NCBI GenBank assembly: GCA_963726795.1 | Contig: CAVSDD010000008.1 | Coordinates: 28,668-92,667, forward strand | Direction: 5' to 3' | Length of the DNA: 64,000 bases | Origin: an uncultured Alphaproteobacteria bacterium | Lineage (GTDB): Bacteria; Pseudomonadota; Alphaproteobacteria; Rhizobiales; Hyphomicrobiaceae | Shown: piece after piece, positions 1 through 64,000 of the stretch | Layout: every line of letters begins with the position of its first letter | Position numbering within the stretch: position 1 is the stretch's first letter | Made by a program: the position numbers and the translations under genes | The notes under the pieces: generated by a model | Databases searched by the model: none | The model's input: only the letters and a program-made list of their open reading frames with translations | What the model was told of the DNA's origin: nothing

Positions 1-1197
1 CACGCGACCCGTCGTCTCATCATCGAAGTTGTGCTCCCAGCGTACACCCCCAATGGAGCGGCGGTCGTCGCGGTTGGCACCGGCCTCGGCCGCCGTCTGC
101 GGCACGCGCGGATTGGTATTGGTTGCAGAAAAATTATTGACAGCACAGCCCGGCGCGGCCGTCGCCGCGGTCGCGCACCCCTGCTGAAACGGGTTGAGGT
201 TGAATTGGTTGAGCGACATGCGAAACGGCAGCTGGGTGTAAAGCTCGTTGTCGATCGCCTTGAACGTGATCTTGTCCCACGGGCTCGCCTGCACGGTGAG
301 CAGCATGTTGGCGGTCTGCGTGTTGAATTGGCTGTACCCGTACCAGCCATCGCCACGCACATCGCTCAAGAAGATCGAGCCTTCGTAGTTCGCGCCCTTC
401 ACGCCGGCAGTTGAATAATTGTTGAGGTAATTGAAGCTGCCGACATCGACGCCGTATTCCACCCCGTTGATCTCACCGCCCGGCCGCGTGCGAAAGTTGA
501 TCGCGCCACCCGTCGCGTAATTGCCGAACAAAGCCGAGGACGGCCCGCGCCACACGTCGACGCCGGCGTAGGCGTGCGGATCGATGAGGTCGCTGCGCGA
601 AAGCCCGTCCGGCTGTGTCACCGGGAAGCCGTCCTCGAAGATCACGATGTTGCGAATGCCAAAGCCGTTGCGCGCGTTGGAGCCGCGGATCGAGATGCCG
701 AGGTCGCGCGGTCCGTTGCCCTGCTTCAGCGATACGCCTGGGCTTTGGCGCAAGATGTCGCTGACGGTGAGCACCGGTTCTTTTTCGAGCCGCGTCGTGT
801 CGATGGCAGTCGCCGTCTGCGCCGCAGGACTGCCTGCGGTGCCGAAGATAGGCGGCGTGGCTGCGGCAGGGGTCCCGCCGTTGACCAAAGCGTTGGGCAA
901 CTTTGCAGGCGCAAGCTTCGGCTGTGCAGCCGGCGTCGTTGCAGCCTTGGCGACTTTCGCTTTCTTGGGCTTTTCGGCCGCCTTCGTCGGGGGCGGCGGC
1001 AACGTCTTCTGCTCCACTGTCACGGGCGGCAGCTGGTCCGCCGCCGGCTTGGTCGCGTCTTGCGCGCGCACGGGGAGCGTCAGCGCGATGCCAAGGCAAC
1101 CACAGGCGAGAAGTGTCGGAGATGAGCGTGCAGACGAAGCGGATTGCGCGCAGGCGCGCGAGACTGCCGCGCGGACGCGGCGATACGCATGGGACAT
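1..1197 (-). CDS. TonB-dependent outer-membrane receptor, N-terminal part only (gene runs off the left edge)
   Basis: Not in the ORF track because there is no stop inside the window. Manual reverse translation from ATG at 1197 gives the signal peptide MSHAYRRVRAAVSRACAQSASSARSSPTLLACGCLGIALTLPVRAQ, then a Pro/Ala/Lys linker, then plug-domain sequence VSDILRQSPGVSLKQGNGPRDLGISIRGSNARNGFGIRNIVIFEDGFPVTQPDG...VDVWRGPSSALFGNYATGGAINF. The frame stays open to base 1. Confidence 0.85.
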   Translation of the reverse strand, partial: MSHAYRRVRAAVSRACAQSASSARSSPTLLACGCLGIALTLPVRAQDATKPAADQLPPVTVEQKTLPPPPTKAAEKPKKAKVAKAATTPAAQPKLAPAKLPNALVNGGTPAAATPPIFGTAGSPAAQTATAIDTTRLEKEPVLTVSDILRQSPGVSLKQGNGPRDLGISIRGSNARNGFGIRNIVIFEDGFPVTQPDGLSRSDLIDPHAYAGVDVWRGPSSALFGNYATGGAINFRTRPGGEINGVEYGVDVGSFNYLNNYSTAGVKGANYEGSIFLSDVRGDGWYGYSQFNTQTANMLLTVQASPWDKITFKAIDNELYTQLPFRMSLNQFNLNPFQQGCATAATAAPGCAVNNFSATNTNPRVPQTAAEAGANRDDRRSIGGVRWEHNFDDETTGRV

Positions 1198-1296
1198 GAC
1201 GGTACGCTCGAGCTGAACATGTACGGGCGGCTGCGGACGCGCGCCAAGGTCCGGCGGCGTCCGAGCGATACAAAAATGGCCGCCGCTCGCGGCCGA

Positions 1297-1662
1297 TCAG
1301 CTCAAGGATGGTGGTCCGCGCGCGGAGGTGCCGCCCCCGCGCATAAAGGCGCGCACGAGATCGTGCGTGGGCGCGAACGCGAGCTTGGCAAACGTGAGAC
1401 TGAGCGCTGACGGGGCCGAAACGGGCTCGCTCAGCGCGACGCCTCCGGTCGATGCGTAGGCGCAAAGGCCCCGGTCGGCGGCCTTCGGCTTGGCGGGAGC
1501 GAGCTTGCCGTCGGACGTGAGCGTGGCGGTCGCGGGGCCGTGACCGGTGCAGATGACAACCGTCAGCTCGCCGCTGGCAGCCGGCGCAAGCATGAAGCCC
1601 ACGGGGACCACGCTGCGCAGCGCGAACGCCAGAACGATGATCACTGAAAGGAGGCGACGCAC
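1297..1662 (-). CDS. small secreted DUF2946-like protein (typical partner of TonB-dependent copper receptors)
   Basis: ORF 1297..1662. Signal peptide MRRLLSVIIVLAFALRS, then VPVGFMLAP...VVICTGHG...GLCAYAS. The family assignment is from memory of the DUF2946 pattern plus its position directly upstream of the receptor. Confidence 0.5.
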   Translation of the reverse strand: MRRLLSVIIVLAFALRSVVPVGFMLAPAASGELTVVICTGHGPATATLTSDGKLAPAKPKAADRGLCAYASTGGVALSEPVSAPSALSLTFAKLAFAPTHDLVRAFMRGGGTSARGPPSLS

Positions 1663-1857
1663 GACAACTGCTCCCCGGAACGGCGAGGTCGACCCTACGG
1701 ATTGAGACTTCTTAAATCAACGCAACTGGCGTCCAGTCTCCCAGGTCCAAAAACATCTGTAGCCGCAGGGACACAAACCACGAGTGACAGCAAGTCGCGG
1801 CATTGCCCACCTTTGGGGCGCGGCGGATATTCCGTGCGGCGAGCGCCGGTTCACGAG

Positions 1858-2310
1858 CTAGGCCGATTTGCTGCTAGCTGCCGATCGCCACAGACGCGGA
1901 CCGGCCTCGTCGACCGACAGCGCGCCCGCCCCGTACTTCATGAGAAAGAGCAGCGACACGGCCCACACGCCGTGCGTGTCGAACGCGTTGGGATAGACGA
2001 AGATCTCGATGACGAGCGTCATCATCAGCAAGCCCGCCGCGGCGAAGCGCGTGAGCAGGCCGGCAAAGATCAGGATTGGAAGCGTCAGCTCGGCCGCGGT
2101 CGCCATGTAGGCTGCGATCTCCGGCGGTATGAGCGGAAGACGGTACTCCTCGCGGAACAGCGTGAGCGTGTTGCCGTCCGCCCAGCCCTCAAGCTTCAGC
2201 ATGCCGGAACGGAAGAATGTCGTGCCGATGCCAATGCGGGCAACGTAGGAGATCAGGTCTTCGGGGATCGCCTTGAACCGGTCGACGGTGCTCTCGATCA
2301 GATCGCGCAT
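1858..2310 (-). CDS. DoxX-family membrane protein, fourth gene of the bufferin-type operon
   Basis: ORF 1858..2310. Multi-TM sequence FFRSGMLKLEGW...AAELTLPILIFAGLLTRFAAAGLLMMTLVIEIFVYP is typical of DoxX. The start overlaps the stop of the upstream DUF2063 gene. Confidence 0.8.
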   Translation of the reverse strand: MRDLIESTVDRFKAIPEDLISYVARIGIGTTFFRSGMLKLEGWADGNTLTLFREEYRLPLIPPEIAAYMATAAELTLPILIFAGLLTRFAAAGLLMMTLVIEIFVYPNAFDTHGVWAVSLLFLMKYGAGALSVDEAGPRLWRSAASSKSA

Positions 2311-3137
2311 TGGTTCATCCTCATGGCTGGAGACTGGGTTCGATCGAATTGGCGCTCTTGCGGGCGCACGTCGATGACGGCGCCGGCGCGGAACAGCGTC
2401 GCCAGCGCGGCGGCGAACTCGAACTCGCTGTCGAGCGCGGCAGCAGCCTCGGCTGAAAGCTCCAGCGAGTGCCCGGCGGCGAGGGCACGGATGAAGGCGA
2501 AGGTCGGCGTGTCGATACCGATCAGCGCAACGTCGAACTTTGGCCGGACGACGAGGGCGGCTTCTCCTCCAGCCGAAACATCAATCGGCCGCACGATCTC
2601 GTCGTGCGTGTTGGTGTGCCAGAGGCTGAGCACGGGATAGTCGGAGATCAGGATGGCGCACGAGGGGTGCAGCATCAGGCTGGAATCGAGCGCATCATCG
2701 CCGAACCGGCCAAGCTTTGTTGCGGCGATCGGCTGAGCGTCGGCTGCATGGTAGGCGGCGGCCAACATCCATTCGAGCCGCGCCACATCGGACAAATACG
2801 GTAGTGCCCGGGCTGGCTCAAAGGTGCTCAGAAAATGCGGGAACTCCTCGCCATATTCGAAGAGCGCCGGCGAAAGCGGCGGGTGGTCGGCAATGAACAC
2901 TTTTGCCATCGCCGCGAAGAAATCTTCGCCGACCAGCCTCGCGACGACCGGGAAGCGCGCTGCAAGGCAGCCCGTGAGGCTCGCAAAGACGTTGTTGCGG
3001 TAGATGGTGAAGCGCTTGGCCCGAGCGGCAACGCGCGGTCCCAGCACGTCCGCCGGCAGTTCGTCGCTCTGCCACAGCAGGGCGCGCGCGAAGGCGCCCT
3101 GGTGGTCCTCGATCGAAGCGTTTGTTTCACGCCACAC
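2298..3137 (-). CDS. bufC: DUF2063-domain protein (BufC-like partner of the MNIO enzyme)
   Basis: ORF 2298..3137. FTIYRNNVFASLTGCLAARFPVVARLVGEDFFAAMAKVFIADHPPLSPALFEYGEEFPHFL matches the DUF2063 signature. It overlaps the DUF692 stop by 11 nt. Confidence 0.8.
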   Translation of the reverse strand: MWRETNASIEDHQGAFARALLWQSDELPADVLGPRVAARAKRFTIYRNNVFASLTGCLAARFPVVARLVGEDFFAAMAKVFIADHPPLSPALFEYGEEFPHFLSTFEPARALPYLSDVARLEWMLAAAYHAADAQPIAATKLGRFGDDALDSSLMLHPSCAILISDYPVLSLWHTNTHDEIVRPIDVSAGGEAALVVRPKFDVALIGIDTPTFAFIRALAAGHSLELSAEAAAALDSEFEFAAALATLFRAGAVIDVRPQERQFDRTQSPAMRMNQCAI

Positions 3138-4014
3138 GCGAATATCCCTCCTTCCGGGAACTCATGAGCAAATCGGCCTTCATTGCCTCGGCATAGAGAT
3201 CGCTCCACGCGGGCACGTCGTTGTCCCATTCGATCAGCGTCGCCGTCGGGCCGCCGCGCGCGATGACGCGCTCGTAGAGGCCCCACACCGCGTTGCGCAC
3301 CACGCCATCGTGGGAATCGATGAGGAGCGGCGTTCCGTCCTCATCATCCAGCTGCGCGTAGCCGGCGAGATGGATCTCGCCCGCGTGCTCCAGTGGAAAT
3401 TCGTCGATGTAGCTCACAGGATCGAAGCGGTGGTTGGTGGCGCAGACGAAGACATTGTTGCAGTCGAGCAGCAGCCCGCAGCCGCTGCGCTCGACGAGCG
3501 CGCGCAGGAATTCGATCTCGGACATTTCGCTGTTGGCGAAGGTGACGTAGGTCGACGGATTTTCGATGAGCACGCGGCGCTTCAGGGCCGTTTGCATCTG
3601 ATCGACGTGACGGGCCACGTGAGCGAGTGTTGTCTCGTTGTAGGGCAGCGGAAACAGATCGTTGAGAAACGCGCCTTCGTGCGTCGACCAGGCGAGGTGC
3701 TCGGACACGAGCCCCGGCTCGTAGCGCTTGACCAGCGCCGCCAATCGATTGAGGTGCTCGCGGTTGAGCGGCTCTGCGCCACCGATCGACAGCCCGACGC
3801 CGTGCAGCGAGAGCGGATACCTCGCGCGCACGCGCTCCAGCACGTGGTGCGGCCAGCCACCGGCACCCATGAAGTTTTCCGGGTGCACCTCGAACCAGCC
3901 GATATCGGGCCAGACGTCGAGGATGTCGCGATAGTGCTCGGGCTTCAGTCCGACCCCGGCTCGCGCCGGGATCGGAGCAGGCGCTTTCTGTCCGAGCTTG
4001 ATTGCTGCAGACAT
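3127..4014 (-). CDS. bufB: DUF692 multinuclear non-heme iron oxidase (MNIO, BufB-like)
   Basis: C-terminal 295 codons of ORF 3127..4281. The start is set at the internal ATG (4014) giving MSAAIKLG..., because the upstream 89 codons are Arg/Pro junk overlapping the precursor gene. Motifs seen: GVGLKPEHY, WFEVHPENFMGAGG, LSLHGVGLSIGG, SEHLAWS, LPLPYNE, LIENPSTY, LLLDCNNVFV, IHLAGY. Confidence 0.9.
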   Translation of the reverse strand: MSAAIKLGQKAPAPIPARAGVGLKPEHYRDILDVWPDIGWFEVHPENFMGAGGWPHHVLERVRARYPLSLHGVGLSIGGAEPLNREHLNRLAALVKRYEPGLVSEHLAWSTHEGAFLNDLFPLPYNETTLAHVARHVDQMQTALKRRVLIENPSTYVTFANSEMSEIEFLRALVERSGCGLLLDCNNVFVCATNHRFDPVSYIDEFPLEHAGEIHLAGYAQLDDEDGTPLLIDSHDGVVRNAVWGLYERVIARGGPTATLIEWDNDVPAWSDLYAEAMKADLLMSSRKEGYSRVA

Positions 4015-4021
4015 CGCCGCC

Positions 4022-4315
4022 TCAGGACTTGACGGGTTGCAGCGAGCCGTCGCGCTTGGTGCCGTCGGGCAGGGTGACCGACGTGGTGGTGCACGTGCCG
4101 GCCGGCACGTACTTCCAGGCGCCCTTGTCGTATTGGACTTTAGACGTACCCGCGCACGAGTTATTGCCGGCGGAGGCGCAGTCGTTCTTGCCGGCGGGGC
4201 TGATGCCGTAGCATTTCTCTTTGCTGGCATCGTCCGCCAGTGTTGCCTGCGACAAGGCGGCGACGCCGGCGACCGCTGCAACGGCGGACAAAAGAAGGGT
4301 CCGGGACTGAGTCAT
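4022..4315 (-). CDS. bufA: DUF2282 bufferin-type RiPP precursor with Sec signal peptide (BufA1-like)
   Basis: ORF 4022..4315. Signal peptide MTQSRTLLLSAVAAVAGVAALSQATLA, then a four-Cys core EKCYGISPAGKNDCASAGNNSCAGTSKVQYDKGAWKYVPAGTC. It ends 8 nt upstream of the MNIO gene. Confidence 0.85.
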   Translation of the reverse strand: MTQSRTLLLSAVAAVAGVAALSQATLADDASKEKCYGISPAGKNDCASAGNNSCAGTSKVQYDKGAWKYVPAGTCTTTSVTLPDGTKRDGSLQPVKS

Positions 4316-4401
4316 TGGGATTTGTCTCCGTATTTGGCGAACTGTTCAATGCCGGCCAGGCTCGGCCGACAGGTCCAAATTGCCGTCACAGAGGAAGGGA
4401 G

Positions 4402-4442
4402 TGAAATGCCCGCTGGCTATGGATTTGATAAAGGCGCGCCAA
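4402..4442 (-). promoter_or_regulatory. 41-bp LTTR/OxyR-type operator module, copy oriented toward bufA
   Basis: The reverse strand reads TTGGCGCGCCTTTATCAAATCCATAGCCAGCGGGCATTTCA. It has the same column spacing as the six forward copies and ends 86 nt upstream of the bufA ATG. The first dyad is degenerate; the second ATAG is perfect. Confidence 0.55.
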
Positions 4443-4447
4443 CGCCG

Positions 4448-4488
4448 ATAGCGCGGGGCTATCAATTTCGGAGGAAGCCACTATTTCC
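4448..4488 (+). promoter_or_regulatory. 41-bp LTTR/OxyR-type operator module, copy oriented toward the peroxiredoxin-like genes
   Basis: ATAGCGCGGGGCTATCAATTTCGGAGGAAGCCACTATTTCC. ATAG-N7-CTAT dyad plus a distal CTAT. It lies back to back with the 4402..4442 copy. Confidence 0.65.
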
Positions 4489-4656
4489 ACTGTCGCGCCG
4501 GCTCTCGCATGGTGCCTGCATGGAGAAGACTAGCCCCACTTGCGAGATCAATTGGAAACCTGGAGGTCTTCGGGCGTTCTCGGTGCAGCCAATCGACAAG
4601 GTGCACGGCAGCATCGGCGCGCGGACCAGGTTCGCCAAAACAGGAATTGGATCAGG

Positions 4657-5352
4657 GTGACGCGGCCAAATACACTGGAGCAAGCCTTCGCCGACATCTG
4701 CACGATGGACGGACCCCTGAGCGGCAAGCTCGCCGCCTATTCCGCAAAGCTGCAGGAGCTGAACTTCCCGTTCGCCGAAGCCTACGACACGCTGGTCGCC
4801 CGCCTCATCGATGGGCAAATCGGATCCGCGGCGCCCAAGGTCGGCGAGCCGATGCCGACGTTCGTTCTGCCAAACCAGGCCGGGCATCTCATCGCTCTTG
4901 AGGATCTGCTCACGAGCGGCGCCGTGGTGATCAGCTTCAACCGGGGACACTGGTGCCCGTTCTGCAAGATCGAGTTGCGGACGCTCGCGAGCTATCACGA
5001 GGAGATCGCCGCTCACGGCGCACAGGTTGTTTCCATCCTCCCCGACCGGCAGAAATTCGTCGAAAAGCTTAACGAGCACACGCACGGCAAGCTCCCGATC
5101 CTCACCGATATCGACAATGGCTACGCGCTGTCGCTGGGTCTCGTCTTGTGGCTGGGCGATCGCCTCAAGGAGCTGATGAGCGGCCGCGGGCTGCATTTGG
5201 AGGAGATCCACGGCAACGACGGCTGGTTCGTGCCGCTACCTGCGACATTCGTGGTAGCGCGCGACGGGACCGTCATCTCGCGCCACGTGGACCCGGAATT
5301 CCGGTCGCGAATGGAGGTCGATGAGATCCTTCGCGCGTTGCGCGGCGCCTGA
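4657..5352 (+). CDS. peroxiredoxin-like / AhpC-TSA family protein with CxxC motif, paralog 1
   Basis: In frame with ORF 4540..5352. The start is moved to GTG 4657 (VTRPNTLEQAFADIC) by alignment with the N-termini of the two downstream paralogs. Motifs seen: FNRGHWCPFC, DIDNGYALSLGLV, PATFVV..DG.V....VDPEFR.RME. Confidence 0.8.
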   Translation: MTRPNTLEQAFADICTMDGPLSGKLAAYSAKLQELNFPFAEAYDTLVARLIDGQIGSAAPKVGEPMPTFVLPNQAGHLIALEDLLTSGAVVISFNRGHWCPFCKIELRTLASYHEEIAAHGAQVVSILPDRQKFVEKLNEHTHGKLPILTDIDNGYALSLGLVLWLGDRLKELMSGRGLHLEEIHGNDGWFVPLPATFVVARDGTVISRHVDPEFRSRMEVDEILRALRGA

Positions 5353-5436
5353 AGCCATAGTAGCCAGGAGCAGGGATTTCTGGCCGGTTTGAACCGGTTA
5401 CCCGCTTGTCCGCTTTAGGCCGCGAGCGCCGCCACG

Positions 5437-6150
5437 ATGACTGAGACGAGCCCGCTCGACGCGGCTTTCCAAAAGATCTGCGCCACCGAGGCGCCGTTGA
5501 ACGAGCGGCTGGCTCTCTTCACCGCGGCAGTCGAGGCGCACGGACAGCCCTTCGCCGTCGCATACCATAACCTCGTAACCCAGCTGGATGCCGCCGCTGC
5601 TGGCACGACCGCACCGGGACCCGGCGATACGCTGCCGGATTTCCTGTTGCCCGACTACACAGGCAAGCTCGTTCAACTGGAGGAGCTGCTCGAGGTCGGC
5701 CCCGTCGTCGTCAGCTTCAACCGCGGCCACTGGTGCGAGTATTGCGAGCTTGAGCTGATCGCCTTCGCAGAAGCGCAGGCGGAGCTCGCGCGGCATGGCG
5801 CTCAGGTTATTTCCATCATGCCTGAGCGCAGCGAATATACGCGCAGCGTGCGCGCGCTCACCGGCGATACCGTGACTGTGGTCTCCGATATCGACAACGG
5901 CTACGCGCTTTCGCTCGGCCTCGTCATTTGGCTCGGCGAAACGGTGCGCGGGCTGTATCAGCAGTTCGGATTGGACATCGAACGCTACCAGGGAAACGGC
6001 ATGTGGTTTGTGCCGATCCCGGCAACGTTCGTGCTCGACCGGCAGGGCAAGATCGTCGCGCGCAAGGTCGATCCGGACTTTCGCACCCGAATGGACCTGG
6101 ATGAAATACTAGCCGCCCTGCTAACGACCCAGACTGCCCATAATGGCTAG
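5437..6150 (+). CDS. peroxiredoxin-like / AhpC-TSA family protein with CxxC motif, paralog 2
   Basis: ORF 5437..6150. FNRGHWCEYC, DIDNGYALSLGLVIWLG, PATFVLDRQGKIVARKVDPDFRTRMD. Collinear with paralogs 1 and 3. Confidence 0.85.
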   Translation: MTETSPLDAAFQKICATEAPLNERLALFTAAVEAHGQPFAVAYHNLVTQLDAAAAGTTAPGPGDTLPDFLLPDYTGKLVQLEELLEVGPVVVSFNRGHWCEYCELELIAFAEAQAELARHGAQVISIMPERSEYTRSVRALTGDTVTVVSDIDNGYALSLGLVIWLGETVRGLYQQFGLDIERYQGNGMWFVPIPATFVLDRQGKIVARKVDPDFRTRMDLDEILAALLTTQTAHNG

Positions 6151-6236
6151 CGGCAATTCTGGAGAGAGACAGTCATTTTTCTGGCCATTCGGGCCGGTTC
6201 GGACCAGAATTGCATTTTACGAATTCGGAGCCGGCG

Positions 6237-6947
6237 ATGGCTGAACCATCGATTGCCGAAATCCTGGAAGAGACAACCGAGCGCTGCCGCAATCTCGATG
6301 CGCCGCTCGCCGGGCGGCTGCAGGCCTTCGCCGATGAAGTGCGCGCGCTCAACTCCGAATTTGCCGACACGGTTGAGCGCATGGTCGCGCGGCTTCGGGC
6401 TTCGGGCGCGGGCGAAAGAGCTCCGGGCCCGGGCGAGCCGATGCCGGAGTTCATGCTGCCCGATCAGCAGGGCCGTCTCGTCAGTCTTTCGGATCTCATC
6501 ACGGCCGGCCCGGTCGTCGTTGCTTTCCACAGAGGTCACTGGTGTCCGTACTGTCGCATCACCGCCGACGCGCTCACGCGTATCCACACGTCGGTGCGAG
6601 ATCTAGGTGCGCAACTTGTCGTCATCACGCCGGAGATCGAGCGGTTCAACGAGGAGCTGCGCGCGGCTGTGAGTGCGCCTTTTTCGGTTCTGTCCGACAT
6701 GGACAACGGCTACGCGCTGATGCTGAACCTCGCCTTCTACGTGGGCGATGAGAAAAAGAAGCTGATGAAGTTCGCGGGCTGGAACATCCCGCCTTACAAC
6801 GCGAACGACAACTGGACGCTGCCGATCCCGGCGACCTTCGTCGTCGGCCAGGACGGGCTGGTGAAGGCCCGCCACATCGATCCCGACTACCGCAAGCGCA
6901 TGGACGCGGAAGCGATCCTCACCGCGATCAAAGCGTCGCGGAGCTAA
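6237..6947 (+). CDS. peroxiredoxin-like / AhpC-TSA family protein with CxxC motif, paralog 3
   Basis: ORF 6210..6947. ATG 6237 is preferred (GGAG about 9 nt upstream; MAEPSIAEIL). Motifs seen: FHRGHWCPYC, DMDNGYALMLNL, PATFVVGQDGLVKARHIDPDYRKRMD. Confidence 0.8.
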   Translation: MAEPSIAEILEETTERCRNLDAPLAGRLQAFADEVRALNSEFADTVERMVARLRASGAGERAPGPGEPMPEFMLPDQQGRLVSLSDLITAGPVVVAFHRGHWCPYCRITADALTRIHTSVRDLGAQLVVITPEIERFNEELRAAVSAPFSVLSDMDNGYALMLNLAFYVGDEKKKLMKFAGWNIPPYNANDNWTLPIPATFVVGQDGLVKARHIDPDYRKRMDAEAILTAIKASRS

Positions 6948-6960
6948 GCGGGGTCGGAGT

Positions 6961-7863
6961 TCACGCGGCCTTGGAGGCAGCTTCGCGGCGCGACCAGTCC
7001 GACGCCCGCATCATCTTAATCAGGGTGCTCGCGGCCATCGATCGCTGCCGCCCGGCGACGGCGTAGACATAGACCGTTCGCTGCATGTCGAATCCATCGA
7101 CTTCGATCAGCTTGATCTGCGGCGACATCGACGTGCTTTCCGGCGCCATTCCGACACCCAGGCCCGCCGCCAGAATCGCCACAAAATCGGCGTCCGAGCC
7201 GGCGTGGTGCGAGGCGTCAAATTCGACACCCACTGCGTTCAGAATGGCGCGCCCGCGCTCGAAGTCCTCGCAGTAGGGACGGCAGACGATGCGCTCGCTC
7301 TTGAGGTCGGCAGCGCCGATTCTGCTCTTGGCAGCGAACGAATGACCGATGCCGACGACGAGCCGATAGGACTCCGTGAACAGCTGCCAGCCTTCCAGCC
7401 GGTCCCAGCTCTCGGCCAGTTTCGGCGCCACGGCGACCTCTGCGTCGCCCTTCTTGAGATGCTCGGCGATCTCCGCGCTCGTACCGCGCAGGAATTTCAG
7501 GTTGAGCCCCGGCATCGCGCGCACGAGCTCTTTCAGGAACGGAAGCACGATCTCGATATTCACGGTGAGCGGCAGCGCAATCGAGAGCGGCGCAATCGCT
7601 CCCTTCTTGATTGACGTCGCAACCTGCTTTGCGGCCTGAGCGCTGTCGAAGCACTGCTGCATCAGCGGCAGCATGCGGTGGCCGAGCTCGGAGAGGTGCG
7701 TGAGATTGCGCTCGCGGCGGAAGAGCTCGCCGCCGAGCTCCTCTTCCAGCTGCTTGATGGCGCGGGTCAGCGACGGTTGTGCAACGTGGCATTCCTCGGC
7801 GGCGCGGGTGAAATTCAATAGTCGCGCCACGGCAAGGAAGTACCGAACCTGGTGCATCTCCAT
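6961..7863 (-). CDS. LysR-family transcriptional regulator (LTTR 1)
   Basis: C-terminal 300 codons of ORF 6961..8130, with the start at ATG 7863 giving MEMHQVRYFLAVARLLNFTRAAEECHVAQPSLTRAIKQLEEELGGELF (LTTR helix-turn-helix). CRPYC lies at residues 194-198. It is divergent from bdhA with an operator copy in between. Confidence 0.85.
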   Translation of the reverse strand: MEMHQVRYFLAVARLLNFTRAAEECHVAQPSLTRAIKQLEEELGGELFRRERNLTHLSELGHRMLPLMQQCFDSAQAAKQVATSIKKGAIAPLSIALPLTVNIEIVLPFLKELVRAMPGLNLKFLRGTSAEIAEHLKKGDAEVAVAPKLAESWDRLEGWQLFTESYRLVVGIGHSFAAKSRIGAADLKSERIVCRPYCEDFERGRAILNAVGVEFDASHHAGSDADFVAILAAGLGVGMAPESTSMSPQIKLIEVDGFDMQRTVYVYAVAGRQRSMAASTLIKMMRASDWSRREAASKAA

Positions 7864-7929
7864 GCGGGTACCGAAGCTTATCCCAAACGCGGCGGCAAAA
7901 TTCGCTCGATTAGAAAATAGCGCCAAGCC

Positions 7930-7970
7930 ATAGCCGCCCGCTATCAATTCCGGACCCATACGGCATTTCA
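7930..7970 (+). promoter_or_regulatory. 41-bp LTTR/OxyR-type operator module in the lysR-bdhA divergent region
   Basis: ATAGCCGCCCGCTATCAATTCCGGACCCATACGGCATTTCA. It lies 66 nt from the LTTR start and 140 nt from the bdhA start, which is the classic divergent LTTR arrangement. Confidence 0.7.
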
Positions 7971-8110
7971 GCTTACAACTTCTTACACGTACCGTCGCTG
8001 GCGAAACTGGTTCCCCGCTGACGGTCTCCCCCGCCGTCAGTTCCCTGGACCCGGGGCCTTGTGCCCCTCGCGAGTGCCCCGGGTCGATTTTCTGCTGACA
8101 GCGACCGGAG

Positions 8111-8956
8111 ATGACCAAAATGCTGGACAAACCTTTGAAAACGGCAGGCGATGCAGCCCCGTTCGGCTATGGCGAATTATCGGGCAAATCGACCATCGTG
8201 ACCGGCTCGACCAGCGGCATCGGCCTGGGTGTAGCGCGTGCATTCGCGGCCTGCGGCATGAACGTCATGCTGAACGGTTTCGGCGACCGGGCCGAGATCG
8301 ACCGCACGGCGGCCGAGCTTGCCGATACCTATGGCATCAAGACCGCCTATTCGGCTGCCGACATGTCGAGGCCCGACGATATCGCCCGCATGGTCGATTG
8401 GACCACCGAGACATTCGGTGCCGTCGATGTGCTGGTCAACAACGCGGGCATCCAGCACGTGGAGGCGATCGAGACGTTTCCCCTCGAGAAGTGGAACGCC
8501 ATTCTCGCGATCAACTTGTCGGCGGCCTTCCACGCGATCCGCGCGGTTGTCGCCGGCATGAAGACGCGCCGCTTCGGCCGCATCATCAATGTCGCCTCGG
8601 CGCACGCGCTCGTGGCTTCGCCGTTCAAATCAGCCTACGTCGCCGCCAAGCACGGCATCGTCGGTTTGACCAAGACGGTGGCGCTCGAGACCGCCGAGTT
8701 CGGCATCACCGCCAACGCCATTTGCCCGGGGTACGTGCTCACCCCTTTGGTGCAAAAGCAGATCCCGGAGACCGCCAAGGCGCGCGGGCTCACCGAGGAG
8801 CAGGTCGTTCGTGACGTGCTGCTGCATGCCCAGCCGACGCGGCAGTTCGTGACCACCGAGGAGATCGGCGCGCTCGCGGTGTTTCTCTGCTCGCAGTCGG
8901 CGCGCTCGATCACCGGCGCGGCGATCCCGGTCGAAGGCGGCTGGACCGCCCAGTAA
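8111..8956 (+). CDS. bdhA: 3-hydroxybutyrate dehydrogenase (SDR family)
   Basis: ORF 8111..8956. TGSTSGIGLG, NNAGIQHV, SAHALVASPFKSAYVAAKHGIVGLTK, ICPGYVLTPLV, GGWTAQ C-terminus. An alternative ATG at 8120 has better GGAG spacing. Confidence 0.9.
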   Translation: MTKMLDKPLKTAGDAAPFGYGELSGKSTIVTGSTSGIGLGVARAFAACGMNVMLNGFGDRAEIDRTAAELADTYGIKTAYSAADMSRPDDIARMVDWTTETFGAVDVLVNNAGIQHVEAIETFPLEKWNAILAINLSAAFHAIRAVVAGMKTRRFGRIINVASAHALVASPFKSAYVAAKHGIVGLTKTVALETAEFGITANAICPGYVLTPLVQKQIPETAKARGLTEEQVVRDVLLHAQPTRQFVTTEEIGALAVFLCSQSARSITGAAIPVEGGWTAQ

Positions 8957-9039
8957 TTCGTCAAAGCAGGATTTGAATCGAGGCGTCGGCGCTGCCGGCG
9001 CCTCGTTGCGTGTGCGCGAGGTCACCTGGATCGCCGGTG

Positions 9040-9080
9040 ATAGCCCAGGGCTATCGATACGGTTGCCAAACGGCATTTCA
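9040..9080 (+). promoter_or_regulatory. 41-bp LTTR/OxyR-type operator module upstream of the cupin-MFS pair
   Basis: ATAGCCCAGGGCTATCGATACGGTTGCCAAACGGCATTTCA. It ends 89 nt upstream of ATG 9170. Confidence 0.7.
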
Positions 9081-9169
9081 AATCAGGGGCTTCAGAAGGG
9101 CATCTTGCTGGTCATGGGCGCGGGCCTTCCTCGCCCACAGCCAACCCCCTTTCTGCAAAGGATGCTCTC

Positions 9170-9649
9170 ATGACCCAGACCATCAAGCTCAGCTCGGTCC
9201 TTGCGGCCCTCATCGCCGTCGGAGCCGTCGCCGTTTCTGCGCCAGCGTTTGCGGGCAGCTGCCCGGCCGGCAAGGAAACCACCACCAATGGCCAGAAGGC
9301 CGGCGCCACCGCGCACAAGGACGTCAAGGAAGAGCTGCTCGGCCAGATCGATCTCTCCAAGGAAAAGATCGCAGTCGCCGATCATCACCTTCGCATGCGC
9401 CGGCTCGAGATCCAACCCGGCGGCGAGGTTGCCTGGCACAGCCACGGCGAGCGGCCGGCGTTGATCTACGTCGTTGCCGGCTCGATCACCGAATACTCGA
9501 GCCATTGCGAAGTGCCCATCGAGCACACGACCGGCGAGCTATCCGTCGAGCAGGGTGGCCTGTCGCACTGGTGGAAGAACAACACCAAGAAGCCGGTGAC
9601 GTTGATCTCTGCCGACATCGCGCAGGACTCCGACCAGCACGGCATGTGA
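9170..9649 (+). CDS. secreted cupin-domain protein
   Basis: ORF 9170..9649. Signal peptide ...AVSAPAFAGSC, then a cupin core LEIQPGGEVAWHSHGERPALIYVVAGSITEY...HWWKN. Confidence 0.7.
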   Translation: MTQTIKLSSVLAALIAVGAVAVSAPAFAGSCPAGKETTTNGQKAGATAHKDVKEELLGQIDLSKEKIAVADHHLRMRRLEIQPGGEVAWHSHGERPALIYVVAGSITEYSSHCEVPIEHTTGELSVEQGGLSHWWKNNTKKPVTLISADIAQDSDQHGM

Positions 9650-9746
9650 GCGGCTCAACTCGGAGCCGGGCCAATCTCGTTGCTGCTCCTCCCAGTAACG
9701 AGACGACGTCCGGCTCCGAACTCCATTGGCAACAGGGAAGCCTGAA

Positions 9747-10967
9747 ATGGCCGGAATTCTCAGCACCGCCGCGCTACCGCGCGATCCGCCGCAGCACCGC
9801 GCGCTCGACGGCACGGTGCGCTTCGTCGTCATCGCCACCATGGCCTTCCTGACGGTCGTCGACCTTTTCGCGGCTCAGGCCCTTCTCCCAACCCTCGTCA
9901 AACGCTATGGCGTATCTCCGGCCGCGATGGGGCTGGCGGTGAACGCGTGCACCTTCGGCATGGCGGCGGCGGGTCTCGCGGTCGCTCTCTTCAGCCGGCA
10001 CATCGACCGGCGGTCGGGGATCCTGGTCAGCCTCACCCTTCTCGCCATCCCGACAGCGCTGCTGGCGCACGCACCCAACTTGGCCGTGTTCGCCACCTTG
10101 CGCGTCGTGCAGGGCGTGCTCATGGCCTCGGCATTCACGCTGACGCTCGCCTACCTCGGCGAGCGCTACAGCGCGGAAGATTCCGCCGGCGCCTTCGCCG
10201 CCTACATCACCGGCAATGTGGCAAGCAATCTGCTGGGGCGCCTGATCGCTGCCGGTGTCACCGAGCACGCGGGCCTCAACGGCGCATTCTATACCTTTGC
10301 CGCGCTCAATCTGCTCGGCGCGGCGCTCGCCTACTTTCGCATACCGCGCGTAAGCCCGGCTGGCGGCGCGGGTGCCAGCGCCGACGACATGATGTCGAGC
10401 TGGCTGACTCACCTGAAGCACCCGGGGCTGCGCGCCGGCTTCGGCGTCGGCTTCTGTATTCTATTCGCCTTCATCGGCACATTCACCTTCGTCAACTTCG
10501 TGCTCGTGGCAGCGCCGCTGTCGGTCGGCATGATGGAGCTCGGCCTCATCTATCTCGTCTTCTTGCCGTCGATCTTCACGACACCATTTGCAGGGGCGGC
10601 GGCGAAAAAGTACGGAACGCGGCGCGCGCTATTGGCGGCGCTGGCGACGGCCGCTGCAGGATTACCGCTCCTCCTTTCCTCGCGCCTGAGCCTGGTCCTT
10701 GTCGGCATGGTGCTGGTGGCGGTGGGGACCTTCTTCGCGCAAGCCTTGGCGACCGGCTTCGTCAGTCATACGGCAAAGCGCGATCGCAGCGCGGCGAGCG
10801 GCATGTACCTCGCCAGCTATTTCATCGGCGGATTGATCGGCACAGCCGTGCTCGGCCAGGTCTTCGACCGGTTTGGCTGGCCGGCGGCGGTCATCGGCAT
10901 CGCCATCGCGCTCGGCTCAGGCGCATTCCTGAGCGTCTACCTGCGATCTGAGGAAGCAGCGGCGTGA
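9747..10967 (+). CDS. MFS transporter
   Basis: In frame with ORF 9726..10967. ATG 9747 has AGGGAAG 8 nt upstream. About 12 hydrophobic segments and an MFS-like loop SRHIDRRSGIL. Confidence 0.8.
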   Translation: MAGILSTAALPRDPPQHRALDGTVRFVVIATMAFLTVVDLFAAQALLPTLVKRYGVSPAAMGLAVNACTFGMAAAGLAVALFSRHIDRRSGILVSLTLLAIPTALLAHAPNLAVFATLRVVQGVLMASAFTLTLAYLGERYSAEDSAGAFAAYITGNVASNLLGRLIAAGVTEHAGLNGAFYTFAALNLLGAALAYFRIPRVSPAGGAGASADDMMSSWLTHLKHPGLRAGFGVGFCILFAFIGTFTFVNFVLVAAPLSVGMMELGLIYLVFLPSIFTTPFAGAAAKKYGTRRALLAALATAAAGLPLLLSSRLSLVLVGMVLVAVGTFFAQALATGFVSHTAKRDRSAASGMYLASYFIGGLIGTAVLGQVFDRFGWPAAVIGIAIALGSGAFLSVYLRSEEAAA

Positions 10968-10979
10968 TCGCAGTGCGCG

Positions 10980-11020
10980 ATAGGCCAGGACTATGGAGTT
11001 CGGAGCCAATCGCTATTTCA
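10980..11020 (+). promoter_or_regulatory. 41-bp LTTR/OxyR-type operator module upstream of DUF302-patatin
   Basis: ATAGGCCAGGACTATGGAGTTCGGAGCCAATCGCTATTTCA. This is the most degenerate forward copy. It ends 77 nt upstream of ATG 11098. Confidence 0.55.
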
Positions 11021-11097
11021 AGGTTGGGCCGCGCTTGCGCAAGGTGAGTTGGGAACATCGACCGGGGCCGCGTGCCCGAAAACGACGGAGAGCTCTT

Positions 11098-11592
11098 ATG
11101 ACCATTCGCAATTCAACTCTCGCACTTACTGCAACGCTCATCGCCGCCGGTGCGCTTGCCATCGCGGCACTGTCCCCGGCTCGTCTCCAGGCAGCCGTCA
11201 ACGCTGACGGCATCGTCAAGGTCAAAAGCGCCTACGGAGTCGACGAGACGGTCGATCGCCTCAAGGCTGACATCGAGAAAAAAGGCATCAAATTCTTCAT
11301 GACGGTCGATCAGTCGAAGCTCGGCGGCGACGCGGGCATCGCATTACGCCCGTCAAAACTTTTGATCTTCGGCAATCCCCCGCTCGGCATCCAGTTCCTC
11401 ACCGCCAACCCAAATGCGGGTCTAGACTGGCCGGTGCGCCTGCTCGTCAACCAGGACGCGAACGGACAGGTGTGGGCCGTCTATACGGATTTCGGCTGGA
11501 TCGCCAGCCGCCACCACATCACCAACCGCGACGCGCAATTCAAGATGGCGTCGGAGGTGATCTCCTCGATTACGTCGAGCGTGACGAAGTAA
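11098..11592 (+). CDS. secreted DUF302-domain protein
   Basis: In frame with ORF 10993..11592, starting at ATG 11098 (MTIRNSTLALTATLIAAGALAIAAL signal). Motifs seen: VDETVDRLKADIEKKGIKFFMTVDQ, LLIFGNPPLG, LDWPVRLLV. Confidence 0.75.
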   Translation: MTIRNSTLALTATLIAAGALAIAALSPARLQAAVNADGIVKVKSAYGVDETVDRLKADIEKKGIKFFMTVDQSKLGGDAGIALRPSKLLIFGNPPLGIQFLTANPNAGLDWPVRLLVNQDANGQVWAVYTDFGWIASRHHITNRDAQFKMASEVISSITSSVTK

Positions 11593-11625
11593 CTGCCAAT
11601 CCGGCGCCAGCGAGTGGAGACCCAG

Positions 11626-12900
11626 ATGGGTGAGAAATCGAAGCTCAACGGAGCCAAGGCCAGCGCAAGCGTCAAGGCGCCGCTGGCGACGGACGGGCAC
11701 GGGCGTATCGTGCTGGTGTTGCAGGGAGGCGGAGCGCTCGGCGCCTACCAGGCCGGTGTCTACCAGGCCCTGCACGAAGCCGACATCGAGCCCGACTGGG
11801 TCATCGGCACGTCGATCGGGGCCATCAATGCGGCGCTGATCGCCGGCAACGAACGGGAAAATCGCGTGCCGGCGTTGCGTGCGTTCTGGGATCGCATGGC
11901 GCACAAGTCGGTGTGGCACGAGTGGGCGCTGTGGCCGCGTTTCATGCAGTCGGCGTCCTACCTCAACACACTGACGTCCGGCCTGCCGGGGTTCTTCGTT
12001 CCCAATCCGCTGGCCTTCCTCGGACCGCACGTGGATCTGGGCGCGGATAACGCCGGCTTCTATTCCACCGAGCCTTTGAAAAAGACGCTCACCGAGCTCG
12101 TCGACTTTTCGATCTTGCCCGCCAACAAGCCGCGCCTCACGGTCGGCGCTGCGCACGTTCGCACGAGCCGCATGCGCTATTTCGACAGCAAGACGACCGA
12201 GATCGGCGTTGAGCACATCATGGCGTCGGGCGCGCTGCCCCCTGCGTTCCCGGCGGTACGCATCGATGGCGAGCTGTATTGGGACGGCGGTATCCTTTCC
12301 AACACTCCGACCGAAGCGATCTTCGACGAGAACCCGCGCGTCAACTCGCTCGTCTTTGCCGTGCACATGTGGAACCCCGAGGGATCCGAGCCCCAATCCA
12401 TCTGGGAGGTTCTGCACCGCCAGAAGGACATTCAATATTCGAGCCGCGTCGCATCTCACATCGCGCGCCAGGCGCAGATCCACCGGCTGCGCCACATCAT
12501 CCGCGAGCTGGCGATGATGCTGCCTGAAGAGGTGCGCGCCAGCCCAGCCGTGCGCGAGCTTGCCGGCTACGGCTGCCTCACGCGCATGCACGTCGTGCGC
12601 CTGCTATGGCCAGGACACGACAATGAGGACCACACCAAGGACGTAGACTTCAGTCCATCCGGCATCCGCAAGCGGTGGGGGGCCGGCTACGAGAAGACAA
12701 TGCGCGCGATCGAAGGCGCGCCGTGGAAGGGCGAGTTCGATCCGATCGAGGGCATCTTCCTGCACGAGCTGATCGAAGAGGCACGGATGGATCCGATGGC
12801 AGGCCCGCTGATGGTCGAAGCGCAGACGTCGCTCGACCTCAGTCGCGCAGCCGCTCGGCTTCAGGGAGAGAGCACGCTGCCCGCGTCGGACTTGAAGTAG
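11626..12900 (+). CDS. patatin-like phospholipase family protein
   Basis: In frame with ORF 11614..12900. ATG 11626 has GGAGA 5 nt upstream. Motifs seen: LVLQGGGALGAYQAGV (oxyanion G-rich motif), GTSIGAINAA (GxSxG), WDGGILSNTP (DG dyad). Confidence 0.85.
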   Translation: MGEKSKLNGAKASASVKAPLATDGHGRIVLVLQGGGALGAYQAGVYQALHEADIEPDWVIGTSIGAINAALIAGNERENRVPALRAFWDRMAHKSVWHEWALWPRFMQSASYLNTLTSGLPGFFVPNPLAFLGPHVDLGADNAGFYSTEPLKKTLTELVDFSILPANKPRLTVGAAHVRTSRMRYFDSKTTEIGVEHIMASGALPPAFPAVRIDGELYWDGGILSNTPTEAIFDENPRVNSLVFAVHMWNPEGSEPQSIWEVLHRQKDIQYSSRVASHIARQAQIHRLRHIIRELAMMLPEEVRASPAVRELAGYGCLTRMHVVRLLWPGHDNEDHTKDVDFSPSGIRKRWGAGYEKTMRAIEGAPWKGEFDPIEGIFLHELIEEARMDPMAGPLMVEAQTSLDLSRAAARLQGESTLPASDLK

Positions 12901-12932
12901 TCACACACCGCGAGTCGCTCGCTCGAGCTGTC

Positions 12933-12954
12933 GCCGGCATGTTGACGTGCCGGC
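12933..12954 (+). terminator. hairpin downstream of the patatin gene
   Basis: GCCGGCA-tgttgacg-TGCCGGC. A 7-bp stem with no clear U-run. Confidence 0.3.
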
Positions 12955-13071
12955 GCAGTCGTTTCGAGCCGCAGCTGCATTTGCATCTCCCTAAAATTCG
13001 ACCAGAAATCCCCGCGATGCCGACGGCGCTGGAACGTTACCGCTGGCGCGTTGCGACCGAACAGCTCACCG

Positions 13072-13112
13072 ATAGCGCACGAGCATCAATTCAAAAGGAA
13101 CTCGGCATTTCA
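13072..13112 (+). promoter_or_regulatory. 41-bp LTTR/OxyR-type operator module upstream of the 41-codon peptide gene
   Basis: ATAGCGCACGAGCATCAATTCAAAAGGAACTCGGCATTTCA. It ends 113 nt upstream of ATG 13226. Confidence 0.65.
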
Positions 13113-13225
13113 GTTCGGCACCTGGGAACGGCATAACGGCTTCACGGAAGTGCTGACGAGTTCGCATTCAGCCAATCCGAAGACCGAGAGTTTCAAACGC
13201 AATGCCAACCCCCAGGAGACCTACA

Positions 13226-13351
13226 ATGAAAGCCTTCATCATCGCCGCTCTCTTCACGATCGCTTCCGTCGCCACGCTCGGCGCGCCGGCCCAGGCCGAC
13301 AGCTTCACCGTGCACGGCTTCAACGGCGGCAACTCGTACGGCGGCCGCTAA
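13226..13351 (+). CDS. 41-aa secreted peptide (predicted 17-aa mature part), absent from the ORF track
   Basis: Manual translation gives MKAFIIAALFTIASVATLGAPAQA/DSFTVHGFNGGNSYGGR*. AGGAGA lies 8 nt upstream of the ATG. A strong intrinsic terminator follows 27 nt after the stop, and the gene has its own operator copy upstream. Confidence 0.6.
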   Translation: MKAFIIAALFTIASVATLGAPAQADSFTVHGFNGGNSYGGR

Positions 13352-13378
13352 AATCACGACCACGAACTTGTCACGAAC

Positions 13379-13408
13379 GGCCGCAGGCTCCTCCCCTGCG
13401 GCCTTTTT
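13379..13408 (+). terminator. rho-independent terminator of the small peptide gene
   Basis: GGCCGCAGG-ctcctcc-CCTGCGGCC followed by TTTTT. Confidence 0.8.
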
Positions 13409-13642
13409 CGTTGGGGCGAGCCGCGCTCGTGAGCAGCGCGAAACCCATGCGACCTCGCTCGGAGTTGGAGCCGCACGAGTCTCGCCCGCAGACCAACGGC
13501 GAGCTCAAGGCCGCGCTCGTGTCCTGCGCTTGAGTGCCGACCGCCGATGCTCCGTTCAGCCGGAACTAGTGCCATCTACTCAGATTAGACTTCGATTTGA
13601 GGGTCATCCGTCCCGCGTTCGCTTGGAACTCAAAATCGCATC

Positions 13643-13683
13643 ATAGCTTGCGGCTATCGAATCCCGATCCAATCGATATTTCA
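13643..13683 (+). promoter_or_regulatory. 41-bp LTTR/OxyR-type operator module upstream of the 88-aa secreted protein gene
   Basis: ATAGCTTGCGGCTATCGAATCCCGATCCAATCGATATTTCA. It ends 103 nt upstream of ATG 13787. Confidence 0.65.
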
Positions 13684-13786
13684 GCCGGCACCGCCGCGTC
13701 GGTAGTTTGCCCTTGCACGCAGACAGCGTCGCACCCCCGCGACGAGGATGCGCAAAGTGATTGTTTCAAACCCAAGGGAGACCACC

Positions 13787-14053
13787 ATGAAGAGAATCGC
13801 AATTGCAGCGGTTGCCGCCGCCCTGCTCGCAGGCGTCACCCCCGCCCTCGCCAAGGAAGATTGCAATGCCGGTTACAAGGATTTCCTCGGCAAGATGTCG
13901 ATCTACGTCAACAAGATGAGCGGCTATGAGCTGGCTGACGCCGTGCGCAAGTCGCTCGACGCCTACAACTCCTGCTCCTCGGGCGACAACTTCTCGCCCC
14001 ATGGCGTCTGGGACGGCATCCTGGCCGACATGAAGTCCAAGGCCGGCAACTAA
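13787..14053 (+). CDS. 88-aa secreted hypothetical protein (two Cys)
   Basis: In frame with ORF 13748..14053. ATG 13787 has GGGAGA upstream. Signal peptide MKRIAIAAVAAALLAGVTPALA, and a mature part KEDCNAGYKDFL...AYNSCSSGDNFSPHG. Confidence 0.65.
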   Translation: MKRIAIAAVAAALLAGVTPALAKEDCNAGYKDFLGKMSIYVNKMSGYELADAVRKSLDAYNSCSSGDNFSPHGVWDGILADMKSKAGN

Positions 14054-14070
14054 GGTTCTGCCATTAAGTG

Positions 14071-14096
14071 GCCCCTCGAGCGAAAGCTCGGGGGGC
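14071..14096 (+). terminator. hairpin after the 88-aa protein gene
   Basis: GCCCCTCGAGC-gaaa-GCTCGGGGGGC (one G-T wobble). The downstream tail CTCTTCGC is weak. Confidence 0.45.
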
Positions 14097-14137
14097 CTCT
14101 TCGCATCCGGCTAACCTTTTAGGCGCTCATAATCGTC

Positions 14138-15706
14138 ATGCCGCGCACATCGATAAAATTTGTCGGGTTCTTGGTTGCGATCCTCGCGGCCTTCGGGCTT
14201 GCGCACGCGCTCATCGCCGGCGAGCAGGCCGAAATCATTCTGACGCATGTCCCCGCCAAATCGAGCGTCGAATACAAGGCGCTGCAGGAATCCGGCAAGC
14301 CGATCGGCGGCCAGGATCTCGCGATGACCAACGCCGAGATGTGGACCGTCCCGGCCGAGAACTACGCCGCATTGCTCAAGACCGCCGCCGCGCAGGGCGT
14401 CGCCGTGCGCCGCCTGGACGATAGCGCCAGCCCCGAGATGGCAACGGCGATGAGCGCCGAGCAAATGCAAAACATGAAGATGACGCCGGCCCAGCAAGAG
14501 ATGATGCACAACACCATGCAGTCGAAGGCGACGGTCGGCGCGAGCATGATGATGCTGCCCGACGCGGCGACCATGGAATATACCCTGACGAAGCGGATGG
14601 CCGCTCCCGAGGGAAGCCCGCCGCAAACGCTGCAGATCCCGTTGAACGACAAGCTCACCGTCACTGCGACGCGCACCGGCGTCAGCAAGACTGAGGACGG
14701 CTACGTCTGGCGCGGCTTCATCGACGGCTCGGGCGAGCCGGTGACGCTGCTGTGGTGGCCGAGCGGACGCGTCGCCGGCACCGTCGTTCACGGCGGCCAC
14801 ACGTATGTCGTCAAGAATATCGACGGCAACATGCACGCCATGCTCGAGTATTCGCCCGAGAAGCTGCCGCCCGATCATGGCGCCGCCGGCAAGACGATGA
14901 TGGAAAAAATGGGCATGCATGCCGATCCCCTGGTGCAGCAGGGCGATGCCGGCATGATGCTGTCCCCCGACAAGCGCCCGAAAGAGGCTGCGGCCGAGCC
15001 CAGCTCAGGCCCGCCCAAGGACGTCACCATCAACCTGATCATCGCCTACACCAAGAAGGCCGCGAGCCACTACAACGACATCGTCAAGGACCTGATCGAC
15101 GTCGCCATCGCGCAGGCCAATCAGGCGTTCATCGACAGCGGCGCCCCGAATGTTCACGTCAAGGTCGTGCACGCCTACGAGACCGACTACGTGGAGAACG
15201 GCACGCACTTCGATCACGTCTATCGCTTCCGCAACAAGGGCGATGGCTACATGGACGAGATCCACGACCTGCGGAAGAAGTACCAGGCCGATGTCGCAGC
15301 CCTCATCGTCGATGATCCCATGGGCTGCGGGCTGTCGATCCGCGTTGCCGCCGAGGCGCCGGACGCGTTCACTGCCGTGCATCACGAATGCATGGCAACG
15401 ATGTATTCGCTCGCGCACGAGATCGGCCACCTGATCGGCGCCCGTCACGACCGCGCGCTCGACGACACCGCGATGCCCTATCCCTATGGTCATGGCTTCG
15501 TGCACGGCAAGGAGTGGCGCACCATGATGAGCTACATGGAAAGTTGCGATAACTGCCCGCGCCGGCCGATCTGGTCGAGTCCCGACGTCAAGGTCGACGG
15601 CGTGCCGGCGGGCGATGCCGATACCAACAACGCCAAGGTGATCCGCGAGGGGGCCGCGCGCGTTGCAAAATTTCACGAGCAACTGGACGGCCCGCCAAAG
15701 CACTAG
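14138..15706 (+). CDS. secreted zinc metalloprotease (metzincin, reprolysin/peptidyl-Asp-endopeptidase-like) with Met-rich N-terminal region
   Basis: ORF 14138..15706. Signal peptide MPRTSIKFVGFLVAILAAFGLAHA. HEIGHLIGARHD fits the HExxHxxGxxH(D) zinc site. Met-rich tracts: SAEQMQNMKMTPAQQEMMHNTMQSKATVGASMMML and GKTMMEKMGMHADPLVQQGDAGMML. Confidence 0.8.
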   Translation: MPRTSIKFVGFLVAILAAFGLAHALIAGEQAEIILTHVPAKSSVEYKALQESGKPIGGQDLAMTNAEMWTVPAENYAALLKTAAAQGVAVRRLDDSASPEMATAMSAEQMQNMKMTPAQQEMMHNTMQSKATVGASMMMLPDAATMEYTLTKRMAAPEGSPPQTLQIPLNDKLTVTATRTGVSKTEDGYVWRGFIDGSGEPVTLLWWPSGRVAGTVVHGGHTYVVKNIDGNMHAMLEYSPEKLPPDHGAAGKTMMEKMGMHADPLVQQGDAGMMLSPDKRPKEAAAEPSSGPPKDVTINLIIAYTKKAASHYNDIVKDLIDVAIAQANQAFIDSGAPNVHVKVVHAYETDYVENGTHFDHVYRFRNKGDGYMDEIHDLRKKYQADVAALIVDDPMGCGLSIRVAAEAPDAFTAVHHECMATMYSLAHEIGHLIGARHDRALDDTAMPYPYGHGFVHGKEWRTMMSYMESCDNCPRRPIWSSPDVKVDGVPAGDADTNNAKVIREGAARVAKFHEQLDGPPKH

Positions 15707-15793
15707 GCTCGCCGGGCGGGGAACAAGCCAGCCGCGCAGCGTGCTACATAAAACTCTTGATCGAACGATCCGCGCCCAGAAGGTCTCGCCTGC

Positions 15794-16735
15794 ATGGAGA
15801 TGCATCAGGTCCGCTATTTCCTGGCATCCGCCCGGCATCTCAATTTCACCAAGGCCGCCGAGGAGTGCAACGTCGCCGGCCCCTCGCTGATCAAGGCGAT
15901 CAAGCTGCTCGAGATGGAATTCGGCGGCCCGCTGTTCAACCGCGAGCGCTCCCATACGCACCTGACCGAGCTCGGACGCATCGCGCTGCCGCACCTGGAG
16001 CAGGTGTTGCAGGAATCGCTCGACGCCAAACGCAAGGCGCACGATTTCCTCCACCTGAAGGAGGCGACGCTCAAGATCGGTATCATGTGCACGATTGCGC
16101 CGAGCCAGTTTGTCGAGCTGATCGCCAGCTTCCGTTCCCGCTATCCCAACGTCGTGCTGCAGATCATCGACGCCAATGCGCGCCAGCTGCAACTGGCGCT
16201 GCTGGCGGGCGACCTCGAGGCGGCGATCTACTGCCTCCCGGGCGAGCCCGAGCATGAGCGCACCCACGTGATGCCGCTGTTCAAGGAGCAGATGGTCATC
16301 GCGGTGTGCCGCAGCCACGTGCTCTCGCGCAAGAAGGTGGTCAAGGGATCGGACCTGAGCGGGGAAGCCTACCTGGACCGGATCAACTGCGAGTTCACCG
16401 GCTACGCCGACCGCCTGTTCTCGGAGCGCTCGATTGACGGGCCGACCGTCTACCAGAGCGAGCGCGACGACTGGATCCTCGCCATGATCGCTGCCGGCAT
16501 GGGCTACGGATTCATACCTCGATCCTCGGCGCTTTACCCCGGCGTCATCTATCGGCCGCTGACCGAGCCCGAGTTCTGGCGCACGGTCAATCTCGTCACG
16601 GTGCGCGGCCGGCGGCACTCGCCCGCGATGGGTGCGCTCGTGCGCGAGGTTGTGCGCACCAAGTGGCAGGGACGCGAAGCGCTCGCCGCAGAGGTCGCAC
16701 GAGCCGGGCTGGACGACGCGCCTAATGACCCTTAG
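15794..16735 (+). CDS. LysR-family transcriptional regulator (LTTR 2, paralog of 6961..7863)
   Basis: ORF 15794..16735. MEMHQVRYFLASARHLNFTKAAEECNVAGPSLIKAIKLLEMEFGGPLF. It shares its first ten residues and the HTH with LTTR 1. Cys is at residue 199 by my count. Confidence 0.85.
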   Translation: MEMHQVRYFLASARHLNFTKAAEECNVAGPSLIKAIKLLEMEFGGPLFNRERSHTHLTELGRIALPHLEQVLQESLDAKRKAHDFLHLKEATLKIGIMCTIAPSQFVELIASFRSRYPNVVLQIIDANARQLQLALLAGDLEAAIYCLPGEPEHERTHVMPLFKEQMVIAVCRSHVLSRKKVVKGSDLSGEAYLDRINCEFTGYADRLFSERSIDGPTVYQSERDDWILAMIAAGMGYGFIPRSSALYPGVIYRPLTEPEFWRTVNLVTVRGRRHSPAMGALVREVVRTKWQGREALAAEVARAGLDDAPNDP

Positions 16736-17015
16736 TGGCTTCCCGTTGCAGGACTTCCAAATATCCGCTCTTCAGAACTTCCAGTTGAAGCGTCCGCGCA
16801 CGCCGTTGTCCTGCACGGAGTTCGCAAGCTGGCCCGCGAACAGGTCAATCAGCTAGAGGCGCTGCCGGACCGCGGCGGGCTCGTCCAGCGACGCCACAGT
16901 CAGGTCTCTAGATCTCGGGGGAGACCTTGGTTTCTAAAACCTTTAACAGTATCGATCGTATGAACTTTTCGACGCCGCCAGCGTTGGGGGCTCAGAGCAG
17001 GGGGACGAGGGGCGC

Positions 17016-17396
17016 ATGTCGTCGGCCAAACTTGCAGGTTTGCGCATTCTTGTTGTCGAGGATGATCCCATCATCGCTCTCGACATTGCGCAGTCGCTCG
17101 TAGTGGAAGGAGCGCTGGTCATCGGGCCGGCGCACACCGTTAAGCAAGCCCTGCAGCTCGTCGACGGTGGAGGTTTTGACGTTGCGGTCCTCGATTACCG
17201 GTTGGAAAACGAGGTTTCGGCGCCCATCGCCGATTGGCTGGACCGCATACCCGTCCCTTACATGTTCTACACGAGCTCGCGCGCAGAACCGCAAAAAGCG
17301 TACCCCAATATAATCATCATCGATAAGCCAACTCAGCGCGATCTGCTTGTCGCGGTCATCAAAGACTTGACAAGAAAGTCGACAAAGACTGGGTAG
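17016..17396 (+). CDS. single-domain response regulator (receiver only)
   Basis: ORF 17016..17396. LRILVVEDDPIIALDI...FDVAVLDYRL...IIIIDKP, the CheY-like acidic pocket, phospho-Asp and conserved Lys pattern. Confidence 0.8.
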   Translation: MSSAKLAGLRILVVEDDPIIALDIAQSLVVEGALVIGPAHTVKQALQLVDGGGFDVAVLDYRLENEVSAPIADWLDRIPVPYMFYTSSRAEPQKAYPNIIIIDKPTQRDLLVAVIKDLTRKSTKTG

Positions 17397-17412
17397 CCAA
17401 CTAGCGCCTGCC

Positions 17413-18654
17413 GTGCGCCAGAGGGCTACCACATTGCCAGACATTCCGGCTCCCGACCCCGATCACGCCGTCGTCGAGTCTTCTCCGGATGGAGACAAAC
17501 CGGAGACGGGCGCCCGTGCACTGGCATTGCGGCTTCGCCAGCAAGAAATCCTCGCGGAACTCGGCGTCGTCTCTCTGCAACGGACACCATTCGGTGAGCT
17601 GCTGGAACGCGCGGTGCATTTCGCCGCCGAGGGGCTCCAGGCCGAATTGTGTAAAATTCTGGAGTACATCCCGGAGGAAAACCGGCTGTTGATGCGCGCG
17701 GGTGTCGGCTGGCGCCCGGGCCTTGTCGACGTTGCAAGCGTGGGTGCCGACGCGGAGTCACCCTCCGGCTACGCTCTGCAGACCGGGAGGCCGGTCATCT
17801 CCAATCATTTGGAGAACGAGGAGCGATTTCGGACACCCGAGCTGCTCAAAGTGCACGGCGTCCGTCGCGCCATTAATGTGATCCTGCAAGGCGATGGCGC
17901 TCCGTTTGGAGTGCTCGAGGTGGACAGTCGCTCGGAAGGGGAATTCGGCGAAAACGACATCGCGTTTCTGCAGGGCGCTGCCAACATCTTGGGCATGGCG
18001 ATCGAGCGCCAGCGTTACGAGCGCAGCCTGCGTGAAGCGCTCGAGCGCCAGAAGATCCTCGTCAACGAAATAAATCATCGGGTCAAGAACAGCCTGCAGC
18101 TCGTCGCCAGCATGTTCAACTTGCAGGCCGCGGCATCCGGCGACGTTCAGCTCACTCAAAGTCTCACCGAAGCGATCGGCAAAGTCACCGCCGTGGCGCG
18201 GGTGCATGAGAGGCTATATCGGTCGGCAAACGTTCTCTCGGTCGATTTAGCCGCCTATCTTGCCGATATCTGCGCCGATCTCGCGGCACTCTCGCCGCAG
18301 TCGACCATTCGCTTCGAGGCTACTGAGCCCGTCTCAATGAGCACGGACAGGTGCGTTCGCATCGCGCTTCTCGTGACTGAGCTGGTCACCAACGCCGCGA
18401 AACACGCGCGGCCTGGCGGCGCCAGCACAATTGATGTGCGACTTTCACGGTCGGGCGCAGACGCGGTGAGCCTTGCTGTGCGCGATGACGGCCGGGGACT
18501 GCCCGCCGGATTTGATATGGGAAAAAGCAAGGGGCTCGGCATGAAGCTCGTCACCGCGTTGGTCAGCCAAACGGGCGGCACCCTGACAGTCCGCGCCGGC
18601 GAGCCTGGCGCACAATTCATCGCTGAATTTCCAATTGAACCTGACACCCCTTAG
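17413..18654 (+). CDS. GAF-domain sensor histidine kinase, HisKA_2/HWE type
   Basis: ORF 17413..18654 (GTG start). GAF-like N-terminal half. H-box NEINHRVKNSLQLVASMFNLQA. ATPase motifs LLVTELVTNAAKHA and DDGRGLP...GLGMKLV. Confidence 0.8.
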   Translation: MRQRATTLPDIPAPDPDHAVVESSPDGDKPETGARALALRLRQQEILAELGVVSLQRTPFGELLERAVHFAAEGLQAELCKILEYIPEENRLLMRAGVGWRPGLVDVASVGADAESPSGYALQTGRPVISNHLENEERFRTPELLKVHGVRRAINVILQGDGAPFGVLEVDSRSEGEFGENDIAFLQGAANILGMAIERQRYERSLREALERQKILVNEINHRVKNSLQLVASMFNLQAAASGDVQLTQSLTEAIGKVTAVARVHERLYRSANVLSVDLAAYLADICADLAALSPQSTIRFEATEPVSMSTDRCVRIALLVTELVTNAAKHARPGGASTIDVRLSRSGADAVSLAVRDDGRGLPAGFDMGKSKGLGMKLVTALVSQTGGTLTVRAGEPGAQFIAEFPIEPDTP

Positions 18655-18847
18655 CCGGCACGTGCGAGGGGCAGGCTGTGCGCCGCGGGCACGTCGCGTT
18701 CTGAAGCAGCTGCCCGGCATCGATGCACAGGCCTTCGTGCTTCTCCGGGCCGGTCGCCGTTTATTATCCAAAATTCCCAACACGATGCCTTGCCGTCTGC
18801 TTCAGGGTAGGGTTGGTGACACCGGGCAATAAACAGCGAGGATCCAA

Positions 18848-20506
18848 ATGGCGAAGGCCGCGCAACCGACCATCGAGACGCGCCATGCTCAGATGTTCTT
18901 TGCGCTCGATCCCGACGAGATTGAACGTGTGCGCCGGTTCGGCACCTGCCGCATCTATGCACCCGGCGAGGCCCTCGCCAACGTGGGGAAGGTTGCGCAA
19001 GGGCTTACGATTATCATCAAGGGGCACGTGGACGTTTTTCAGCGCAGCGCGTCCGGCGATAATCAGCTGATCGTCACGCACGGGCCGGGCTCGTTCATGG
19101 GCGAGTTGGCGCAGCTGTCCGGACGCCCGGCTCTTATCGATGCCATCGCCAAGGACGAGGTGCACGCGCTCATCATTTCGCCGGATCGGTTGCGCGCGCT
19201 GCTGATCGGAGAGGCTGACCTTGGCGAGCGCATCATGCGCGCCTTTATCCTGCGCCGCGTCGGTCTGATCGAGTCGGGCGGCGGCGGGCCCGTGATCGTG
19301 GGCCGAGTCGGCCACGGCGACGTGCTGCGGCTTGAAAATTTCCTGCGGCGCAACGGCAACCCGTATCAGACGCTCGATTCCGAGAACGATCCCGAGGGGC
19401 GTGCCTTGGTCGAGAAGTTCCACGTCGATCCGAGCCTGCTTCCCGTTGTCGTCTGCCCGAGCGGGACGCTTCTCCACAATCCGACTGAGACGGCGCTGGC
19501 CAGATGCATTGGGCTTTTGGGCCCGATCGACGCAAATAAACTCTACGACGTGGTCGTGGTTGGCGCTGGGCCGGCCGGTCTCGCGACAGCCGTCTACGCG
19601 GCATCCGAGGGGCTGTCGGTGCTGGTGCTCGACTGCCGCGCCTTCGGCGGTCAGGCCGGTGCCTCGGCACGCATCGAGAACTACCTCGGCTTCCCGACGG
19701 GGATTAGCGGCATGGCGCTGATGGGCCGCGCTTTCAGCCAGGCCCAGAAGTTCGGGGCCGAGATGGCGATCCCGACGGAGGTATTGGCGGTCGAGCAGGT
19801 GGACGGACCGGGTGATGCGCACTTCATGCTGAAGCTTGCAGACGACGGGCGCGCCATAACCCGGACGGTCATCTGCGCCAACGGCGCGCGCTACCGCCGC
19901 CTCGATGTCGAGGGGCTCGAAGAGTTCGAGGCGTCGAGCGTGCACTATTGGGCGTCCCCGCTCGAGGGCCGGCTGTGCTCGGGCGAGGAGGTCGTGCTCG
20001 TAGGCGCCGGCAACTCCGCGGGGCAGGCCACAGTGTATCTGGCGAGCCAGTCCAAGAAGGTTTGGCTTCTCGTGCGGGGACCAGACATGGCGGCCAGCAT
20101 GTCGCGCTACCTCGTCGACCGGATCAACGGACTGCCCAACGTCGAGGTGTTGACGCAAACCAAGCTCAGCGGCCTTGAAGGCAAGGACGGCATGCTTGAG
20201 GCCGTGCGTTGGCGCGATGCCTCGGGGACGGAAACGCGCCGTGCGATCCGGCACATTTTCTCCTTCATCGGCGTCGATCCCAATACCGACTGGCTCACCA
20301 GCGCGGGAGTGGCACTCGATGCGAAGGGATTCGTAATCACGGGAGCGGATGCCAAGGCCGCCGCCCTGCAGACAAATTTGCCGGGGCTGTTCGCGGTCGG
20401 CGACATCCGTGCCGGATCGATCAAGCGGGTCGCCGCATCGGTCGGCGAGGGTGCTCAGGTCGTCGCCGCGCTGCACTCATACTTCGCCGCGCGGGAGCGC
20501 CTGTAG
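18848..20506 (+). CDS. cyclic-nucleotide-binding domain fused to thioredoxin-reductase-like FAD/NAD(P) oxidoreductase
   Basis: ORF 18848..20506. The N-terminal cNMP-binding fold has GSFMGELAQLSGRPALIDA. YDVVVVGAGPAGLATAVYAASEG is the FAD GxGxxG, VVLVGAGNSAGQA is the NAD(P) site, and GLFAVGDIRAGS is near the C-terminus. Confidence 0.85.
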   Translation: MAKAAQPTIETRHAQMFFALDPDEIERVRRFGTCRIYAPGEALANVGKVAQGLTIIIKGHVDVFQRSASGDNQLIVTHGPGSFMGELAQLSGRPALIDAIAKDEVHALIISPDRLRALLIGEADLGERIMRAFILRRVGLIESGGGGPVIVGRVGHGDVLRLENFLRRNGNPYQTLDSENDPEGRALVEKFHVDPSLLPVVVCPSGTLLHNPTETALARCIGLLGPIDANKLYDVVVVGAGPAGLATAVYAASEGLSVLVLDCRAFGGQAGASARIENYLGFPTGISGMALMGRAFSQAQKFGAEMAIPTEVLAVEQVDGPGDAHFMLKLADDGRAITRTVICANGARYRRLDVEGLEEFEASSVHYWASPLEGRLCSGEEVVLVGAGNSAGQATVYLASQSKKVWLLVRGPDMAASMSRYLVDRINGLPNVEVLTQTKLSGLEGKDGMLEAVRWRDASGTETRRAIRHIFSFIGVDPNTDWLTSAGVALDAKGFVITGADAKAAALQTNLPGLFAVGDIRAGSIKRVAASVGEGAQVVAALHSYFAARERL

Positions 20507-20545
20507 GCGCGGCCGACGCTATGACTGATTAAGAGCGAGTGCGCG

Positions 20546-21271
20546 TTAGTCCACGCGGTCCCAACGCGGCTGCCGGTTGGACGCCTGATGCTGGCTGCGC
20601 TTCTTCTGTCTGTGGACCCGCTGCGGCTTGGGCACGTCGGAAATGTCGATCTTCCCGGCCGCGGAGTCGCTGGTTGCTGCCAGCGGCTCTACAAGCGCCG
20701 CGAAGGTCGACTCGCGCTTCACCTTTTCCCAGACATAGCGATAGCCGGCTTCGGTGAAGTGCTCGCCATCGCGTGAGCGGATCCCGCCGTTGCAAATCTG
20801 GGGATCGCGAAGGCTGACGTATTGGATCTGGGTCGCGGCAAGCCGCGTCGAAAGGTAGGCGTCGAGCTGCTCGTTATTCCTGTCCCAGCTCTTGCGCACG
20901 CAAGGCGGCCCAATCCAGACGAACTTCTCGCCCGTTGCCTCGGCGGCGTTGATGACGCGCTCGATGTCGCCGATCAGGCCCTTATAGGAATCCTCGGCAT
21001 CGTTAAGGCCCAGGCTCATGAGGGCGATGGAGCCCTTCGGCAGGCGCGCAAACTGCGGAATGACCGCGCCGCGGCGCAGATGCTCGCCGGTCCGGGCGGC
21101 GCCGGGCACGCCCACGGTCTTGGAGGTGTCGTCGGCGATGCTGTCGCCCAGGAAAAAGCCCTGCGCGGCCGAAGCGGGATTGGCCAGCAGGATCGCAGCA
21201 ATCGCCACACTTGCGAAAATGGAAGCCTGAAATTTCGCAAAGGCAATACGCGGTACGCGGGTCATCGACAC
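20546..21271 (-). CDS. secreted SGNH/GDSL-family hydrolase
   Basis: ORF 20546..21271. Signal peptide ...LLANPASAAQG. Block I FFLGDSIA, block III LGLNDA, block V DGEHFT. Confidence 0.7.
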   Translation of the reverse strand: MSMTRVPRIAFAKFQASIFASVAIAAILLANPASAAQGFFLGDSIADDTSKTVGVPGAARTGEHLRRGAVIPQFARLPKGSIALMSLGLNDAEDSYKGLIGDIERVINAAEATGEKFVWIGPPCVRKSWDRNNEQLDAYLSTRLAATQIQYVSLRDPQICNGGIRSRDGEHFTEAGYRYVWEKVKRESTFAALVEPLAATSDSAAGKIDISDVPKPQRVHRQKKRSQHQASNRQPRWDRVD

Positions 21272-21500
21272 CTCAAAATTCTCAGCTCTGGTGGGGAAGC
21301 GCTATTTTCGCCAAATCGACCCGCGAACGCCAGGAGCCATAATGTCTCGCCCAGCCCTCGTCTGTAGCGCGGCACGTATGGAAAAGGTGTTACAGATTTA
21401 CCACAAAGCCTGCGGCGCCACGGAGACGGCCGATCTCTAAAGGATGTGCCAATTGATTTGAGGTATTGTCGGTCGTTCACCCTTATTCGGGCGCGGTCGC

Positions 21501-22283
21501 GTGATGCGTCATCCAGTTCTTGCTGCTGCATTAGCCTTGTTCCTCGGCTCGCTGCTGAGCAGCTCTTTCGCAAACGGTGCAGAAGAACAAAAAGCCCCTG
21601 GCTTGGGTTCCGGCCCACCCGGAATGCACACGATCGCCGTCGTCGGCGATTCCTTGGGCGATGGCCTCTGGCAGGGGCTGTGGGTGCTCCTGCACCAGCG
21701 CCACGACATCAAGGTTTTGCGGGGAGCCAAGAGCTCCGTCGGTTTCACCCACACCGATCTCTCCGCGCAGGTCGACCAGGCCGTGAAGCAAGGCAAGATC
21801 GATGCGCTGGTCGTGATGGTCGGAGGCAACGACGATCGCCAGACGTTTTTCCTCGACGGCAAGCCGGCTGCGCTGTTTGGCTCCGAGCAATGGACCAAGC
21901 TCTATCGCGAAAGCGTCAGCCGCTACATGGACTACATCAGCAGCAAGGACGTCCCCGTCGTCTGGGTGCTGCTGCCGATCATGCGCACGAGCGAGGCGAC
22001 GGACGCAGCCAAGCTCGTCAACTCTATCTTCGAGGATGTGGCCAAGAGCCATCCGCGCATCCAGCTCGTCTCCACGTGGGACATGACCGTCGATGCGAAC
22101 GGGGGCTATGCGCCGTACTTCAAGGATCTCCAGGGCACGGTGCGCCTGATGCGAACCTCCGACGGCATGCACTTTACCGATCAGGGCCAGGAGGTTCTGG
22201 CGGATCGGGTGTGGAAGCGCCTCGTTGAGGCCGCGCCGGTGTTTCGTCCCGCAACCGCTGCGGCCGCTGCGGTGAAGCCTTGA
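21501..22283 (+). CDS. periplasmic SGNH hydrolase (DUF459 / SGNH_peri1-like)
   Basis: ORF 21501..22283. Signal peptide. IAVVGDSLGDGLW, VMVGGNDD, SDGMHFTDQG. Confidence 0.75.
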   Translation: MMRHPVLAAALALFLGSLLSSSFANGAEEQKAPGLGSGPPGMHTIAVVGDSLGDGLWQGLWVLLHQRHDIKVLRGAKSSVGFTHTDLSAQVDQAVKQGKIDALVVMVGGNDDRQTFFLDGKPAALFGSEQWTKLYRESVSRYMDYISSKDVPVVWVLLPIMRTSEATDAAKLVNSIFEDVAKSHPRIQLVSTWDMTVDANGGYAPYFKDLQGTVRLMRTSDGMHFTDQGQEVLADRVWKRLVEAAPVFRPATAAAAAVKP

Positions 22284-23617
22284 TCTTGCCACGCGTCGTT
22301 CGTCCTAAACCTGTCGTGGTCTCGATCGCGCTCGCGCTGGCGGCGGCAACGTATCTGACGCCGGCCAATGCAGAGCCCGTGCGCGCCGCCAGTCCAATCG
22401 CGGTTCCCGTTCCCATCCCCGGCACCAATCCCGCGACCGCTCTGGCGTCCTTCCATCAGGCGTTGTCCGAGCTCGAGAACGGATTGCGCAAGCGCGTGAC
22501 CGTGGTGCAGATCGGCGATAGCCACACCGAGGGCGATCGCTTCTCGGGCGCGCTGCGTATCCTGCTGCAGCACCGCTTCGGCAATGCGGGCCGCGGCATG
22601 CTACCGCCCGGAATGCCATTTTCAGATTGGCTCCCGCTCGGGCTCAAGGTCGAGCAGCATGGCGACTGGCGCGTCTCGTCCAGCAACAAGACGAAGTTCG
22701 ACCCCATCCCCTATGGCATGTCGGGTTTCGCAATTCATTCGACGAAGGACGGCAACAGCTTCTCGCTTACAGCGGAGGACGGCGGGGAGTTCGATTGGGT
22801 CGACATCGGATTTTATCGCCAGCCACCGGGCGGCCATCTCGAAGTGCGCGCCGACGGCGAGATGATCGGCGATATTGACACCAGCGGCCCCGGCTACGAG
22901 CTGACGCACCAGCGTCTCAATGCTCCCAAGCGCGCGCGCGCCTTGGAGGTGCGTGCCGCCGGCGATCAGCCCGTCGACGTCGCCAACTGGTCGATCTATC
23001 GAAACGAGCCGGGCGTCGTGCTGACGAGCCACGGCTTCTCCGGCGCGCAGATCTCCATCATGGAGCGCTGGGACTGGCAGACGGTGACCAAGGAGCTGCG
23101 CGCGCTCGATCCTTCGCTCGTACTCATCGCGTTCGGCACCAACGAAGGCTATGCCCCCATGGGCCGGCTCGAGAACTACGCTGAAATCTACGAGAATCGT
23201 CTGCGGGCCTTGCAGCGGGCGCTGCCGCGCGCGTCCGTCGTGGCAATCGGGGCGCCCGACGCAAATGAGCTGCCGAAATATTGCAAGGTTGATCGCTCGC
23301 ACACGCCGTGCCGCGAGCTCGACGAGGATGAATCGGCCCACTACGACGAGCTGATGCGCAAGGAAGATACGCGGCTGTGCCGTTGGCACACGCCGGCGCA
23401 CATCGCTTATGTGCGCGATCTCCAGCGCCGGATCACCTCGAAGCTCGGCATCCTGTTCTGGGACTGGGCGAGCGTGGAGGGCGGCAGGTGCGGTGCCTCG
23501 CGCTGGGCCGAGAAGGGCCTCGTGTATCCCGACCGCGTGCACCTCAAGAAGGACGGCGCGGCCATGTCGGCGGACCAACTCTTTAGTGTGCTCATGCAGG
23601 GCTACGACGGCAGCTAA
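22280..23617 (+). CDS. periplasmic SGNH-like hydrolase/acyltransferase (SGNH_peri2-like)
   Basis: ORF 22280..23617. The TTG start overlaps the previous stop (TTGA). VVQIGDSHTEGD, IAFGTNEG, PDRVHLKKDG. Confidence 0.65.
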   Translation: MILPRVVRPKPVVVSIALALAAATYLTPANAEPVRAASPIAVPVPIPGTNPATALASFHQALSELENGLRKRVTVVQIGDSHTEGDRFSGALRILLQHRFGNAGRGMLPPGMPFSDWLPLGLKVEQHGDWRVSSSNKTKFDPIPYGMSGFAIHSTKDGNSFSLTAEDGGEFDWVDIGFYRQPPGGHLEVRADGEMIGDIDTSGPGYELTHQRLNAPKRARALEVRAAGDQPVDVANWSIYRNEPGVVLTSHGFSGAQISIMERWDWQTVTKELRALDPSLVLIAFGTNEGYAPMGRLENYAEIYENRLRALQRALPRASVVAIGAPDANELPKYCKVDRSHTPCRELDEDESAHYDELMRKEDTRLCRWHTPAHIAYVRDLQRRITSKLGILFWDWASVEGGRCGASRWAEKGLVYPDRVHLKKDGAAMSADQLFSVLMQGYDGS

Positions 23618-23629
23618 GGCACGTGGCCC

Positions 23630-25066
23630 ATGATCTTCCCGACCCTCGACTTCCTGCTGTTCTTTCTCGTCGTCTGGGTCGTCTCCTGGGGGCTTCTCGC
23701 CGCCGGTCGCCACCAGCTGCACAAGATAGCCATCGTCGCCGCCAGCTATTTCTTCTACGCGTGCTGGAGCTGGCGGTTGACGTTCCTTTTGGCGTTCAAC
23801 GTGCTGCTGAACTGGAGCGTCGGGCGCTTCATCGGATCGACCGACAATGCGCGCTGGCGCAAGCTCGCCGTCACGATCGGCGTCGGCGCCAATCTCGCGG
23901 TGCTCGGCTTCTTCAAGTACTACGGCTGGTTTGCCGGTGAGCTCGGCGAGCTGCTGACGACGATGCACGTCGAGCGCGAGCTGCCGCTGCTCGAGATCAT
24001 CCTGCCGGTCGGCATCTCGTTCTTCACCTTCCAGGGCATTTCCTACGTCGTCGACGTGTACCGGGGCGACCTCGATCGTCCACGCGGGTTGCTCGATGTC
24101 GGATTCTTCCTTTCCTTCTTCCCGCATCTGGTGGCCGGGCCGATCGTGCGCGCCTCAGCGTTCCTGCCGCAGCTCGAGCGGCCGCCCAACCCCAACCGCG
24201 TCTTCGTTTCCCTGGGCGTGATGCTGATCGTGTGGGGCGTGTTCAAGAAGGCCGTGATCGCCAACTGGCTCGCGGTCGGCCTCGTCGATCCGGCGTTCCG
24301 CGACCCGAGCGGATACGGTGCTCTCGATCTTGGCGCCGCGATCTATGGATACGCGGTGCAGATCTATTGCGACTTTAGCGCCTACAGCGACATTGCCATC
24401 GGTGCCGCAGCGCTGCTCGGCTATCGCTTTCAGCGCAACTTCAATCAGCCCTATCGCGCAGCGAGCATCGCCGATTTCTGGCGCCGCTGGCACATCTCGC
24501 TGTCGACGTGGCTGCGCGACTATCTCTTCATCCCGCTCGGCGGCAGCCGGGGCGGTAAATGGAAGACCTACCGCAACCTGCTGCTCACCATGCTGCTCGG
24601 CGGCATCTGGCACGGCGCCGCCTGGAGCTTTGCGCTTTGGGGAACGCTGCATGGCGCCATGCTGAGCATCGAGCGCTTCTTCCTTGGGCTGTTCGGGTTG
24701 AGCCCGGTCGAAGGTGTGCGCGATTGGCATCCTGTGATGCGCCTCCTGGGCATCCTCCTTACGTTCCACCTCGTCTGTTTGTGCTGGGTCTTGTTCCGCG
24801 CCGCCGACCTCGAGCGCGCGGGGCAGATGATCATGGGACTGGCGCAATGGCAGCAGCCCGTGCAGCTGCTGACGCCGTTCCTGTTTGCGATGATCGCGAT
24901 CGGCATGGGCGTGCAGTTCACGCCGCCCGACATGATCGAGCGTCTCGATCGCCTCTACCATCGCACGCCCGTTGCCGTCGTCGGCGTGCTGGCGGGGCTG
25001 TCGCTGTTGCTGATCGACGCGGTCGGAGGCGATGCCTCCGCGCCATTCATCTATTTCCAGTTCTAG
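23630..25066 (+). CDS. MBOAT-family membrane O-acyltransferase (AlgI/PatA/DltB-like)
   Basis: ORF 23630..25066. Multi-TM. ISFFTFQGISYVVDVYRG, FWRRWHISLSTWLRDYLFIPLGGSR, GGIWHGAAW (conserved His). Confidence 0.9.
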   Translation: MIFPTLDFLLFFLVVWVVSWGLLAAGRHQLHKIAIVAASYFFYACWSWRLTFLLAFNVLLNWSVGRFIGSTDNARWRKLAVTIGVGANLAVLGFFKYYGWFAGELGELLTTMHVERELPLLEIILPVGISFFTFQGISYVVDVYRGDLDRPRGLLDVGFFLSFFPHLVAGPIVRASAFLPQLERPPNPNRVFVSLGVMLIVWGVFKKAVIANWLAVGLVDPAFRDPSGYGALDLGAAIYGYAVQIYCDFSAYSDIAIGAAALLGYRFQRNFNQPYRAASIADFWRRWHISLSTWLRDYLFIPLGGSRGGKWKTYRNLLLTMLLGGIWHGAAWSFALWGTLHGAMLSIERFFLGLFGLSPVEGVRDWHPVMRLLGILLTFHLVCLCWVLFRAADLERAGQMIMGLAQWQQPVQLLTPFLFAMIAIGMGVQFTPPDMIERLDRLYHRTPVAVVGVLAGLSLLLIDAVGGDASAPFIYFQF

Positions 25067-25074
25067 GGGGCATT

Positions 25075-25365
25075 GTGCAAAAGCAAAAGGAAGTCCAGCC
25101 GCTTGGCACCGAGGATCTCGAGGCCGGTTTGCGGCCGTCGCACGCGCGCGAGTTCGCGGTGATCGCCGCGATCGCGGTCAGCATCATGCTGGTGTTCAAC
25201 TCGGGCGGTCTCGTGCGCTGGACACAGCGCCTGCCCTCCTCGGAGACGAGCCTGTGGATTGCCACCCGCGCTTTCGAGTGGAACGAGCTGATGGAGCGGG
25301 CCGGGACAGCGCAGCTCATGGAAGGCTTGCGCGCGTTCTGCCGCCGCTACACGCCTGAGCCTTAA
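25075..25365 (+). CDS. small single-TM protein downstream of the MBOAT gene
   Basis: Tail of ORF 24559..25365, in frame from GTG 25075: VQKQKEVQPLG...EFAVIAAIAVSIMLVFNSGGLVRWTQRLP... It is tightly packed after the MBOAT stop. Coding status is inferred from position and its TM segment only. Confidence 0.45.
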   Translation: MQKQKEVQPLGTEDLEAGLRPSHAREFAVIAAIAVSIMLVFNSGGLVRWTQRLPSSETSLWIATRAFEWNELMERAGTAQLMEGLRAFCRRYTPEP

Positions 25366-25463
25366 AACCCGAAGGAGCTTCGGCCTTCCGTGTGTGGTTG
25401 CAACTTGACCGCAAGCCTGAAGCGCCACGATCATCCTCGCGGCAAGGACAGAAGGACTTCGCA

Positions 25464-25919
25464 ATGCAGATGTCGAGGAGACGCTTCCCGCCGTTGCGCG
25501 TGACATGCGCGTCGCTTCTTTGGCTCGCCGCCGCCGGTGCTGCCACGGCAGAATCTCTGGGAGATCTGCGCGGGGTCTGGGCGCGCTCGGCTGCCGATTG
25601 CCGCGTGCTCTTGACCGGGCAGCTGAGCAACATGAGCCATGCCGAGGCCGGCAAATACGAAATGGTCGGGATCTGCCGCAAGGGTTTTGGCCTCATCGCC
25701 GAAGCCGTTGCTTGTGAGGTGTCCGACATCGACGAGAAAGACGGCCGCTACACATTTGACGCCGAGTGCGGCGTAAAAGGTCAGCCGGTCAAATTCCGCA
25801 GCGGGCTCTGGCGCAAGGGGGAGGTCATCTCCTTCGACCCCAGGGATTTCAATCAAGGCTTCTTCTTTATCAGCGGCGACTACATCCGCTGCACGCGTGA
25901 GTACGAGTGCGAGCGATAG
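25464..25919 (+). CDS. secreted Cys-containing hypothetical protein
   Basis: In frame with ORF 25392..25919, starting at ATG 25464 (MQMSRRRFPPLRVTCASLLWLAAAGAATA signal). I did not recognise a domain. Confidence 0.55.
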   Translation: MQMSRRRFPPLRVTCASLLWLAAAGAATAESLGDLRGVWARSAADCRVLLTGQLSNMSHAEAGKYEMVGICRKGFGLIAEAVACEVSDIDEKDGRYTFDAECGVKGQPVKFRSGLWRKGEVISFDPRDFNQGFFFISGDYIRCTREYECER

Positions 25920-26188
25920 GCAGCGATCAATCGCCGCTGCTCAGGACGTTGGTGAGTTCGTCCACGCGGGCGCGATAGACGGATGGGGCGGTCAAGGAGC
26001 CCACTTGCTTCGGCTGCTGAACTGACGCCCAACCTGGACGGCTCTAGTCGTCACGTCGCCATGACCTTGCAAGGCCCGCGCGTTTGTGGTCTCAGGTCGG
26101 CGTGCCAAGGGCGGGGGCATTGCGTGAGGCGCCACCTGCCGCTCGTTTGGGGCCAACACTCATTCGCTGAGAAGTCAGGATCTATCCC

Positions 26189-27037
26189 ATGAAGCTTGTG
26201 CGGTTTGGTTTTCCCGGCAGCGAGAAGCCGGGCCTCGTCGATGCTACTGGTAAGATCCGCGATCTCTCCGGCCACGTTGCGGATTTTGCCGGACCGGCAC
26301 TGGCGCCCGCGTCCCTCGCCAAGCTGCGCGCCCTCGATCCCACGTCGCTGCCGCTGGCCCCGGATGGCGTTCGCTTGGGTGCGCCCGTCGCCGGCACGCG
26401 CAATTTCATCGCGGTCGGCCTCAACTTCGCCGATCACGCCAAGGAGACGAAGCAGGAGATCCCCGCCGAGCCGATCCTGTTCAGCAAGGCGCCGAACTGC
26501 ATCGTCGGCGCATATGACGACGTGATGTACCCCAAGAACGCCTCCAATATGGATTGGGAGGTCGAGATCGCCTTCGTCGTCGGTACGCGCGCGCGCTACG
26601 TCGAGGAGAAGGACGCAATGGCGCACATCGCCGGCTTCTGCATCTCCAACGATCTTTCCGAGCGCCGCTTCCAGGTAAAGCGCGCCGGCCAGTGGCTCAA
26701 GGGCAAGTCGGCGGAGACGTTCGGGCCTTTGGGCCCGTGGCTCGTCACGCCTGACGAGATACCCGACGTGCAGAACCTCGCCATGACGCTCGACGTTAAC
26801 GGGGAGCGCAAGCAGACCGGCACGACCAAGACCATGATCTTCTCGATTCCGTTCCTGCTCGCTTACATCACCGAGTTCATGGTGCTCGATCCCGGCGATG
26901 TAGTGACGACGGGCACCCCGCCCGGTGTCGGCTCCGCGCGCGATCCGCGCGAGTACTTGAAGGCCGGGGACGTCATGACGCTGCGCATCGACCGCCTCGG
27001 CGAGCAGCGCCAGACGGTCGTGCCGTTCAAGCTCTAG
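26189..27037 (+). CDS. fumarylacetoacetate hydrolase (FAH) family protein
   Basis: ORF 26189..27037. MKLVRFG...NFIAVGLNFADHAKE...LFSKAPNC...DWEVEIAFVVG...MIFSIPFLLAYITEFMVLDPGDVVTTGTPPGVG. Confidence 0.9.
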   Translation: MKLVRFGFPGSEKPGLVDATGKIRDLSGHVADFAGPALAPASLAKLRALDPTSLPLAPDGVRLGAPVAGTRNFIAVGLNFADHAKETKQEIPAEPILFSKAPNCIVGAYDDVMYPKNASNMDWEVEIAFVVGTRARYVEEKDAMAHIAGFCISNDLSERRFQVKRAGQWLKGKSAETFGPLGPWLVTPDEIPDVQNLAMTLDVNGERKQTGTTKTMIFSIPFLLAYITEFMVLDPGDVVTTGTPPGVGSARDPREYLKAGDVMTLRIDRLGEQRQTVVPFKL

Positions 27038-27040
27038 GCA

Positions 27041-28400
27041 TCAGTATGCCTGCTGCGATTTCGACTTGTGCTGGTCGTAGCGCATGGTCTTGCGCGTGCG
27101 GTTCCAGTCGTCGCCATCGAGATTGTTCGCCGCCTCGCGGCTCTGCTTCTCGAGCGCATTGAGCGCGCCGATCGAGGGCGCCGGAGCCGCAGCGACGCCG
27201 GCGCTGTATTCCTCGGCCGAGCGCTTGATGTAGGTGGCGTTGTCCTCGAGCACCTTGCGCGCGCCGGCGATGTCGCCCTTGTCGCGCAGCTCGACCGCCT
27301 TCTCGCTCGAACTCGGTTGCGATCTGCGCGGCGACCTGGCTCATGACCGACTTGTTGACGCCGTCCTCTACGTCCTTGGCCGATTTGGAAAAGCGCACGT
27401 TTGACTGGGCGGCCGCGTGCGCCGGCGCGCCCTCGTTGTCGAGGTCGGTATAGTCGACGCGGACATCGGCGATGTCGGCGCCGCCTTCGTCATGCGCGGA
27501 CGGCGCTTGCAACTCGACCACGACGTAGCGCTCGTTGTCGGCCTGCAGCTGGTTGAGCTTCAGGGTTATCCGGTCTCCGTTGATTTCGCCGTCGCGTCCG
27601 AGGATGCGCGTCGGCTTGAACCCGAGCTTGCATTCGATCGTGATCGTAATGTCGCGTGCCGACACCGACAGCGCGTCACCGAATTCGCGGTCGAAGATCT
27701 CCTTCAAATCGCTGGGGCGCTCGACGAACACGTGATTGCCGTCGCTCGCCGCAGCAAGGCGCTGCATCAGGTCTTCGTTGTAATCGAGGCCGAGCCCGAT
27801 GGTTGAAACCGAGATGCCGTGTGAGGCGAGCTTGCGGCCGAGCTCGGCCAAGTCTGACGGTGACGATGGCCCAACATTGGCGAGTCCGTCCGAGAGCAGC
27901 ACGACGCGGTTGACCTTCCTGTCGGACAGGAACTCCTCGACCTGGCGGCCGCCCTCGTTGACGCCGTCGTAAAGTGCGGTGGTCCCGTCCGCCGTGAGGC
28001 GGTCGATGGCGCGCTTCAATGTGTCCTGCGCACTGCGCAGCGGAGCTGCGGGGCTCAGCACGTCGACGTTGTGGTTGAAGGCGACGATGGAGATGGTGTC
28101 GTCGGAGGAGAGGCGCTCGATCGCGACGCGCGCGCCTTCCTTTGCGGCAACGATGCGGTCGCCCTGCATGGAGCCGGAGCGGTCGATGACGATGGCGGCA
28201 TTGATGGGCGTGCGATGCTCGCGCTTTGAACTTGCAAGCGTCTTCAGGCTGAGGCGCAGATACACTTTGCCGGGATTGGTGGTTGGCAGCACGGAGCCGC
28301 CAAGCTCGGCATCGACCTTAACTTCGGCCGCTGCCAGCGGCCCGGTGAGTAAAATCGCAAAAATGAAACTGAGAACCGCACATCGGCTGTTCGTCGGCAT
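27041..28400 (-). pseudogene. secreted VWA-domain protein with a 1-nt frame break near the 3' end (probably a sequencing indel)
   Basis: ORF 27027..28526, starting at ATG 28400 (MPTNSRCAVLSFIFAILLTGPLAAA). VWA MIDAS motif VIDRSGSM...TALYDG...LLSDGLAN. After ...SQVAAQIATEFE the frame turns into Arg-rich junk. The frame of ORF 27041..27253 continues sensibly (KAVELRDKGDIAGARKVLEDNATYIKRSAEEY...). Confidence 0.7.
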
Positions 28401-28511
28401 GGAAATGCTCCTGATGAAAAAATAGCGCCGCGGGAAAACTAGCGCGAGAGCGCGGCGGAAGCGGGCTCCCGCGATGGCAAAACGAGGTTGCGACGATGTC
28501 GGAAAAGAGAA

Positions 28512-28541
28512 AGCCCCGCGCGGCATCTGCCGTGCGGGGCT
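28512..28541 (-). terminator. rho-independent terminator of the 1086-aa protein gene
   Basis: The reverse strand reads AGCCCCGCACGGCAGATGCCGCGCGGGGCT followed by TTCTCTTTTCC. Confidence 0.65.
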
Positions 28542-28598
28542 CTCCTCACTGCGTGCGGATCAGTGCGTGCGGCCAGTCAGTGCGTGCGTCGTGCCAGG

Positions 28599-31500
28599 TT
28601 AGTGTCGAACGGTGGTGTCGAAACCGATTTTTTCGTCGCCGCCGCGCGGCGCTTGATTGAAGTTCGCTGCGAGCCGCTTCCAGGATAGCTCGCCGCCGCG
28701 TCCGTTGCCCTTGAAGGCGTCGGCCAGTGCGCGCGCCACTTCGTAAAGGGCCTGCTGCTCGGTCGACAGCGTGCCTTCGCCGGCATCCTGCGCCATCTGC
28801 TCGGCGGTCTCGTTGGCGACGAACTCGTAAGGTCCATTCGGCAGCAGCAACAGGATCGCCCACTTGCCTTCGATGTCATCGACGGTGTCGGTAAGGACTT
28901 GATGCTCCCAAGCCTGGCTCGCCTTCAGGCGCGAAAGCATAAGGGCGTGAGCGTTGGCAAAGGATTCGCGCGCTTCGTCCTCGCGCGCCGAGAGAAGACG
29001 GTCGAGCGCCTGGTTGCTGCGGCGAACGCGCGAGAAAGCTTCGTTGGCTGCGACGGCGGCGCTGAGTGCGGGCCCGGAAACCAGCTCGAACGCGCCGGGA
29101 TCGAGCCGCACCGCCTCCAGAAGATCGACGGTGTACTGCCACTTCAGGTCGTCGGCGCTCAGGTCGTGCGCGCCGTCCTCGTTGGCGGCAGCGAGCGGCA
29201 ACTGACTTGGCGAGTTGGGCTTGTGCTCGATCGCCTTCGACGGGGCGGTGATCGAGCCGCCGAAACGGCCCGGCTGTTGGCCGGCCGCAAGACGCGGCTG
29301 CGAGTAATCCGCCGAGAGCGTGCGCGCCCGGATGATCGCCAGGACCCGGTAGAGCTCGCGGTGGATGAGATAGTTGCTTGCGTCCGTGCCCGTCCGCTGC
29401 ACGCGATCGAGCGTCGCGCCCGCATTGAGAAGGTTGCGCACCGTGCGCACATGATCGGGGCCGACCTCGCCGAGCCTGATCTCGGCGGTGTAGCCGGTTT
29501 TCTCGGTATCGCTGAGCGGATGCATGTAGTGGAGCACCATCTCGGCGTTGCCGCTGAGATCGGGCAACAGCGCGACGCTCACGATCTTCTCGAGCTCGGC
29601 CTGATTGAGGTGCTTGTCGCTCGCCTCGAACGCGCGTTTGGCGACGATCGACAGGAACTCGAACAATTCGGCGCGCACGAGATAGCGATTGGCGCGCTCG
29701 TCATACGCGACCGCGTTTATCGTCGCGCCGGCGTTGAGCACACCGAGTACGCGGCTTGCTGCATGCGGGTCGAGCTGCTCCGGGCGCACCTCGGACATGA
29801 ATCCCAATTCATTAGTGATAGGTCGCAGCGACTGCAGCGTGAGGCGTGCGGTCTCGAAGGTGTCGGGCAGCAGCGCATTCTCGATGATCGCCTCCAGCTG
29901 CTGCGAGTTGCGGCCCTTGAAGCTCGGGACATCGGCGAGCGGCGAGCGCACCGCATTGGCGCCGAACAAGCCCGTCATGAAGATGAGAGAATCGATGCCG
30001 ATCGCGATCGCTAGCGCGAGGTAAGCGAGCCGGTTGCCGTCCTGGAATGCGTTCAACGACACGACGAAGCGGTGAGCCTTGTCGTCGCGGTTCATCTCCG
30101 CGTAGCTGATCTTGGTGCGCAGCTCGTCGGTCTGCTTGCTCGGCAGGCCACTGTCGGAGAGGCACTTCACGGCGAAGGCAAACAGCGAATCCGTCGACTT
30201 GTTCTGCGCGAGCTTGTCGCCGCCGGCGCAGTTTGCTGCGAAAGTCTGCGTGCCTGCGTGCAGTGCAAACACCGCGGCGGCGGCCTCGCTTGCCTGCTTG
30301 GGATCGCAGTCGATGCCCGCAACCTTGGGCTTGGTAACGTCATTGGCGAACATGGCGCCGTAGAGCTGCGAGCAGCGCTGCTGCACGCCGGCCAGATGCG
30401 CTGGCGTCGGCTCGCGGCGGAACTCGGTGCGCGCGGCCTCGAAGGCTGGAAGCACACGGCCCGGATCAACCCGGCCGCCCTCCTCGCCCGCCAGATTGTC
30501 TTGCGCCATCTTGATGCGATCCTGTGCGGTCTCCTGCTCGCCTTTGTATTTGGCAAGCTCGCCGTCGATCGACGCCAGCTCATGCTTGATCTGCGAGATG
30601 CGCGTGTCGGCCGCGTCCAAACGCTTCTTGGCGTCCTTCACACGATCGTCCTGGATCTTGTAAGCCGCCTGCATCTTGGAGAGCTCCTCCATGTGCTGGC
30701 GGTACACGGGTCCGCGGCCTTCTTTGAGCGTGCCTTCGACGCCCTGGCCTTCGGCCATCGCCTCGACGCGCTTGGCGTCGATGGCCTTGGCGCGGGTATC
30801 GAGCTCGGACTTCGTCTGCGCATAGTCGGAAGCGAGCGTGGTGCGATCCTGTTCGAGCCGGCCAACCTCGTCGGTCAGCGCGGTCTTCTTGCCGGAGATC
30901 CCGGCGAGACCGGTCTGCGCGGTGGTGATGCGCTCCTGCTGCTCTTTGATGCCGCGATTGCGCGTCTCGATCTGATCGTTGAAGTAGGTTTCGATCTCGC
31001 CGGTCAACTCTTGCGCCGCGGCCGCGAGCTTATCGAGATTGGTGTCATAGGTATGCCAGCCGGCGCTATCGAAGAGGGTGCGGGCCTCCTCGGTCTGCTG
31101 ACTCGTCATGGTGTTGTCGATATCGGCGACGATGCCCGAGACTTGATTCTGCGCGCGCAGCTGCGACACGCGTTCCCGCTGGTCCTTGGGGAAGACGACG
31201 TTGAAGCGGCTGTCGAAGGAGAAGAAGACAGACGTTGCCATGCAGGCGAGGAACATCACCCAGAGCATGGAATTCTTGGCGATGATGCGCAGAGCCTGCG
31301 CATACGGCGCGACGACGTCGCTGTTCGAGAATATTGCGAGCAGTCCAAGCGCACCGGTAACGAGCCCCGCCGCGGTCAGCATCTGGATCCAGCGGTCGGT
31401 CGCGACACCGTAATGCAGCTGGTAGATCGTGCCGGCAACGCCGAGCAGCACCGCGCCTAACCCGATGACGACTATGAGGGGCGCCGTTACGCGGCTCATT

Positions 31501-31859
31501 CCGCTGCGTGATACCGTGCTCATGCCGGTGGCGAAGCTTTCGCCGATCAGCCAGGCGACCATCAGCATGACGCCGTGGATGCCGAACGTGAACATGAGCG
31601 ACAGCACCGGCTCACCGGTGAAGTTCGTCATGCCGTCCCACGTCGTCCAGCCGCCCGCGAGCGACAGCACGATGGCAGCGGTGCCGAGCAGCGCCAGCTG
31701 CCAGTTCGTGAAGAAGATGTCCTCCACGACGCGCCAAAGGCGCGGGCCGACGCGGTACAACACGGCGAGCGCCGCGATCACCACGAGTGCCAACACTAGG
31801 GGGCGAGCCGCTGCGGCCGGATTTGCCACCACCGCATCAGCGACCTGATTTACATCCAT
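28599..31859 (-). CDS. 1086-aa multi-TM coiled-coil protein of unknown function
   Basis: ORF 28599..31859, with an in-frame stop just upstream of the ATG. About 6 N-terminal TM helices, roughly 230 aa of heptad-like charged sequence (QQERITTAQTGLAGISGKKTALTDEVGRLEQDRTTLASDYAQTKSELDTRAKAIDAKRVEA...), one further TM (LAYLALAIAIGIDSLIFMTGLFGA), and a ~440-aa C-terminal region with an internal duplication (LNAGATINAVAYDERANRYLVRAELFEFL / LNAGATLDRVQRTGTDASNYLIHRELYRVL). Confidence 0.8.
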   Translation of the reverse strand: MDVNQVADAVVANPAAAARPLVLALVVIAALAVLYRVGPRLWRVVEDIFFTNWQLALLGTAAIVLSLAGGWTTWDGMTNFTGEPVLSLMFTFGIHGVMLMVAWLIGESFATGMSTVSRSGMSRVTAPLIVVIGLGAVLLGVAGTIYQLHYGVATDRWIQMLTAAGLVTGALGLLAIFSNSDVVAPYAQALRIIAKNSMLWVMFLACMATSVFFSFDSRFNVVFPKDQRERVSQLRAQNQVSGIVADIDNTMTSQQTEEARTLFDSAGWHTYDTNLDKLAAAAQELTGEIETYFNDQIETRNRGIKEQQERITTAQTGLAGISGKKTALTDEVGRLEQDRTTLASDYAQTKSELDTRAKAIDAKRVEAMAEGQGVEGTLKEGRGPVYRQHMEELSKMQAAYKIQDDRVKDAKKRLDAADTRISQIKHELASIDGELAKYKGEQETAQDRIKMAQDNLAGEEGGRVDPGRVLPAFEAARTEFRREPTPAHLAGVQQRCSQLYGAMFANDVTKPKVAGIDCDPKQASEAAAAVFALHAGTQTFAANCAGGDKLAQNKSTDSLFAFAVKCLSDSGLPSKQTDELRTKISYAEMNRDDKAHRFVVSLNAFQDGNRLAYLALAIAIGIDSLIFMTGLFGANAVRSPLADVPSFKGRNSQQLEAIIENALLPDTFETARLTLQSLRPITNELGFMSEVRPEQLDPHAASRVLGVLNAGATINAVAYDERANRYLVRAELFEFLSIVAKRAFEASDKHLNQAELEKIVSVALLPDLSGNAEMVLHYMHPLSDTEKTGYTAEIRLGEVGPDHVRTVRNLLNAGATLDRVQRTGTDASNYLIHRELYRVLAIIRARTLSADYSQPRLAAGQQPGRFGGSITAPSKAIEHKPNSPSQLPLAAANEDGAHDLSADDLKWQYTVDLLEAVRLDPGAFELVSGPALSAAVAANEAFSRVRRSNQALDRLLSAREDEARESFANAHALMLSRLKASQAWEHQVLTDTVDDIEGKWAILLLLPNGPYEFVANETAEQMAQDAGEGTLSTEQQALYEVARALADAFKGNGRGGELSWKRLAANFNQAPRGGDEKIGFDTTVRH

Positions 31860-32100
31860 TCTCTAGGGTCTCTCATACGTTCGAGGCGGTGAGGAGTCCG
31901 CCTTGCTGGGTACGCCGCTACCGCGGCGCTATTGCCACGCGATGCGTGCAGATCACACGTCCTCTCCACTTCGCGGCAAGAATTGGGCAATCCCGGCACA
32001 TGGATGGGATTTAATTCAAACTGCAGCGATCTGATGAAAGTTGGAGATCTGTGCGCGCGAGTGCAAGTGGACGCGGGCCAGTCGCGTTAAGCGTAACGAC

Positions 32101-33258
32101 CTAGACGGCTTCGAATGCGGCAGCCATACCCATGCCGCCCATGACGCCGAGCGTCGCCACGCCGAGGCGCGGACCTGCGGTTTTTGCACGCGCCATGCGT
32201 GTAAACAGGCGCGCGACCAGCACTGCGCCTGCTGCACCAAATGGGTGTCCGCGCGCGATGGCGCCACCGTCGGGATTGACGATGCTCTCGTCGAGCTCGA
32301 GCTCCTGCATCAGCGCGATCGCCTGTGCGGCCGACGTCTCGCTCAGCTCCACGATGCCGATATCGGCCGGCTTGAAGCCGTTGAGACGCTCGTGAAGCCT
32401 TTGCATCGCAGCGATCGGTGCGGATGCCTCCTCGTCGGGCGATACACCGCGCACGGCGTGCGCGATGAGCCGCAACGCGCGCGGTTTGTCGAGCTCGGTC
32501 CAGATGCTCTCGGATACGACGACGGCCATCGCGGCGCCATCGTGGAACGCGCTGCTGTTGCCCGGTGTGAGCGTGCCGTCCGGCGGCTGATAGGGCGCGA
32601 TTTGTGCCAGCGCCTTGAAATCGGGCTCGATCGCGCTCTGGTCGCGGGCCTCCTCCGGATTGGCACGGATCGGCACGATCTCGCTGATAAAGCGCTTGTC
32701 GGAGCGGGCAACCTCGGCGAGGAGGTGGGTGCGCAGCGCATAAGCGTCCTGCTGGGCGCGGCTGATGCCGAGCTTCGCTGCGAGTTCCTCGGCGCCGGCG
32801 AGCAGCGCGGGCGTCTCGCGTTCCTCGCCAAAGGCCGGCTCGAATCCAATGAAGTGGGGGAGCTGCTGCAGCGTCCTCGGCTTGGCCACGCGCCAGGGCG
32901 CAGTGGATATCGCTTCCGCCCCGCCCGCTACGATGGCTTCCGCCTCGCCGGCTGCGACCGAGCGGATAGCGGAAACGATGGCATCGAGACCCGAGCCGCA
33001 CTGGCGGTCTATGGTCGATGCCGAGACGGTTTCGGGCAGGCCGGCCGCAAGCGCGATCAGGCGAGCCGGGTTGCCGCCCTGGGTTGCATTGCCGACGAGC
33101 ACGGAATCGATACGGGTAGCCTCGAGCTTGCTGTCTTGCAGCGCAGCGGCGACCACCGGAGCGGTCAGCTCCTCGATGCGCCGCTGCTTGTGCAGGCCAC
33201 CGACGCGGCCAAGCGCACTGCGGCGCGCCGCGATTATGTAGGCGGGAATGGGAGGCAC
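32101..33258 (-). CDS. thiolase-family acetyl-CoA C-acyltransferase
   Basis: ORF 32101..33405. AYIIAARRSALGRVGG, IDRQCGSGLDAI (active-site Cys), NPDGGAIARGHPFGAAGA, GGMGMAAAFE. The start is uncertain: GTG 33258 gives the usual thiolase length, and ATG 33333 is the alternative. Confidence 0.85.
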   Translation of the reverse strand: MPPIPAYIIAARRSALGRVGGLHKQRRIEELTAPVVAAALQDSKLEATRIDSVLVGNATQGGNPARLIALAAGLPETVSASTIDRQCGSGLDAIVSAIRSVAAGEAEAIVAGGAEAISTAPWRVAKPRTLQQLPHFIGFEPAFGEERETPALLAGAEELAAKLGISRAQQDAYALRTHLLAEVARSDKRFISEIVPIRANPEEARDQSAIEPDFKALAQIAPYQPPDGTLTPGNSSAFHDGAAMAVVVSESIWTELDKPRALRLIAHAVRGVSPDEEASAPIAAMQRLHERLNGFKPADIGIVELSETSAAQAIALMQELELDESIVNPDGGAIARGHPFGAAGAVLVARLFTRMARAKTAGPRLGVATLGVMGGMGMAAAFEAV

Positions 33259-33474
33259 AGGGTTAAAGCCGCTTTCGATCAATAAACGGGACGGAATGAG
33301 GGACGCAGCGGCTACTCCCGCCTGCATCTCCATTTGTTCCAGGGGCGGAAGCAACCATATGATGGTGGCAGAAAATGGAACGGTCTCATCACGATGCGGC
33401 CGCAAACGGCTCGCGTGCTAACCTATCGAACGGTGTGGTATAGGATTTCCCAATAGAAACGCTCGGGATGGAAA

Positions 33475-33981
33475 TTGATGACTGAGGCTTCAGCAAAGCA
33501 AGCTGCCTCGCCTGCAGCGCCGAGCGATAAGCGTTTGGCCAAGGCCGTCGAACGAGCAAGTCAGGCCTTCGAAGAGAAGAGCCTGCGTTTCACCAAGTTG
33601 CGTCAAGAGGTGTTCCAGGAGATCGCGGCGACCTACACCTCGATTGGCGCCTACGACGTCCTCGCGCGTCTCGCCGAGAAGGGCACCCGCCTCGCTCCGA
33701 TCTCGGTCTATCGCGCCATCGATGCGCTGCTGGAAGCCGGCGTTATCCACCGCCTCGAAAGCAAGAATGCCTATTTCGCCTGCCGCCGGCTCGACCACAC
33801 GTCGACAGGGCGGCGGCCGATCTTCCTGTCGTGCGAGAAATGCAACGCCGTGCAGGAGGCCGACGCGGAGGGCATCTTCGAGACCATCGATCGGGTTTCG
33901 CGCACCGCGTCGTTCCAGCCCCGCGTGAAGTTCGTAGAAGTTTCGGGGCTGTGCCGCGCCTGCGCTTCAAAAAAGGATTGA
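33475..33981 (+). CDS. zur: Fur-family zinc uptake regulator
   Basis: ORF 33475..33981. Fur-like winged helix (ISVYRAIDALLEAGVIHRLES) and C-terminal Cys pairs CEKC...CRAC. It lies immediately upstream of znuCB. Confidence 0.8.
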   Translation: MMTEASAKQAASPAAPSDKRLAKAVERASQAFEEKSLRFTKLRQEVFQEIAATYTSIGAYDVLARLAEKGTRLAPISVYRAIDALLEAGVIHRLESKNAYFACRRLDHTSTGRRPIFLSCEKCNAVQEADAEGIFETIDRVSRTASFQPRVKFVEVSGLCRACASKKD

Positions 33982-33988
33982 AGGGCCG

Positions 33989-34897
33989 ATGGCCGGTGAG
34001 AAACGGCGAGCGGCGTCCGGTGTCGGGGACGCACGCGGGCAGCATCATGAGCATGGCTCCGATTGCCGAGCGGCCCCTGGCGAGGCGTGCGCGCACAAGC
34101 AGCACCACAAGCAAATTGCCGACTTCGATCTAAACGCTCTGATTTCGGCTCGCGGGCTCGTCGTCGTTCGCAACGGCCGCGAGCTTCTGTTGGACATCGA
34201 TATCGATATCGCGCCGCGCGAGATCGTCACCATCGTAGGTCCCAACGGCGCCGGCAAGACCACGCTGGTCCGTGTCCTGCTCGGGCTCGAGAAGCCCGAT
34301 CGGGGCACTGTCCGCAGGCGCAAGGATTTGCGCGTCGGTTACGTGCCGCAACGCTTCGACGTCGATCCGGTCATCCCGATGACGGTCGAGCGCTTTTTGA
34401 CGTTGGGCGGAGAGGCGACGCCCGAAGCCATCGCCGGCATCCTGCGCGAGGTCAACGCGCCCCACACGCGCACGCAGCAGCTGAGCCAGCTTTCCGGCGG
34501 AGAGCTGCAGCGCGTTCTGCTCGCCCGCGCGCTCCTTCGCCGCCCCGACTTGCTCGTGCTCGATGAGCCGGTGCAGGGCGTCGACTACGCCGGTGAAGCC
34601 GAGCTCTACAACCTGATCGCGCGCCTGCGCGATGAGCATGGGTTCGGCGTGCTGCTCGTCTCACACGATCTCCACATCGTCATGGCGCGCAGCGACCGTG
34701 TCATTTGTCTCAATCGCCACGTGTGCTGCTCGGGTGTGCCCGAGACCGTGGCGCAGCATCCAGCCTACGTTCGCCTGTTTGGTACGCAGGAAGCGCGCGA
34801 GCTCGCCGTCTACCGCCATCACCACGACCATAGCCACGACATCGCCGGCCAGCCGCAGCCGCCGGAGACGACGCCCGGAGAAACCGAAGGTGCTTGA
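33989..34897 (+). CDS. znuC: zinc ABC transporter ATP-binding protein with His/Cys-rich termini
   Basis: ORF 33989..34897. Walker A GPNGAGKTT, signature LSGGELQRV, Walker B LLVLDEP. N-terminal HHEHGSDC...CAHKQHH and C-terminal YRHHHDHSHD tracts. Confidence 0.85.
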   Translation: MAGEKRRAASGVGDARGQHHEHGSDCRAAPGEACAHKQHHKQIADFDLNALISARGLVVVRNGRELLLDIDIDIAPREIVTIVGPNGAGKTTLVRVLLGLEKPDRGTVRRRKDLRVGYVPQRFDVDPVIPMTVERFLTLGGEATPEAIAGILREVNAPHTRTQQLSQLSGGELQRVLLARALLRRPDLLVLDEPVQGVDYAGEAELYNLIARLRDEHGFGVLLVSHDLHIVMARSDRVICLNRHVCCSGVPETVAQHPAYVRLFGTQEARELAVYRHHHDHSHDIAGQPQPPETTPGETEGA

Positions 34898-35687
34898 GCC
34901 TTTCTTCCTGCGCGCGCTCGTGGCCGGTCTGGCGCTGGCTGTCATTGCAGCCCCGCTCGGCTGCTTCGTCGTATGGCAGCGCATGGCCTACTTCGGCGAG
35001 ACGGTGGCGCAGGCGAGCCTCATCGGAGTTGCCTTGGGGCTGGGATTGCAGTTCGACATTACTTTCGGCGTCCTGCTGGTTGCCGTCGTGATCGCGCTAC
35101 TGCTCATCTGGTTCAGCCGGCAGCAGATCGTCGCCCGCGATTCAGTGCTCGGTCTGTTGCACCACGCCGCGCTCGCCGCCGGTGTCATCGCCATGTCGAT
35201 GCTGAAAGGTCCCCCCGTCGATCTCGTCGGCTTCCTGTTCGGCGACGTTTTTGCAGTGACGACCCATGACATTGCCTGGATCGTGGGTGGAGGCGTGCTC
35301 GTTCTGGCCGCCGTTGCCTGGCTCTGGCAGCCGCTGTTGCGCCTCGCCGTCCACGAGGAGCTTGCGGCCGCCGAGGGCGTCGAGCGCCGGTGGGTCAGCG
35401 GCGTGTTCACGCTGTTGCTCGCCGTGACCATCGCGGTCGCCATGAAAATCGTCGGCGTGCTGCTGGTCATGGCCTTTCTGGTGGTGCCGGCCGTCGCGGC
35501 GCGCCCCCTGGCCGGGACGCCCGAGCGCATGGTCATCCTCACCGCGCTGGTCGCGATCGCTAGCGTACTTATAGGGCTGTGGCTCTCGGCCAGCGTCAAT
35601 TCACCCGGAGGCCCGTCGATCGTTCTTGTCATGGCGCTGGCGGCGGGCCTGTCCCTGACCGCCGCATCCCTGAAACGGGCACGATAA
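34890..35687 (+). CDS. znuB: zinc ABC transporter permease
   Basis: In frame with ORF 34632..35687. GTG 34890 overlaps the znuC stop. VLEPFFLRALVAGLALAVIAAPLGCFVVWQRMAYFGE... is typical of the ABC-3 family. Confidence 0.85.
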   Translation: MLEPFFLRALVAGLALAVIAAPLGCFVVWQRMAYFGETVAQASLIGVALGLGLQFDITFGVLLVAVVIALLLIWFSRQQIVARDSVLGLLHHAALAAGVIAMSMLKGPPVDLVGFLFGDVFAVTTHDIAWIVGGGVLVLAAVAWLWQPLLRLAVHEELAAAEGVERRWVSGVFTLLLAVTIAVAMKIVGVLLVMAFLVVPAVAARPLAGTPERMVILTALVAIASVLIGLWLSASVNSPGGPSIVLVMALAAGLSLTAASLKRAR

Positions 35688-35745
35688 CGAGGCTTTAGCC
35701 GTCGAGCCTCTGGCCAAGGCTTTGGCGCTGGAATAGGTATCTGTC

Positions 35746-37038
35746 ATGGCCCAGGGAAGCGCCAACATGCAGCCTGCCGCTCCAGATCTCATTACCCCGC
35801 GGCGTCAATCGCGTGCGGTCGCGGTGGCCGACGTGATTGTCGGCGGCACAGCACCCGTCGTTGTGCAATCCATGACCAACACGGACACCGCCGACATCGC
35901 CGGTACGGTCAAGCAGGTTGCGGCGCTTGCCCGCGCAGGCTCGGAGCTGGTGCGCATCACCGTTGATCGCGATGAAGCGGCCAAGGCCGTTCCCCACATT
36001 CGCGACGGGCTTGCCGCGCTAGGCGTGCGCGTGCCCCTCATCGGCGACTTTCACTACAACGGCCACAAGCTGCTGACCGAGTATCCCGCTGCCGCCGAAG
36101 CGCTCGACAAGTACCGCATCAATCCGGGCAACGTCGGCTTCAAGGACAAGAAGGATAAGCAGTTCGCCACGATCATCGAGATCGCGCTGCGGCTCGGCAA
36201 GGTCGTGCGTATCGGCGTCAACTGGGGCTCGCTCGACCAGGAGCTGCTAACACGTCTGATGGACGAGAACGCGCTATCGCCTTCGCCCCTGGATGCGCGT
36301 GCCGTGATGCACGAGGCAATCGTGCAATCCGCGCTTTTGTCGGCGGAACGTGCCGAAGAGCTTGGGCTCGGCGGCGATCGCATCATTCTCTCCGCCAAGG
36401 TCTCCGCGGTGCAGGATCTCGTGGCCGTGTATGCCAAGCTCGCGGCGCGCAGCACGTACGCGCTCCACGTCGGCCTCACCGAAGCCGGCATGGGCTCCAA
36501 GGGCATCGTCGCCTCCACGGCCGGCATCGGCATCCTGCTTCAGGGCGGGATCGGCGACACGATCCGAGTCTCGCTCACACCCGATCCGGGCGGCGATCGC
36601 ACGCTTGAGGTCAAGGTCGCGCAGGAGATCCTGCAGACGATGGGACTGCGCTCCTTCGTGCCGGTCGTCGCCGCGTGCCCGGGCTGCGGGCGCACGACAT
36701 CGACGGTGTTCCAGGAGCTCGCGAGCGACATTCAAGAGATGATCCGCACGCGCATGCCCGAGTGGCGCCGGAGCTACCCCGGGGTCGAGACAATGACGGT
36801 GGCGGTAATGGGCTGCATCGTTAACGGACCGGGTGAATCCAAGCACGCCGACATCGGAATATCGCTGCCCGGGACCGGAGAAACGCCCGCCGCGCCCATT
36901 TTCATCGATGGAAAAAAGGCCATGACGCTGCGCGGCCCGAATATTGCCTCTGAATTCAAGCAGATTGTGGAGGACTATATTGAGCGGCGATTCGGGCCAA
37001 ACTCGGCCGGATCGGATACGCAACGGAGGACGGCCTAA
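35746..37038 (+). CDS. ispG: 4-hydroxy-3-methylbut-2-en-1-yl diphosphate synthase (flavodoxin)
   Basis: ORF 35746..37038. [50 protein letters not shown]. Confidence 0.95.
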
Positions 37039-37065
37039 AGGAAATGGCCTTTGGGAAACGAGACA

Positions 37066-37590
37066 ATGATAAAAAAGGCAATGACAAAAAATCGACGCCT
37101 TAACTCGTTGCTGCCCAACCTGCCGGTCTTCGCTCTGCTGGCCGGGGTGGCTGCGTGCTCGACCGCGTCCTCGCTTCCCGACGTCGACCGCGTGTTCCTC
37201 TCAGCTGCTGGCAACTGGGATCGCAATCGCGACGGCATCGTTACGTGCGATGAATGGCGCGCTTACGCCGGCGAGCTCTTCGACAGCGCAGACGCCAATC
37301 ACGACGGCTTCGTCGATGCGACCGAATACGCCAAGATCGTCGCCACGGACCGCATGTTCCAGACGGTCGACCTGCGCTACTACGACACCGATGGCGACGG
37401 CAAACTCTCGCGCACCGAGTTTGTCGACAAACCAAACCGCGCCTTCGCCCTGCTGGACAAGACGAACCAGTGCAAGCTCAACGCCGACCAGGTCGCGGGC
37501 GCGCGTGCTCATACCGAGCAGGTGTTTGATACGAAGAAGGCGGAGTCGGGCGATCCGCGCGAGAAGTCGATCCCCGGCGTCAAGCAATAG
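37066..37590 (+). CDS. EF-hand lipoprotein
   Basis: In frame with ORF 37051..37590, starting at ATG 37066. Lipobox LLAGVAAC. EF-hand loops DRNRDGIVTCDE, DANHDGFVDATE and DTDGDGKLSRTE. Confidence 0.7.
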   Translation: MIKKAMTKNRRLNSLLPNLPVFALLAGVAACSTASSLPDVDRVFLSAAGNWDRNRDGIVTCDEWRAYAGELFDSADANHDGFVDATEYAKIVATDRMFQTVDLRYYDTDGDGKLSRTEFVDKPNRAFALLDKTNQCKLNADQVAGARAHTEQVFDTKKAESGDPREKSIPGVKQ

Positions 37591-37765
37591 GCAACGTGCT
37601 TGGGCCGCCATCTTGGCGTGCGCCCAGGCCGAGCCAGCTGCATTAGCCACCTCGGGAACCCCAATCCGGGCAGTGCGTTACAGCCCCAGAGAGTAGGCGC
37701 GTCAGAGCCTGCAACAAGCAATCTCGGGGGATTTTCTGATAAATCGGTTTCTGGTCGCCGGCCTC

Positions 37766-38437
37766 ATGGTCGGCTCGTGGTCGAGCTGTGTCCTTGCGGC
37801 TGATCTGGGCCCTTATGGCCCGCCGCCCCGCTACGAGCGCGACTATGAGCCGGTGCGCGAGGCCGCTCTTGATTGGCAAGGCTTCTACGCCGGCGTGAAC
37901 GGTGGATACGCTTGGGGCAATGACCACGCCGCAACGTTGTCAGGCCCGGGCGGCGGCGTGACCTTCGGCAATCTCGCTCCCGACGGGTGGTTCGGCGGCG
38001 GCCAGTTTGGCTACAACGCGCAATTCAACCAGCTCGTGCTCGGCGTCGAGGCTGACTTGCAGGGAGGCGACATCAGCGACAGCACCCGCGGCTTTGGACC
38101 CACCACGGCGAACGTCGACATCAATTGGTTCTCAACCGTGCGCGGCAGGATCGGCTACGCGACGGGGCCTGCGCTTCTCTACGTCACCGGCGGTCTCGCG
38201 TTCGCCGACGTGGATTACAACGTCACCGCGCCCGGTGTTACGCTGAGCAAGAGCGACATCAAGACGGGCTATGTGCTCGGTGGCGGCGTTGAGTGGGCGT
38301 TCGACCCGAACTGGTCGGTCAAGACGGAGTATCTCTTCGTCGATCTTGGCAGCGAGACCGTGGGCAACGGCACCTTCGCCTCACGCACAGAGACGGATTT
38401 CCATACCGTGCGCGTCGGCCTCAACTACCGCTTCTGA
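37766..38437 (+). CDS. outer-membrane beta-barrel protein (Omp25/Omp31/RopB-like)
   Basis: ORF 37766..38437. WQGFYAGVNGGYAWG, FGGGQFGYNAQF, STVRGRIGYA, GGGVEWAF, C-terminal VRVGLNYRF. The frame is open from 37697 but ATG 37766 is its first ATG/GTG/TTG, which leaves a very short signal peptide. Confidence 0.8.
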   Translation: MVGSWSSCVLAADLGPYGPPPRYERDYEPVREAALDWQGFYAGVNGGYAWGNDHAATLSGPGGGVTFGNLAPDGWFGGGQFGYNAQFNQLVLGVEADLQGGDISDSTRGFGPTTANVDINWFSTVRGRIGYATGPALLYVTGGLAFADVDYNVTAPGVTLSKSDIKTGYVLGGGVEWAFDPNWSVKTEYLFVDLGSETVGNGTFASRTETDFHTVRVGLNYRF

Positions 38438-38475
38438 TTGTTGCTGCCGTATCCGAGCGCGCGCACCGGCGTCAG

Positions 38476-39375
38476 TCAGTGCGCGCGGCTTGCTGCAAAG
38501 CGCGCCGCCTCGGTCAGCGTCGCTGCCTTCACGCCGAAAGGCGATAGAGCCTCGATCGCGTTTTGCTCTGCTTGCGCCAAGCGGGCCTGGGCGCGCTCGA
38601 CACCAAGCAGAGCCACCATTGTTGCCTTGCCCGCGTGGTGGTCCTTGCCGGTCGCCTTACCGACGGTACCGGCGTCGCCCTGCGCATCGAGCAGATCATC
38701 GGCGATCTGGAAGGCGAGGCCGAGCTCCTCACCGTACCGTCGCAGTGCTCGGCGTTCGACCACGCCAGCTTGTCCGAGTATCGCCCCGGCTTCGCACGCG
38801 CACGCGATGAGCGCGGCCGTTTTGAGAGCCTGAAGCTTCGACACGTGCTCGAGAGTCGGGTGCGCCGGCTCCTTGCGCTTTTCCGCCTCGAGGTCGAGCA
38901 TCTGCCCCTCGACCATGCCCTTGCCGCCGGCAGCCTTGGCGAGCGCGGCGACGAGCTCGGTGCGAACGCCTGGGTCTGGGTGCGTTGCCGGCATCGCCAC
39001 GATCTCGAATGCCAAGGTGAGCAACGCGTCTCCCGCTAGGATCGCCGTCCACTCGTCGTAAGCCTTGTGCACCGTCGGCTGACCCCGGCGCATGTCGTCA
39101 TCGTCCATGGCGGGCAGATCGTCATGCGCAAGCGAGTAACAATGAACGCACTCAAATGCGGTGGCGACGTCCACCGCGGCGCTCGCCGGCAAGCCAAAAA
39201 GCGCTGCGCTCTCAATGACGAGAAAGGGGCGGAACCGTTTTCCCCCGGCAAACAACGCGTGCCGCATCGCGCCACCGAGTCGCGTCGACTGTCCGGGGGC
39301 ATGCTCGTTAATCAAAGCTTGCAGGCGTTGCCCGGTCAGATCTGCGGCCGTGGCAAGCCTTTGCACGAACGTCAT
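38476..39375 (-). CDS. ispA: farnesyl/geranylgeranyl diphosphate synthase (polyprenyl synthetase)
   Basis: ORF 38476..39375. FARM motif LAHDDLPAMDDDDMRRG and SARM motif FQIADDLLD. Confidence 0.9.
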   Translation of the reverse strand: MTFVQRLATAADLTGQRLQALINEHAPGQSTRLGGAMRHALFAGGKRFRPFLVIESAALFGLPASAAVDVATAFECVHCYSLAHDDLPAMDDDDMRRGQPTVHKAYDEWTAILAGDALLTLAFEIVAMPATHPDPGVRTELVAALAKAAGGKGMVEGQMLDLEAEKRKEPAHPTLEHVSKLQALKTAALIACACEAGAILGQAGVVERRALRRYGEELGLAFQIADDLLDAQGDAGTVGKATGKDHHAGKATMVALLGVERAQARLAQAEQNAIEALSPFGVKAATLTEAARFAASRAH

Positions 39376-39470
39376 TGTCTGATTACCTTGGCCTCATCGC
39401 CGGTCTGACACATTGCGGTCGAGGGGGCACCGGCGCTGCGGATATAGCACCCGGGGCATAGAAGGACAGC

Positions 39471-41141
39471 ATGGACAGGGGCGACCCTCCTCCGCGCGCG
39501 ACCGCTGAGTCAAAAGCCGAGCCGAAGAAGCCGGCGCCGGCCGACGGTAGCGTTCCTCTGCTCGCGGGCGAAGGGGCACCGTCTCCTTCCGACACGGGGG
39601 CTGCCGACGGGACACACATCGACGGAACCCCGCCAGAACTGCCACGAGGCGCGTCATCCGAGCAGACGCCGTGGCACCAAATGTTGCCGCCGGAAGGCTT
39701 GTCGGGAGATGCCGTGCCGTCTCCGCTATTGCCCGAATGCGCGGCGTCGGGACCTGAGCCGTCGACAGCGGCACAAGATGCCATCCCATCCGCAGATGGC
39801 ATGTATGACGCGGCGTCTTTCGAAAACGTGCCGCTTCTCGACGCAACGCCCGAAGATCCCGTTCCCGAGGAATTTGCGCAGGAGCCTGAGCAGGCAGCAA
39901 AGCCGGCCGCTCCCGCGCCAGATGAGCAAGAAAGCTCGCCGCCGGAGCCGGTATTCGTCGCTCCTTACGCAGAGGCGCCGCAGCTGGTGCCAAGCGCTTC
40001 TCCGTTCGAGCGCAACGCGTCCGCGATGCCAGCCGAATTCGCACCGGAAGAATTCACGCTCCAACCTGATCGCGTCTCAACGCCCGCTGCGGAGCAAGAC
40101 GTTTCGCGATCCGAACCGGGCGTCGTTGCGCCCTACCAAGAAGCAGCACCGCTTCGGGACGAACCGGCGCTTGATGTGCCAATCGAGGAAGCCGAGCGGG
40201 GCATCGAAGCACCTGCTCCTTTCGATTGGCGAGCCGGCACTGCATCGCCGGTCGCGGACGCAGGGTTCGTGCCTGCTCCTCAGTTGGAAAGCATCCCGGC
40301 CGCACCACCGCCCCGCTCTCACGAGCCCGGTCAGCAGGCTGTTGCGCAACCCATCCCGACAGAAGTGCACGACGGGACAGTCGAGGACGCGGCACCTGCT
40401 GCCGACATTGCGCCTTCTTACTCGCCGGCACGCACCGGGGACAATTGGACCGCTGCGAAGTCGATCGGCGTTCGTGGTGCCAAAGTCGCGGCAATCGTGT
40501 TCAGCGCTTGGTTCGGCCTCGTCCTCTTCCTCATCATCGCCTATCGCTTCGTCAATCCGCCGTTCTCGGCGCTCATGGCGCTGCAGTGGATGGGCGGCAC
40601 GACCATCAATCAGCAGTGGGTGCCGCTCGAGGCTATGTCGCCCAACCTGATGCGCGCCGTCATCGCCTCGGAAGACGGACGCTTCTGCTCGCACTGGGGG
40701 ATCGATTACGCGGAGTTAGCGGCAGCTATCAAGCGCGCCCCGGGAGGCACGCCGCGCGGCGCCAGCACGATTACCATGCAGGTGGCAAAGAACCTGTTCC
40801 TTTGGCCGGCAAAGAGCTACGTGCGCAAAGTGATCGAGGTGCCGCTGACCTATGCGATCGAGCTGTTCTGGCCCAAGCGCCGCATCCTCGAGGTCTATCT
40901 GAATATCGCCGAATGGGGCCCGGGCATTTTCGGTGCGGAAGCCGCATCGCAGGCCCACTTTGGACGTTCGGCCGAGGAATTGAGCGCCCGCGAGGGGGCC
41001 CAGCTCGCGGTTGCACTGCCCAACCCCTTCACCCGCGATCCCGGCGATCCGGGGCCGTGGGCCGCGCGGCGCGCCTCCCTCATTCAGCGCCTTGCCGCCC
41101 GTGCCCCCGAGGAGGCGCGCTGTGTCGTAGCCGACGAGTGA
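39471..41141 (+). CDS. mtgA: monofunctional peptidoglycan glycosyltransferase with a ~335-aa Pro/Glu/Ala-rich N-terminal extension
   Basis: ORF 39471..41141. GAAGGA lies 6 nt before the ATG. The C-terminal 220 aa carry the GT51 motifs (RAVIASEDGRFCSHWGID, GASTITMQVAKNLF, KRRILEVYLNIAEWG) after the TM segment AAIVFSAWFGLVLFLIIAY. An internal GTG at 40365 is a possible shorter start. Confidence 0.8.
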   Translation: MDRGDPPPRATAESKAEPKKPAPADGSVPLLAGEGAPSPSDTGAADGTHIDGTPPELPRGASSEQTPWHQMLPPEGLSGDAVPSPLLPECAASGPEPSTAAQDAIPSADGMYDAASFENVPLLDATPEDPVPEEFAQEPEQAAKPAAPAPDEQESSPPEPVFVAPYAEAPQLVPSASPFERNASAMPAEFAPEEFTLQPDRVSTPAAEQDVSRSEPGVVAPYQEAAPLRDEPALDVPIEEAERGIEAPAPFDWRAGTASPVADAGFVPAPQLESIPAAPPPRSHEPGQQAVAQPIPTEVHDGTVEDAAPAADIAPSYSPARTGDNWTAAKSIGVRGAKVAAIVFSAWFGLVLFLIIAYRFVNPPFSALMALQWMGGTTINQQWVPLEAMSPNLMRAVIASEDGRFCSHWGIDYAELAAAIKRAPGGTPRGASTITMQVAKNLFLWPAKSYVRKVIEVPLTYAIELFWPKRRILEVYLNIAEWGPGIFGAEAASQAHFGRSAEELSAREGAQLAVALPNPFTRDPGDPGPWAARRASLIQRLAARAPEEARCVVADE

Positions 41142-41298
41142 CCTCCGATGGCGGTCCCTTGGCATTCGCTGGAGTTTGTGAGTATAACGCGCGCCGAGAG
41201 TGCCGGCCAACTTGAGGCCCGGTAGGGATTAAGGGCACCAAAACCGGCTGACCGGACGTGGTCCCTCGACCCGCATAGATCTATGGAGTTTTCCTGAG

Positions 41299-41485
41299 AT
41301 GGCCGTTCCGCGCAAGAAAGTGTCGCCGATGAAGCGAGGCTTCCGCCGCTCGCATGACTCGCTCACGGCGCCCGCATACGTCGAGGACAAGGAGTTCTGG
41401 TGAGCGTCGCCGGCCGCACCATATCGATCTCAAGACCGGCAAATACCGTGGCCGCCAGATCCTGGAACCGAAGACGGACGCTTGA
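41299..41485 (+). pseudogene. rpmF: 50S ribosomal protein L32 gene with a 1-nt insertion (almost certainly a sequencing error)
   Basis: ATG 41299 (GGAG upstream) gives [34 protein letters not shown], with the stop at 41401. Shifting forward by one base (the frame that closes at TGA 41483) continues [29 protein letters not shown]. Removing one T from GAGTTCTGG restores a 61-aa L32. Confidence 0.85.
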
Positions 41486-41628
41486 GACCGGCGCGCGGCA
41501 TTCTGAGCTAGCGAAGTCCTGTTTCGGCGTTGCAGCGGCAAGGTCGGCATGGCAAAAGTCGCTGTGTGGGGCCAGCCACGGTCCTCTGGCACGGTCCACT
41601 GCCAGGGCCATTGGGAAGGGAAACGCCT

Positions 41629-42033
41629 ATGTCGCTCCGGTCGCTACCGCTCATCGTGATCGCGTTCATCCTCTACAACGTGATCGTTCTGTCGTTTGGC
41701 GTTGAGGCGCTCGACAGAAACTTGTTCGAGCTCACGATGCTGAGTGGCGGCGTCTGGAAGTTCAACGCGGGCCACCTGGTCATTCTGATCACGCTGATTT
41801 TGCTCTTCATCGAGATCGTGAAATCGACCTACACGAGTACCTCCTCGCTGGTTGATCACGGCTTGTCGATGGTGGTGTTCGTCGCCTGCCTCGTCGAATT
41901 CCTGATGACACCGCCGGCCGCGACCTCGGTATTCTTCTTGATCGTCGTCGCCACGTCGATTGACGTCATTGCCGGCTTCACGATCGGCATCCGCGTCGCA
42001 CAGCGCGACCTGACGTTCGGAACGGCGAATTAG
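41629..42033 (+). CDS. 134-aa integral membrane protein, function unknown
   Basis: In frame with ORF 41530..42033, starting at ATG 41629 (GGGAAGGGAAA upstream). Four hydrophobic segments. Confidence 0.6.
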   Translation: MSLRSLPLIVIAFILYNVIVLSFGVEALDRNLFELTMLSGGVWKFNAGHLVILITLILLFIEIVKSTYTSTSSLVDHGLSMVVFVACLVEFLMTPPAATSVFFLIVVATSIDVIAGFTIGIRVAQRDLTFGTAN

Positions 42034-42051
42034 CCTTTCGCGGACGAAGAA

Positions 42052-42078
42052 ACCCGCGGTCCATCGATGGCCGCGGGT
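42052..42078. terminator. hairpin between convergent genes
   Basis: ACCCGCGG-tCCATcgATGG-CCGCGGGT. The stem is perfect and extended, but there is no strong U-run on either strand. Confidence 0.4.
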
Positions 42079-42209
42079 GGTCGTTGATCCGTGATCACCG
42101 CACCTCGATACAGGTACATGACACTGGCGCGCGGGCACCCGACGCGTGTCGCGTCATGCGCTGCTGCGGCTTGCTAGCTGTCGTCGATTGCGTCAGTGGG
42201 CAGCAGCGA

Positions 42210-42856
42210 CTACTCGCGGTCGCCGGAGAGCTTGTCGATCTTCTGCTGCATGTTGGCGAGCTGCGCCTTCAGCTCGCTGATGTCGCTTGTTTCTTTCTTG
42301 GCGGGTTCGGCCACATCGGCCTTTTCACCTGCCGGCCCCGGGGCTTGACCGGGACGCTTGGGGGCGCCTGGAACGCCCGAGAACGGGCTCCACATCGACA
42401 GCGCCTGCTCAAACATCGCCATGTTCTTGCGCGCCAGCTCTTGATAAACGTCGAAGGCGGCTGCCGGATTGGCGAAGGCGTTGGCAAACTGCGTGCGGAA
42501 CTTCTCCTGTTCCTTGGCCAGGTTCTCGAGGCTGAACTGCAGGTAGCCGGGTACCATGCGGCCGATGCTGTCATCGTAGAAGCGGATCAACTGGCGTAGG
42601 AAGGGTACCGGCAGCAGCGTCTGGCCGCCCACGCGGTTCTCTTGCTCGACGATGATCTGGGTCAGCACCGAGTGCGTTAGGTCATCGCCCGTCTTGGCGT
42701 CGTAGACGACGAAATCGCGATCCGAGCGCACCATTGTCGCCAGATCCTCGAGCGTCACGTAGGTGCTCGTCTCGGTATTGTAGAGCCGGCGATTGGCATA
42801 CTTCTTTATGACAACCGCTTCTTTTTCTCGCTAGGTGCTTCGGGTTTGTTCAGCAT
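42210..42856 (-). pseudogene. phaR: polyhydroxyalkanoate synthesis repressor PhaR with a 1-nt deletion in a T5 run (probable sequencing error)
   Basis: ORF 42210..42758 begins inside the conserved N-terminus (..VTLEDLATMVR). The same frame upstream reads REKEAVVIKKYANRRLYNTETSTY but is closed by TAG. ATG 42856 in another frame gives MLNKPEAPSEKKKRLS*. One extra A/T in the run at 42822..42826 joins them. Confidence 0.8.
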
Positions 42857-43085
42857 TTTGCGGGCCGTAGAGGCAGTTGTTGCGCTGCATCAGCGTAACA
42901 CCCCGGGGGCCGGGGGGCCAGCCGTTTGTGTTGACCTCCTCGGCCAGATGTCGCAATTGCAGGCGGCAACACCGTACTGCTATCGTGCTGCAAAAGCAGG
43001 CCGAAGCCCGGTTTGCGCCCGCGCGGGGCCAATTCTCGGCGTGGTAACGCTAACAACACCTAATCCGCCAAGGAGACGCCGTTAG

Positions 43086-44273
43086 ATGAGCCAGGATAAC
43101 GCGACCATCGTGATTGCCAGCGCGGCGCGGACCCCCGTGGGCTCGTTCAACGGTTCGCTCGGGAGCCTCCCCGCGCATGAGCTCGGCAAGGTCGCTATCA
43201 AAGCGGCGGTGGAACGCGCCGGCCTTCAGTCGGGCGATATCTCCGAGGTGATCCTCGGCCAGGTGCTCACCGCCGGCCAGGGCCAGAACCCTGCGCGCCA
43301 GGCCTCGATTGCCGCCGGCATCCCGGTCGACAGTCCGGCCTGGATCGTCAATCAGGTTTGCGGATCGGCGTTGCGGGCGGTCGCGCTCGGCATGCAGCAG
43401 ATCCAGACCGGCAGCTCCTCGATCGTGGTCGCGGGTGGCCAGGAGAGCATGAGCCAGTCGCATCATTCGGCCTACCTGCGCGGCGGCGTGAAGATGGGCT
43501 CGCTCGATCTCGCCGACACGATGATCAAGGACGGCTTGTGGGAAGCCTTCAACGGCTACCACATGGGCACGACCGCCGAGAACGTCGCGCGCCAGTGGCA
43601 GATCACGCGCGAGGAGCAGGACAACTTCGCGGTCGCCTCGCAGAACAAGGCCGAGGCCGCCAAGAAGGCCGGCAAGTTCAAGGACGAGATCGCGCCGGTG
43701 ACCATCAAGGGCAAGAAGGGCGACACCGTCGTCTCGGAGGACGAGTACATCCGCGACGGCGCGACCTACGAGAGCGTCGCCAAGCTGCGTCCTGCCTTCG
43801 ACAAGGCCGGCAGTGTCACGGCCGGCAACGCATCGGGTCTCAACGACGGCGCGGCCGCGGTTGTGCTCATGACGCTCGAGGAAGCCAAGAAGCGGGGCAT
43901 CGAGCCGCTCGCCCGGATCGTCTCGTGGGCGCATGCCGGTGTCGATCCTTCGATCATGGGCACAGGCCCCATTCCGGCGTCTAAGAAGGCGCTCGAGAAA
44001 GCCGGCTGGACCGTGAAAGACCTCGATTTAATCGAGGCGAACGAGGCATTTGCCGCGCAGGCCTGCGCCGTCAACAAGGGGCTTGGGTGGGATACCGCCA
44101 AGGTCAACGTGAATGGTGGCGCGATCGCGATCGGTCACCCGATCGGGGCGTCCGGCGCGCGCGTGTTGACGACGCTGCTGCATGAGATGAAGCGGCGCAA
44201 CGCCAAGAAAGGCCTCGCAACGCTGTGCATCGGCGGCGGCATGGGTATCGCGCTGTGCGTCGAGCGCGACTAA
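43086..44273 (+). CDS. phaA: acetyl-CoA acetyltransferase (beta-ketothiolase)
   Basis: ORF 43086..44273. [60 protein letters not shown]. Confidence 0.95.
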
Positions 44274-44373
44274 TCCCTCTTAACTCTCGATCGCAAGTGA
44301 GAGGCCGGCAGCGTCCGGCCTCCGCTATGATCGCAAGCGTTCAAACAACAAATAAACCTGAGGGAGGAATTAC

Positions 44374-45102
44374 ATGGCTCGTGTCGCGCTGGTGACCGGG
44401 GGGACGCGTGGCATCGGTCACGCCATCTCGGTGGCCCTGAAGGCCCGCGGTTACCGCGTCGCCGCCAACTATGCCAGCAACGATGCCGCTGCTCAGCAGT
44501 TCCAAGTCGAGACCGGGATCCCGGTTTTCAAATGGGACGTCGGCGATTTCGCCGCGTGCGAGAAGGGCGTGGCGCAAGTCGTGAAGGAGCTGGGGCCTGT
44601 CGACGTGCTGGTCAATAACGCCGGCATCACCAGCGACGCCATGCTTCACCGCATGACGAAGGAGCAGTGGGACAAGGTCGTGCGCACCGATCTCGATTCC
44701 GTTTTCAATATGTGCCGCCAGGTCATCGACAGCATGCGCACGAAGAGCTTCGGGCGCATCATCAACGTCGGCTCGATCAACGGCCGCAAAGGTCAGATGG
44801 GGCAGACGAACTACTCAGCCGCGAAGGCCGGCATGCACGGCTTCACCAAGGCGCTCGCGTTCGAAGGAGCGGCCAAGGGCATCACGGTCAATACGATTGC
44901 GCCGGGCTATATCGCGACCGAGATGGTGGCGGCGGTGCCGAAGGAAGTGCTCGAGACCAAGATCATTCCGCAGATCCCGGTCGGACGTCTGGGCGAAGAG
45001 AGCGAAATCGCGCGCGCGGTCGTGTTTCTAGCCGCGGATGAGGCCGGATTCGTTACCGGCGCCTGCTTCGACATCAACGGCGGCCACTACATGGCCACCT
45101 AA
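44374..45102 (+). CDS. phaB: acetoacetyl-CoA reductase
   Basis: ORF 44374..45102. VALVTGGTRGIG, VNNAGIT, NYSAAKAGMHGFTKALA, INGGHYM C-terminus. Confidence 0.95.
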   Translation: MARVALVTGGTRGIGHAISVALKARGYRVAANYASNDAAAQQFQVETGIPVFKWDVGDFAACEKGVAQVVKELGPVDVLVNNAGITSDAMLHRMTKEQWDKVVRTDLDSVFNMCRQVIDSMRTKSFGRIINVGSINGRKGQMGQTNYSAAKAGMHGFTKALAFEGAAKGITVNTIAPGYIATEMVAAVPKEVLETKIIPQIPVGRLGEESEIARAVVFLAADEAGFVTGACFDINGGHYMAT

Positions 45103-45174
45103 ATTACCACACGCGTTCATGTCGGATTGAACGCGTGGGATGCCCGGTTGAACTGCGGTTTATGAACGATTGAA

Positions 45175-45214
45175 CGCAAGGCTTGTCGGGGATGCCCGCG
45201 AGCCTTGCGTTTTT
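45175..45214 (+). terminator. rho-independent terminator after phaB
   Basis: CGCAAGGCT-N17-AGCCTTGCG followed by TTTTT. A second perfect 10-bp hairpin (CACGCGTTCA/TGAACGCGTG) sits at 45110..45137. Confidence 0.7.
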
Positions 45215-45215
45215 G

Positions 45216-46994
45216 TTATCCCCGCAGGCGCGTGCGGATGATGCGGGGGAATTCGTCCGTGCCGGGGCCCTGCTCTCCAGCCGGACGCTCAGAGCTCCAC
45301 CAGCGATCAGCGTGCACGTCGGCGACCGGAGCCTGGGCTGCGGGAGCCTGCTGCTGTGTGCCGGGTGTCGGCGCCGCGGGACCGGCATTCGGCATGGCGT
45401 TAGCCGTCGCGGGCACAGGCACCGCATTGGCGTTCGCCGTTGCAGCCGCGGCCGCGTTGGCGCGAGCCGGGATGCTCGGCCCGGCAAACCAAGCCTCGAT
45501 CAGATCGAGCTCGTCGGCCGACAGGTTGAGACCCTGGCTGCGGCAGCGCGCGACCACGAAGTTGCGGAAGCGGCTGGCGAAGAGCGAAGCCGAGACGCCC
45601 TGCACGAACCACGGATCGGATTCGCCCACGACATCGAGGATGAAGCGCGCGTCTTCGGTGCGCACCTCGAGCCCCAGATCCTGCGCCCGCTTGACGATGT
45701 TCTTCACCGTCTGCATGCCGGCCGGACCGTTCGCACTGATCTCCTGCGCCATGACGTCGAACAGCGCGCGATAGTCGGGCGGCGAAAGCGTCGGAGCCTG
45801 GCTCGCCTCGTGGATGCGCGCAATCGACTGCTGGATCGCGGTCGCGCCTTCACCAGCCGCGCGTGGCGGCGTGAAGGGCTGGTAACGGGGTAGCCCCGGC
45901 TGGCCCGAGAGGGCTTCGGACGGCGCCGGGGCTTGCGGACCGCGCTGCGTCTGGGCGGGGGGCCCGGATTGCGGTGCGGTTCGCGGGGCCTGCGGAGCGG
46001 TGCCGAGCAGCGGTGGCAAATTGCGCTGCAACGGTGCCGATACAGCTGGCTCCTGGCGGGACGCGTCTGGTCGGCGCGTCTCGATCCGGTTGCGTGTCTC
46101 GCCCTGCACGGCGCGGCTCGCGTCATAGACGCAGTATGGCGGCTGCGTGGTCAGTTTGATCTCCTCGGGCAAGCCCTTGGAGAGAAGATCGCGGAAGCTG
46201 CCCATCCCGCCCCAGGCGGAACCGACCGTCTTGTCGTAACCGAGCGTGCGTACTGCGCGATCGGCGAGGGCCTCGAGCGGCAACGGCTGCTCGGAAGCGC
46301 GCACCGCGGACACGACCTCGTTGAGGATGTGCCGGCGCAGCGTCTCGATGTTGGTCGCGCTTGGCAGCGCGGGAATGTCGGCGTGCTCGGTGGGGCGAGC
46401 AGCAATCTCGCCTTCGAGCAGCAGCATCATCAGATCGGATTCGCGCACTTCTGCGTCGCAGATCGCGGTGTATGGCGCTGCCGTGTTGTCGTTGGAATAG
46501 ATGACCGTGCGGCGTGCATGTGAGCGCAGCCGATGCAGCACGGGTGTGAAGTCGGCATCGCCAGAGAGGATGACGAACTCATCGAAATAGGTTTCGTGCG
46601 TGAGGATATCGCGCACGTCCATCACGATGCGAATGTCGGCGGAGTTCTTCAAAAGCGCGGTCAGCGGCGGACAATCGATCACTTCGCAGCCCGCGCGCAG
46701 GAAATGGTGGCGCACGAACGGGAAGGACGTCATGTCGGTCGAGTTATCGCCTTGATTACGCCGCGGTACCGGATTGCCGTAGCAGCGATTGATGACGATT
46801 CGGCGCGGGCGCTCTGCTTCGGGGCTGTTGGTTGGAGTCATCAGGCGGCCCGTTTCGAGCGCCTTGATCCACCGTGCAGCGTCCTTGGAGAACCGCTTGG
46901 CCGCTTCCTCGCTCTTGCGCTTCAGCGAAAGGTACACGTTGTCGTAATCGACGAAGACCGTCGTCAAAATGGGTCCAAGCGACTCCCGCTTCAT
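45216..46994 (-). CDS. NYN (LabA/PIN-like) nuclease-domain protein with OST-HTH/LOTUS-like middle region and long Pro/Gln/Ala-rich C-terminal part
   Basis: ORF 45216..47003 (TTG). ATG 46994 gives MKRESLG. NYN motifs VFVDYDNVY, DIRIVMDVRDIL, FVILSGDADFTPVLHRLR. The middle stretch LRRHILNEVVSAVRASEQPLPLEALADRAVRTLGYDKTVGSAWGGMGSFRDLL resembles OST-HTH. Confidence 0.75.
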   Translation of the reverse strand: MKRESLGPILTTVFVDYDNVYLSLKRKSEEAAKRFSKDAARWIKALETGRLMTPTNSPEAERPRRIVINRCYGNPVPRRNQGDNSTDMTSFPFVRHHFLRAGCEVIDCPPLTALLKNSADIRIVMDVRDILTHETYFDEFVILSGDADFTPVLHRLRSHARRTVIYSNDNTAAPYTAICDAEVRESDLMMLLLEGEIAARPTEHADIPALPSATNIETLRRHILNEVVSAVRASEQPLPLEALADRAVRTLGYDKTVGSAWGGMGSFRDLLSKGLPEEIKLTTQPPYCVYDASRAVQGETRNRIETRRPDASRQEPAVSAPLQRNLPPLLGTAPQAPRTAPQSGPPAQTQRGPQAPAPSEALSGQPGLPRYQPFTPPRAAGEGATAIQQSIARIHEASQAPTLSPPDYRALFDVMAQEISANGPAGMQTVKNIVKRAQDLGLEVRTEDARFILDVVGESDPWFVQGVSASLFASRFRNFVVARCRSQGLNLSADELDLIEAWFAGPSIPARANAAAAATANANAVPVPATANAMPNAGPAAPTPGTQQQAPAAQAPVADVHADRWWSSERPAGEQGPGTDEFPRIIRTRLRG

Positions 46995-47196
46995 AACCGG
47001 CAACCCCCCGCTGGCCGTGGTTCAAGTCGTACTTGCCAGCACTCTTTGGTGAGTCGCACCGACGCGGCAAGCGCAGTGGCGCTGCGCATTGGCCATTTGC
47101 ACAATAAGCGTTTTCCGCCAGTACGTTAGAGAATCGGTACGGGGGTCATTAGTCGTGGAAAAGTCACTGGTGCGCCAAACAAGCAACTGTCATGGA

Positions 47197-47658
47197 TCAG
47201 CGTTGCGGCAGCATCTTGGGATCGACGGGGTCAAAGCCCCCGTCAGCAAGCTCAAATCCCGTAAATTCGAATCCCGGAGCAACCGTGCAGCCGGCGAGCG
47301 TCCAAGCGCCGAGGCTGCGTGCCGACTGCCACCAGCCAGCCGGTACTACCGCTTGCGGGCGCTCGCCCGCATCAAGCGCCGAGCCGAGCCGTAGCCGCGT
47401 GAGGATCCCCTTGTCGTCGGCGAGGGACAGCTCGAGCGTCGCACCGGCATACCAATGCCAGGCCTCGGCGGCGTCGACGCGGTGCCAGCGCGAGATCTCG
47501 CCGGCGGCGAGCAGGAAGTAGATCGCGGTTGAGGCGGCGCGGCCGCTTGCGATTTTGACCTCGTCGCGGAACGTCTCGCGGAAGTGGCCGCCTTCGGGAT
47601 GCGACTGCAAGTCGAGAAGCTTGATCACATCGGCGGCGCTCAGCTCAGGCGATGGCAT
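47197..47658 (-). CDS. cupin-fold DUF985 protein
   Basis: In frame with ORF 47197..47724, starting at ATG 47658 (MPSPELSAADVIKLLDLQSHPEGGHFRETF...IYFLL...SRWHRV...EAWHWYAG). Confidence 0.75.
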   Translation of the reverse strand: MPSPELSAADVIKLLDLQSHPEGGHFRETFRDEVKIASGRAASTAIYFLLAAGEISRWHRVDAAEAWHWYAGATLELSLADDKGILTRLRLGSALDAGERPQAVVPAGWWQSARSLGAWTLAGCTVAPGFEFTGFELADGGFDPVDPKMLPQR

Positions 47659-47692
47659 CAGGCTCGCTCCACTGGATGCAGGGTGCCGGCTC

Positions 47693-48175
47693 TTAGCGCC
47701 GCCGGGCCGCATCGATGCGCTCAATCAGCTTGTCGATCGTCGGGCTCGTCGTCAGCGGGATAAGGCGAAGGGGCGCGCAGAACGTTACCACCGAGCCAAA
47801 CACGCTCTGCCGCCGCAGCGAAAGGGTCACGCGCGGCGGGCTCATCATGGGGGAGTAGCTGACGTTCTTGATATCCGACAAGGCGATGCGGTCTTCCGCC
47901 CCGCGATTGCGGACGATCAGCGCGTCCCCGGCATCCCACACCTCGTCGACCAGATCGAATATGAGCGCGCGCATGATGAAGAACCCGAACACCGCCATCA
48001 CTGGCAAAACGATCAGCGGGAGCGAGAAAGCACCTTGGAAGCGCAGGCTCGTCGTCGCCACAACCGCCAGACCGCCGAACCAGATCGCAGGGAAAACCCA
48101 TTTGTAAAAGACGGTCGCCTTCGAGGAGATGCGAACCATCGCTGGGCGCTCCGCTTGCGAATTCTCAGATGCCAA
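47693..48175 (-). CDS. membrane protein, function unknown
   Basis: ORF 47693..48175, with two TM segments (WVFPAIWFGGLAVVATT, LIVLPVMAVFGFFIMRALIF). The start may be the internal ATG at 48139. Confidence 0.5.
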   Translation of the reverse strand: MASENSQAERPAMVRISSKATVFYKWVFPAIWFGGLAVVATTSLRFQGAFSLPLIVLPVMAVFGFFIMRALIFDLVDEVWDAGDALIVRNRGAEDRIALSDIKNVSYSPMMSPPRVTLSLRRQSVFGSVVTFCAPLRLIPLTTSPTIDKLIERIDAARRR

Positions 48176-48282
48176 CGCACGCGTCGCAGTCGCGCGAGCG
48201 GCCTGAGATTATCATGCCGCCGACAGCGGTCTGAAGCTGCTCGTGTGTCGCGGGGCCGCAATGTCCGACACCGGCGGCGGCA

Positions 48283-49054
48283 TCAGGCCTTGTTCTTGCG
48301 CTCGCGGATCTCGGCGAAGACCTTCCAGTCGGGAGCGAAGGGCAGCCCGATTTTCTGCCGAATCGCGGCGTTGCCTGCGCGCAGGAAGGGGTTGGTCTCG
48401 AGCTCCTTGTCGAGCCGCGTGGGCAGCGTCGCCTCTCCGTTGGCGCGCTGGCGCTCGACCTCCTGCGCGCGCTGGCGCAGGGCGGCGTTGTCGGGATCGA
48501 CGGTGAGCGCAAAGCGCGCGTTGGCGGCGGTGTACTCGTGCCCGCAGTAGATCTCGGTGTCGCGCGGCAGCCCCATGAGCTTCTTCAAGGAGTTCCACAT
48601 CATCTCGGCGTTGCCTTCAAACACGCGGCCGGCACCCATCGCAAACAGCGTGTCGCCCACGAACGCGACCTTGGCGGCCGGTATCCAGTAGGAGAGGTGA
48701 CCGAGCGTGTGCCCGGGCGTCTCGAGCACCCGCACCTCGAAGCCCCCGAATGCGATGGTGTCTCCTTCGCGCACGCCACGGTCGATCCCCGGGTACGCGG
48801 TCGGCCTCCGCCAGGGGCCCGATGACGGTGCAGCCGGTTGCTTCCTTCAAGCGCAGGTTGCCGCCGGTGTGATCCTTGTGATGGTGGGTGATGAGGAGGT
48901 GGGTGAGGCGCCAGCCCTTGGCGGCGAGGTGCTTCAGGATTTCTTCCGCGTCGGGCGCGTCGATCGAGGCCGTGACGCCGGCCTCAGCATCGTGCAGCAA
49001 CACGCCGAAGTTGTCGGAGAGGCAAGGAAACTGCTCGATCTCGAGCTTCGGCAT
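48283..49054 (-). pseudogene. gloB: hydroxyacylglutathione hydrolase (glyoxalase II) with a 1-nt insertion in a C4/G3 run (probable sequencing error)
   Basis: ORF 48617..49054 gives MPKLEIEQFPCLSDNFGVLLHD...LITHHHKDHTGGN...TVIGPLAEADRVPG, then junk. ORF 48283..48774 continues (GIDRG)VREGDTIAFGGFEVRVLETPGHTLGHLSYW...CGHEYT... Deleting one base at 48787..48793 yields a 256-aa GloB. Confidence 0.85.
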
Positions 49055-49222
49055 GCTTTGGCGCTCTTATTGTTGGCACTTGGAGTTTTTGGCGGCTCTT
49101 AGGGTGCGGACCCTAGCGGCGGCGTCCGCCGATGACAACGCACCTGCGGCAAGGGCTTGAATTGCTGTGCGATCCGGTCAAGTTGTGCGCTGCTGGCCAG
49201 GCGCGAGGAGACATCCTCAACG

Positions 49223-49957
49223 ATGCACCACGATGTCGTCGAGCTGAAGAACTTCTACGCGACGCCGCTCGGGCAGTCCGTGCGCCGCGTCTTGGGCCAT
49301 CGCATCCGCGCGCGCTGGCGCGGGCTGACGGGCGCGACGCTCATCGGCCTGGGTTATGCCTCCCCGTATTTGGGCGCGTTTCGCGGGGAAGCGCGCCGCA
49401 TCGGTGCGCTGATGCCGGAGACGCAAGGCGCGGTCGTGTGGCCGAAGGACGGCTCGGCCATGTCGGCGCTAGTTGAGGAGGATCGCCTGCCGCTCGCCGA
49501 CGGCTCCGTCGACCGTCTGCTCGCGGTGCATTGCCTCGAGGTCGCCGAGCGCACGCGGCCGCTCTTGCGCGAGATGTGGCGCGTACTGGCGCCCGAAGGC
49601 CGGCTCATGCTAGTGGTGCCGAACCGGCGCGGGGTCTGGGCGCGCCTCGACAAGACGCCGTTCGGGCAGGGGCGTCCCTATAGCCGACAGCAGCTCGAGG
49701 CATTGTTGAGCGAAGCCATGTTCAGCTCGCTCGAATGGGGTGGGGCGCTGTTCGTGCCGCCATTCAATCGCCAGGTGCTGCTGCGCTCGGCGACCGCCTG
49801 GGAGCGCGTGGGCGCGGCGATGACGCCCGCGTTTGCCGGCGTCATCATCGCCGAGGCGCGGAAAGAGCTGGTGGCGCCGATCGGCAAGCCGGTGAAGGCG
49901 CGCCGACTGCGCGGTCTTGCGCCCGCAGGCGTGCGCCCGGCGTATCCGCGCGCTTAG
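49223..49957 (+). CDS. class I SAM-dependent methyltransferase (type 11-like)
   Basis: In frame with ORF 49157..49957, starting at ATG 49223 (MHHDVVELKNFYATPLG). DGSVDRLLAVHCLEV...LREMWRVLAPEGRLMLVVPNR. Confidence 0.7.
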   Translation: MHHDVVELKNFYATPLGQSVRRVLGHRIRARWRGLTGATLIGLGYASPYLGAFRGEARRIGALMPETQGAVVWPKDGSAMSALVEEDRLPLADGSVDRLLAVHCLEVAERTRPLLREMWRVLAPEGRLMLVVPNRRGVWARLDKTPFGQGRPYSRQQLEALLSEAMFSSLEWGGALFVPPFNRQVLLRSATAWERVGAAMTPAFAGVIIAEARKELVAPIGKPVKARRLRGLAPAGVRPAYPRA

Positions 49958-50586
49958 CGTTTTCTCAGCAGGAACACGGCCTTCTCGCCCAGCAGGTTTT
50001 GCAGCGCGATCGAGTGCTTGATCGGCAGCCGCTGGCCCGACGTGTTGAACGCGACCGCTTCCTCGACGCGCGCATCGACGAGATCGACGAGGTCGGCGAA
50101 GTCGCGGATCGTGCACAGGTGCGCGTCGGGGCTCGCGTACCAGGCTTCGGGCAGGTTCTGCGTCTGCGGCATGCGGCCCGACAGCAGCAGCCCGGCGCGG
50201 ATGCGCCAGTGGCCGAAGTTCGGAAACGACACGATCGCGCGCCGGCCGATGCGCAGCAGGTTTTCCAGCACCGTCTTGGGGTGGCGCGTCGCCTGGATGG
50301 TGAGGCTCAGGATCGCGTAGTCAAACGCCTGGTCGGGGTAGTCGTTCAAGTCGCGGTCGGCGTCGCCCTGGATCACGGACAGTCCGCGCGTCACGCACGC
50401 GTTCACGCGATCGCGCGAGAGCTCGACCCCGCGGCCGTCGGTCGATTTCGTTTCGGCCAGGAGCTGCAGCAAGGCCCCGTCGCCGCAGCCGACGTCGAGC
50501 ACGCGTGAGCCCGGCTCGACCATCTCGGCGATGAGCAGATGGTCGACGCGATGCTGTTCTCCCGGCGGGTTCACGATCTTGAGCAT
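49954..50586 (-). CDS. metW: methionine biosynthesis protein MetW
   Basis: ORF 49954..50586. VLDVGCGDGALL, FDYAILSLTIQATRHP, SFPNFGHWRIR, LCTIRDF. The start overlaps the metX stop. Confidence 0.9.
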   Translation of the reverse strand: MLKIVNPPGEQHRVDHLLIAEMVEPGSRVLDVGCGDGALLQLLAETKSTDGRGVELSRDRVNACVTRGLSVIQGDADRDLNDYPDQAFDYAILSLTIQATRHPKTVLENLLRIGRRAIVSFPNFGHWRIRAGLLLSGRMPQTQNLPEAWYASPDAHLCTIRDFADLVDLVDARVEEAVAFNTSGQRLPIKHSIALQNLLGEKAVFLLRKR

Positions 50587-51791
50587 CAGCCAAGCACCTT
50601 CAGTCCGCGCTTCACGCCGGCCGCGTTCAAGAACCCGCGAATGGTGGCGAAGAACACCGGCTCCTCCAGCAGGAATGCGTCGTGGCCGTTGTTGGACTCG
50701 ATCTCCACGAACGAGACGTTAGCCGCGACTGCGTTCAGCGCGTGCACGATCTCGCGGCTCTCGCGCGTCGGGTACAGCCAGTCGCTCGTGAACGAGACGA
50801 CGCAGAAGCGCGTCTTCGTTTTGCGGAAGGCGTTCGCCAGCACGTCGTCATGCTCGGCAGCGAGATCGAAGTAGTCCATCGCGCGGGTGATATAGAGGTA
50901 GCTGTTGGGGTCGAAGCGGTCGACGAACGTCGAGCCCTGATGGCGCAGATAGCTCTCCACCTGGAAGTCGGCGTTGAACGAGAACGTGAGCTTGGAGCGG
51001 TCCTGCAGGCTGCGCCCGAACTTGCGGTGCAGCGCGTCCTCCGACAGATACGTGATGTGCGCGGCCATGCGCGCCACGGCGAGCCCGTTGCGCGGCACCA
51101 AACCGAAAGAATAGTAGTCGCCGCCGCACCAGTCGGGGTCGGCCATCACGGCCTGGCGCCCCACCTCGTGGAAGGCGATGTTCTGCGAGGAATGCCAGGC
51201 GGCGGTCGCGATCGGCACGGCGGAGAACACGCGCTCGGGGTGGCTCGCCGCCCATTCGAGCACCTGCATGCCGCCCATCGACCCGCCGATCACGCAGAAC
51301 AACTGGTCGATGCCCAAGTGATCGATGAGGCGCACTTGTGCATTCACCATGTCGCCGATGGTGATGACCGGAAAATTGACGCCATAGGGCTTGTTCGTCC
51401 TGGGGTCGACCGAGGCCGGTCCGGTCGAGCCCATGCAGCCGCCGAGGATGTTGGGGCAGATGACGAAGAAACGGTCGGTGTCCACCGGCTTGCCGGGGCC
51501 GACGAGCGTTTCCCACCAGCCGGGCTTCTTGGTGACCGGGTGCTCGCTCGCGACGTATTGATCGCCGGTGAGCGCATGGCACACGAGCACGGCGTTCGAC
51601 TTGGCCGCGTTGAGCGTGCCGTAGGTCTGATAGGCGATCGTCACCGGCGCCAGCGACTGGTCGCAGTCGAGCAGCAACGGCTCGCTTGCGGGCAGGTGCA
51701 AGACCTTGCTCGAGGGATTGTTGGCCTCCGCGAGACGCGCGCTCGCGGTGCCGGCTTCGACGTTCGCCAAAGGTGGATGCACTGGCATCAT
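50586..51791 (-). CDS. metX: homoserine O-acetyltransferase
   Basis: In frame with ORF 50586..51857, starting at ATG 51791 (MMPVHPP). [52 protein letters not shown]. Confidence 0.9.
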
Positions 51792-51829
51792 ACGAGCGCG
51801 CTCCCTGCCTGCGCCTCGTGCGCGGGCAC

Positions 51830-51944
51830 AAAAAAACCGGCCGGAACAGCGGGCCATTGAGGCCGCTCATCCGATACCGGTGCGCGCGGCCCGTTTTAGC
51901 GACTTATTTAACGTGGTTGCAAGCCGGCCGGCCAAATCACCACG
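51830..51944 (-). promoter_or_regulatory. candidate SAM-II (metA-type) riboswitch plus terminator-like expression platform in the metX leader
   Basis: The reverse strand at 51944->51893 reads CGUGGUGAUUUGGCCGGCCGGCUUGCAACCACGUUAAAUAAGUCGCUAAAAC. P1 is CGUGGU/ACCACG. The 3' tail AAGUC can pair with loop GGCUU and AAAU with AUUU (an H-type pseudoknot). It is followed by an imperfect stem (51873..51842) and a U7 run (51836..51830), 38 nt before the ATG. Confidence 0.55.
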
Positions 51945-52119
51945 AGGTCACGATCAGATAGCGGCGCGGGGTGGGAGCGTCAAGAGGAGGGCTCCTCGTC
52001 GCGGCCTGGCGAAGCTGGCCGTTAGCCTTTGCGCTTCCGTTATAGGCGTCTGTATCACTTCCCGCGATCACTGGCCGCGTCTGCGACCCAGGCAGGCATG
52101 CCCATTCGGACCAAGCCCC

Positions 52120-53220
52120 ATGGCTATTCCCCAGCCCAAATCCGGCATACTGGAAATCGAGCCCTACGTTCCCGGCGAGAGCAAGCTCGCGGCGGGCGCC
52201 AAGCCGATCAAGCTGTCGTCCAACGAGACCCCGCTCGGGCCGAGCCCCAAGGCATTGGCCGCGTTCAAGGACGCAGCCGCCAGCCTCGAGCGCTATCCCG
52301 ACGGATCGAGCACGGCGTTGCGTGCGGCGATCGCGGCCCGCTATGGGCTCAACGCGGCGCGCATCGTGTGCGGTGCGGGCTCGGACGAGATCTTGGGCTT
52401 GCTCGCGCATGCCTACCTCGGCCCGGGCGACGAGGCGATCTTCACGCAGTACGGCTTCCTGCTCTATCGCATTATCGTGCTGGCCAACGGCGCGACGCCC
52501 GTGGTCGCGCGCGAGCCGGATCTGCGCGCGGATGTCGAGGAGATTCTAGGCCTCGTGACCGAGCGCACCAAGACCGTCTTTCTCGCGAATCCCAACAATC
52601 CGACCGGCACCTACCTGTCGATCGACGAGGTGCGCAAGCTGCGCGCCAAGCTGCCGGTCAACGTGCTGCTCGTGCTCGATGCCGCGTACGCCGAGTACGT
52701 GCGCCGCAACGATTACGAGGCCGGCATCGAGCTCGTCGCGACGACGCCCAACACGGTCATGACGCGCACGTTCTCCAAGATCCACGGGCTCGCTGGGCTG
52801 CGCCTCGGCTGGGCCTATTGCCCCGAGACGGTCGCCGACGTGCTGAACCGCATCCGCGGGCCGTTCAACGTGTCGGCTCCGGCGCTCGCCGCCGGCGTCG
52901 CCGCGATCACCGATGGCGCGCACGAGGAAGCCGCTGCCGCCCACAACGAGGAGTGGCGCCCCAAGCTTTCAGCCGGCATCGAGAAGCTCGGGCTCAAGGT
53001 GACACCGAGCGTGGCGAACTTCCTGCTCGTGCACTTTCCGAAAGATACAAAGCGCAACGCGCCTGCGGCCGATGCTTTCTTGAAGTCGCGCGGGATCATC
53101 GTGCGCCGCGTCGACGCGTATGGCCTGCCCGAGGCCCTGCGCATCACGATCGGTACCGGCGCCGACAACCAAGCGGTGCTGGCGGCGCTTAGCGATTTCA
53201 TGCAGAGCACCGCGTCATGA
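52120..53220 (+). CDS. hisC: histidinol-phosphate aminotransferase
   Basis: In frame with ORF 51706..53220, starting at ATG 52120 ([19 protein letters not shown]). [36 protein letters not shown]. Confidence 0.9.
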
Positions 53221-54209
53221 GCCCCGCTCCGCCAGAGAAACAAGGGATGCCCGAAGCGAAATTCGGCCAGATCGCCCTTCTCGGCATCGGCCTCATCGGC
53301 TCCTCGATCAGCCACGCGGCGCGGCGCAAAGGGCTCGCCGGCTCGATCACCGGCAGCGCGCGCACGAAGGAGACTGTCGATACGGCGCTCAAGCTCGGCC
53401 TCATCGACAAGGGCTGCGCCAGCGCGGCTGAAGCCGTTGCGGGCGCCGACCTCGTCATCATGAGCGTGCCGGTCGGCGCGTGCGCGGCGCTCGCGGCCGA
53501 GATCGCCCCGCACCTCAAGCCCGGTGCCATCCTGACCGACGTCGGCTCGGTCAAGGCCGCGGTGGTGCGCGATGTCGCTCCGCACGTGCCCAAGGGCGTG
53601 CACTTCGTGCCGGGGCATCCGATCGCGGGCACCGAGCAATCCGGACCCGAGGCCGGTTTCGCCGAGCTGTTCGACGGCCGCTGGACGATTTTGACGCCAA
53701 GCGCGCAGACCGACAAAAGCGCCGTCGCCAAGCTCAAGGCCTTCTGGCAGGCGCTCGGCTCCAAGGTCGAGATCATGACGCCCGAGCATCACGACATGGT
53801 GCTCGGCATCACCAGCCATCTGCCGCATCTCATCGCCTACAACATCGTCAACACGGCCGAGCACCTTGAACGCGTCACCAACTCGGAGGTGATCAAGTTC
53901 TCGGCCGGCGGCTTCCGCGATTTCACCCGCATCGCCGCCTCTGACCCGACCATGTGGCGCGACGTGTTCTTGAACAACAAGGAGGCGGTGCTGGAGATGC
54001 TCGGCCGCTTCTCGGAGGATCTGGCGGAGCTGCAGCGCGCCATCCGCTTCGGTGACGGCGACACGCTGTTCCGCCTGTTCACGGACGCGCGCGCGATCCG
54101 CCGCGGTGTCATCGAGGCGGGCCAGGATACCGCCGCGCCCGACTTCGGGCGCTCTCATGCAGGCGAGCCCGCAGCGAAAACGCCCACCGGCAAGAAAGCA
54201 GCGACGTAG
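53217..54209 (+). CDS. tyrC: prephenate/arogenate (cyclohexadienyl) dehydrogenase
   Basis: ORF 53217..54209. [47 protein letters not shown]. There is an ATGA overlap with hisC. Confidence 0.9.
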
Positions 54210-54211
54210 GG

Positions 54212-54895
54212 ATGGGGGAGCCGCGCGACCTCTGGGTATTCGCTTACGGCTCTCTGATGTGGCGTCCGGGCTTTGCGTACGCCGACGCCGTGCACGCGCG
54301 CCTCGTCGGCTGGGGCCGCTCCTTCTGCATCTATTCGCGCTACTACCGCGGCTCGCCGCGGCGGCCGGGGCTGGTGCTCGGTCTCGACCGCGGCGGCGCG
54401 TGCGAGGGCATCGCGTTCCGCATCCCGGCGCCCGACGTTGCCGCGACGCTGAATTATCTGCGCGAGCGCGAACAGGTGGTCAGCGTCTACCGCGAGGCGC
54501 TGGTACCGCTGACGCTGGTGACGACCGGGCGGCCGGAGGTCACGGCGCTGGCGTTTCTCGTCGAGCGCGCGCATCCAAGCTACGCCGGGCAGTTGAGCCT
54601 CGCACACCAGGCGCAGTTCATCCGGGGCGCCGTGGGACGCACGGGCAGCAACATCGACTATCTCGTCAGCACGCTCGCGCATTTGCAGGAGCTCGGCATT
54701 CGCGAACGCTCGCTCGAGCGTCTCCTCACGGTCGTTGGCGCGCACGTCGCGCGCGGCGAGGCGCTGGAGCACGCGCGTCCTGCAGCCGTCGGCCTGACCA
54801 AGCAGTGGGCGGCTTTGCCGGTGCGCACGCGCAGGCGGCTGCGGCCTGAGGACGCGCGCCGGTTCAGCTACCGCAGCGCGCTCGGCGTTCGCTAG
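54212..54895 (+). CDS. chaC: gamma-glutamylcyclotransferase, ChaC family
   Basis: ORF 54212..54895. LWVFAYGSLMWRPGF, GSPRRPGLVLGLDRGGACEGIAFRI, YLREREQV. Confidence 0.8.
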   Translation: MGEPRDLWVFAYGSLMWRPGFAYADAVHARLVGWGRSFCIYSRYYRGSPRRPGLVLGLDRGGACEGIAFRIPAPDVAATLNYLREREQVVSVYREALVPLTLVTTGRPEVTALAFLVERAHPSYAGQLSLAHQAQFIRGAVGRTGSNIDYLVSTLAHLQELGIRERSLERLLTVVGAHVARGEALEHARPAAVGLTKQWAALPVRTRRRLRPEDARRFSYRSALGVR

Positions 54896-54976
54896 CGGTG
54901 TGAGGCGGCCCCAAACGCCGAACGCGCGCTGGCAAGGCGCGCGTTCGGGACGACGGGAGTTGCCGGGAAAGAGATT

Positions 54977-55411
54977 TTAGTTGGCGGAAGAGCGGCCAGC
55001 CATGTTGGCGAAGGCCTTCTCGACCTGACCGGTCTTGAGATCGAACTCGACCATGCGGCTCACCTTGGGTGACTCGGCCAGCAGGTGCACATGGACCTCG
55101 TGTGCGCCAAGCTCGGCGCCGCGCTGGCGGATCTCGGCCAGGTTGAGCGAGGGCGACGCATTGCGAACGCGGCCGATGGACAGGATCTGGCGACGCGCGC
55201 CCGGCTCGCGCCGCACCAGCACGTAGTTCGCCGGCGGCAGCGTAGGGCAATCGATCAGATCATAAATCGTGTGGACGTAACGCTTGCCTGATGCGCCGGT
55301 CCAGAAGTGGAAGCGATTTCCCGCGACCGGCTTTGACTCTTTCGCCGCATGCACTTCGCTTTCGAGGCGCTGCGCCCGATAGGCGGCGAGCTCAATAATA
55401 CGCGCACTCAT
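54977..55411 (-). CDS. 144-aa hypothetical protein
   Basis: In frame with ORF 54977..55489, starting at ATG 55411 (MSARIIELAAYRAQRLE...). The composition is coding-like and I did not recognise a domain. Confidence 0.5.
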   Translation of the reverse strand: MSARIIELAAYRAQRLESEVHAAKESKPVAGNRFHFWTGASGKRYVHTIYDLIDCPTLPPANYVLVRREPGARRQILSIGRVRNASPSLNLAEIRQRGAELGAHEVHVHLLAESPKVSRMVEFDLKTGQVEKAFANMAGRSSAN

Positions 55412-55651
55412 GACTGACGATCCCTCAGTGGCCAACAGGCCAACGCTCTGTTCGACGCCGTTTTTTGTTTGGGACAGCCTATGCTGCATTGCTTAACGAT
55501 GCCCCGGGTTTCGAGCATTTGTGTGGCTCGATCTCAGTGTTTTTGCGGCAGAGTGAACGCAATCTTGCCGCACGTTATGAACATTGCGAGCGAGCCGGAT
55601 TTGCGCGCACTTCTGCGAGGTTAATGCGCCGGGTTGAGCGCGAGCGGCGCG

Positions 55652-58144
55652 TCATCCACAGCGCGAGAACCCGCAATTTTGACACGTCCAGCAGCCTTCG
55701 CGCTGCACGTAGTCGGCCGAGGAGCAGCGCGGACAGAGCTTGGGCCTGACGGTGCGCGCGTCGCTCCGCGCTTCGGGGCCGTGGGCGGGAGCGCCGCTCT
55801 CCTGCGCGCCGTGCTGACCCGCTACGGCGGCATGGCGCTGCGGTTGACCAAGCTCGAGGCGCTGGGCTTCACCCTGCAAAAAGCCCGTACGGATCATGTG
55901 CGTCTCGATCACCTCGCCGATGGCGGCGAGCAGGCTCGGCACGTACCGGCCCGCGACCCAATGGCCGCCTTGAGGATCGAACACGGCCTTCAATTCCTCG
56001 GCGACGAAGGTGACGTCGCCGCCGCGGCGGAACACGGCGCTGATCATGCGCGTCAGCGCGACCGTCCAGGCGTAGTGCTCGAGGTTGCGCGTGTTGATGA
56101 AGATCTCGAACGGCCGTCTTCGTGGACCGTGCCCGCCTCCGGCAGGACCCTCGCGCTCGATGTCGTTGATGGTCACGTAGATCGCGTGGTCGCTGCCGGG
56201 CCATTTGAGCTTGTAGGTGTAGCCCGACAGGATGCCCTCGCGCTCCAAGGGCGGCGCCATGGAGACGACGTTGGCGCGCTCCTCGGCTGGGAGTTGCGCG
56301 ACTTCGACGCGGCGCTCTGGGGGTTTCTCTAAGGGTTTGACGCTCGGCTTCGCCTCCGGGGGAGGAGGTGGCGGCGACGCCGGTTCCGGCTCGGCTGAGC
56401 GCAGCACGGCGCCCGTGACCGCGTTCGGCCGGTAGGTGGTGCAACCTTTGAGCCCCAACGCGTGCGCCTCGAGGTACACGTCCTTGAAGGCATCGAATGC
56501 GATTTCCTCCGGCACGTTGATGGTCTTGGAGATTGCGCTGTCGACGAACGGCTGCATCGCCGCCTGCATCAGGAGGTGCTTGCGCGGCTCGATCTCGCCG
56601 GCGCGCACGAAGCTTGCAGGCAGCGGGGCGGCGGGGCCGAACTGGCGCTTGAAGAGCGCGTGCGCGTAGTCCTCGACCTGCTCCTCGTGCGAGGCGCCGT
56701 CCTTGCTCAGCACCCGGCGCCGGTAGAGGTAATCAAACACCGGCTCGATGCCGCTCGAGACGTTGCCGGCGAGCAGCGAGATCGTTCCCGTCGGCGCAAT
56801 CGAGGTGAGGCAGCCGTTGCGGATGCCGTGACGGCGGATCGCCGCCTGCACGGGCGCGTCCAGCAGCGCGACGTTGGGACTGGCGAGGAAGCGCTTCTCG
56901 GCAAACAGCGGGAAGGCACCCTTCTCTGCGGCGAGTTCGGCGCTCGCCTCATAGGCGGCGTTTTGGATCGCGGCCATCCAGCTGCCGGCAAGCGCTGCGG
57001 CTTCCTCGCTGCCGTAGGTCTTGCCGCAGAAAATGAGCGCGTCCGCGAGCCCGGTGATGCCGAGGCCGATGCGGCGCTTGGCTTTCGCTTCCTTGCGCTG
57101 GGGCTTCAACGGGTAGTTCGAGATATCGATGGCGTTGTCGAGGAAGCGCACCGCAAGCGCGACGCGCTCTTCCAGTTTTGCGCGGTCGAGCGTTGCATTG
57201 GGCGTGAACGGGCGCTCGATCAACTGCGCAAGGTTGATCGAGCCCAAAAGGCACGCGCCGTAAGCCGGCAACGGCTGCTCCCCGCACGGGTTTGTCGCGT
57301 GGATTTCCTCGCAATAGTTGAGGTTGTTGCGCTGGTTGATGCGGTCGATGAAGACCACGCCCGGCTCGGCGAAGTCGTACGTCGCCTGCATGATGCGCTC
57401 CCACAGCGCGCGCGCTTGCACCGTGCGGTAGACCTTGCCGCCGAATGTGAGCTCCCAGGGGGCGTCCGCGCGCACGGCGGCGAGGAAGGCGTCCGTCACG
57501 AGCACCGACAGGTTAAAATTGCGCAGGCGCGCCGGGTCGGACTTGGCGGCAATGAACGTCTCGATATCGGGATGATCGCAGCGCAGCGTCGCCATCATCG
57601 CGCCCCGGCGTGAGCCGGCCGACATGATGGTGCGGCACATGGCGTCCCACACGTCCATGAAGCTGACGGGGCCGGAGGCGTCGGCGCCGATGGAGGCAAC
57701 GCGCGCGCCCTGCGGACGCAGGGTGGAGAAATCGTGCCCGATGCCGCCGCCCTGCTGCATCGTCAGCGCGGCTTCCTTCACGCCCTCGAAGATGGCACCC
57801 AGATCATCGCGGATCTCGCCCAGAACGAAACAGTTGAACAGCGTTACGCCGCGCCCCGTGCCGGCCCCGGCCAGGATGCGGCCCGCGGGGAGGAAGCCGA
57901 AATCGGCAATTGCGCCGTGAAAGCGCTGGGCCCACTTCTCACGCTTCTTCTTGCCGCCCTTTTCGGCCGCGGCCACGCCGCGGGCGACGCGCCAGAACGT
58001 GTCATCGAGCGTCGCGTCGATGGCGTCGCCTTGCAGCGTCTTGAAGCGGTATTTCCGGTCCCAGATTTCGCGCGCGATCGGCGCCAGGAACTGAGTTTGA
58101 ACCTGCGACAGGAACTGCGGCTCGGACTTGAACTTGCTGGACAT
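55652..58144 (-). CDS. nrdJ: class II (adenosylcobalamin-dependent) ribonucleotide reductase
   Basis: ORF 55652..58201. ATG 58144 is preferred because a sigma70-like promoter overlaps the longer start. FLPAGRILAGAG, LFNCFV, QGGGIGHDFSTLRP, NPCGEQPLP, SKTINVP, and the C-terminal CPRCSS...CWTCQNCGFSRCG zinc ribbon. Confidence 0.9.
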   Translation of the reverse strand: MSSKFKSEPQFLSQVQTQFLAPIAREIWDRKYRFKTLQGDAIDATLDDTFWRVARGVAAAEKGGKKKREKWAQRFHGAIADFGFLPAGRILAGAGTGRGVTLFNCFVLGEIRDDLGAIFEGVKEAALTMQQGGGIGHDFSTLRPQGARVASIGADASGPVSFMDVWDAMCRTIMSAGSRRGAMMATLRCDHPDIETFIAAKSDPARLRNFNLSVLVTDAFLAAVRADAPWELTFGGKVYRTVQARALWERIMQATYDFAEPGVVFIDRINQRNNLNYCEEIHATNPCGEQPLPAYGACLLGSINLAQLIERPFTPNATLDRAKLEERVALAVRFLDNAIDISNYPLKPQRKEAKAKRRIGLGITGLADALIFCGKTYGSEEAAALAGSWMAAIQNAAYEASAELAAEKGAFPLFAEKRFLASPNVALLDAPVQAAIRRHGIRNGCLTSIAPTGTISLLAGNVSSGIEPVFDYLYRRRVLSKDGASHEEQVEDYAHALFKRQFGPAAPLPASFVRAGEIEPRKHLLMQAAMQPFVDSAISKTINVPEEIAFDAFKDVYLEAHALGLKGCTTYRPNAVTGAVLRSAEPEPASPPPPPPEAKPSVKPLEKPPERRVEVAQLPAEERANVVSMAPPLEREGILSGYTYKLKWPGSDHAIYVTINDIEREGPAGGGHGPRRRPFEIFINTRNLEHYAWTVALTRMISAVFRRGGDVTFVAEELKAVFDPQGGHWVAGRYVPSLLAAIGEVIETHMIRTGFLQGEAQRLELGQPQRHAAVAGQHGAQESGAPAHGPEARSDARTVRPKLCPRCSSADYVQREGCWTCQNCGFSRCG

Positions 58145-58180
58145 TTTCGAGCTTTCGGCGTCTCGCGGAATGGCCAGACT

Positions 58181-58208
58181 AATATGGGGCCGAGACGCCA
58201 AAAGTCAA
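58181..58208 (-). promoter_or_regulatory. sigma70-like promoter candidate for nrdJ
   Basis: The reverse strand reads TTGACT (58208..58203), a 16-nt spacer, then CATATT (58186..58181), about 35 nt upstream of ATG 58144. Confidence 0.35.
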
Positions 58209-58256
58209 TTAATGTTCTTCATATGTTCACATAAAGTTCGCCGCTGTCGAACGGTG

Positions 58257-58427
58257 CCCAAAACGAAAAGGACGCTGATCCGGGGGGAGGATCAGCGTCC
58301 ATCGTATGCCACAAGCCCCTGAGGGGAACGGGGGTCTTCCGCGGGGGGACACGGAAGGGTGGCTGGCACACATGTAGGTAACGGCGTTCGCAAAACAAAG
58401 ATCCACGGGGCCGATTTAATCGCGCGT
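58257..58427 (-). ncRNA. candidate ~170-nt structured sRNA (or structured plsC 3' UTR) ending in a strong intrinsic terminator
   Basis: On the reverse strand there is an AT-rich promoter-like TTGATT-N17-TAAAAC (58462..58434). Nested helices follow: GCCAC...GUGGC enclosing CUUCCG/CGGAAG and CCCCU/AGGGG hairpins with C-rich loops. It ends in the perfect 12-bp terminator GGACGCUGAUCC-uccccc c-GGAUCAGCGUCC (58300..58270) plus UUUUCGUUUU. Confidence 0.35.
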
Positions 58428-58484
58428 GGATAGGTTTTAATAATCATAAATAGCATAATCAAAACAACGCTCTGACGGAATTGG

Positions 58485-59285
58485 TTAGCGCGCTGTCGAG
58501 TTTGTCGCGGCCGAAATTCGTTGAACGGCCTCCGCGGGAAGCGGCGGAGGCTCGGGCGACTGGGCCGCTTCCCGGATAAGCCGGTCCGAAGCGGCTTCGA
58601 TGCGTGCCTCGAGCAGGCCGCGGAACTCAGCCCGCGGCAGGCCCGGCGGAATGGGGTCGAGGATCTCGACGATGATGGTGCCGGGATAGCGCATGAAGCT
58701 GCGCCGCGGCCAATAGAGGCCTGAGTTGAGCGCGACCGGCACGCACGGCAGCCCAAGCCCCTCGTACAGCGCGACGACGCCCGGCTTGTAGTCGGGCGCA
58801 GCGCCCGGCGTGCGCCGAGTACCTTCGGGGAAGATCACGACCTCGCGCCCTGCCGCGGTGCGCGCGTTGCCGTCACGCAACAGCTGGCGCAGGGCGCTCG
58901 GGCCCCGGTCGCGCCTGACGAACACGTGCTCGAACTTTCGCGAGAACCAGCCGTGGAACGGGATGTGACGCAGCTCGGCCTTCATCACCATTGCCGGGTC
59001 GGAGAAAATGGGGATCAGCGCGAAGGTGTCCCACGCCGACTGGTGCTTGGAGGCGACGAGATAGGGCGGCTTGGGGAGCTTCTCGCGCCCGCGCACCTCC
59101 ATTTTGGTGCCGACGATCCATTTCAGCAGCCAAAGCGAGACGCGCGCGTGTGCCCGGAGGCCCGCCATCGCGTAGCGGCGAGGCCCGAGCAGCAGGAACG
59201 AGCCCAGCACCACGAACATCGCGGTGGTGAGGTAGAAGAGCGGGACGAAGATCAGCGAGCGCAGCAGAACCAAGGGCGGCCTCAA
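58485..59285 (-). CDS. plsC: 1-acyl-sn-glycerol-3-phosphate acyltransferase
   Basis: In frame with ORF 58485..59645. TTG 59285 overlaps the upstream stop (ATTTGA). SKHQSAWDTF (HX4D-type block with Q), VIFPEGTR, and an N-terminal TM. Confidence 0.8.
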   Translation of the reverse strand: MRPPLVLLRSLIFVPLFYLTTAMFVVLGSFLLLGPRRYAMAGLRAHARVSLWLLKWIVGTKMEVRGREKLPKPPYLVASKHQSAWDTFALIPIFSDPAMVMKAELRHIPFHGWFSRKFEHVFVRRDRGPSALRQLLRDGNARTAAGREVVIFPEGTRRTPGAAPDYKPGVVALYEGLGLPCVPVALNSGLYWPRRSFMRYPGTIIVEILDPIPPGLPRAEFRGLLEARIEAASDRLIREAAQSPEPPPLPAEAVQRISAATNSTAR

Positions 59286-59929
59286 ATCCCGGCCTTGCGC
59301 TGGGCCGGGTTCTCGGCGAGCGAGCCCGCCTCGCGGCGGCCGACGACGCGCGCAACCGTCAGCTGCGCCGCGGCCGGCAGGAACTTCAGATATTCTGATA
59401 CGAGAAGCCGCGTCGCCGAACGGCTCAGCCACCAGTAGCTGACCGGGAAATTGTCGGGCACGATCGGGTGCGGGATGAGTTGCGCCGAGGGAAGCGCAAG
59501 CGAGATCTCGGCCAGGCTGCGCGGCATGTGATAGCTCGCCGTCACGATGATGAGCGTCGCGTAGCGACGGGCCGACGCCCAGGTCCTCGCCTCGTCCGCG
59601 TTGCCGGCGGTGTCGAGTGCCGCATAGCCCAAGTCGACGCAGCAATCGAACGTCTGCTCAGGCAACCCTGAGATCTTCATCAGTGCGCGCTTGCCGGTGT
59701 GCTTGTAGACGCCGGAGATCAGCATGCGCTCGGCGCGGCCCTCGCTCAGCAGACGCGCGCCTTCCGCGATGCGCCGGCTTTCGCCCGTGAGCACCACGAT
59801 GCCGTCGGCGTGTACATCGCCGGGTGCGGGCTCGCGCGTCACCGTGGAAGCGAACACGATGAAGCCGAGCGCCAGCAGTGCCACTGCCGCCACCGCCACA
59901 CCAGCCAACACTCGGAGCAGTTTTTTCAT
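59282..59929 (-). CDS. YdcF/DUF218 (ElyC/SanA-like) family protein
   Basis: ORF 59282..59929. Signal anchor, then GIVVLTGESRRIAEGARLL...LISGV...LIIVTASYHMPRS. Confidence 0.8.
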   Translation of the reverse strand: MKKLLRVLAGVAVAAVALLALGFIVFASTVTREPAPGDVHADGIVVLTGESRRIAEGARLLSEGRAERMLISGVYKHTGKRALMKISGLPEQTFDCCVDLGYAALDTAGNADEARTWASARRYATLIIVTASYHMPRSLAEISLALPSAQLIPHPIVPDNFPVSYWWLSRSATRLLVSEYLKFLPAAAQLTVARVVGRREAGSLAENPAQRKAGI

Positions 59930-60089
59930 CGCTTGATGGAGCGTCGCCTAGCCCGGACCAGCCTCAGTTCCCCGCCGTGTTTCCCGCTCTGTTCAAGGGA
60001 TAAGACTAGCCGATTTGGTCGCGCTTGTGACCCGCCTGTGCACAGGCGTGCAAAGGGGCCTTTTGCGCTGCGGTAACGGGGAGAAGCCC

Positions 60090-61196
60090 TTAAGGCTTGG
60101 CGTTGAGGACGCGGAACACGCCGAATCGCGAGGTCAGCGTGCACAGCACCGCGATGATGACGACGACACCGCCGAGCAACACATAGCCCTCAATGTCGAG
60201 GCCGCCGGTGCCGACCAGGCGATGCACCTCGGCGACCGTGACGCCGCCGCCGCCGACCAGCTCCATGACGGCGGTCATCGATAGAAACACTCCCATGGCG
60301 CACACGGCGCCGACGAGGCCAGCGCGCACGCCCAGCCGGAGGAAATGCTTTTCGAACTCGCGCGCGATGTAACGGTCGGTCGCGCCGACGAGGTGGAGCA
60401 CCTCGATGATTTCCCGGTTGGACGCCATCGCGGATTGTGTGGCGGAGATGATGATCGCGGTCGTCGCCGCGGCGACGAGCAGCAGGATAGCGAGGCCGGC
60501 GAGCGCAAAGGAGCGCGTCACCGTGCGGATCTGGCGTTGCCAGTGGCGATGATCGTCGATCGAGACGCCGGGATAGTCCTTGGCGAGGTCGGCGCGCAGC
60601 GCGGTGAGATCGGGCGGAGCATCGCGATCGACCTCGATCGCAATGAGGCGCGGAACGGGAAGCGAGGCCAGCACGTCCGACTGTCCGAGCCAGGGCTCCA
60701 GCATCTTGGAGGAATCGGCAAGGCTCACCGCATTCGCGTGCGCGATGCCGGCATGGTGCTGCAGGTAGCCTTCCACCTCGGCCAGCAAGTGCTCCATGTC
60801 GACGTTTTCGCGCGGCTCGACCTGCGCGGTCATCTCGCTGGCGATGTCCTTGAGCCACGCGTTCTTGGATTCGTTGATCATGTAGACGCAGCCGGCCGTG
60901 AGACAGGCGAGGAAGCACATGATCGTAATAACGAGCGTGAGCGAGCGGCCCGTGACCGAATCGGGTGGCACGACCGGGGTCTGGCGCTTGCGCTCGTTGC
61001 GTTGCGCCCCGCGCGCGCCAAAGTCGTGGCGCGGCTGCTCGCGCTTTGCGGGCGCGGGCGCCGGCGTCTCGTAGAGATAGGCCTGAGAGTCGGTCCCCCC
61101 GCGATGCCCGGTGATCACGTCCTCGTAAGGATCGTACTCGGGATTCGTTGGCAACGTGGAGCGCCGCCCGTCGGGTCTGTCATACGATCCGGACAT
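60090..61196 (-). CDS. ftsX: cell division ABC transporter permease FtsX-like
   Basis: ORF 60090..61196. A cytoplasmic N-terminal extension, a TM, a periplasmic domain, and three C-terminal TMs with EIIEVLHLVGATDRYIAREF. Confidence 0.8.
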   Translation of the reverse strand: MSGSYDRPDGRRSTLPTNPEYDPYEDVITGHRGGTDSQAYLYETPAPAPAKREQPRHDFGARGAQRNERKRQTPVVPPDSVTGRSLTLVITIMCFLACLTAGCVYMINESKNAWLKDIASEMTAQVEPRENVDMEHLLAEVEGYLQHHAGIAHANAVSLADSSKMLEPWLGQSDVLASLPVPRLIAIEVDRDAPPDLTALRADLAKDYPGVSIDDHRHWQRQIRTVTRSFALAGLAILLLVAAATTAIIISATQSAMASNREIIEVLHLVGATDRYIAREFEKHFLRLGVRAGLVGAVCAMGVFLSMTAVMELVGGGGVTVAEVHRLVGTGGLDIEGYVLLGGVVVIIAVLCTLTSRFGVFRVLNAKP

Positions 61197-61836
61197 GGCC
61201 CTCGTGCAGCTCCAGACGCGGCGCCTTGAATTGCCGCATCAATTGATGATCGTGGGTGGCGATCAGCACGGATGTGCCGAGGCGGTTGAGCTCGATGAAC
61301 AGCCGCAGCAGGCGGCGTGCCATTTGCGGGTCGACGTTGCCCGTCGGCTCGTCGGCGAGCAGCAGCTCGGGCTTGCCGATCACCGCGCGCGCGATCGCCG
61401 CGCGCTGCTTTTCTCCGCCCGAAAGAATGGAGGGATAGGAGTGCATGCGGTCGCCGAGACCGACCCACTGCAACAAATCCGTCACGTCCTCGCGGTAGTC
61501 GGCGATGCGCTTGCCGACGACTCGCAGCGGCAGGGCGACGTTTTCCCAGGTTGTCAGATGGTCGAGCAGGCGGAAGTCCTGGAACACGATGCCGATGCGG
61601 CGGCGCAGCTGGGCGCGCTTGGCCGTCGAGATGCGGCTGACGTCCTGGTTGAAAAGGTAAATGTGACCCCGGGTCGGGTGCAGCGACATGAATAGCAACC
61701 GCAACAGCGACGTCTTCCCCGCGCCCGAGGGGCCGGTGAGGAAGTGGAACGATCCCGATCGGAGATGGAAGTTCACCTCGCCGAGGACCTCTCCCCCGTG
61801 GTCATAGGAGAGCCCGATGTTCGTCAATCGAATCAC
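61180..61836 (-). CDS. ftsE: cell division ATP-binding protein FtsE
   Basis: In frame with ORF 61180..61908, starting at GTG 61836 (VIRLTNIGLSYD). GPSGAGKTS, LSGGEKQRAAIARA, LLLADEPTGNVD. Confidence 0.85.
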   Translation of the reverse strand: MIRLTNIGLSYDHGGEVLGEVNFHLRSGSFHFLTGPSGAGKTSLLRLLFMSLHPTRGHIYLFNQDVSRISTAKRAQLRRRIGIVFQDFRLLDHLTTWENVALPLRVVGKRIADYREDVTDLLQWVGLGDRMHSYPSILSGGEKQRAAIARAVIGKPELLLADEPTGNVDPQMARRLLRLFIELNRLGTSVLIATHDHQLMRQFKAPRLELHEGHVRIV

Positions 61837-62048
61837 GAGTATCAGCCGGCGTTTGTTGCGGAAAAAACTTAGGGAGCGCAGCCCCCTGGCGACGCGACCA
61901 GCGATCAATCGACAGGATTGTGGCTTGTTCGTGGGCTAGAAGCCGCCACATACGGGACCGGGACGTTATGGCGGCATTGTCCCGCGGATGCAATGTCCTG
62001 CTATCCTGACATCGGCAACTGATAACAACCGCGATCGGAAAGCGGAAA

Positions 62049-62597
62049 ATGGATACCCCTACGACGACCAACCCCGTGCTCGAGGTGATCTTCACTCCCG
62101 AGGAGATCTCCCGGCGCTTGGTCGAAATGGCCCACACGATCAAGGGGGAAAGCCTCGAGAACCTGATGGTCGTGGCGATCCTGAAAGGCAGCTTCGTGTT
62201 TGCCGCGGACCTGATCCGCGCCCTGCACGGGGTGGGGCTCGCGCCCGAGGTCGACTTCATGACGCTGTCGAGTTACCGCAAGGCGCGCATTTCCGGCGGG
62301 CAGGTTTCGATCCTGCGCGACATGGACCTCGAGGTGACCGATCGCAACGTCATGATCGTGGACGACGTGCTCGATTCCGGGCGCACGCTCGCGTTCGCCA
62401 AGGATCTGATCGCCGCGCGCGGCGCCAAGTCGATCCGGACCTGCGTGCTGCTCGATAAGCAGGCACCCCGCGCCGTGCAGCTTCAACCCGACTACTGTGC
62501 CTTCGAGTGCCCGGACGTGTTCGTGGTCGGCTACGGCATGGACGTGGCGCACCGTTACCGCGAGCTGCCCTTCGTCGGGCGCGTCGTGCGCGAGTGA
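62049..62597 (+). CDS. hpt: hypoxanthine phosphoribosyltransferase
   Basis: ORF 62049..62597. LKGSFVFAADL, VMIVDDVLDSGRTL (PRPP loop), VGYGMDVAHRYRELPFV. Confidence 0.9.
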   Translation: MDTPTTTNPVLEVIFTPEEISRRLVEMAHTIKGESLENLMVVAILKGSFVFAADLIRALHGVGLAPEVDFMTLSSYRKARISGGQVSILRDMDLEVTDRNVMIVDDVLDSGRTLAFAKDLIAARGAKSIRTCVLLDKQAPRAVQLQPDYCAFECPDVFVVGYGMDVAHRYRELPFVGRVVRE

Positions 62598-62621
62598 ACG
62601 AGTTCAACGAAAGGGCGATGG

Positions 62622-62984
62622 ATGGCGCGGATACTGCTGGCCGATGACGACAGCTCGACGCGCGATCTGGTGAAACGCGCGCTGGAGAGCGACGGCCACA
62701 GCGTGGTCGTGACGCAAGACGGCAACGAGGCGCTGGAGCGCTTGAAACAGGACGGCGCCCAGTTCGATGTACTCGTCTCCGACGTGGAGATGCCGATGCT
62801 CGATGGCATCGCGCTGGCCGAGCGCGCCTTTGCGCTGCAGCCCAAGGTGCGCGTGCTGCTCATGTCGGGGTTTACCGAGCAGCTCGATCGCGCGAAAGAA
62901 TTAAAGGGCGCGCATGTGGGCGTGGTGTCGAAGCCGTTCACGCTCGAGCAGGTGCGCGAGCGCGTCCGCAAGCTGCTGGCGTGA
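62622..62984 (+). CDS. cpdR: single-domain response regulator, CpdR-like
   Basis: ORF 62622..62984. MARILLADDDSSTRDLV...FDVLVSDVEMPMLDGIALA...VLLMSGF...VVSKPFTLEQV. The position next to hpt matches cpdR in other alphaproteobacteria (from memory). Confidence 0.7.
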   Translation: MARILLADDDSSTRDLVKRALESDGHSVVVTQDGNEALERLKQDGAQFDVLVSDVEMPMLDGIALAERAFALQPKVRVLLMSGFTEQLDRAKELKGAHVGVVSKPFTLEQVRERVRKLLA

Positions 62985-62988
62985 CGCG

Positions 62989-63702
62989 CTAGGGCTTTGC
63001 TGCCGGAGCTGCGGGTGGAGATTTCGCGGGCGTGGTGGCCGCGGTCGGCGGGGCGACGGGAGCCGCGCGTGTGCAGTTGGCCTTGATGTTGATCTCGGCG
63101 ACCTTCTTGCGCGCCGCGAGTGCGCCCGAGAACGGCTTGAACGACAGCTTGGTCAGCTTATAGAGCTCATCCGTGAAGGTCGCGCCGCAATCGAGCACAA
63201 ACTGGTGCAGCTCGGCCATCCGGCAGGTTTCGAGGATCGGCACGACGTTGTCGCCCGCGAGCTTGCGGTCGTAGGCGGTGGTCAGGCAGCGGTCGACCTC
63301 GGCCATGGCGCCGACGAGGTCGTCCTCGAAGCTGCGCTCGAGCGTGGCGAATTTCAGATCGCCGCCGACCTCGCGGATGACGAACAGGTTCAACAGAATG
63401 TTCTTGTTCCAGTCGACGTAGGCTTCGTCGTAGGCGCGCTTGCGGAACTGGATCTCGTCCAGCGGGGCGTTGCGCCGCATCGAGGAAACCACCATGCCGG
63501 CGCGGGTGCGCCGGTCGTAGATGAGGTTTGCGATCGTCTCGACCGATTTGCGCCGGGTCTGCTGGGCCGCGTAGGTCTGCGCCAGCCACGCGCCGACGCC
63601 GGCCGTGACGATGCCGTTGAGGATGGCCGAGATCAGCGCGAAGATGATGAGCTGCTGGCGGGTCAGCTCCGCCGATCGCAGCAGGCGAAATCCCCCGGCC
63701 AT
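62989..63702 (-). CDS. membrane-anchored hypothetical protein
   Basis: ORF 62989..63702. One N-terminal TM (LIIFALISAILNGIVTAGVGAWLA) and a Pro/Ala-rich C-terminal tail. Confidence 0.5.
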   Translation of the reverse strand: MAGGFRLLRSAELTRQQLIIFALISAILNGIVTAGVGAWLAQTYAAQQTRRKSVETIANLIYDRRTRAGMVVSSMRRNAPLDEIQFRKRAYDEAYVDWNKNILLNLFVIREVGGDLKFATLERSFEDDLVGAMAEVDRCLTTAYDRKLAGDNVVPILETCRMAELHQFVLDCGATFTDELYKLTKLSFKPFSGALAARKKVAEINIKANCTRAAPVAPPTAATTPAKSPPAAPAAKP

Positions 63703-63768
63703 ATGCTCCCCCTATCGCGCAGCCCAGTACCCACCCTGTACGCCACACGACATTCTAGACGCGACAAG

Positions 63769-64000
63769 CTAGCCGCCGGTCACGCTCATGTGGCGCGCAA
63801 CCGCGGGCCTGTCGACGCTGCGATCGATGATGAAGTCGTGTCCCTTCGGCTTCAAGATCATCGCCTGGTCGATCGCGACATTGAGCAAGGCATCCTCCGC
63901 GCTTTCGCGTAGCGGCGCGCGCAGGTCGACGGCGCTGTCCTGGCCGAGGCACATATACAGCGTGCCGGTGCAGGTGAGGCGCACGCGGTTGCAGCTTTCG
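63769..64000 (-). CDS. C-terminal part of an unidentified protein (gene continues past the right edge)
   Basis: The reverse frame is open from base 64000: ...[77 protein letters not shown] did not recognise the family. Confidence 0.45.

Follow-up and report, generated by a model that had tools for sequence, protein, structure and literature searches.

A Buf1-type bufferin operon beside a CruR-type leader and TonB-dependent receptor module in a Hyphomicrobiaceae contig: two copper-related modules that are probably independent

Bufferin operons have been described as bufABCD (bufferin 1) in Caulobacter vibrioides and as the gig operons in Cupriavidus metallidurans and Legionella pneumophila (PMC11626156, PMC12452194), and in these the DUF2282 precursor, which has a Sec signal and four Cys, is followed by an MNIO enzyme, a DUF2063 protein and a DoxX protein. 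Copper uptake has been linked to a different arrangement, viz. a DUF2946 gene paired with a TonB-dependent receptor gene (PMC9426467; bioRxiv 10.1101/072470). The best described case is the cruR-crtA-crpH locus of Bordetella pertussis (bp2923-bfrG-bp2921), where cruR is a copper-responsive arrest-peptide leader ORF that controls the TonB-dependent transporter (PMC9426467, PMC12914433). The features of the CruR family (Cys motif, spacing, arrest motif) are defined in PMC9426467, and RGPP is a strong arrest motif that is enriched upstream of TonB-dependent receptors (PMC12992588). In methanobactin operons (MbnA, MbnB/C and the receptor MbnT), the gene for an MNIO-modified copper-binding peptide is also found near a TonB-dependent receptor gene. 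Genes of both the bufferin and the DUF2946-receptor kinds lie side by side on the minus strand at the start of the DNA stretch analysed here, which is 64,000 nucleotides from an uncultured Alphaproteobacteria bacterium of the Hyphomicrobiaceae and is referred to as the window. Both modules are of known kinds, and it is their regulatory setting that is variant.

The six minus-strand genes named in the original prediction are all present where it had placed them, and their products match DUF2282, DUF692, DUF2063, DoxX, DUF2946 and the receptor Plug domain far beyond chance. The gene bufA (4022..4315) encodes a 97-aa precursor of a Buf1-type bufferin (Pfam DUF2282/BufA1, 76.5 bits versus a cut-off of 22.4), which contains the peptide EKCYGISPAGKNDCASAGNNSCAGTSKV...GTC quoted in that prediction and has a Sec-type signal, MTQSRTLLLSAVAAVAGVAALSQATLA, at its N-terminus; its residues C35, C46, C54 and C75 are invariant in an alignment of seven sequences. 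It is followed by bufB (3127..4014, minus strand; 295 aa), whose product, an MNIO (DUF692) bufferin maturase, scores 347 bits against Pfam MbnB_TglH_ChrH (PF05114) and passes the cut-off of the NCBIfam MNIO_BufB equivalog model (383.5 versus 310 bits), by bufC (2298..3137, minus strand; 279 aa), encoding the RRE-type DUF2063 partner (Pfam, 91.5 bits; its score of 64.5 bits with NCBIfam HvfC is below the cut-off of 142), and by bufD (1858..2310, minus strand), for a 150-aa DoxX membrane protein (Pfam, 62.7 bits). These four genes are tightly coupled, as had been claimed: bufA and bufB are separated by 7 bp, with the start codon of bufB as chosen in our analysis, and the bufB/bufC and bufC/bufD overlaps are 11 and 13 bp, respectively. 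The families and the gene order are the same as those of bufferin 1 and the gig operons, and bufABCD is an ordinary Buf1-type cluster for a copper-binding peptide, in agreement with the architecture originally proposed.

The regulatory surroundings of bufABCD differ from those of its characterised counterparts. No ECF sigma/NrsF pair, as in Caulobacter, adjoins the operon in the window; instead, and unlike both Caulobacter and the gig operons, it has a LysR-type operator unit and linked tandem CxxC AhpC/TSA-Redoxin genes, and a text search of the bufferin papers PMC11626156 and PMC12452194 finds no mention of LysR, AhpC or redoxin. A repeat finder returned a six-member family of the form ATAGC-N5-GCTAT-N7-(15 nt)-TTCA, one member of which is at 4448-4488, and the window contains seven units of this operator family. 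The gap between bufA and the redoxin genes holds two of them, one for each direction. The unit facing bufA (4402..4442, minus strand) reads TTGGCGCGCCTTTAT-CAAATCC-ATAGCCAGCGGGCAT-TTCA and stops 87 nt short of the bufA ATG. In the unit facing the redoxin genes (4448..4488, plus strand; repeat family D2), a 7-nt spacer separates the perfect T-N11-A palindrome ATAGCGCGGGGCTAT from a second site, which is followed by TTCC. With a weight matrix derived from the remaining five family members (4448-4488 being left out) these units score 25.4 and 36.3 bits, respectively, whereas for 30 simulated sequences of 64 kb the best score was 7.2 +/- 2.1 on average and never exceeded 12.3. The shared operator copy that had been noticed before bufA is therefore real.

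The divergent genes that the second unit faces are three tandem AhpC/TSA-Redoxin paralogues (4657..6947, plus strand; 4657 (or 4540)-5352, 5437-6150 and 6210-6947; Pfam AhpC-TSA about 70 bits each), whose products carry a GHWCxxC motif, lack a signal peptide and, among solved structures, are closest to ResA-type thiol-disulfide oxidoreductases. Next to them is a gene for a 299-aa LysR-type regulator (6961..7860, minus strand; Pfam HTH_1 and LysR_substrate), one of two LysR genes in the window, and 70 nt upstream of this gene there is a further operator unit (7930-7970), which faces a divergent SDR gene. The regulator is the candidate for binding the operator family. As in divergent LysR-type regulons with T-N11-A sites, an ATAGC-N5-GCTAT palindrome is accompanied, at a distance of one spacer, by a weaker second site, the regulator gene is divergent and several target promoters have a common unit; however, two back-to-back units here serve divergent promoters, one of them that of a RiPP operon, and the pairing of regulator and operator is putative. 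Because bufABCD carries such a unit, it appears to be part of a local LysR regulon in this clade, which would also comprise the divergent tandem CxxC redoxin genes, the SDR gene, a cupin plus MFS pair and a DUF302 plus patatin pair.

The original prediction also had the DUF2946 gene and the receptor following the cluster on the same strand, and this is the case; however, the DUF2946 gene lies 195 bp past bufD and the receptor gene a further 99 bp on, and therefore neither is tightly coupled to the buf genes. The bufD-DUF2946 gap (1663..1857, minus strand, 195 bp) is the likely boundary of two transcription units. It contains a weak terminator-like hairpin at 1738-1724, its folding is no better than that of shuffled sequence (z = 0.54), and its comparison with orthologous upstream regions revealed no conserved motif. 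As neither a convincing terminator nor a recognisable promoter is seen in this gap, read-through from bufD into the leader could occur. The DUF2946 gene (1297..1662, minus strand) encodes a protein of 121 aa that passes the Pfam cut-off marginally (27.4 versus 23.7 bits). Its N-terminus is signal-like, Cys38 is within ICTGHG with His41 alongside, Cys67 is within CAYA, i.e. CxxA at the CXXC position of the family, and RGPP at 115-118 is followed three residues later by the stop, with a spacing of 44 residues that matches the CruR family. Cys38, Cys67, R115, P117 and P118 are invariant in the alignment of orthologues, whereas the CXXC site varies by lineage, being CAYA or CPYA in the window and three Hyphomicrobium orthologues and CPLC or CSVC in Methylocella and Bradyrhizobium. 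By these features the DUF2946 protein is a CruR-type arrest-peptide leader with a degraded CXXC, and since this motif is reduced to CxxA its metal response is uncertain. A GC-rich hairpin (GGCCGC-GAGCG-GCGGCC, then ATTTTTGT; 1278..1294, minus strand) that resembles an intrinsic terminator begins 3 nt past the stop codon of the leader; no counterpart was found in the orthologous loci.

The window edge cuts the receptor gene (1..1197, minus strand), which leaves the N-terminal 399 of 816 residues with a signal peptide, a Pro/Ala/Lys-rich linker and a Plug domain (64.2 bits); in the full-length protein (L001) the beta-barrel domain is also matched (123.6 bits). Beyond the edge lie genes for a periplasmic BNR-like propeller and a periplasmic CxxC thioredoxin. 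The DUF2946-receptor pairing agrees with the copper-uptake loci to which it had been likened. In common with cruR-crtA, a long non-coding gap separates the DUF2946 leader from a TonB-dependent receptor, and within the leader the N-terminus is signal-like and the arrest motif stands three residues before the stop, 44-45 residues away from the Cys motif. However, the leader here has RGPP in place of RAPP and CxxA in place of CXXC, the terminator-like hairpin directly after its stop stands against Rho-dependent termination in B. pertussis, the downstream genes are for the propeller and thioredoxin rather than a PepSY_TM protein, and the receptor, by best matches, is outside the CrtA and also the OprC family. 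It has no match to TIGR01778, and its nearest solved relatives, YncD and PqqU (about 1e-26), are PQQ importers; going by this kinship, its substrate may be other than copper.

The original view of the RiPP and the importer as one coupled unit under a shared operator is not supported. In the genome-neighbourhood comparison the locus splits into two modules. The receptor-propeller-thioredoxin order is kept in all 8 genome loci whose downstream sequence could be read (Hyphomicrobium, Bradyrhizobium, Methylocella and unclassified MAGs) and in all six of the 16 retrieved metagenome loci that reach far enough downstream, and the DUF2946 gene precedes the receptor in 6/6 genome loci in which the upstream sequence was read. 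No match to bufA-D was seen in these receptor loci, and for ten of them the sequence upstream spans 6 kb or more. Likewise, in 11 related bufferin loci (BufB 63-80% identical) there is no match to DUF2946 or the receptor, the count for the 10 that extend past bufD being 0/10. As these receptor loci lack bufABCD and these bufferin loci lack DUF2946 and the receptor, the adjacency is specific to this lineage and probably incidental.

The interpretation that we favour, with good though not full confidence, is that the region consists of two independent copper-related modules which are adjacent in this lineage only. In the first, by homology, BufB and BufC would convert the two central Cys of BufA to 5-thiooxazoles in the cytoplasm, and the Sec signal would direct BufA to the periplasm, where it would chelate copper. 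In the second, by analogy with B. pertussis cruR-crtA, stalling of the ribosome at the C-terminal RGPP would allow transcription to continue into the receptor gene, whereas metal sensed by the nascent peptide would free the ribosome, and transcription would end within the 99-bp gap; on this model, the receptor module would serve as an uptake system turned on by copper scarcity. Alternatively, the six genes could be one functional unit, in which the receptor imports copper that the periplasmic bufferin receives or buffers, the two serving as a pair for supply and buffering, or in which read-through from the LysR-controlled bufA promoter feeds the leader that gates the receptor. Their common strand, the 195-bp gap without a strong terminator, the copper-related homologies of both modules and the order bufC-bufD-DUF2946-receptor, which L001 shares with a second contig, from another sequencing run, that encodes an identical DUF2946 protein, are consistent with this. 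However, it is rendered unlikely by the lack of the adjacency in relatives, by the unrelated genes upstream of DUF2946 in the orthologous loci where this gene was found, by the weight-matrix scan of the window, which placed no operator unit near the DUF2946 and receptor genes or in the 195-bp gap, and by the induction of characterised bufferins by copper excess but of CruR systems by scarcity (PMC11626156, PMC9426467).

It would be more hazardous still to interpret the nearness of the two sets of genes as showing that the receptor imports the copper-loaded bufferin or a fragment of it, in the manner in which MbnT imports the MNIO-made chalkophore methanobactin. Although methanobactin systems do cluster an MNIO RiPP with a dedicated TonB-dependent receptor (as cited in PMC12914433 and PMC9601215), and bufferin and receptor genes are adjacent here, the enzyme in the window is BufB and not MbnB (47.6 bits on the MbnB model versus a cut-off of 325), the precursor has a Sec signal and is expected to stay a small periplasmic protein, like the characterised bufferins, which are folded periplasmic proteins of ~70 residues without a dedicated export system (PMC11626156), and the linkage to the receptor is not conserved. 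Further, inactivation of the bufferin operon of B. pertussis did not phenocopy the loss of its CruR-controlled transporter CrtA (PMC12914433), which is the one test made elsewhere of a coupling between RiPP and importer, and we consider such import highly improbable. The loss of the CXXC in the window and the Hyphomicrobium leaders raises another alternative, viz. that the leader of this clade no longer senses copper, so that the receptor module is constitutive or serves another ligand or metal and the locus is not one of copper uptake. In B. pertussis CruR the second Cys of the CXXC is needed for copper control, and the C90S+C93S mutant lost this control while keeping expression (PMC9426467); the relationship of the receptor to PQQ importers points the same way. 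However, Cu(I) could still be bound by Cys38 with His41 and by Cys67, all of which are kept, the spacing to RGPP is preserved, and the His-rich N-terminus and the CECC and CPHxG motifs of the propeller are suggestive of metal binding, due to which we hold this alternative to be quite unlikely.

In comparison to the adjacency with the receptor, the link of bufABCD to a LysR-type operator and thiol-redoxin genes appears, from the loci compared, to be more durable. The redoxin genes, in two or three tandem copies, stay with bufABCD in 8 related loci, where the LysR gene adjoins them too, except that it falls off one short contig, and the operator footprint recurs in all 8 of these with a readable sequence upstream of bufA, although these loci represent one clade and their agreement does not amount to many independent observations. 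The operator units are absent from L014 and L015, which are of the sigma/NrsF type, and from L020, of the Cus type, the ECF sigma/NrsF pair being first met in L014 (BufB 69% identical). Both units are conserved as footprints in L011, L012, L013, L016, L017 and L019, and in L018 the redoxin-facing unit is above the score threshold. In L021 the redoxin genes have changed place and directly follow bufD in the same orientation, and bufA is still preceded by a unit that scores 38 bits.

The minus strand of positions 1-4315 of the window carries six genes, and each of the protein families that the original prediction had named for them was recovered in profile searches against Pfam and NCBIfam. The first four of these genes constitute a bufferin cluster, viz. 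bufA (4315-4022, minus strand; 97 aa), which encodes the precursor and matches the Pfam DUF2282/BufA1 family with 76.5 bits against a cut-off of 22.4, bufB (4014-3127, minus strand; 295 aa), which matches the NCBIfam MNIO_BufB equivalog model with 383.5 bits against a cut-off of 310, bufC (3137-2298, minus strand; DUF2063, 91.5 bits) and bufD (2310-1858, minus strand; DoxX, 62.7 bits). The start of bufB was taken as the ATG at 4014, located 7 bp past the bufA stop, and a longer reading frame beginning with TTG was set aside; bufC and bufD come after this MNIO gene with overlapping start and stop codons. They are followed on the same strand by a DUF2946 gene (1662-1297; 121 aa), lying 195 bp past bufD, and, 99 bp further, by a TonB-dependent receptor gene (Plug, 64.2 bits), which starts at 1197 and runs beyond the window edge. 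Reading the BufA sequence directly, a Sec-type signal can be recognized, consisting of a basic n-region, the hydrophobic stretch LLLSAVAAVAGVAAL and a cleavage-type site between TLA and DD; this signal is kept across an alignment of seven sequences, in all of which C35, C46, C54 and C75 are also invariant. Judged from its sequence, the cluster is a regular member of the Buf1 type in a variant regulatory setting, characterized by a putative LysR-type operator and linked CxxC redoxins. A methanobactin-like interpretation was considered and rejected, as the MbnB model scored 47.6 bits against a cut-off of 325, and methanobactin systems have a leader-core precursor lacking a Sec signal and a dedicated, cluster-conserved receptor, whereas the precursor described here bears a Sec signal and its synteny with the receptor is not kept. 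In the near-identical metagenome contig L001, a 1-nt frameshift (L001 7650-8536) splits bufB into parts of 199 and 96 aa; the bufB of the window is intact.

The bufferin papers (PMC11626156, PMC12452194) describe a four-gene core and its control by SigF/NrsF and BvgAS, and a text search of them found TonB, DUF2946, LysR, AhpC and redoxin unmentioned. Unrelated genes were accepted into a bufferin neighbourhood in that work only when within 10 bp, a rule that would miss both neighbours of the present cluster, viz. the receptor module on one side and the redoxin/LysR genes on the other. The latter side begins with three tandem paralogous AhpC/TSA-Redoxin genes (4540-6947, plus strand; repeat families D1, D3 and D5), which are divergent from bufA; their products contain a GHWCxxC motif, are without a signal peptide, and have only ResA-like thiol-disulfide oxidoreductases as nearest solved structures. 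Two or three tandem redoxin genes accompany bufABCD in 8 related loci (L011-L013, L016-L019 and L021), a LysR gene accompanies the redoxins in all 7 of these that extend far enough, and an SDR gene and a cupin gene are also present in the six redoxin-bearing loci that reach that far. In L021 the redoxin genes, still associated with bufABCD, are relocated to a position 37 nt past bufD on the same strand, a placement suggestive of a functional connection with the making of bufferin. In L014, whose BufB is 69% identical, an ECF sigma/NrsF pair takes their place divergent from bufA (L014 6307-10133); the same arrangement is seen in Caulobacter, whereas the clade of the window has a LysR-type operator and redoxins instead. 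In Hyphomicrobium sp. CS1GBMeth3 (L020 1246-9181), bufABCD comes directly after YtkA-CusB-CusA. A clade of bufferins associated with a conserved LysR-type operator and tandem CxxC redoxins, rather than with SigF/NrsF, provides a concrete, testable handle on how bufferin production is controlled and assisted. Several of the relatives have in addition a small hydrophobic ORF of 36-43 aa past the redoxin-facing operator (L011, about the 7074-7184 region; L016 7300-7431; L018 5524-5655; L019 6302-6433), and their gap between bufA and the redoxins is about 590-650 nt long; the corresponding gap of the window is 341 nt and lacks this ORF.

The operator in question belongs to a family consisting of ATAGC-N5-GCTAT, a 7-nt spacer, a second 15-nt site and TTCA, six copies of which, all on the plus strand, were located by a repeat finder at 4448, 7930, 9040, 10980, 13072 and 13643. 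When the gap between bufA and the redoxins was read in relatives, a further conserved box emerged towards bufA, which aligns with the family as a full unit (4442-4402, minus strand). With a weight matrix built from the five other units, for which the best simulated score was 12.3, the two units of the gap scored 36.3 bits (4448, plus strand) and 25.4 bits (4442, minus strand), and both of them are conserved islands within an otherwise divergent intergenic alignment. Both units recur in L011-L013, L016, L017 and L019, only the redoxin-facing unit is above threshold in L018, and a 38-bit unit lies ahead of bufA in L021. The sigma/NrsF loci, the Cus locus and all of the receptor loci are without such units, and the gap between bufD and the cruR-type DUF2946 gene also has none. 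The shared operator of the original prediction is thus borne out for bufABCD by these conserved units, but not for the DUF2946 gene and the receptor. Several features of the family are of LysR type, viz. a palindromic T-N11-A accompanied by a second site, its occurrence at several promoters and near a LysR gene, and its retention in orthologous loci. Among the other units, that at 7930-7970 precedes the SDR gene (8111), that at 9040-9080 the cupin and MFS pair (9170, 9726), that at 10980-11020 a DUF302 and patatin pair (about 11298 and 11614), and those at 13072-13112 and 13643-13683 two small exported peptides (13202-13351 and 13748-14053). An M12 metallopeptidase gene (14138) is found further downstream of these peptides. 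The set of seven units looks like a sizeable putative LysR regulon, and either of the two LysR proteins encoded in the window (6961-7860, minus strand, and 15794-16735, plus strand), whose HTH-coding parts are 72% complementary over 215 nt (inverted repeat I1), could be the binder of this operator.

Conservation of the adjacency between the bufferin cluster and the receptor, in which the original prediction saw a metal-sequestering RiPP coupled to an outer-membrane importer, was examined from both sides. A search with the receptor in species-representative genomes yielded 8 orthologous loci of 52-66% identity (from Hyphomicrobium, Bradyrhizobium, Methylocella and unclassified MAGs), and metagenomes yielded 16 more, of which 15, with 51-80% identity, are likely to be orthologues. 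The order receptor, propeller, thioredoxin is seen in 8 of 8 genome loci and in all 6 metagenome loci reaching far enough downstream, and a DUF2946 gene precedes the receptor in 3 metagenome loci as well as in all 6 genome loci for which the upstream side was read. No match to bufA-D was found in any receptor locus, the upstream flank being 6 kb or longer in 10 of them. On the bufferin side, 11 loci were obtained from eight BufB relatives of 63-80% identity, and none of them contains a match to the DUF2946 or receptor genes, with 10 extending past bufD; the gene following bufD in these 10 loci varies (DNA glycosylase, small ORFs, an opposite-strand porin, FMN reductase and others). As the two sets of loci coincide only in the window and in L001, the adjacency is specific to the lineage of the window. 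The idea of a RiPP wired to an importer accordingly lacks comparative support, and there is no case for pursuing it as if the system were conserved. The possibility that the receptor module was inserted between bufD and a transglutaminase-core gene was also considered and set aside; the proteins in question from L001 and L018 are just 54% identical, and because this is too weak, the transglutaminase-core genes are not usable as orthologous anchors.

The region therefore holds two neighbouring modules, each of a known kind, and their proposed coupling most likely reflects no more than a chance gene order. Given the separate recurrence of the two modules, we regard a functional link, by read-through from bufD into the receptor genes or by a hand-over of copper, as unlikely. 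A sigma-70 promoter scan of 1-8200 gave 0 matches against 0.8 expected and is uninformative for GC-rich alphaproteobacterial sequence, the predicted fold of the bufD-cruR gap is no better than that of shuffled sequence (z = 0.54), neither favouring nor disfavouring a terminator, and the 200 nt upstream of the DUF2946 gene, aligned for 7 loci, contain no conserved promoter or operator (mean identity of 52%). That the receptor takes up bufferin itself is highly improbable, as bufferin was tested as a ligand of the CrtA transporter in B. pertussis and was found not to be its ligand (PMC12914433). A broader interpretation, which we offer as decidedly speculative, is that the bufferin of this clade belongs to a LysR-controlled thiol/redox regulon rather than being a sigma-controlled copper-stress device, that the redoxins serve its maturation, and that the lineage of the window has joined to it a copper importer, forming a supply-and-buffer unit. 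In such a scheme the cytoplasmic CxxC redoxins would keep, e.g., the precursor cysteines or the iron site of the MNIO enzyme reduced. The points worth keeping from this region are the link of LysR and redoxins to bufferin and a variant, containing CxxA and RGPP, of the DUF2946 leader.

The CruR family, defined in B. pertussis, comprises upstream ORFs of the DUF2946 type. During their translation the nascent chain arrests its own ribosome at a RAPP motif near the C-terminus; copper is sensed by means of a CXXC located about 45 residues earlier (spacing of 45 +/- 1-2), and the ORF governs transcription into a TonB-dependent transporter (PMC9426467). The DUF2946 match of the window protein is marginal (27.4 bits against a cut-off of 23.7), but the alignment of orthologues supports the assignment. 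The protein shares with CruR a signal-like N-terminus, the position of the arrest motif (RGPP, residues 115-118 of 121, three residues short of the stop) and the spacing, with 44 residues intervening between the Cys motif and RGPP. However, it differs in having RGPP and in that residues 67-70 are CAYA, so that the conserved CXXC copper-sensing motif is absent. RGPP arrests translation at least as strongly as RAPP, and it shows enrichment at the C-terminal ends of small secreted proteins whose genes precede those of TonB-dependent receptors (PMC12992588). In an alignment of six orthologous leaders, C38, C67, R115, P117 and P118 are invariant, and the second Cys, kept in Methylocella (CPLC) and Bradyrhizobium (CSVC), is missing from the window leader and from three Hyphomicrobium leaders. 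A CruR leader is expected to open its operon and to be separated from the receptor by a long gap; here this gap is 99 bp, the genes upstream of the leader in orthologous loci are unrelated ones, and in the window it comes 195 bp past bufD on the same strand. By these sequence characteristics, the DUF2946 gene is a CruR-type leader, and together with the receptor it constitutes a CruR-type system that is variant in its motifs and has unusual genes downstream. A GC-rich hairpin with a T-run (1278-1294, minus strand), resembling a terminator, begins 3 nt past the leader stop. A ribosome stalled at RGPP would cover the 5' arm of this hairpin, and such masking suggests, as a lead, a CruR switch acting through an intrinsic terminator. 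The idea stays a lead because the hairpin is particular to the window, those in orthologues being located elsewhere and lacking a T-run. A leader combining CxxA and RGPP with a terminator-like hairpin next to its stop could help in dissecting metal sensing by nascent peptides.

The full receptor, as seen in L001, a 778-kb contig which encodes the same proteins as the window and reaches past its edge, is 816 aa long with plug and barrel domains, and is followed by genes for a BNR-like propeller and a thioredoxin-like protein. Its assignment as a CrtA- or OprC-type copper transporter was rejected, as the OprC-type model TIGR01778 gave no match at E <= 0.001, among solved structures the PQQ importers YncD and PqqU come closest (about 1e-26, mostly over the plug), and the propeller and thioredoxin genes are found downstream instead of the PepSY_TM gene that is present there in more than 75% of CrtA loci (PMC12914433). 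The receptor is thus predicted not to be of known copper type; its top NCBIfam match, PqqU, reaches 140 bits where the cut-off is 1200. The propeller of Hyphomicrobium facile is intact (406 aa) and has, besides its signal peptide, an N-terminus rich in His as well as CECC and CPHxG motifs, and the thioredoxin of this species is periplasmic with a CxxC motif; the propeller matched nothing among solved structures or NCBIfam models. The four-gene module of DUF2946 leader, receptor, propeller and thioredoxin (L002 10404-12136; L003-L009 and L022-L028) is shared as a conserved unit by Hyphomicrobium, Bradyrhizobium and Methylocella; no published description of it, or of a function for it, was found. 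In L001 the propeller gene looks frameshifted near its 5' end (about 12919-13172), and an ATG 2 nt past the receptor stop encodes a signal peptide and HSGHMH in a frame differing from that of the called ORF; this frameshift and that in the L001 bufB are probably assembly errors. Lastly, in two Bradyrhizobium loci (L005 5435-6310 and L008 4746-6842) a second, distant TonB-dependent receptor of 25-30% identity follows the thioredoxin gene.

Follow-up and report, generated by a model that had tools for sequence, protein, structure and literature searches.

The 64-kb stretch of DNA analysed here (the window), from a Hyphomicrobium-like soil bacterium, contains seven similar short intergenic sequences within 9.3 kb. 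Are these sequences operators of a common regulator, and if so, of which one? The initial annotation had read them as LysR-type operators with the layout of an OxyR site, which unite the downstream units in one regulon. This core reading is supported, because a module divergent from the regulator gene, the pairing of sites with genes, and an intergenic bias of the sites were all recovered by comparison with 80 related loci, in which sites were found conserved before orthologous genes.

Module copies and downstream genes

All seven copies of the 41-nt module were recovered as exact matches, six on the plus strand and one on the minus strand (Table 1). A pattern made of the conserved columns of the initial annotation returned exactly these seven sequences when up to two mismatches were allowed; in 100 dinucleotide shuffles, the expected number of matches was 0.71 and the maximum was 3. 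Because the pattern was derived from the sites themselves, leave-one-out scoring, in which a weight matrix from six sites scores the seventh, is the fairer test. The held-out copies scored 28.8-39.1 bits and were the top seven positions on both strands of the window. The best non-site, at position 17295, reached 9.8 bits, and the matrix scan of both strands gave no eighth copy in the 64 kb, as had been concluded by eye. All copies are intergenic and point toward the next gene. With refined start codons, the gap between module end and start is 77-168 nt, as first described; examples are bufA (86 nt), the first peroxiredoxin-like gene (GTG 4657, 168 nt) and the DUF302 gene (77 nt). Copies 1 and 2 lie back-to-back with a spacing of 5 bp, and copy 1 has the weakest first dyad of all copies (TTGGC...TTTAT). 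An additional ATAGC half-site is found at 7918-7922, near copy 3.

Table 1. Module copies, regulator genes and downstream genes, with positions in the window.
Feature	Position	Strand	Evidence or remark
Bufferin operon	1297..4315	-	Pfam matches; terminator 1278-1294
DUF2946 gene	1297-1662	-	Pfam
DoxX gene	1858-2310	-	Pfam
DUF2063 partner gene	2298-3137	-	Pfam
MNIO enzyme gene	3127-4014	-	Pfam; start codon checked
bufA (DUF2282)	4022-4315	-	Pfam; ATG 4315
Module copy 1	4402..4442	-	Putative promoter of bufferin operon; predicted -10 CAATTT 4377-4382; leave-one-out 28.8 bits
Module copy 2	4448..4488	+	Putative promoter of the three peroxiredoxin-like genes; predicted -10 CATGGT 4508-4513; leave-one-out 37.3 bits
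Three tandem AhpC/TSA-fold genes	4657-5352, 5437-6150, 6210-6947	+	Pfam AhpC-TSA and Redoxin
LysR-type regulator, 300 aa	6961..7863	-	Pfam HTH_1 and LysR_substrate; proposed module binder
Module copy 3	7930..7970	+	LysR/bdhA-like divergent region; predicted -10 TACCGT 7990-7995
3-Hydroxybutyrate-dehydrogenase-type short-chain dehydrogenase (bdhA-like)	8111..8956	+	TIGR01963, 365.6 bits (cut-off 307)
Module copy 4	9040..9080	+	Putative promoter of secreted cupin and MFS transporter
Secreted cupin	9170-9649	+	Pfam
MFS transporter	9726-10967	+	Pfam
Module copy 5	10980..11020	+	Putative promoter of DUF302 and patatin-like phospholipase; predicted -10 CAAGGT 11040-11045
Secreted DUF302 protein	11098-11592	+	Pfam; start ATG 11098
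Patatin-like phospholipase	11614-12900	+	Pfam
Module copy 6	13072..13112	+	Putative promoter of 41-aa secreted-peptide gene; predicted -10 CATAAC 13132-13137
41-aa secreted-peptide gene, MKAFIIAALFTIASVATLGAPAQADSFTVHGFNGGNSYGGR	13227..13352	+	Sequence; homologues
Module copy 7	13643..13683	+	Putative promoter of 88-aa secreted protein; predicted -10 TAGTTT 13703-13708
88-aa secreted protein gene	13788..14054	+	Sequence; mature part with two Cys
Second LysR-type regulator	15794..16735	+	Alignment: 33%-identical paralogue of LysR 6961-7863

The AhpC/TSA-fold genes have only weak NCBIfam matches; a relative of them in locus L013 carries a WCPFC motif. The bdhA-like dehydrogenase gene is divergent from the regulator gene. 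An intrinsic terminator (13379-13412) follows the 41-aa peptide gene. The 88-aa protein has no Pfam or NCBIfam matches. A G+C-rich hairpin at about 14060-14095, 3' of its gene, was seen by eye and is absent from the terminator scan. The initial annotation had placed the 88-aa gene, possibly together with a metzincin gene, under copy 7. The 88-aa gene keeps this place, but membership of the metzincin is doubtful because of the hairpin and because the window scan gave no module ahead of the metzincin gene, which is thus probably not a member of the regulon.

Conservation of the module and promoter geometry

Related genomes with a regulator orthologue and the module include Hyphomicrobium, Bradyrhizobium, Methylocella and Methyloceanibacter. 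The genes had been called accessory; instead, the 13-kb cluster is kept across many Hyphomicrobiales. Among the 80 loci, the dehydrogenase is present in 64, the cupin in 59, the MFS transporter in 56, the patatin in 54, DUF302 in 32 and the 88-aa family in 19, and in 76 of them the LysR orthologue and an AhpC/TSA homologue are arranged tail-to-tail. The module itself is paired with the cupin in 51 cases, with the dehydrogenase in 48, with DUF302 in 22, with the 88-aa protein in 14 (13 besides the window's) and with the peroxiredoxin-like genes in 7 (6 besides the window's). It precedes bufA in L001, L002 and L079, in L073 stands ahead of the MNIO gene, and has homologues of the 41-aa peptide downstream in L005, L006, L009, L012 and L022. 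Related genomes also have small secreted proteins, Met-rich or Met/His-rich, under the module. Coding-like DNA makes up 57% of the loci, and 159 of the 196 sites lie outside it. In a metagenome scan by motif alone, 105 of 117 assessable sites precede families of the cluster, among the matches listed, with at least 57 module-cupin and at least 38 module-DUF302 pairs. The conserved pairs and the recurrence of the same families bear out the claim of one regulon. Judged from these comparisons, a regulon of module, regulator and targets is real and recurs in many related soil bacteria, and it is mechanistically ordinary.

The module architecture was derived from 196 non-redundant sites of the 80 related loci. 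Columns 1-15 form a strong first dyad, ATAGC-N5-GCTAT, and columns 23-37 a weaker second dyad, aaAGC-N5-GGyAT, 22 bp downstream of the first, in agreement with the four-half-site layout originally proposed. Specific to the module are the conserved columns CGA (16-18), CCAA (27-30) and CGG (32-34). The ATTTC of columns 36-40 is invariant in the window copies and about 99% conserved over the 196 sites. Neither the role of a second half-site nor that of a -35 element would demand conservation this strong. The columns flanking the module contain essentially no information. Past the module, at a constant distance of 20 nt, lies a -10 hexamer, nAtnnT, which was not used for finding the sites: column 62 is A in 78% (background 18%) and column 66 is T in 80% (background 17%), both columns falling outside the scoring matrix. 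Their conservation is seen in most promoter classes, and the independent metagenome set gives 93% and 92%, among the matches listed. From this -10 signal, a transcription start near column 73 is predicted, with dyad positions near -65 and -43. In E. coli oxyR-oxyS, the sites are at -66 and -44 (PMC5002191), and the predicted positions are those of the classical LysR/OxyR geometry. A scan of positions 1-17000 for consensus sigma-70 promoters found none, compared to 2.7 expected, which fits activator dependence.

Seven similar sequences in so short an interval could also represent a dispersed repeat, of a miniature mobile or REP-like kind, or chance AT-rich similarity, with no regulatory role. 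The copies have no flanking repeats, however, and conservation ends exactly at the module edges. Orientation, distance to the -10 hexamer and distance to the gene are fixed, no Rfam match was found, and chance expectation is far exceeded in both the pattern shuffles and the leave-one-out scoring. Moreover, sites precede orthologous genes even where the regulator is only about 50% identical. A repeat or chance origin is hardly credible; the comparative data have in effect refuted it.

The probable cognate regulator

Two LysR-type proteins had been named as candidate binders. The one encoded next to copy 3 (the first regulator) is conserved together with the module, whereas the second is not. 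The first regulator is most likely the cognate one, because its orthologues have a divergent module in 68 of 79 related loci, within 400 nt of the start. The commonest distance to the LysR start is 63-71 nt, and the module points away from the gene; in the other 11 loci, no divergent module reaches 20 bits. In L013 and L016, the module still adjoins the LysR gene, though the divergent gene is not a dehydrogenase. Copy 3 is therefore predicted to be the regulator's own operator, as had been suggested from its location.

The OxyR resemblance noted initially holds for the site architecture and fails for the LysR proteins. An assignment of the first regulator as an OxyR orthologue was rejected, as it scores 69 bits against a family cut-off of 329 and lacks Cys208; the other LysR protein of the window scores 92 bits. 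Identity of the first regulator to true OxyR is about 22-24%, and its closest solved relative is P. aeruginosa OxyR (76 bits). The best NCBIfam matches are GltC, CynR and CidR, and no NCBIfam cut-off is reached. Its recognition helix, CHVAQPSLT, is similar to the OxyR helix, and OxyR reads ATAG. Cys25 and Cys198 are invariant; Cys198 shares a column with OxyR Cys199 in the MAFFT alignment and is offset by 2 residues in HMMER.

The modules might instead be operators of a genuine OxyR encoded elsewhere, with the cluster belonging to a classical peroxide regulon and the neighbouring LysR gene being merely one OxyR target. ATAG-N7-CTAT-N7-(ATAG)-N7-(CTAT) at about -65/-43 is the OxyR layout, and the canonical divergent oxyR-ahpC locus L154 (OxyR GHCLRDQ...DVCRL) fits the same 20-base pattern, so that a true OxyR could bind the modules too, or instead. 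Nevertheless, this explanation is unlikely, given that the module tracks a non-OxyR LysR gene at a fixed distance and that its specific columns are foreign to the OxyR consensus. Furthermore, the targets include neither catalase nor ahpCF genes, and only one of the 12 unassigned metagenome sites is ahpC/OxyR-like, compared to the 105 cluster-family sites, among the matches listed.

The paralogue might also be the main binder, or the sites might serve both proteins, perhaps to opposite effect. The 60 N-terminal residues of the two, including the DNA-binding helix, are nearly identical, they share the invariant Cys column, and the paralogue gene sits at the cluster edge. However, paralogue orthologues (at least 47% identity) occur in only three of the 80 loci (L030, L063 and L074), although almost every locus has modules. 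In L063 and L074, the paralogue is adjoined by a variant box, ATAC...TATTGGA (15-23 bits), and the window has no module ahead of the paralogue gene. A main or shared role is thus very unlikely; the paralogue is a possible secondary binder.

Proposed mechanism and comparison with known systems

We assign a probability of about 80% to the reading that the module forms the upstream, regulator-binding half of a sigma-70 promoter that depends on an activator, with the first regulator as the binder. The first dyad would be the high-affinity site, with its centre about 65 nt ahead of the transcription start. The weaker second site, centred near -43, would run into the ATTTC element, which overlaps a poor -35 element, and the -10 hexamer would follow at its fixed distance. 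The active regulator would recruit RNA polymerase to promoters that are weak by themselves, acting as an activator rather than a repressor. Seven units would be switched on jointly: the bufferin operon, the three CxxC peroxiredoxin-like genes, the bdhA-like dehydrogenase, the cupin with the MFS transporter, DUF302 with the patatin, the 41-aa secreted peptide and the 88-aa secreted protein. Copy 3 would also autoregulate the divergent regulator gene. The inducing signal may be an oxidant or a copper-type envelope stress, perhaps sensed via Cys198.

Like the OxyR operators of E. coli and P. aeruginosa, the module has four ATAG-type half-sites in adjacent major grooves, with dyads 22 bp apart. 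The divergent regulator gene, the recognition helix CHV(S/A)QP(T/S)L and, in the MAFFT alignment, the Cys in the Cys199 column are further common features. In contrast to OxyR operators, the second dyad is degenerate and CGA, CCAA, CGG and TTTC are additionally conserved; the targets, instead of catalase and ahpCF, comprise a bufferin operon and proteins that are periplasmic or of unknown function.

NodD nod boxes and the nod-box-like sites of MexT are LysR-type modules of about 40-47 bp that precede each unit of a regulon. They resemble the module in being conserved far past T-N11-A and in their fixed register with the promoter. However, nod boxes contain ATC-N9-GAT motifs instead of ATAGC-N5-GCTAT, the biology is unrelated, and the first regulator scores closest to GltC, CynR and CidR, below cut-off, rather than to NodD.

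The one-cysteine OxyR of Deinococcus radiodurans is reported to keep the sensing cysteine only (PMC2225504). The first regulator likewise has a Cys in the sensing column, depending on the aligner, and no Cys208 partner. In contrast to D. radiodurans OxyR, its Cys198 is uncertain in position by 2 residues and putative in its redox role, and the two sequences are distantly related.

A literature search found no description of this regulon, whose predicted LysR mechanism is ordinary, and the term LysR does not occur in the published bufferin reports searched for it. Copper induction has been reported for the Caulobacter buf operons (PMC11626156), and a SigF/NrsF regulon with a periplasmic Met-rich peptide in Azospira is reported to be linked to hypochlorite (PMC4436054). 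As in the SigF/NrsF (ECF sigma) stress regulons, the predicted output includes a bufferin operon (DUF2282-MNIO-DUF2063-DoxX, as in Caulobacter) and, in related genomes, small Met-rich or Met/His-rich secreted proteins comparable to the Azospira peptide. In contrast to their ECF sigma/anti-sigma pair, control would here be exerted at a sigma-70 promoter through an activator site of the LysR type.

The repeat module and the genes it precedes

The initial annotation had described seven copies of a 41-nt repeat (the module) between positions 4402 and 13683, and all seven 41-mers were found exactly where it had placed them. When the columns it had named as conserved were used as a search pattern with at most two mismatches, only these seven sites were returned; shuffled sequence gave 0.71 matches on average and at most three. 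Because this pattern had been derived from the sites themselves, a leave-one-out test was added, in which a weight matrix built from six sites was used to score the seventh. The held-out copy reached 28.8-39.1 bits, and every time the seven sites outscored all other positions of the window, which has about 128,000 in total; the best unrelated one scored 9.8 bits. A weight-matrix scan likewise bore out the absence of further copies, with seven sites in 4402-13683 and zero in the remaining ~50 kb. Every module is intergenic and oriented toward the next gene (7/7). With refined start codons, the distances from module to start, formerly put at 77-168 nt, are 86, 168, 140, 89, 77, 114 and 104 nt.

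Gene units were determined by Pfam and NCBIfam searches, and their start codons were refined.

Features of the module-bearing cluster, in window coordinates
Feature	Position	Strand	Basis or remark
Bufferin operon terminator	1278-1294		Terminator scan
DUF2946, end of bufferin operon	1297-1662	-	Pfam/NCBIfam
DUF2063 (PF09836), then DoxX (PF07681)	down to 1858	-	Pfam
MNIO enzyme (PF05114)	ATG 4014	-	Pfam
bufA (DUF2282, PF10048)	from 4315	-	Pfam
Module, reverse copy	4402..4442	-	
Modules, forward copies (first position)	4448, 7930, 9040, 10980, 13072, 13643	+	
Three CxxC AhpC/TSA-fold genes	4657-6947	+	
LysR gene (regulator)	6961-7863	-	
3-hydroxybutyrate-dehydrogenase-type SDR	8111-8956	+	Exceeds TIGR01963 cut-off
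Secreted cupin and MFS transporter	between SDR and DUF302 units	+	
Secreted DUF302 and patatin-like phospholipase	ATG 11098	+	
41-aa secreted peptide gene	13227-13352	+	Strong intrinsic terminator 13379-13412
88-aa secreted protein gene	13788-14054	+	
Metzincin	14138-15706	+	
Second LysR gene (paralogue)	15794-16735	+	

The leftward unit is a bufferin operon: PF10048, PF05114, PF09836 and PF07681 follow each other in that order from 4315 to 1858 on the reverse strand, and the order DUF2282-MNIO-DUF2063-DoxX is the composition described for such operons (PMC11626156). A DUF2946 gene is added after DoxX, ahead of the operon terminator; tblastn gave no match for it across the 80 related loci. The 41-aa gene, which is unannotated, encodes a signal peptide and a 17-residue mature peptide (DSFTVHGFNGGNSYGGR) and has its own module promoter. 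The metzincin gene, suggested earlier as a possible member, is a doubtful one, since it lacks a separate module and is located after a G+C-rich hairpin, which was spotted by eye and is absent from the terminator-scan output. Just past the cluster lies a gene for a GAF-domain HWE/HisKA_2 histidine kinase (17413-18654), with no module nearby. PLSDB yielded only three short matches of 74-76% identity; the cluster is therefore not a known plasmid island. Rfam gave zero matches in 1-20000 at E up to 0.1, and no tRNA genes were found.

Conservation of the regulator, the module and the site-gene pairs

Close relatives of the regulator number in the hundreds and come mainly from Hyphomicrobium-like metagenome bins. 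A set of 80 orthologous loci (48-78% identity to the regulator, one genome per species, +/-10 kb per locus) was compiled from Hyphomicrobium, Methyloceanibacter, Methylocella/Methylocapsa, Pseudolabrys, Bradyrhizobium and uncultured Alphaproteobacteria. Scanning with the seven-site matrix yielded 2-7 strong module matches per 20 kb in these loci. The copy at 7930 had been noted to lie between the divergent lysR and dehydrogenase (bdhA) genes, the usual place for an LTTR's own operator, and this arrangement recurs: in 68 of 79 loci the 400 nt ahead of the LysR orthologue contain a module of at least 20 bits that is oriented away from that gene. The commonest distance between module and LysR start is 63-71 nt across the loci; in the window it is 67 nt (copy 7930, start 7863). 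In two loci the dehydrogenase is replaced, by a disulfide reductase (L013) and by a DedA-like membrane protein (L016), and the module is still found beside the LysR gene. It therefore tracks the regulator and not the target.

The paralogue was considered as an alternative binder. It is 33% identical to the regulator, the N-terminal DNA-binding region being nearly identical, but it is not conserved together with the sites: orthologues with at least 47% identity occur in only 3 of the 80 loci. Directly upstream of such orthologues in L063 (~6595-6635) and L074 (~5676-5716), a variant box (ATAC-N7-CTATCGA...TAGCC.AACGGTATTGGA) was observed. Both boxes end in TATTGGA, as do weaker matches in L032, L047, L051 and L070. 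The position of the variant box suggests that the paralogue is a sister regulator whose operator is related to the module but distinct from it. On account of this box and of its presence in 3/80 loci only, the paralogue is not the conserved partner of the module.

Genes downstream of sites with at least 28 bits were called with a codon-position G+C filter and clustered into families. The sites lie directly upstream of genes for the secreted cupin (51 sites), the dehydrogenase (48), the secreted DUF302 protein (22), the 88-aa protein (14), CxxC peroxiredoxin-like proteins (7), a Met-rich secreted protein of 95 aa (5), bufA (2) and the 41-aa peptide (2). Further module-like sites, with 21-31 bits, were found before bufA in L001, L002 and L079, and upstream of the MNIO gene and before DoxX in L073, which covers two distinct arrangements of bufferin genes. 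The 41-aa peptide has homologues with an ADSF(S/T)VHG core, which are encoded downstream of a module in L005, L006, L009, L012 and L022. In the Bradyrhizobium-type loci L065 (~13750-14067, reverse strand) and L171 (~290-590), small secreted Met-rich or Met/His-rich proteins are encoded under a module, for example ...GMAYMYAGPGKMSAMAMAA... and ...KMVKMMHHMGHAMGKG...; such sequences typify periplasmic proteins that bind Cu(I) or act as oxidant sinks.

The initial annotation had made a regulon conditional on a preference for intergenic over coding DNA and on conserved site-gene pairs. Both were observed in the related loci: according to a crude mask, 159 of the 196 non-redundant sites are outside coding-like DNA, which spans 57% of the loci, and the pairs are kept. 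A protein-independent test, in which metagenome contigs were scanned with a motif version of 20 specified bases, gave at least 120 stretches. Among the matches listed, the same families are found downstream at 105 of the 117 sites with sufficient downstream sequence (cupin 57, DUF302 38, the remainder distributed over five other families of the cluster). The module is rich enough in information to locate regulon members in metagenomes from sequence alone. A mobile repeat or chance similarity as origin of the copies is excluded by the comparative data.

Proposed promoter architecture of the module

A logo was built from the 196 sites. Columns 1-15 form a strong dyad, ATAGC-N5-GCTAT, which contains the T-N11-A dyad pointed out previously (T2...A14). 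A weaker copy, aaAGC-N5-GGyAT, occupies columns 23-37, exactly 22 bp downstream, and runs into a near-invariant ATTTC (columns 36-40). Further conserved are CGA (16-18), CCAA (27-30) and CGG (32-34), and there is zero conservation directly upstream of column 1. The proposed layout of four half-sites, ATAG-N7-CTAT-N7-ATAG-N7-CTAT, is thus recognizable in the logo, with a degenerate second dyad (aaAG...GyAT).

When the columns were continued downstream, A was found at column 62 in 78% and T at column 66 in 80% of the sites, compared to a background of 18% and 17%; both columns lie outside the scoring matrix. Four promoter classes (cupin, dehydrogenase, DUF302 and 88-aa protein) show this signal; exceptions are the seven peroxiredoxin-like sites, where T66 is weaker, and the five Met-rich sites, where A62 is missing. 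Among the metagenome matches listed the values are 93% and 92%, and the copies of the window have A62 in six and T66 in five of seven cases. Columns 61-66 form a predicted sigma-70 -10 hexamer, of which A62 and T66 are the two best-conserved positions. Transcription would start about 7 nt after it, near column 73. Counted from there, the two dyads would be centred at about -65 and -43, and ATTTC would overlap a poor -35 element (TTCAgn, 17-bp spacer). Relative to this predicted start, the module has the hallmarks of a LysR-type promoter: a T-N11-A dyad near -65 and a weaker second site around -43, which runs into the ATTTC. Moreover, the regulator is divergent from a target, with the site in their common intergenic region. 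For the E. coli oxyR-oxyS region, ATAG-N7-CTAT sites at -66, -44 and -35 were deduced by phylogenetic footprinting (PMC5002191).

A scan for consensus sigma-70 promoters returned 0 in 1-17000 compared to 2.7 expected, as is to be expected for promoters that need an activator. An ECF-sigma promoter, considered since Caulobacter bufferin operons are SigF-dependent, was rejected: the symmetry of the dyads and a -10 of sigma-70 type, with A as second and T as sixth base of the hexamer, fit an activator site and not an AAC/CGT-type ECF promoter. Classical LysR activation, for which we infer binding, direction of regulation and start sites, is the most economical mechanism. A LysR tetramer on the -65 and -43 sites would activate RNA polymerase, and the divergent copy would also autoregulate the regulator gene.

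Two further features of the sites were observed. Between lysR and the dehydrogenase gene, an extra ATAGC half-site at 7918-7922 (aaaATAGCgccaagccATAGC...) precedes the module by 12 bp; it may serve as a further contact in autoregulation. Back-to-back pairs of divergent modules, which drive two units in opposite directions, are frequent; their first dyads are 5-60 bp apart. Examples are L001:13642-13735, L005:4721-4820, L007:13329-13463 and the window pair 4402-4488, with a distance of 20 bp from centre to centre.

Relation to OxyR and the possible signal

The OxyR-type label given to the module holds for the operator layout and does not extend to the proteins, which are no OxyR orthologues. 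The OxyR model NF008361 of NCBIfam scored 69.4 bits for the regulator and 91.7 bits for the paralogue, compared to a cut-off of 329, and both LysR proteins are 22-28% identical to the true OxyR of L154. The best solved relative of the regulator is P. aeruginosa OxyR with only 76 bits, a score on a par with those of CbbR and of an unnamed regulator of the LysR family; the recognition helix reads CHVAQPSLT in the regulator and CHVSQPTLS in P. aeruginosa OxyR. Cys198 is invariant across the regulator family and aligns with OxyR Cys199 by MAFFT, but is two residues off by HMMER. The Cys208 column holds I/L/F or V. The Cys199/Cys208 pair of OxyR is therefore lacking, and at most one of the redox cysteines is kept. 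Since a one-cysteine OxyR exists in Deinococcus (excerpt of PMC2225504), thiol sensing by the regulator may be possible by analogy.

L154, a 70% G+C locus from the motif scan, contains a canonical divergent oxyR-ahpC pair (3744-5361) whose OxyR has GHCLRDQ...DVCRL. Its operator (ATAGCTTTCAGCTATCGACATCATAGGAACAATTCATTTCC) matches the same 20-base pattern, ATTTC included; true OxyR sites and the module are therefore close in sequence space. Given this overlap of operator motifs, cross-talk with the organism's true OxyR is possible, but OxyR is unlikely to be the main reader, given how tightly the module is linked to a LysR gene other than oxyR and given the columns specific to the module. The regulon also differs in content: in place of catalase, ahpCF and similar peroxide-detoxifying genes, it comprises the cupin, dehydrogenase, DUF302, patatin, MFS and bufferin genes, genes for small secreted proteins, and those for atypical CxxC AhpC/TSA-fold proteins, which reach no peroxiredoxin cut-off.

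With respect to the signal, oxidant or copper-type envelope stress is the leading guess, with a probability of roughly one in three. It is based on several secreted or thiol-active targets and on the Met-rich and Met/His-rich small secreted proteins that related genomes place under the module. Furthermore, bufferins chelate copper and are elsewhere controlled by SigF/NrsF or BvgAS (PMC11626156), and a periplasmic Met-rich peptide of Azospira is described as scavenging hypochlorite (excerpt of PMC4436054, which also discusses SigF and NrsF). Alternatively, in view of the divergent dehydrogenase gene, the effector may be a metabolite related to 3-hydroxybutyrate or acetoacetate.

In the literature searched, neither the regulator nor the module or the regulon was found described. 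'LysR' is absent from the bufferin literature examined, where the regulators are ECF sigma factors or BvgAS; control by a LysR-type regulator would be new for bufferins. The mentions of DUF302 that were found are unrelated to this regulon. Conceptually the novelty is modest, because the mechanism is that of a textbook LysR/OxyR-type activator site. The analysis defines an operator with its promoter geometry, a probable regulator and about a dozen families of targets. The regulator is conserved in Bradyrhizobium, Hyphomicrobium, Methylocella and Methyloceanibacter, bacteria that are abundant in soil and on roots, and most targets, namely the secreted cupin, DUF302, the 88-aa protein and the 41-aa secreted peptide, have no known function. 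Their proposed co-regulation with thiol-redox proteins and with the operon for a bufferin, which chelates copper, provides a testable physiological context. The regulon, widespread in soil Alphaproteobacteria, would tie several proteins of unknown function and a RiPP metallophore to one sensor.

Tentatively, the regulator might found a family of one-cysteine, OxyR-related LysR sensors that the literature searched does not describe, widespread in soil Hyphomicrobiales including Bradyrhizobium, in which Cys198 would sense oxidant, hypochlorite-type or copper stress. It would then switch on a dedicated and largely periplasmic defence set: the copper-chelating bufferin peptide, the secreted cupin and DUF302 proteins, small secreted proteins that are Met-rich or contain Cys, and CxxC thiol proteins. 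If this joint reading, which we consider rather unlikely, is true, the system would be the LysR-based equivalent of the envelope-stress regulon under SigF/NrsF, and a RiPP metallophore would be controlled in a new way.
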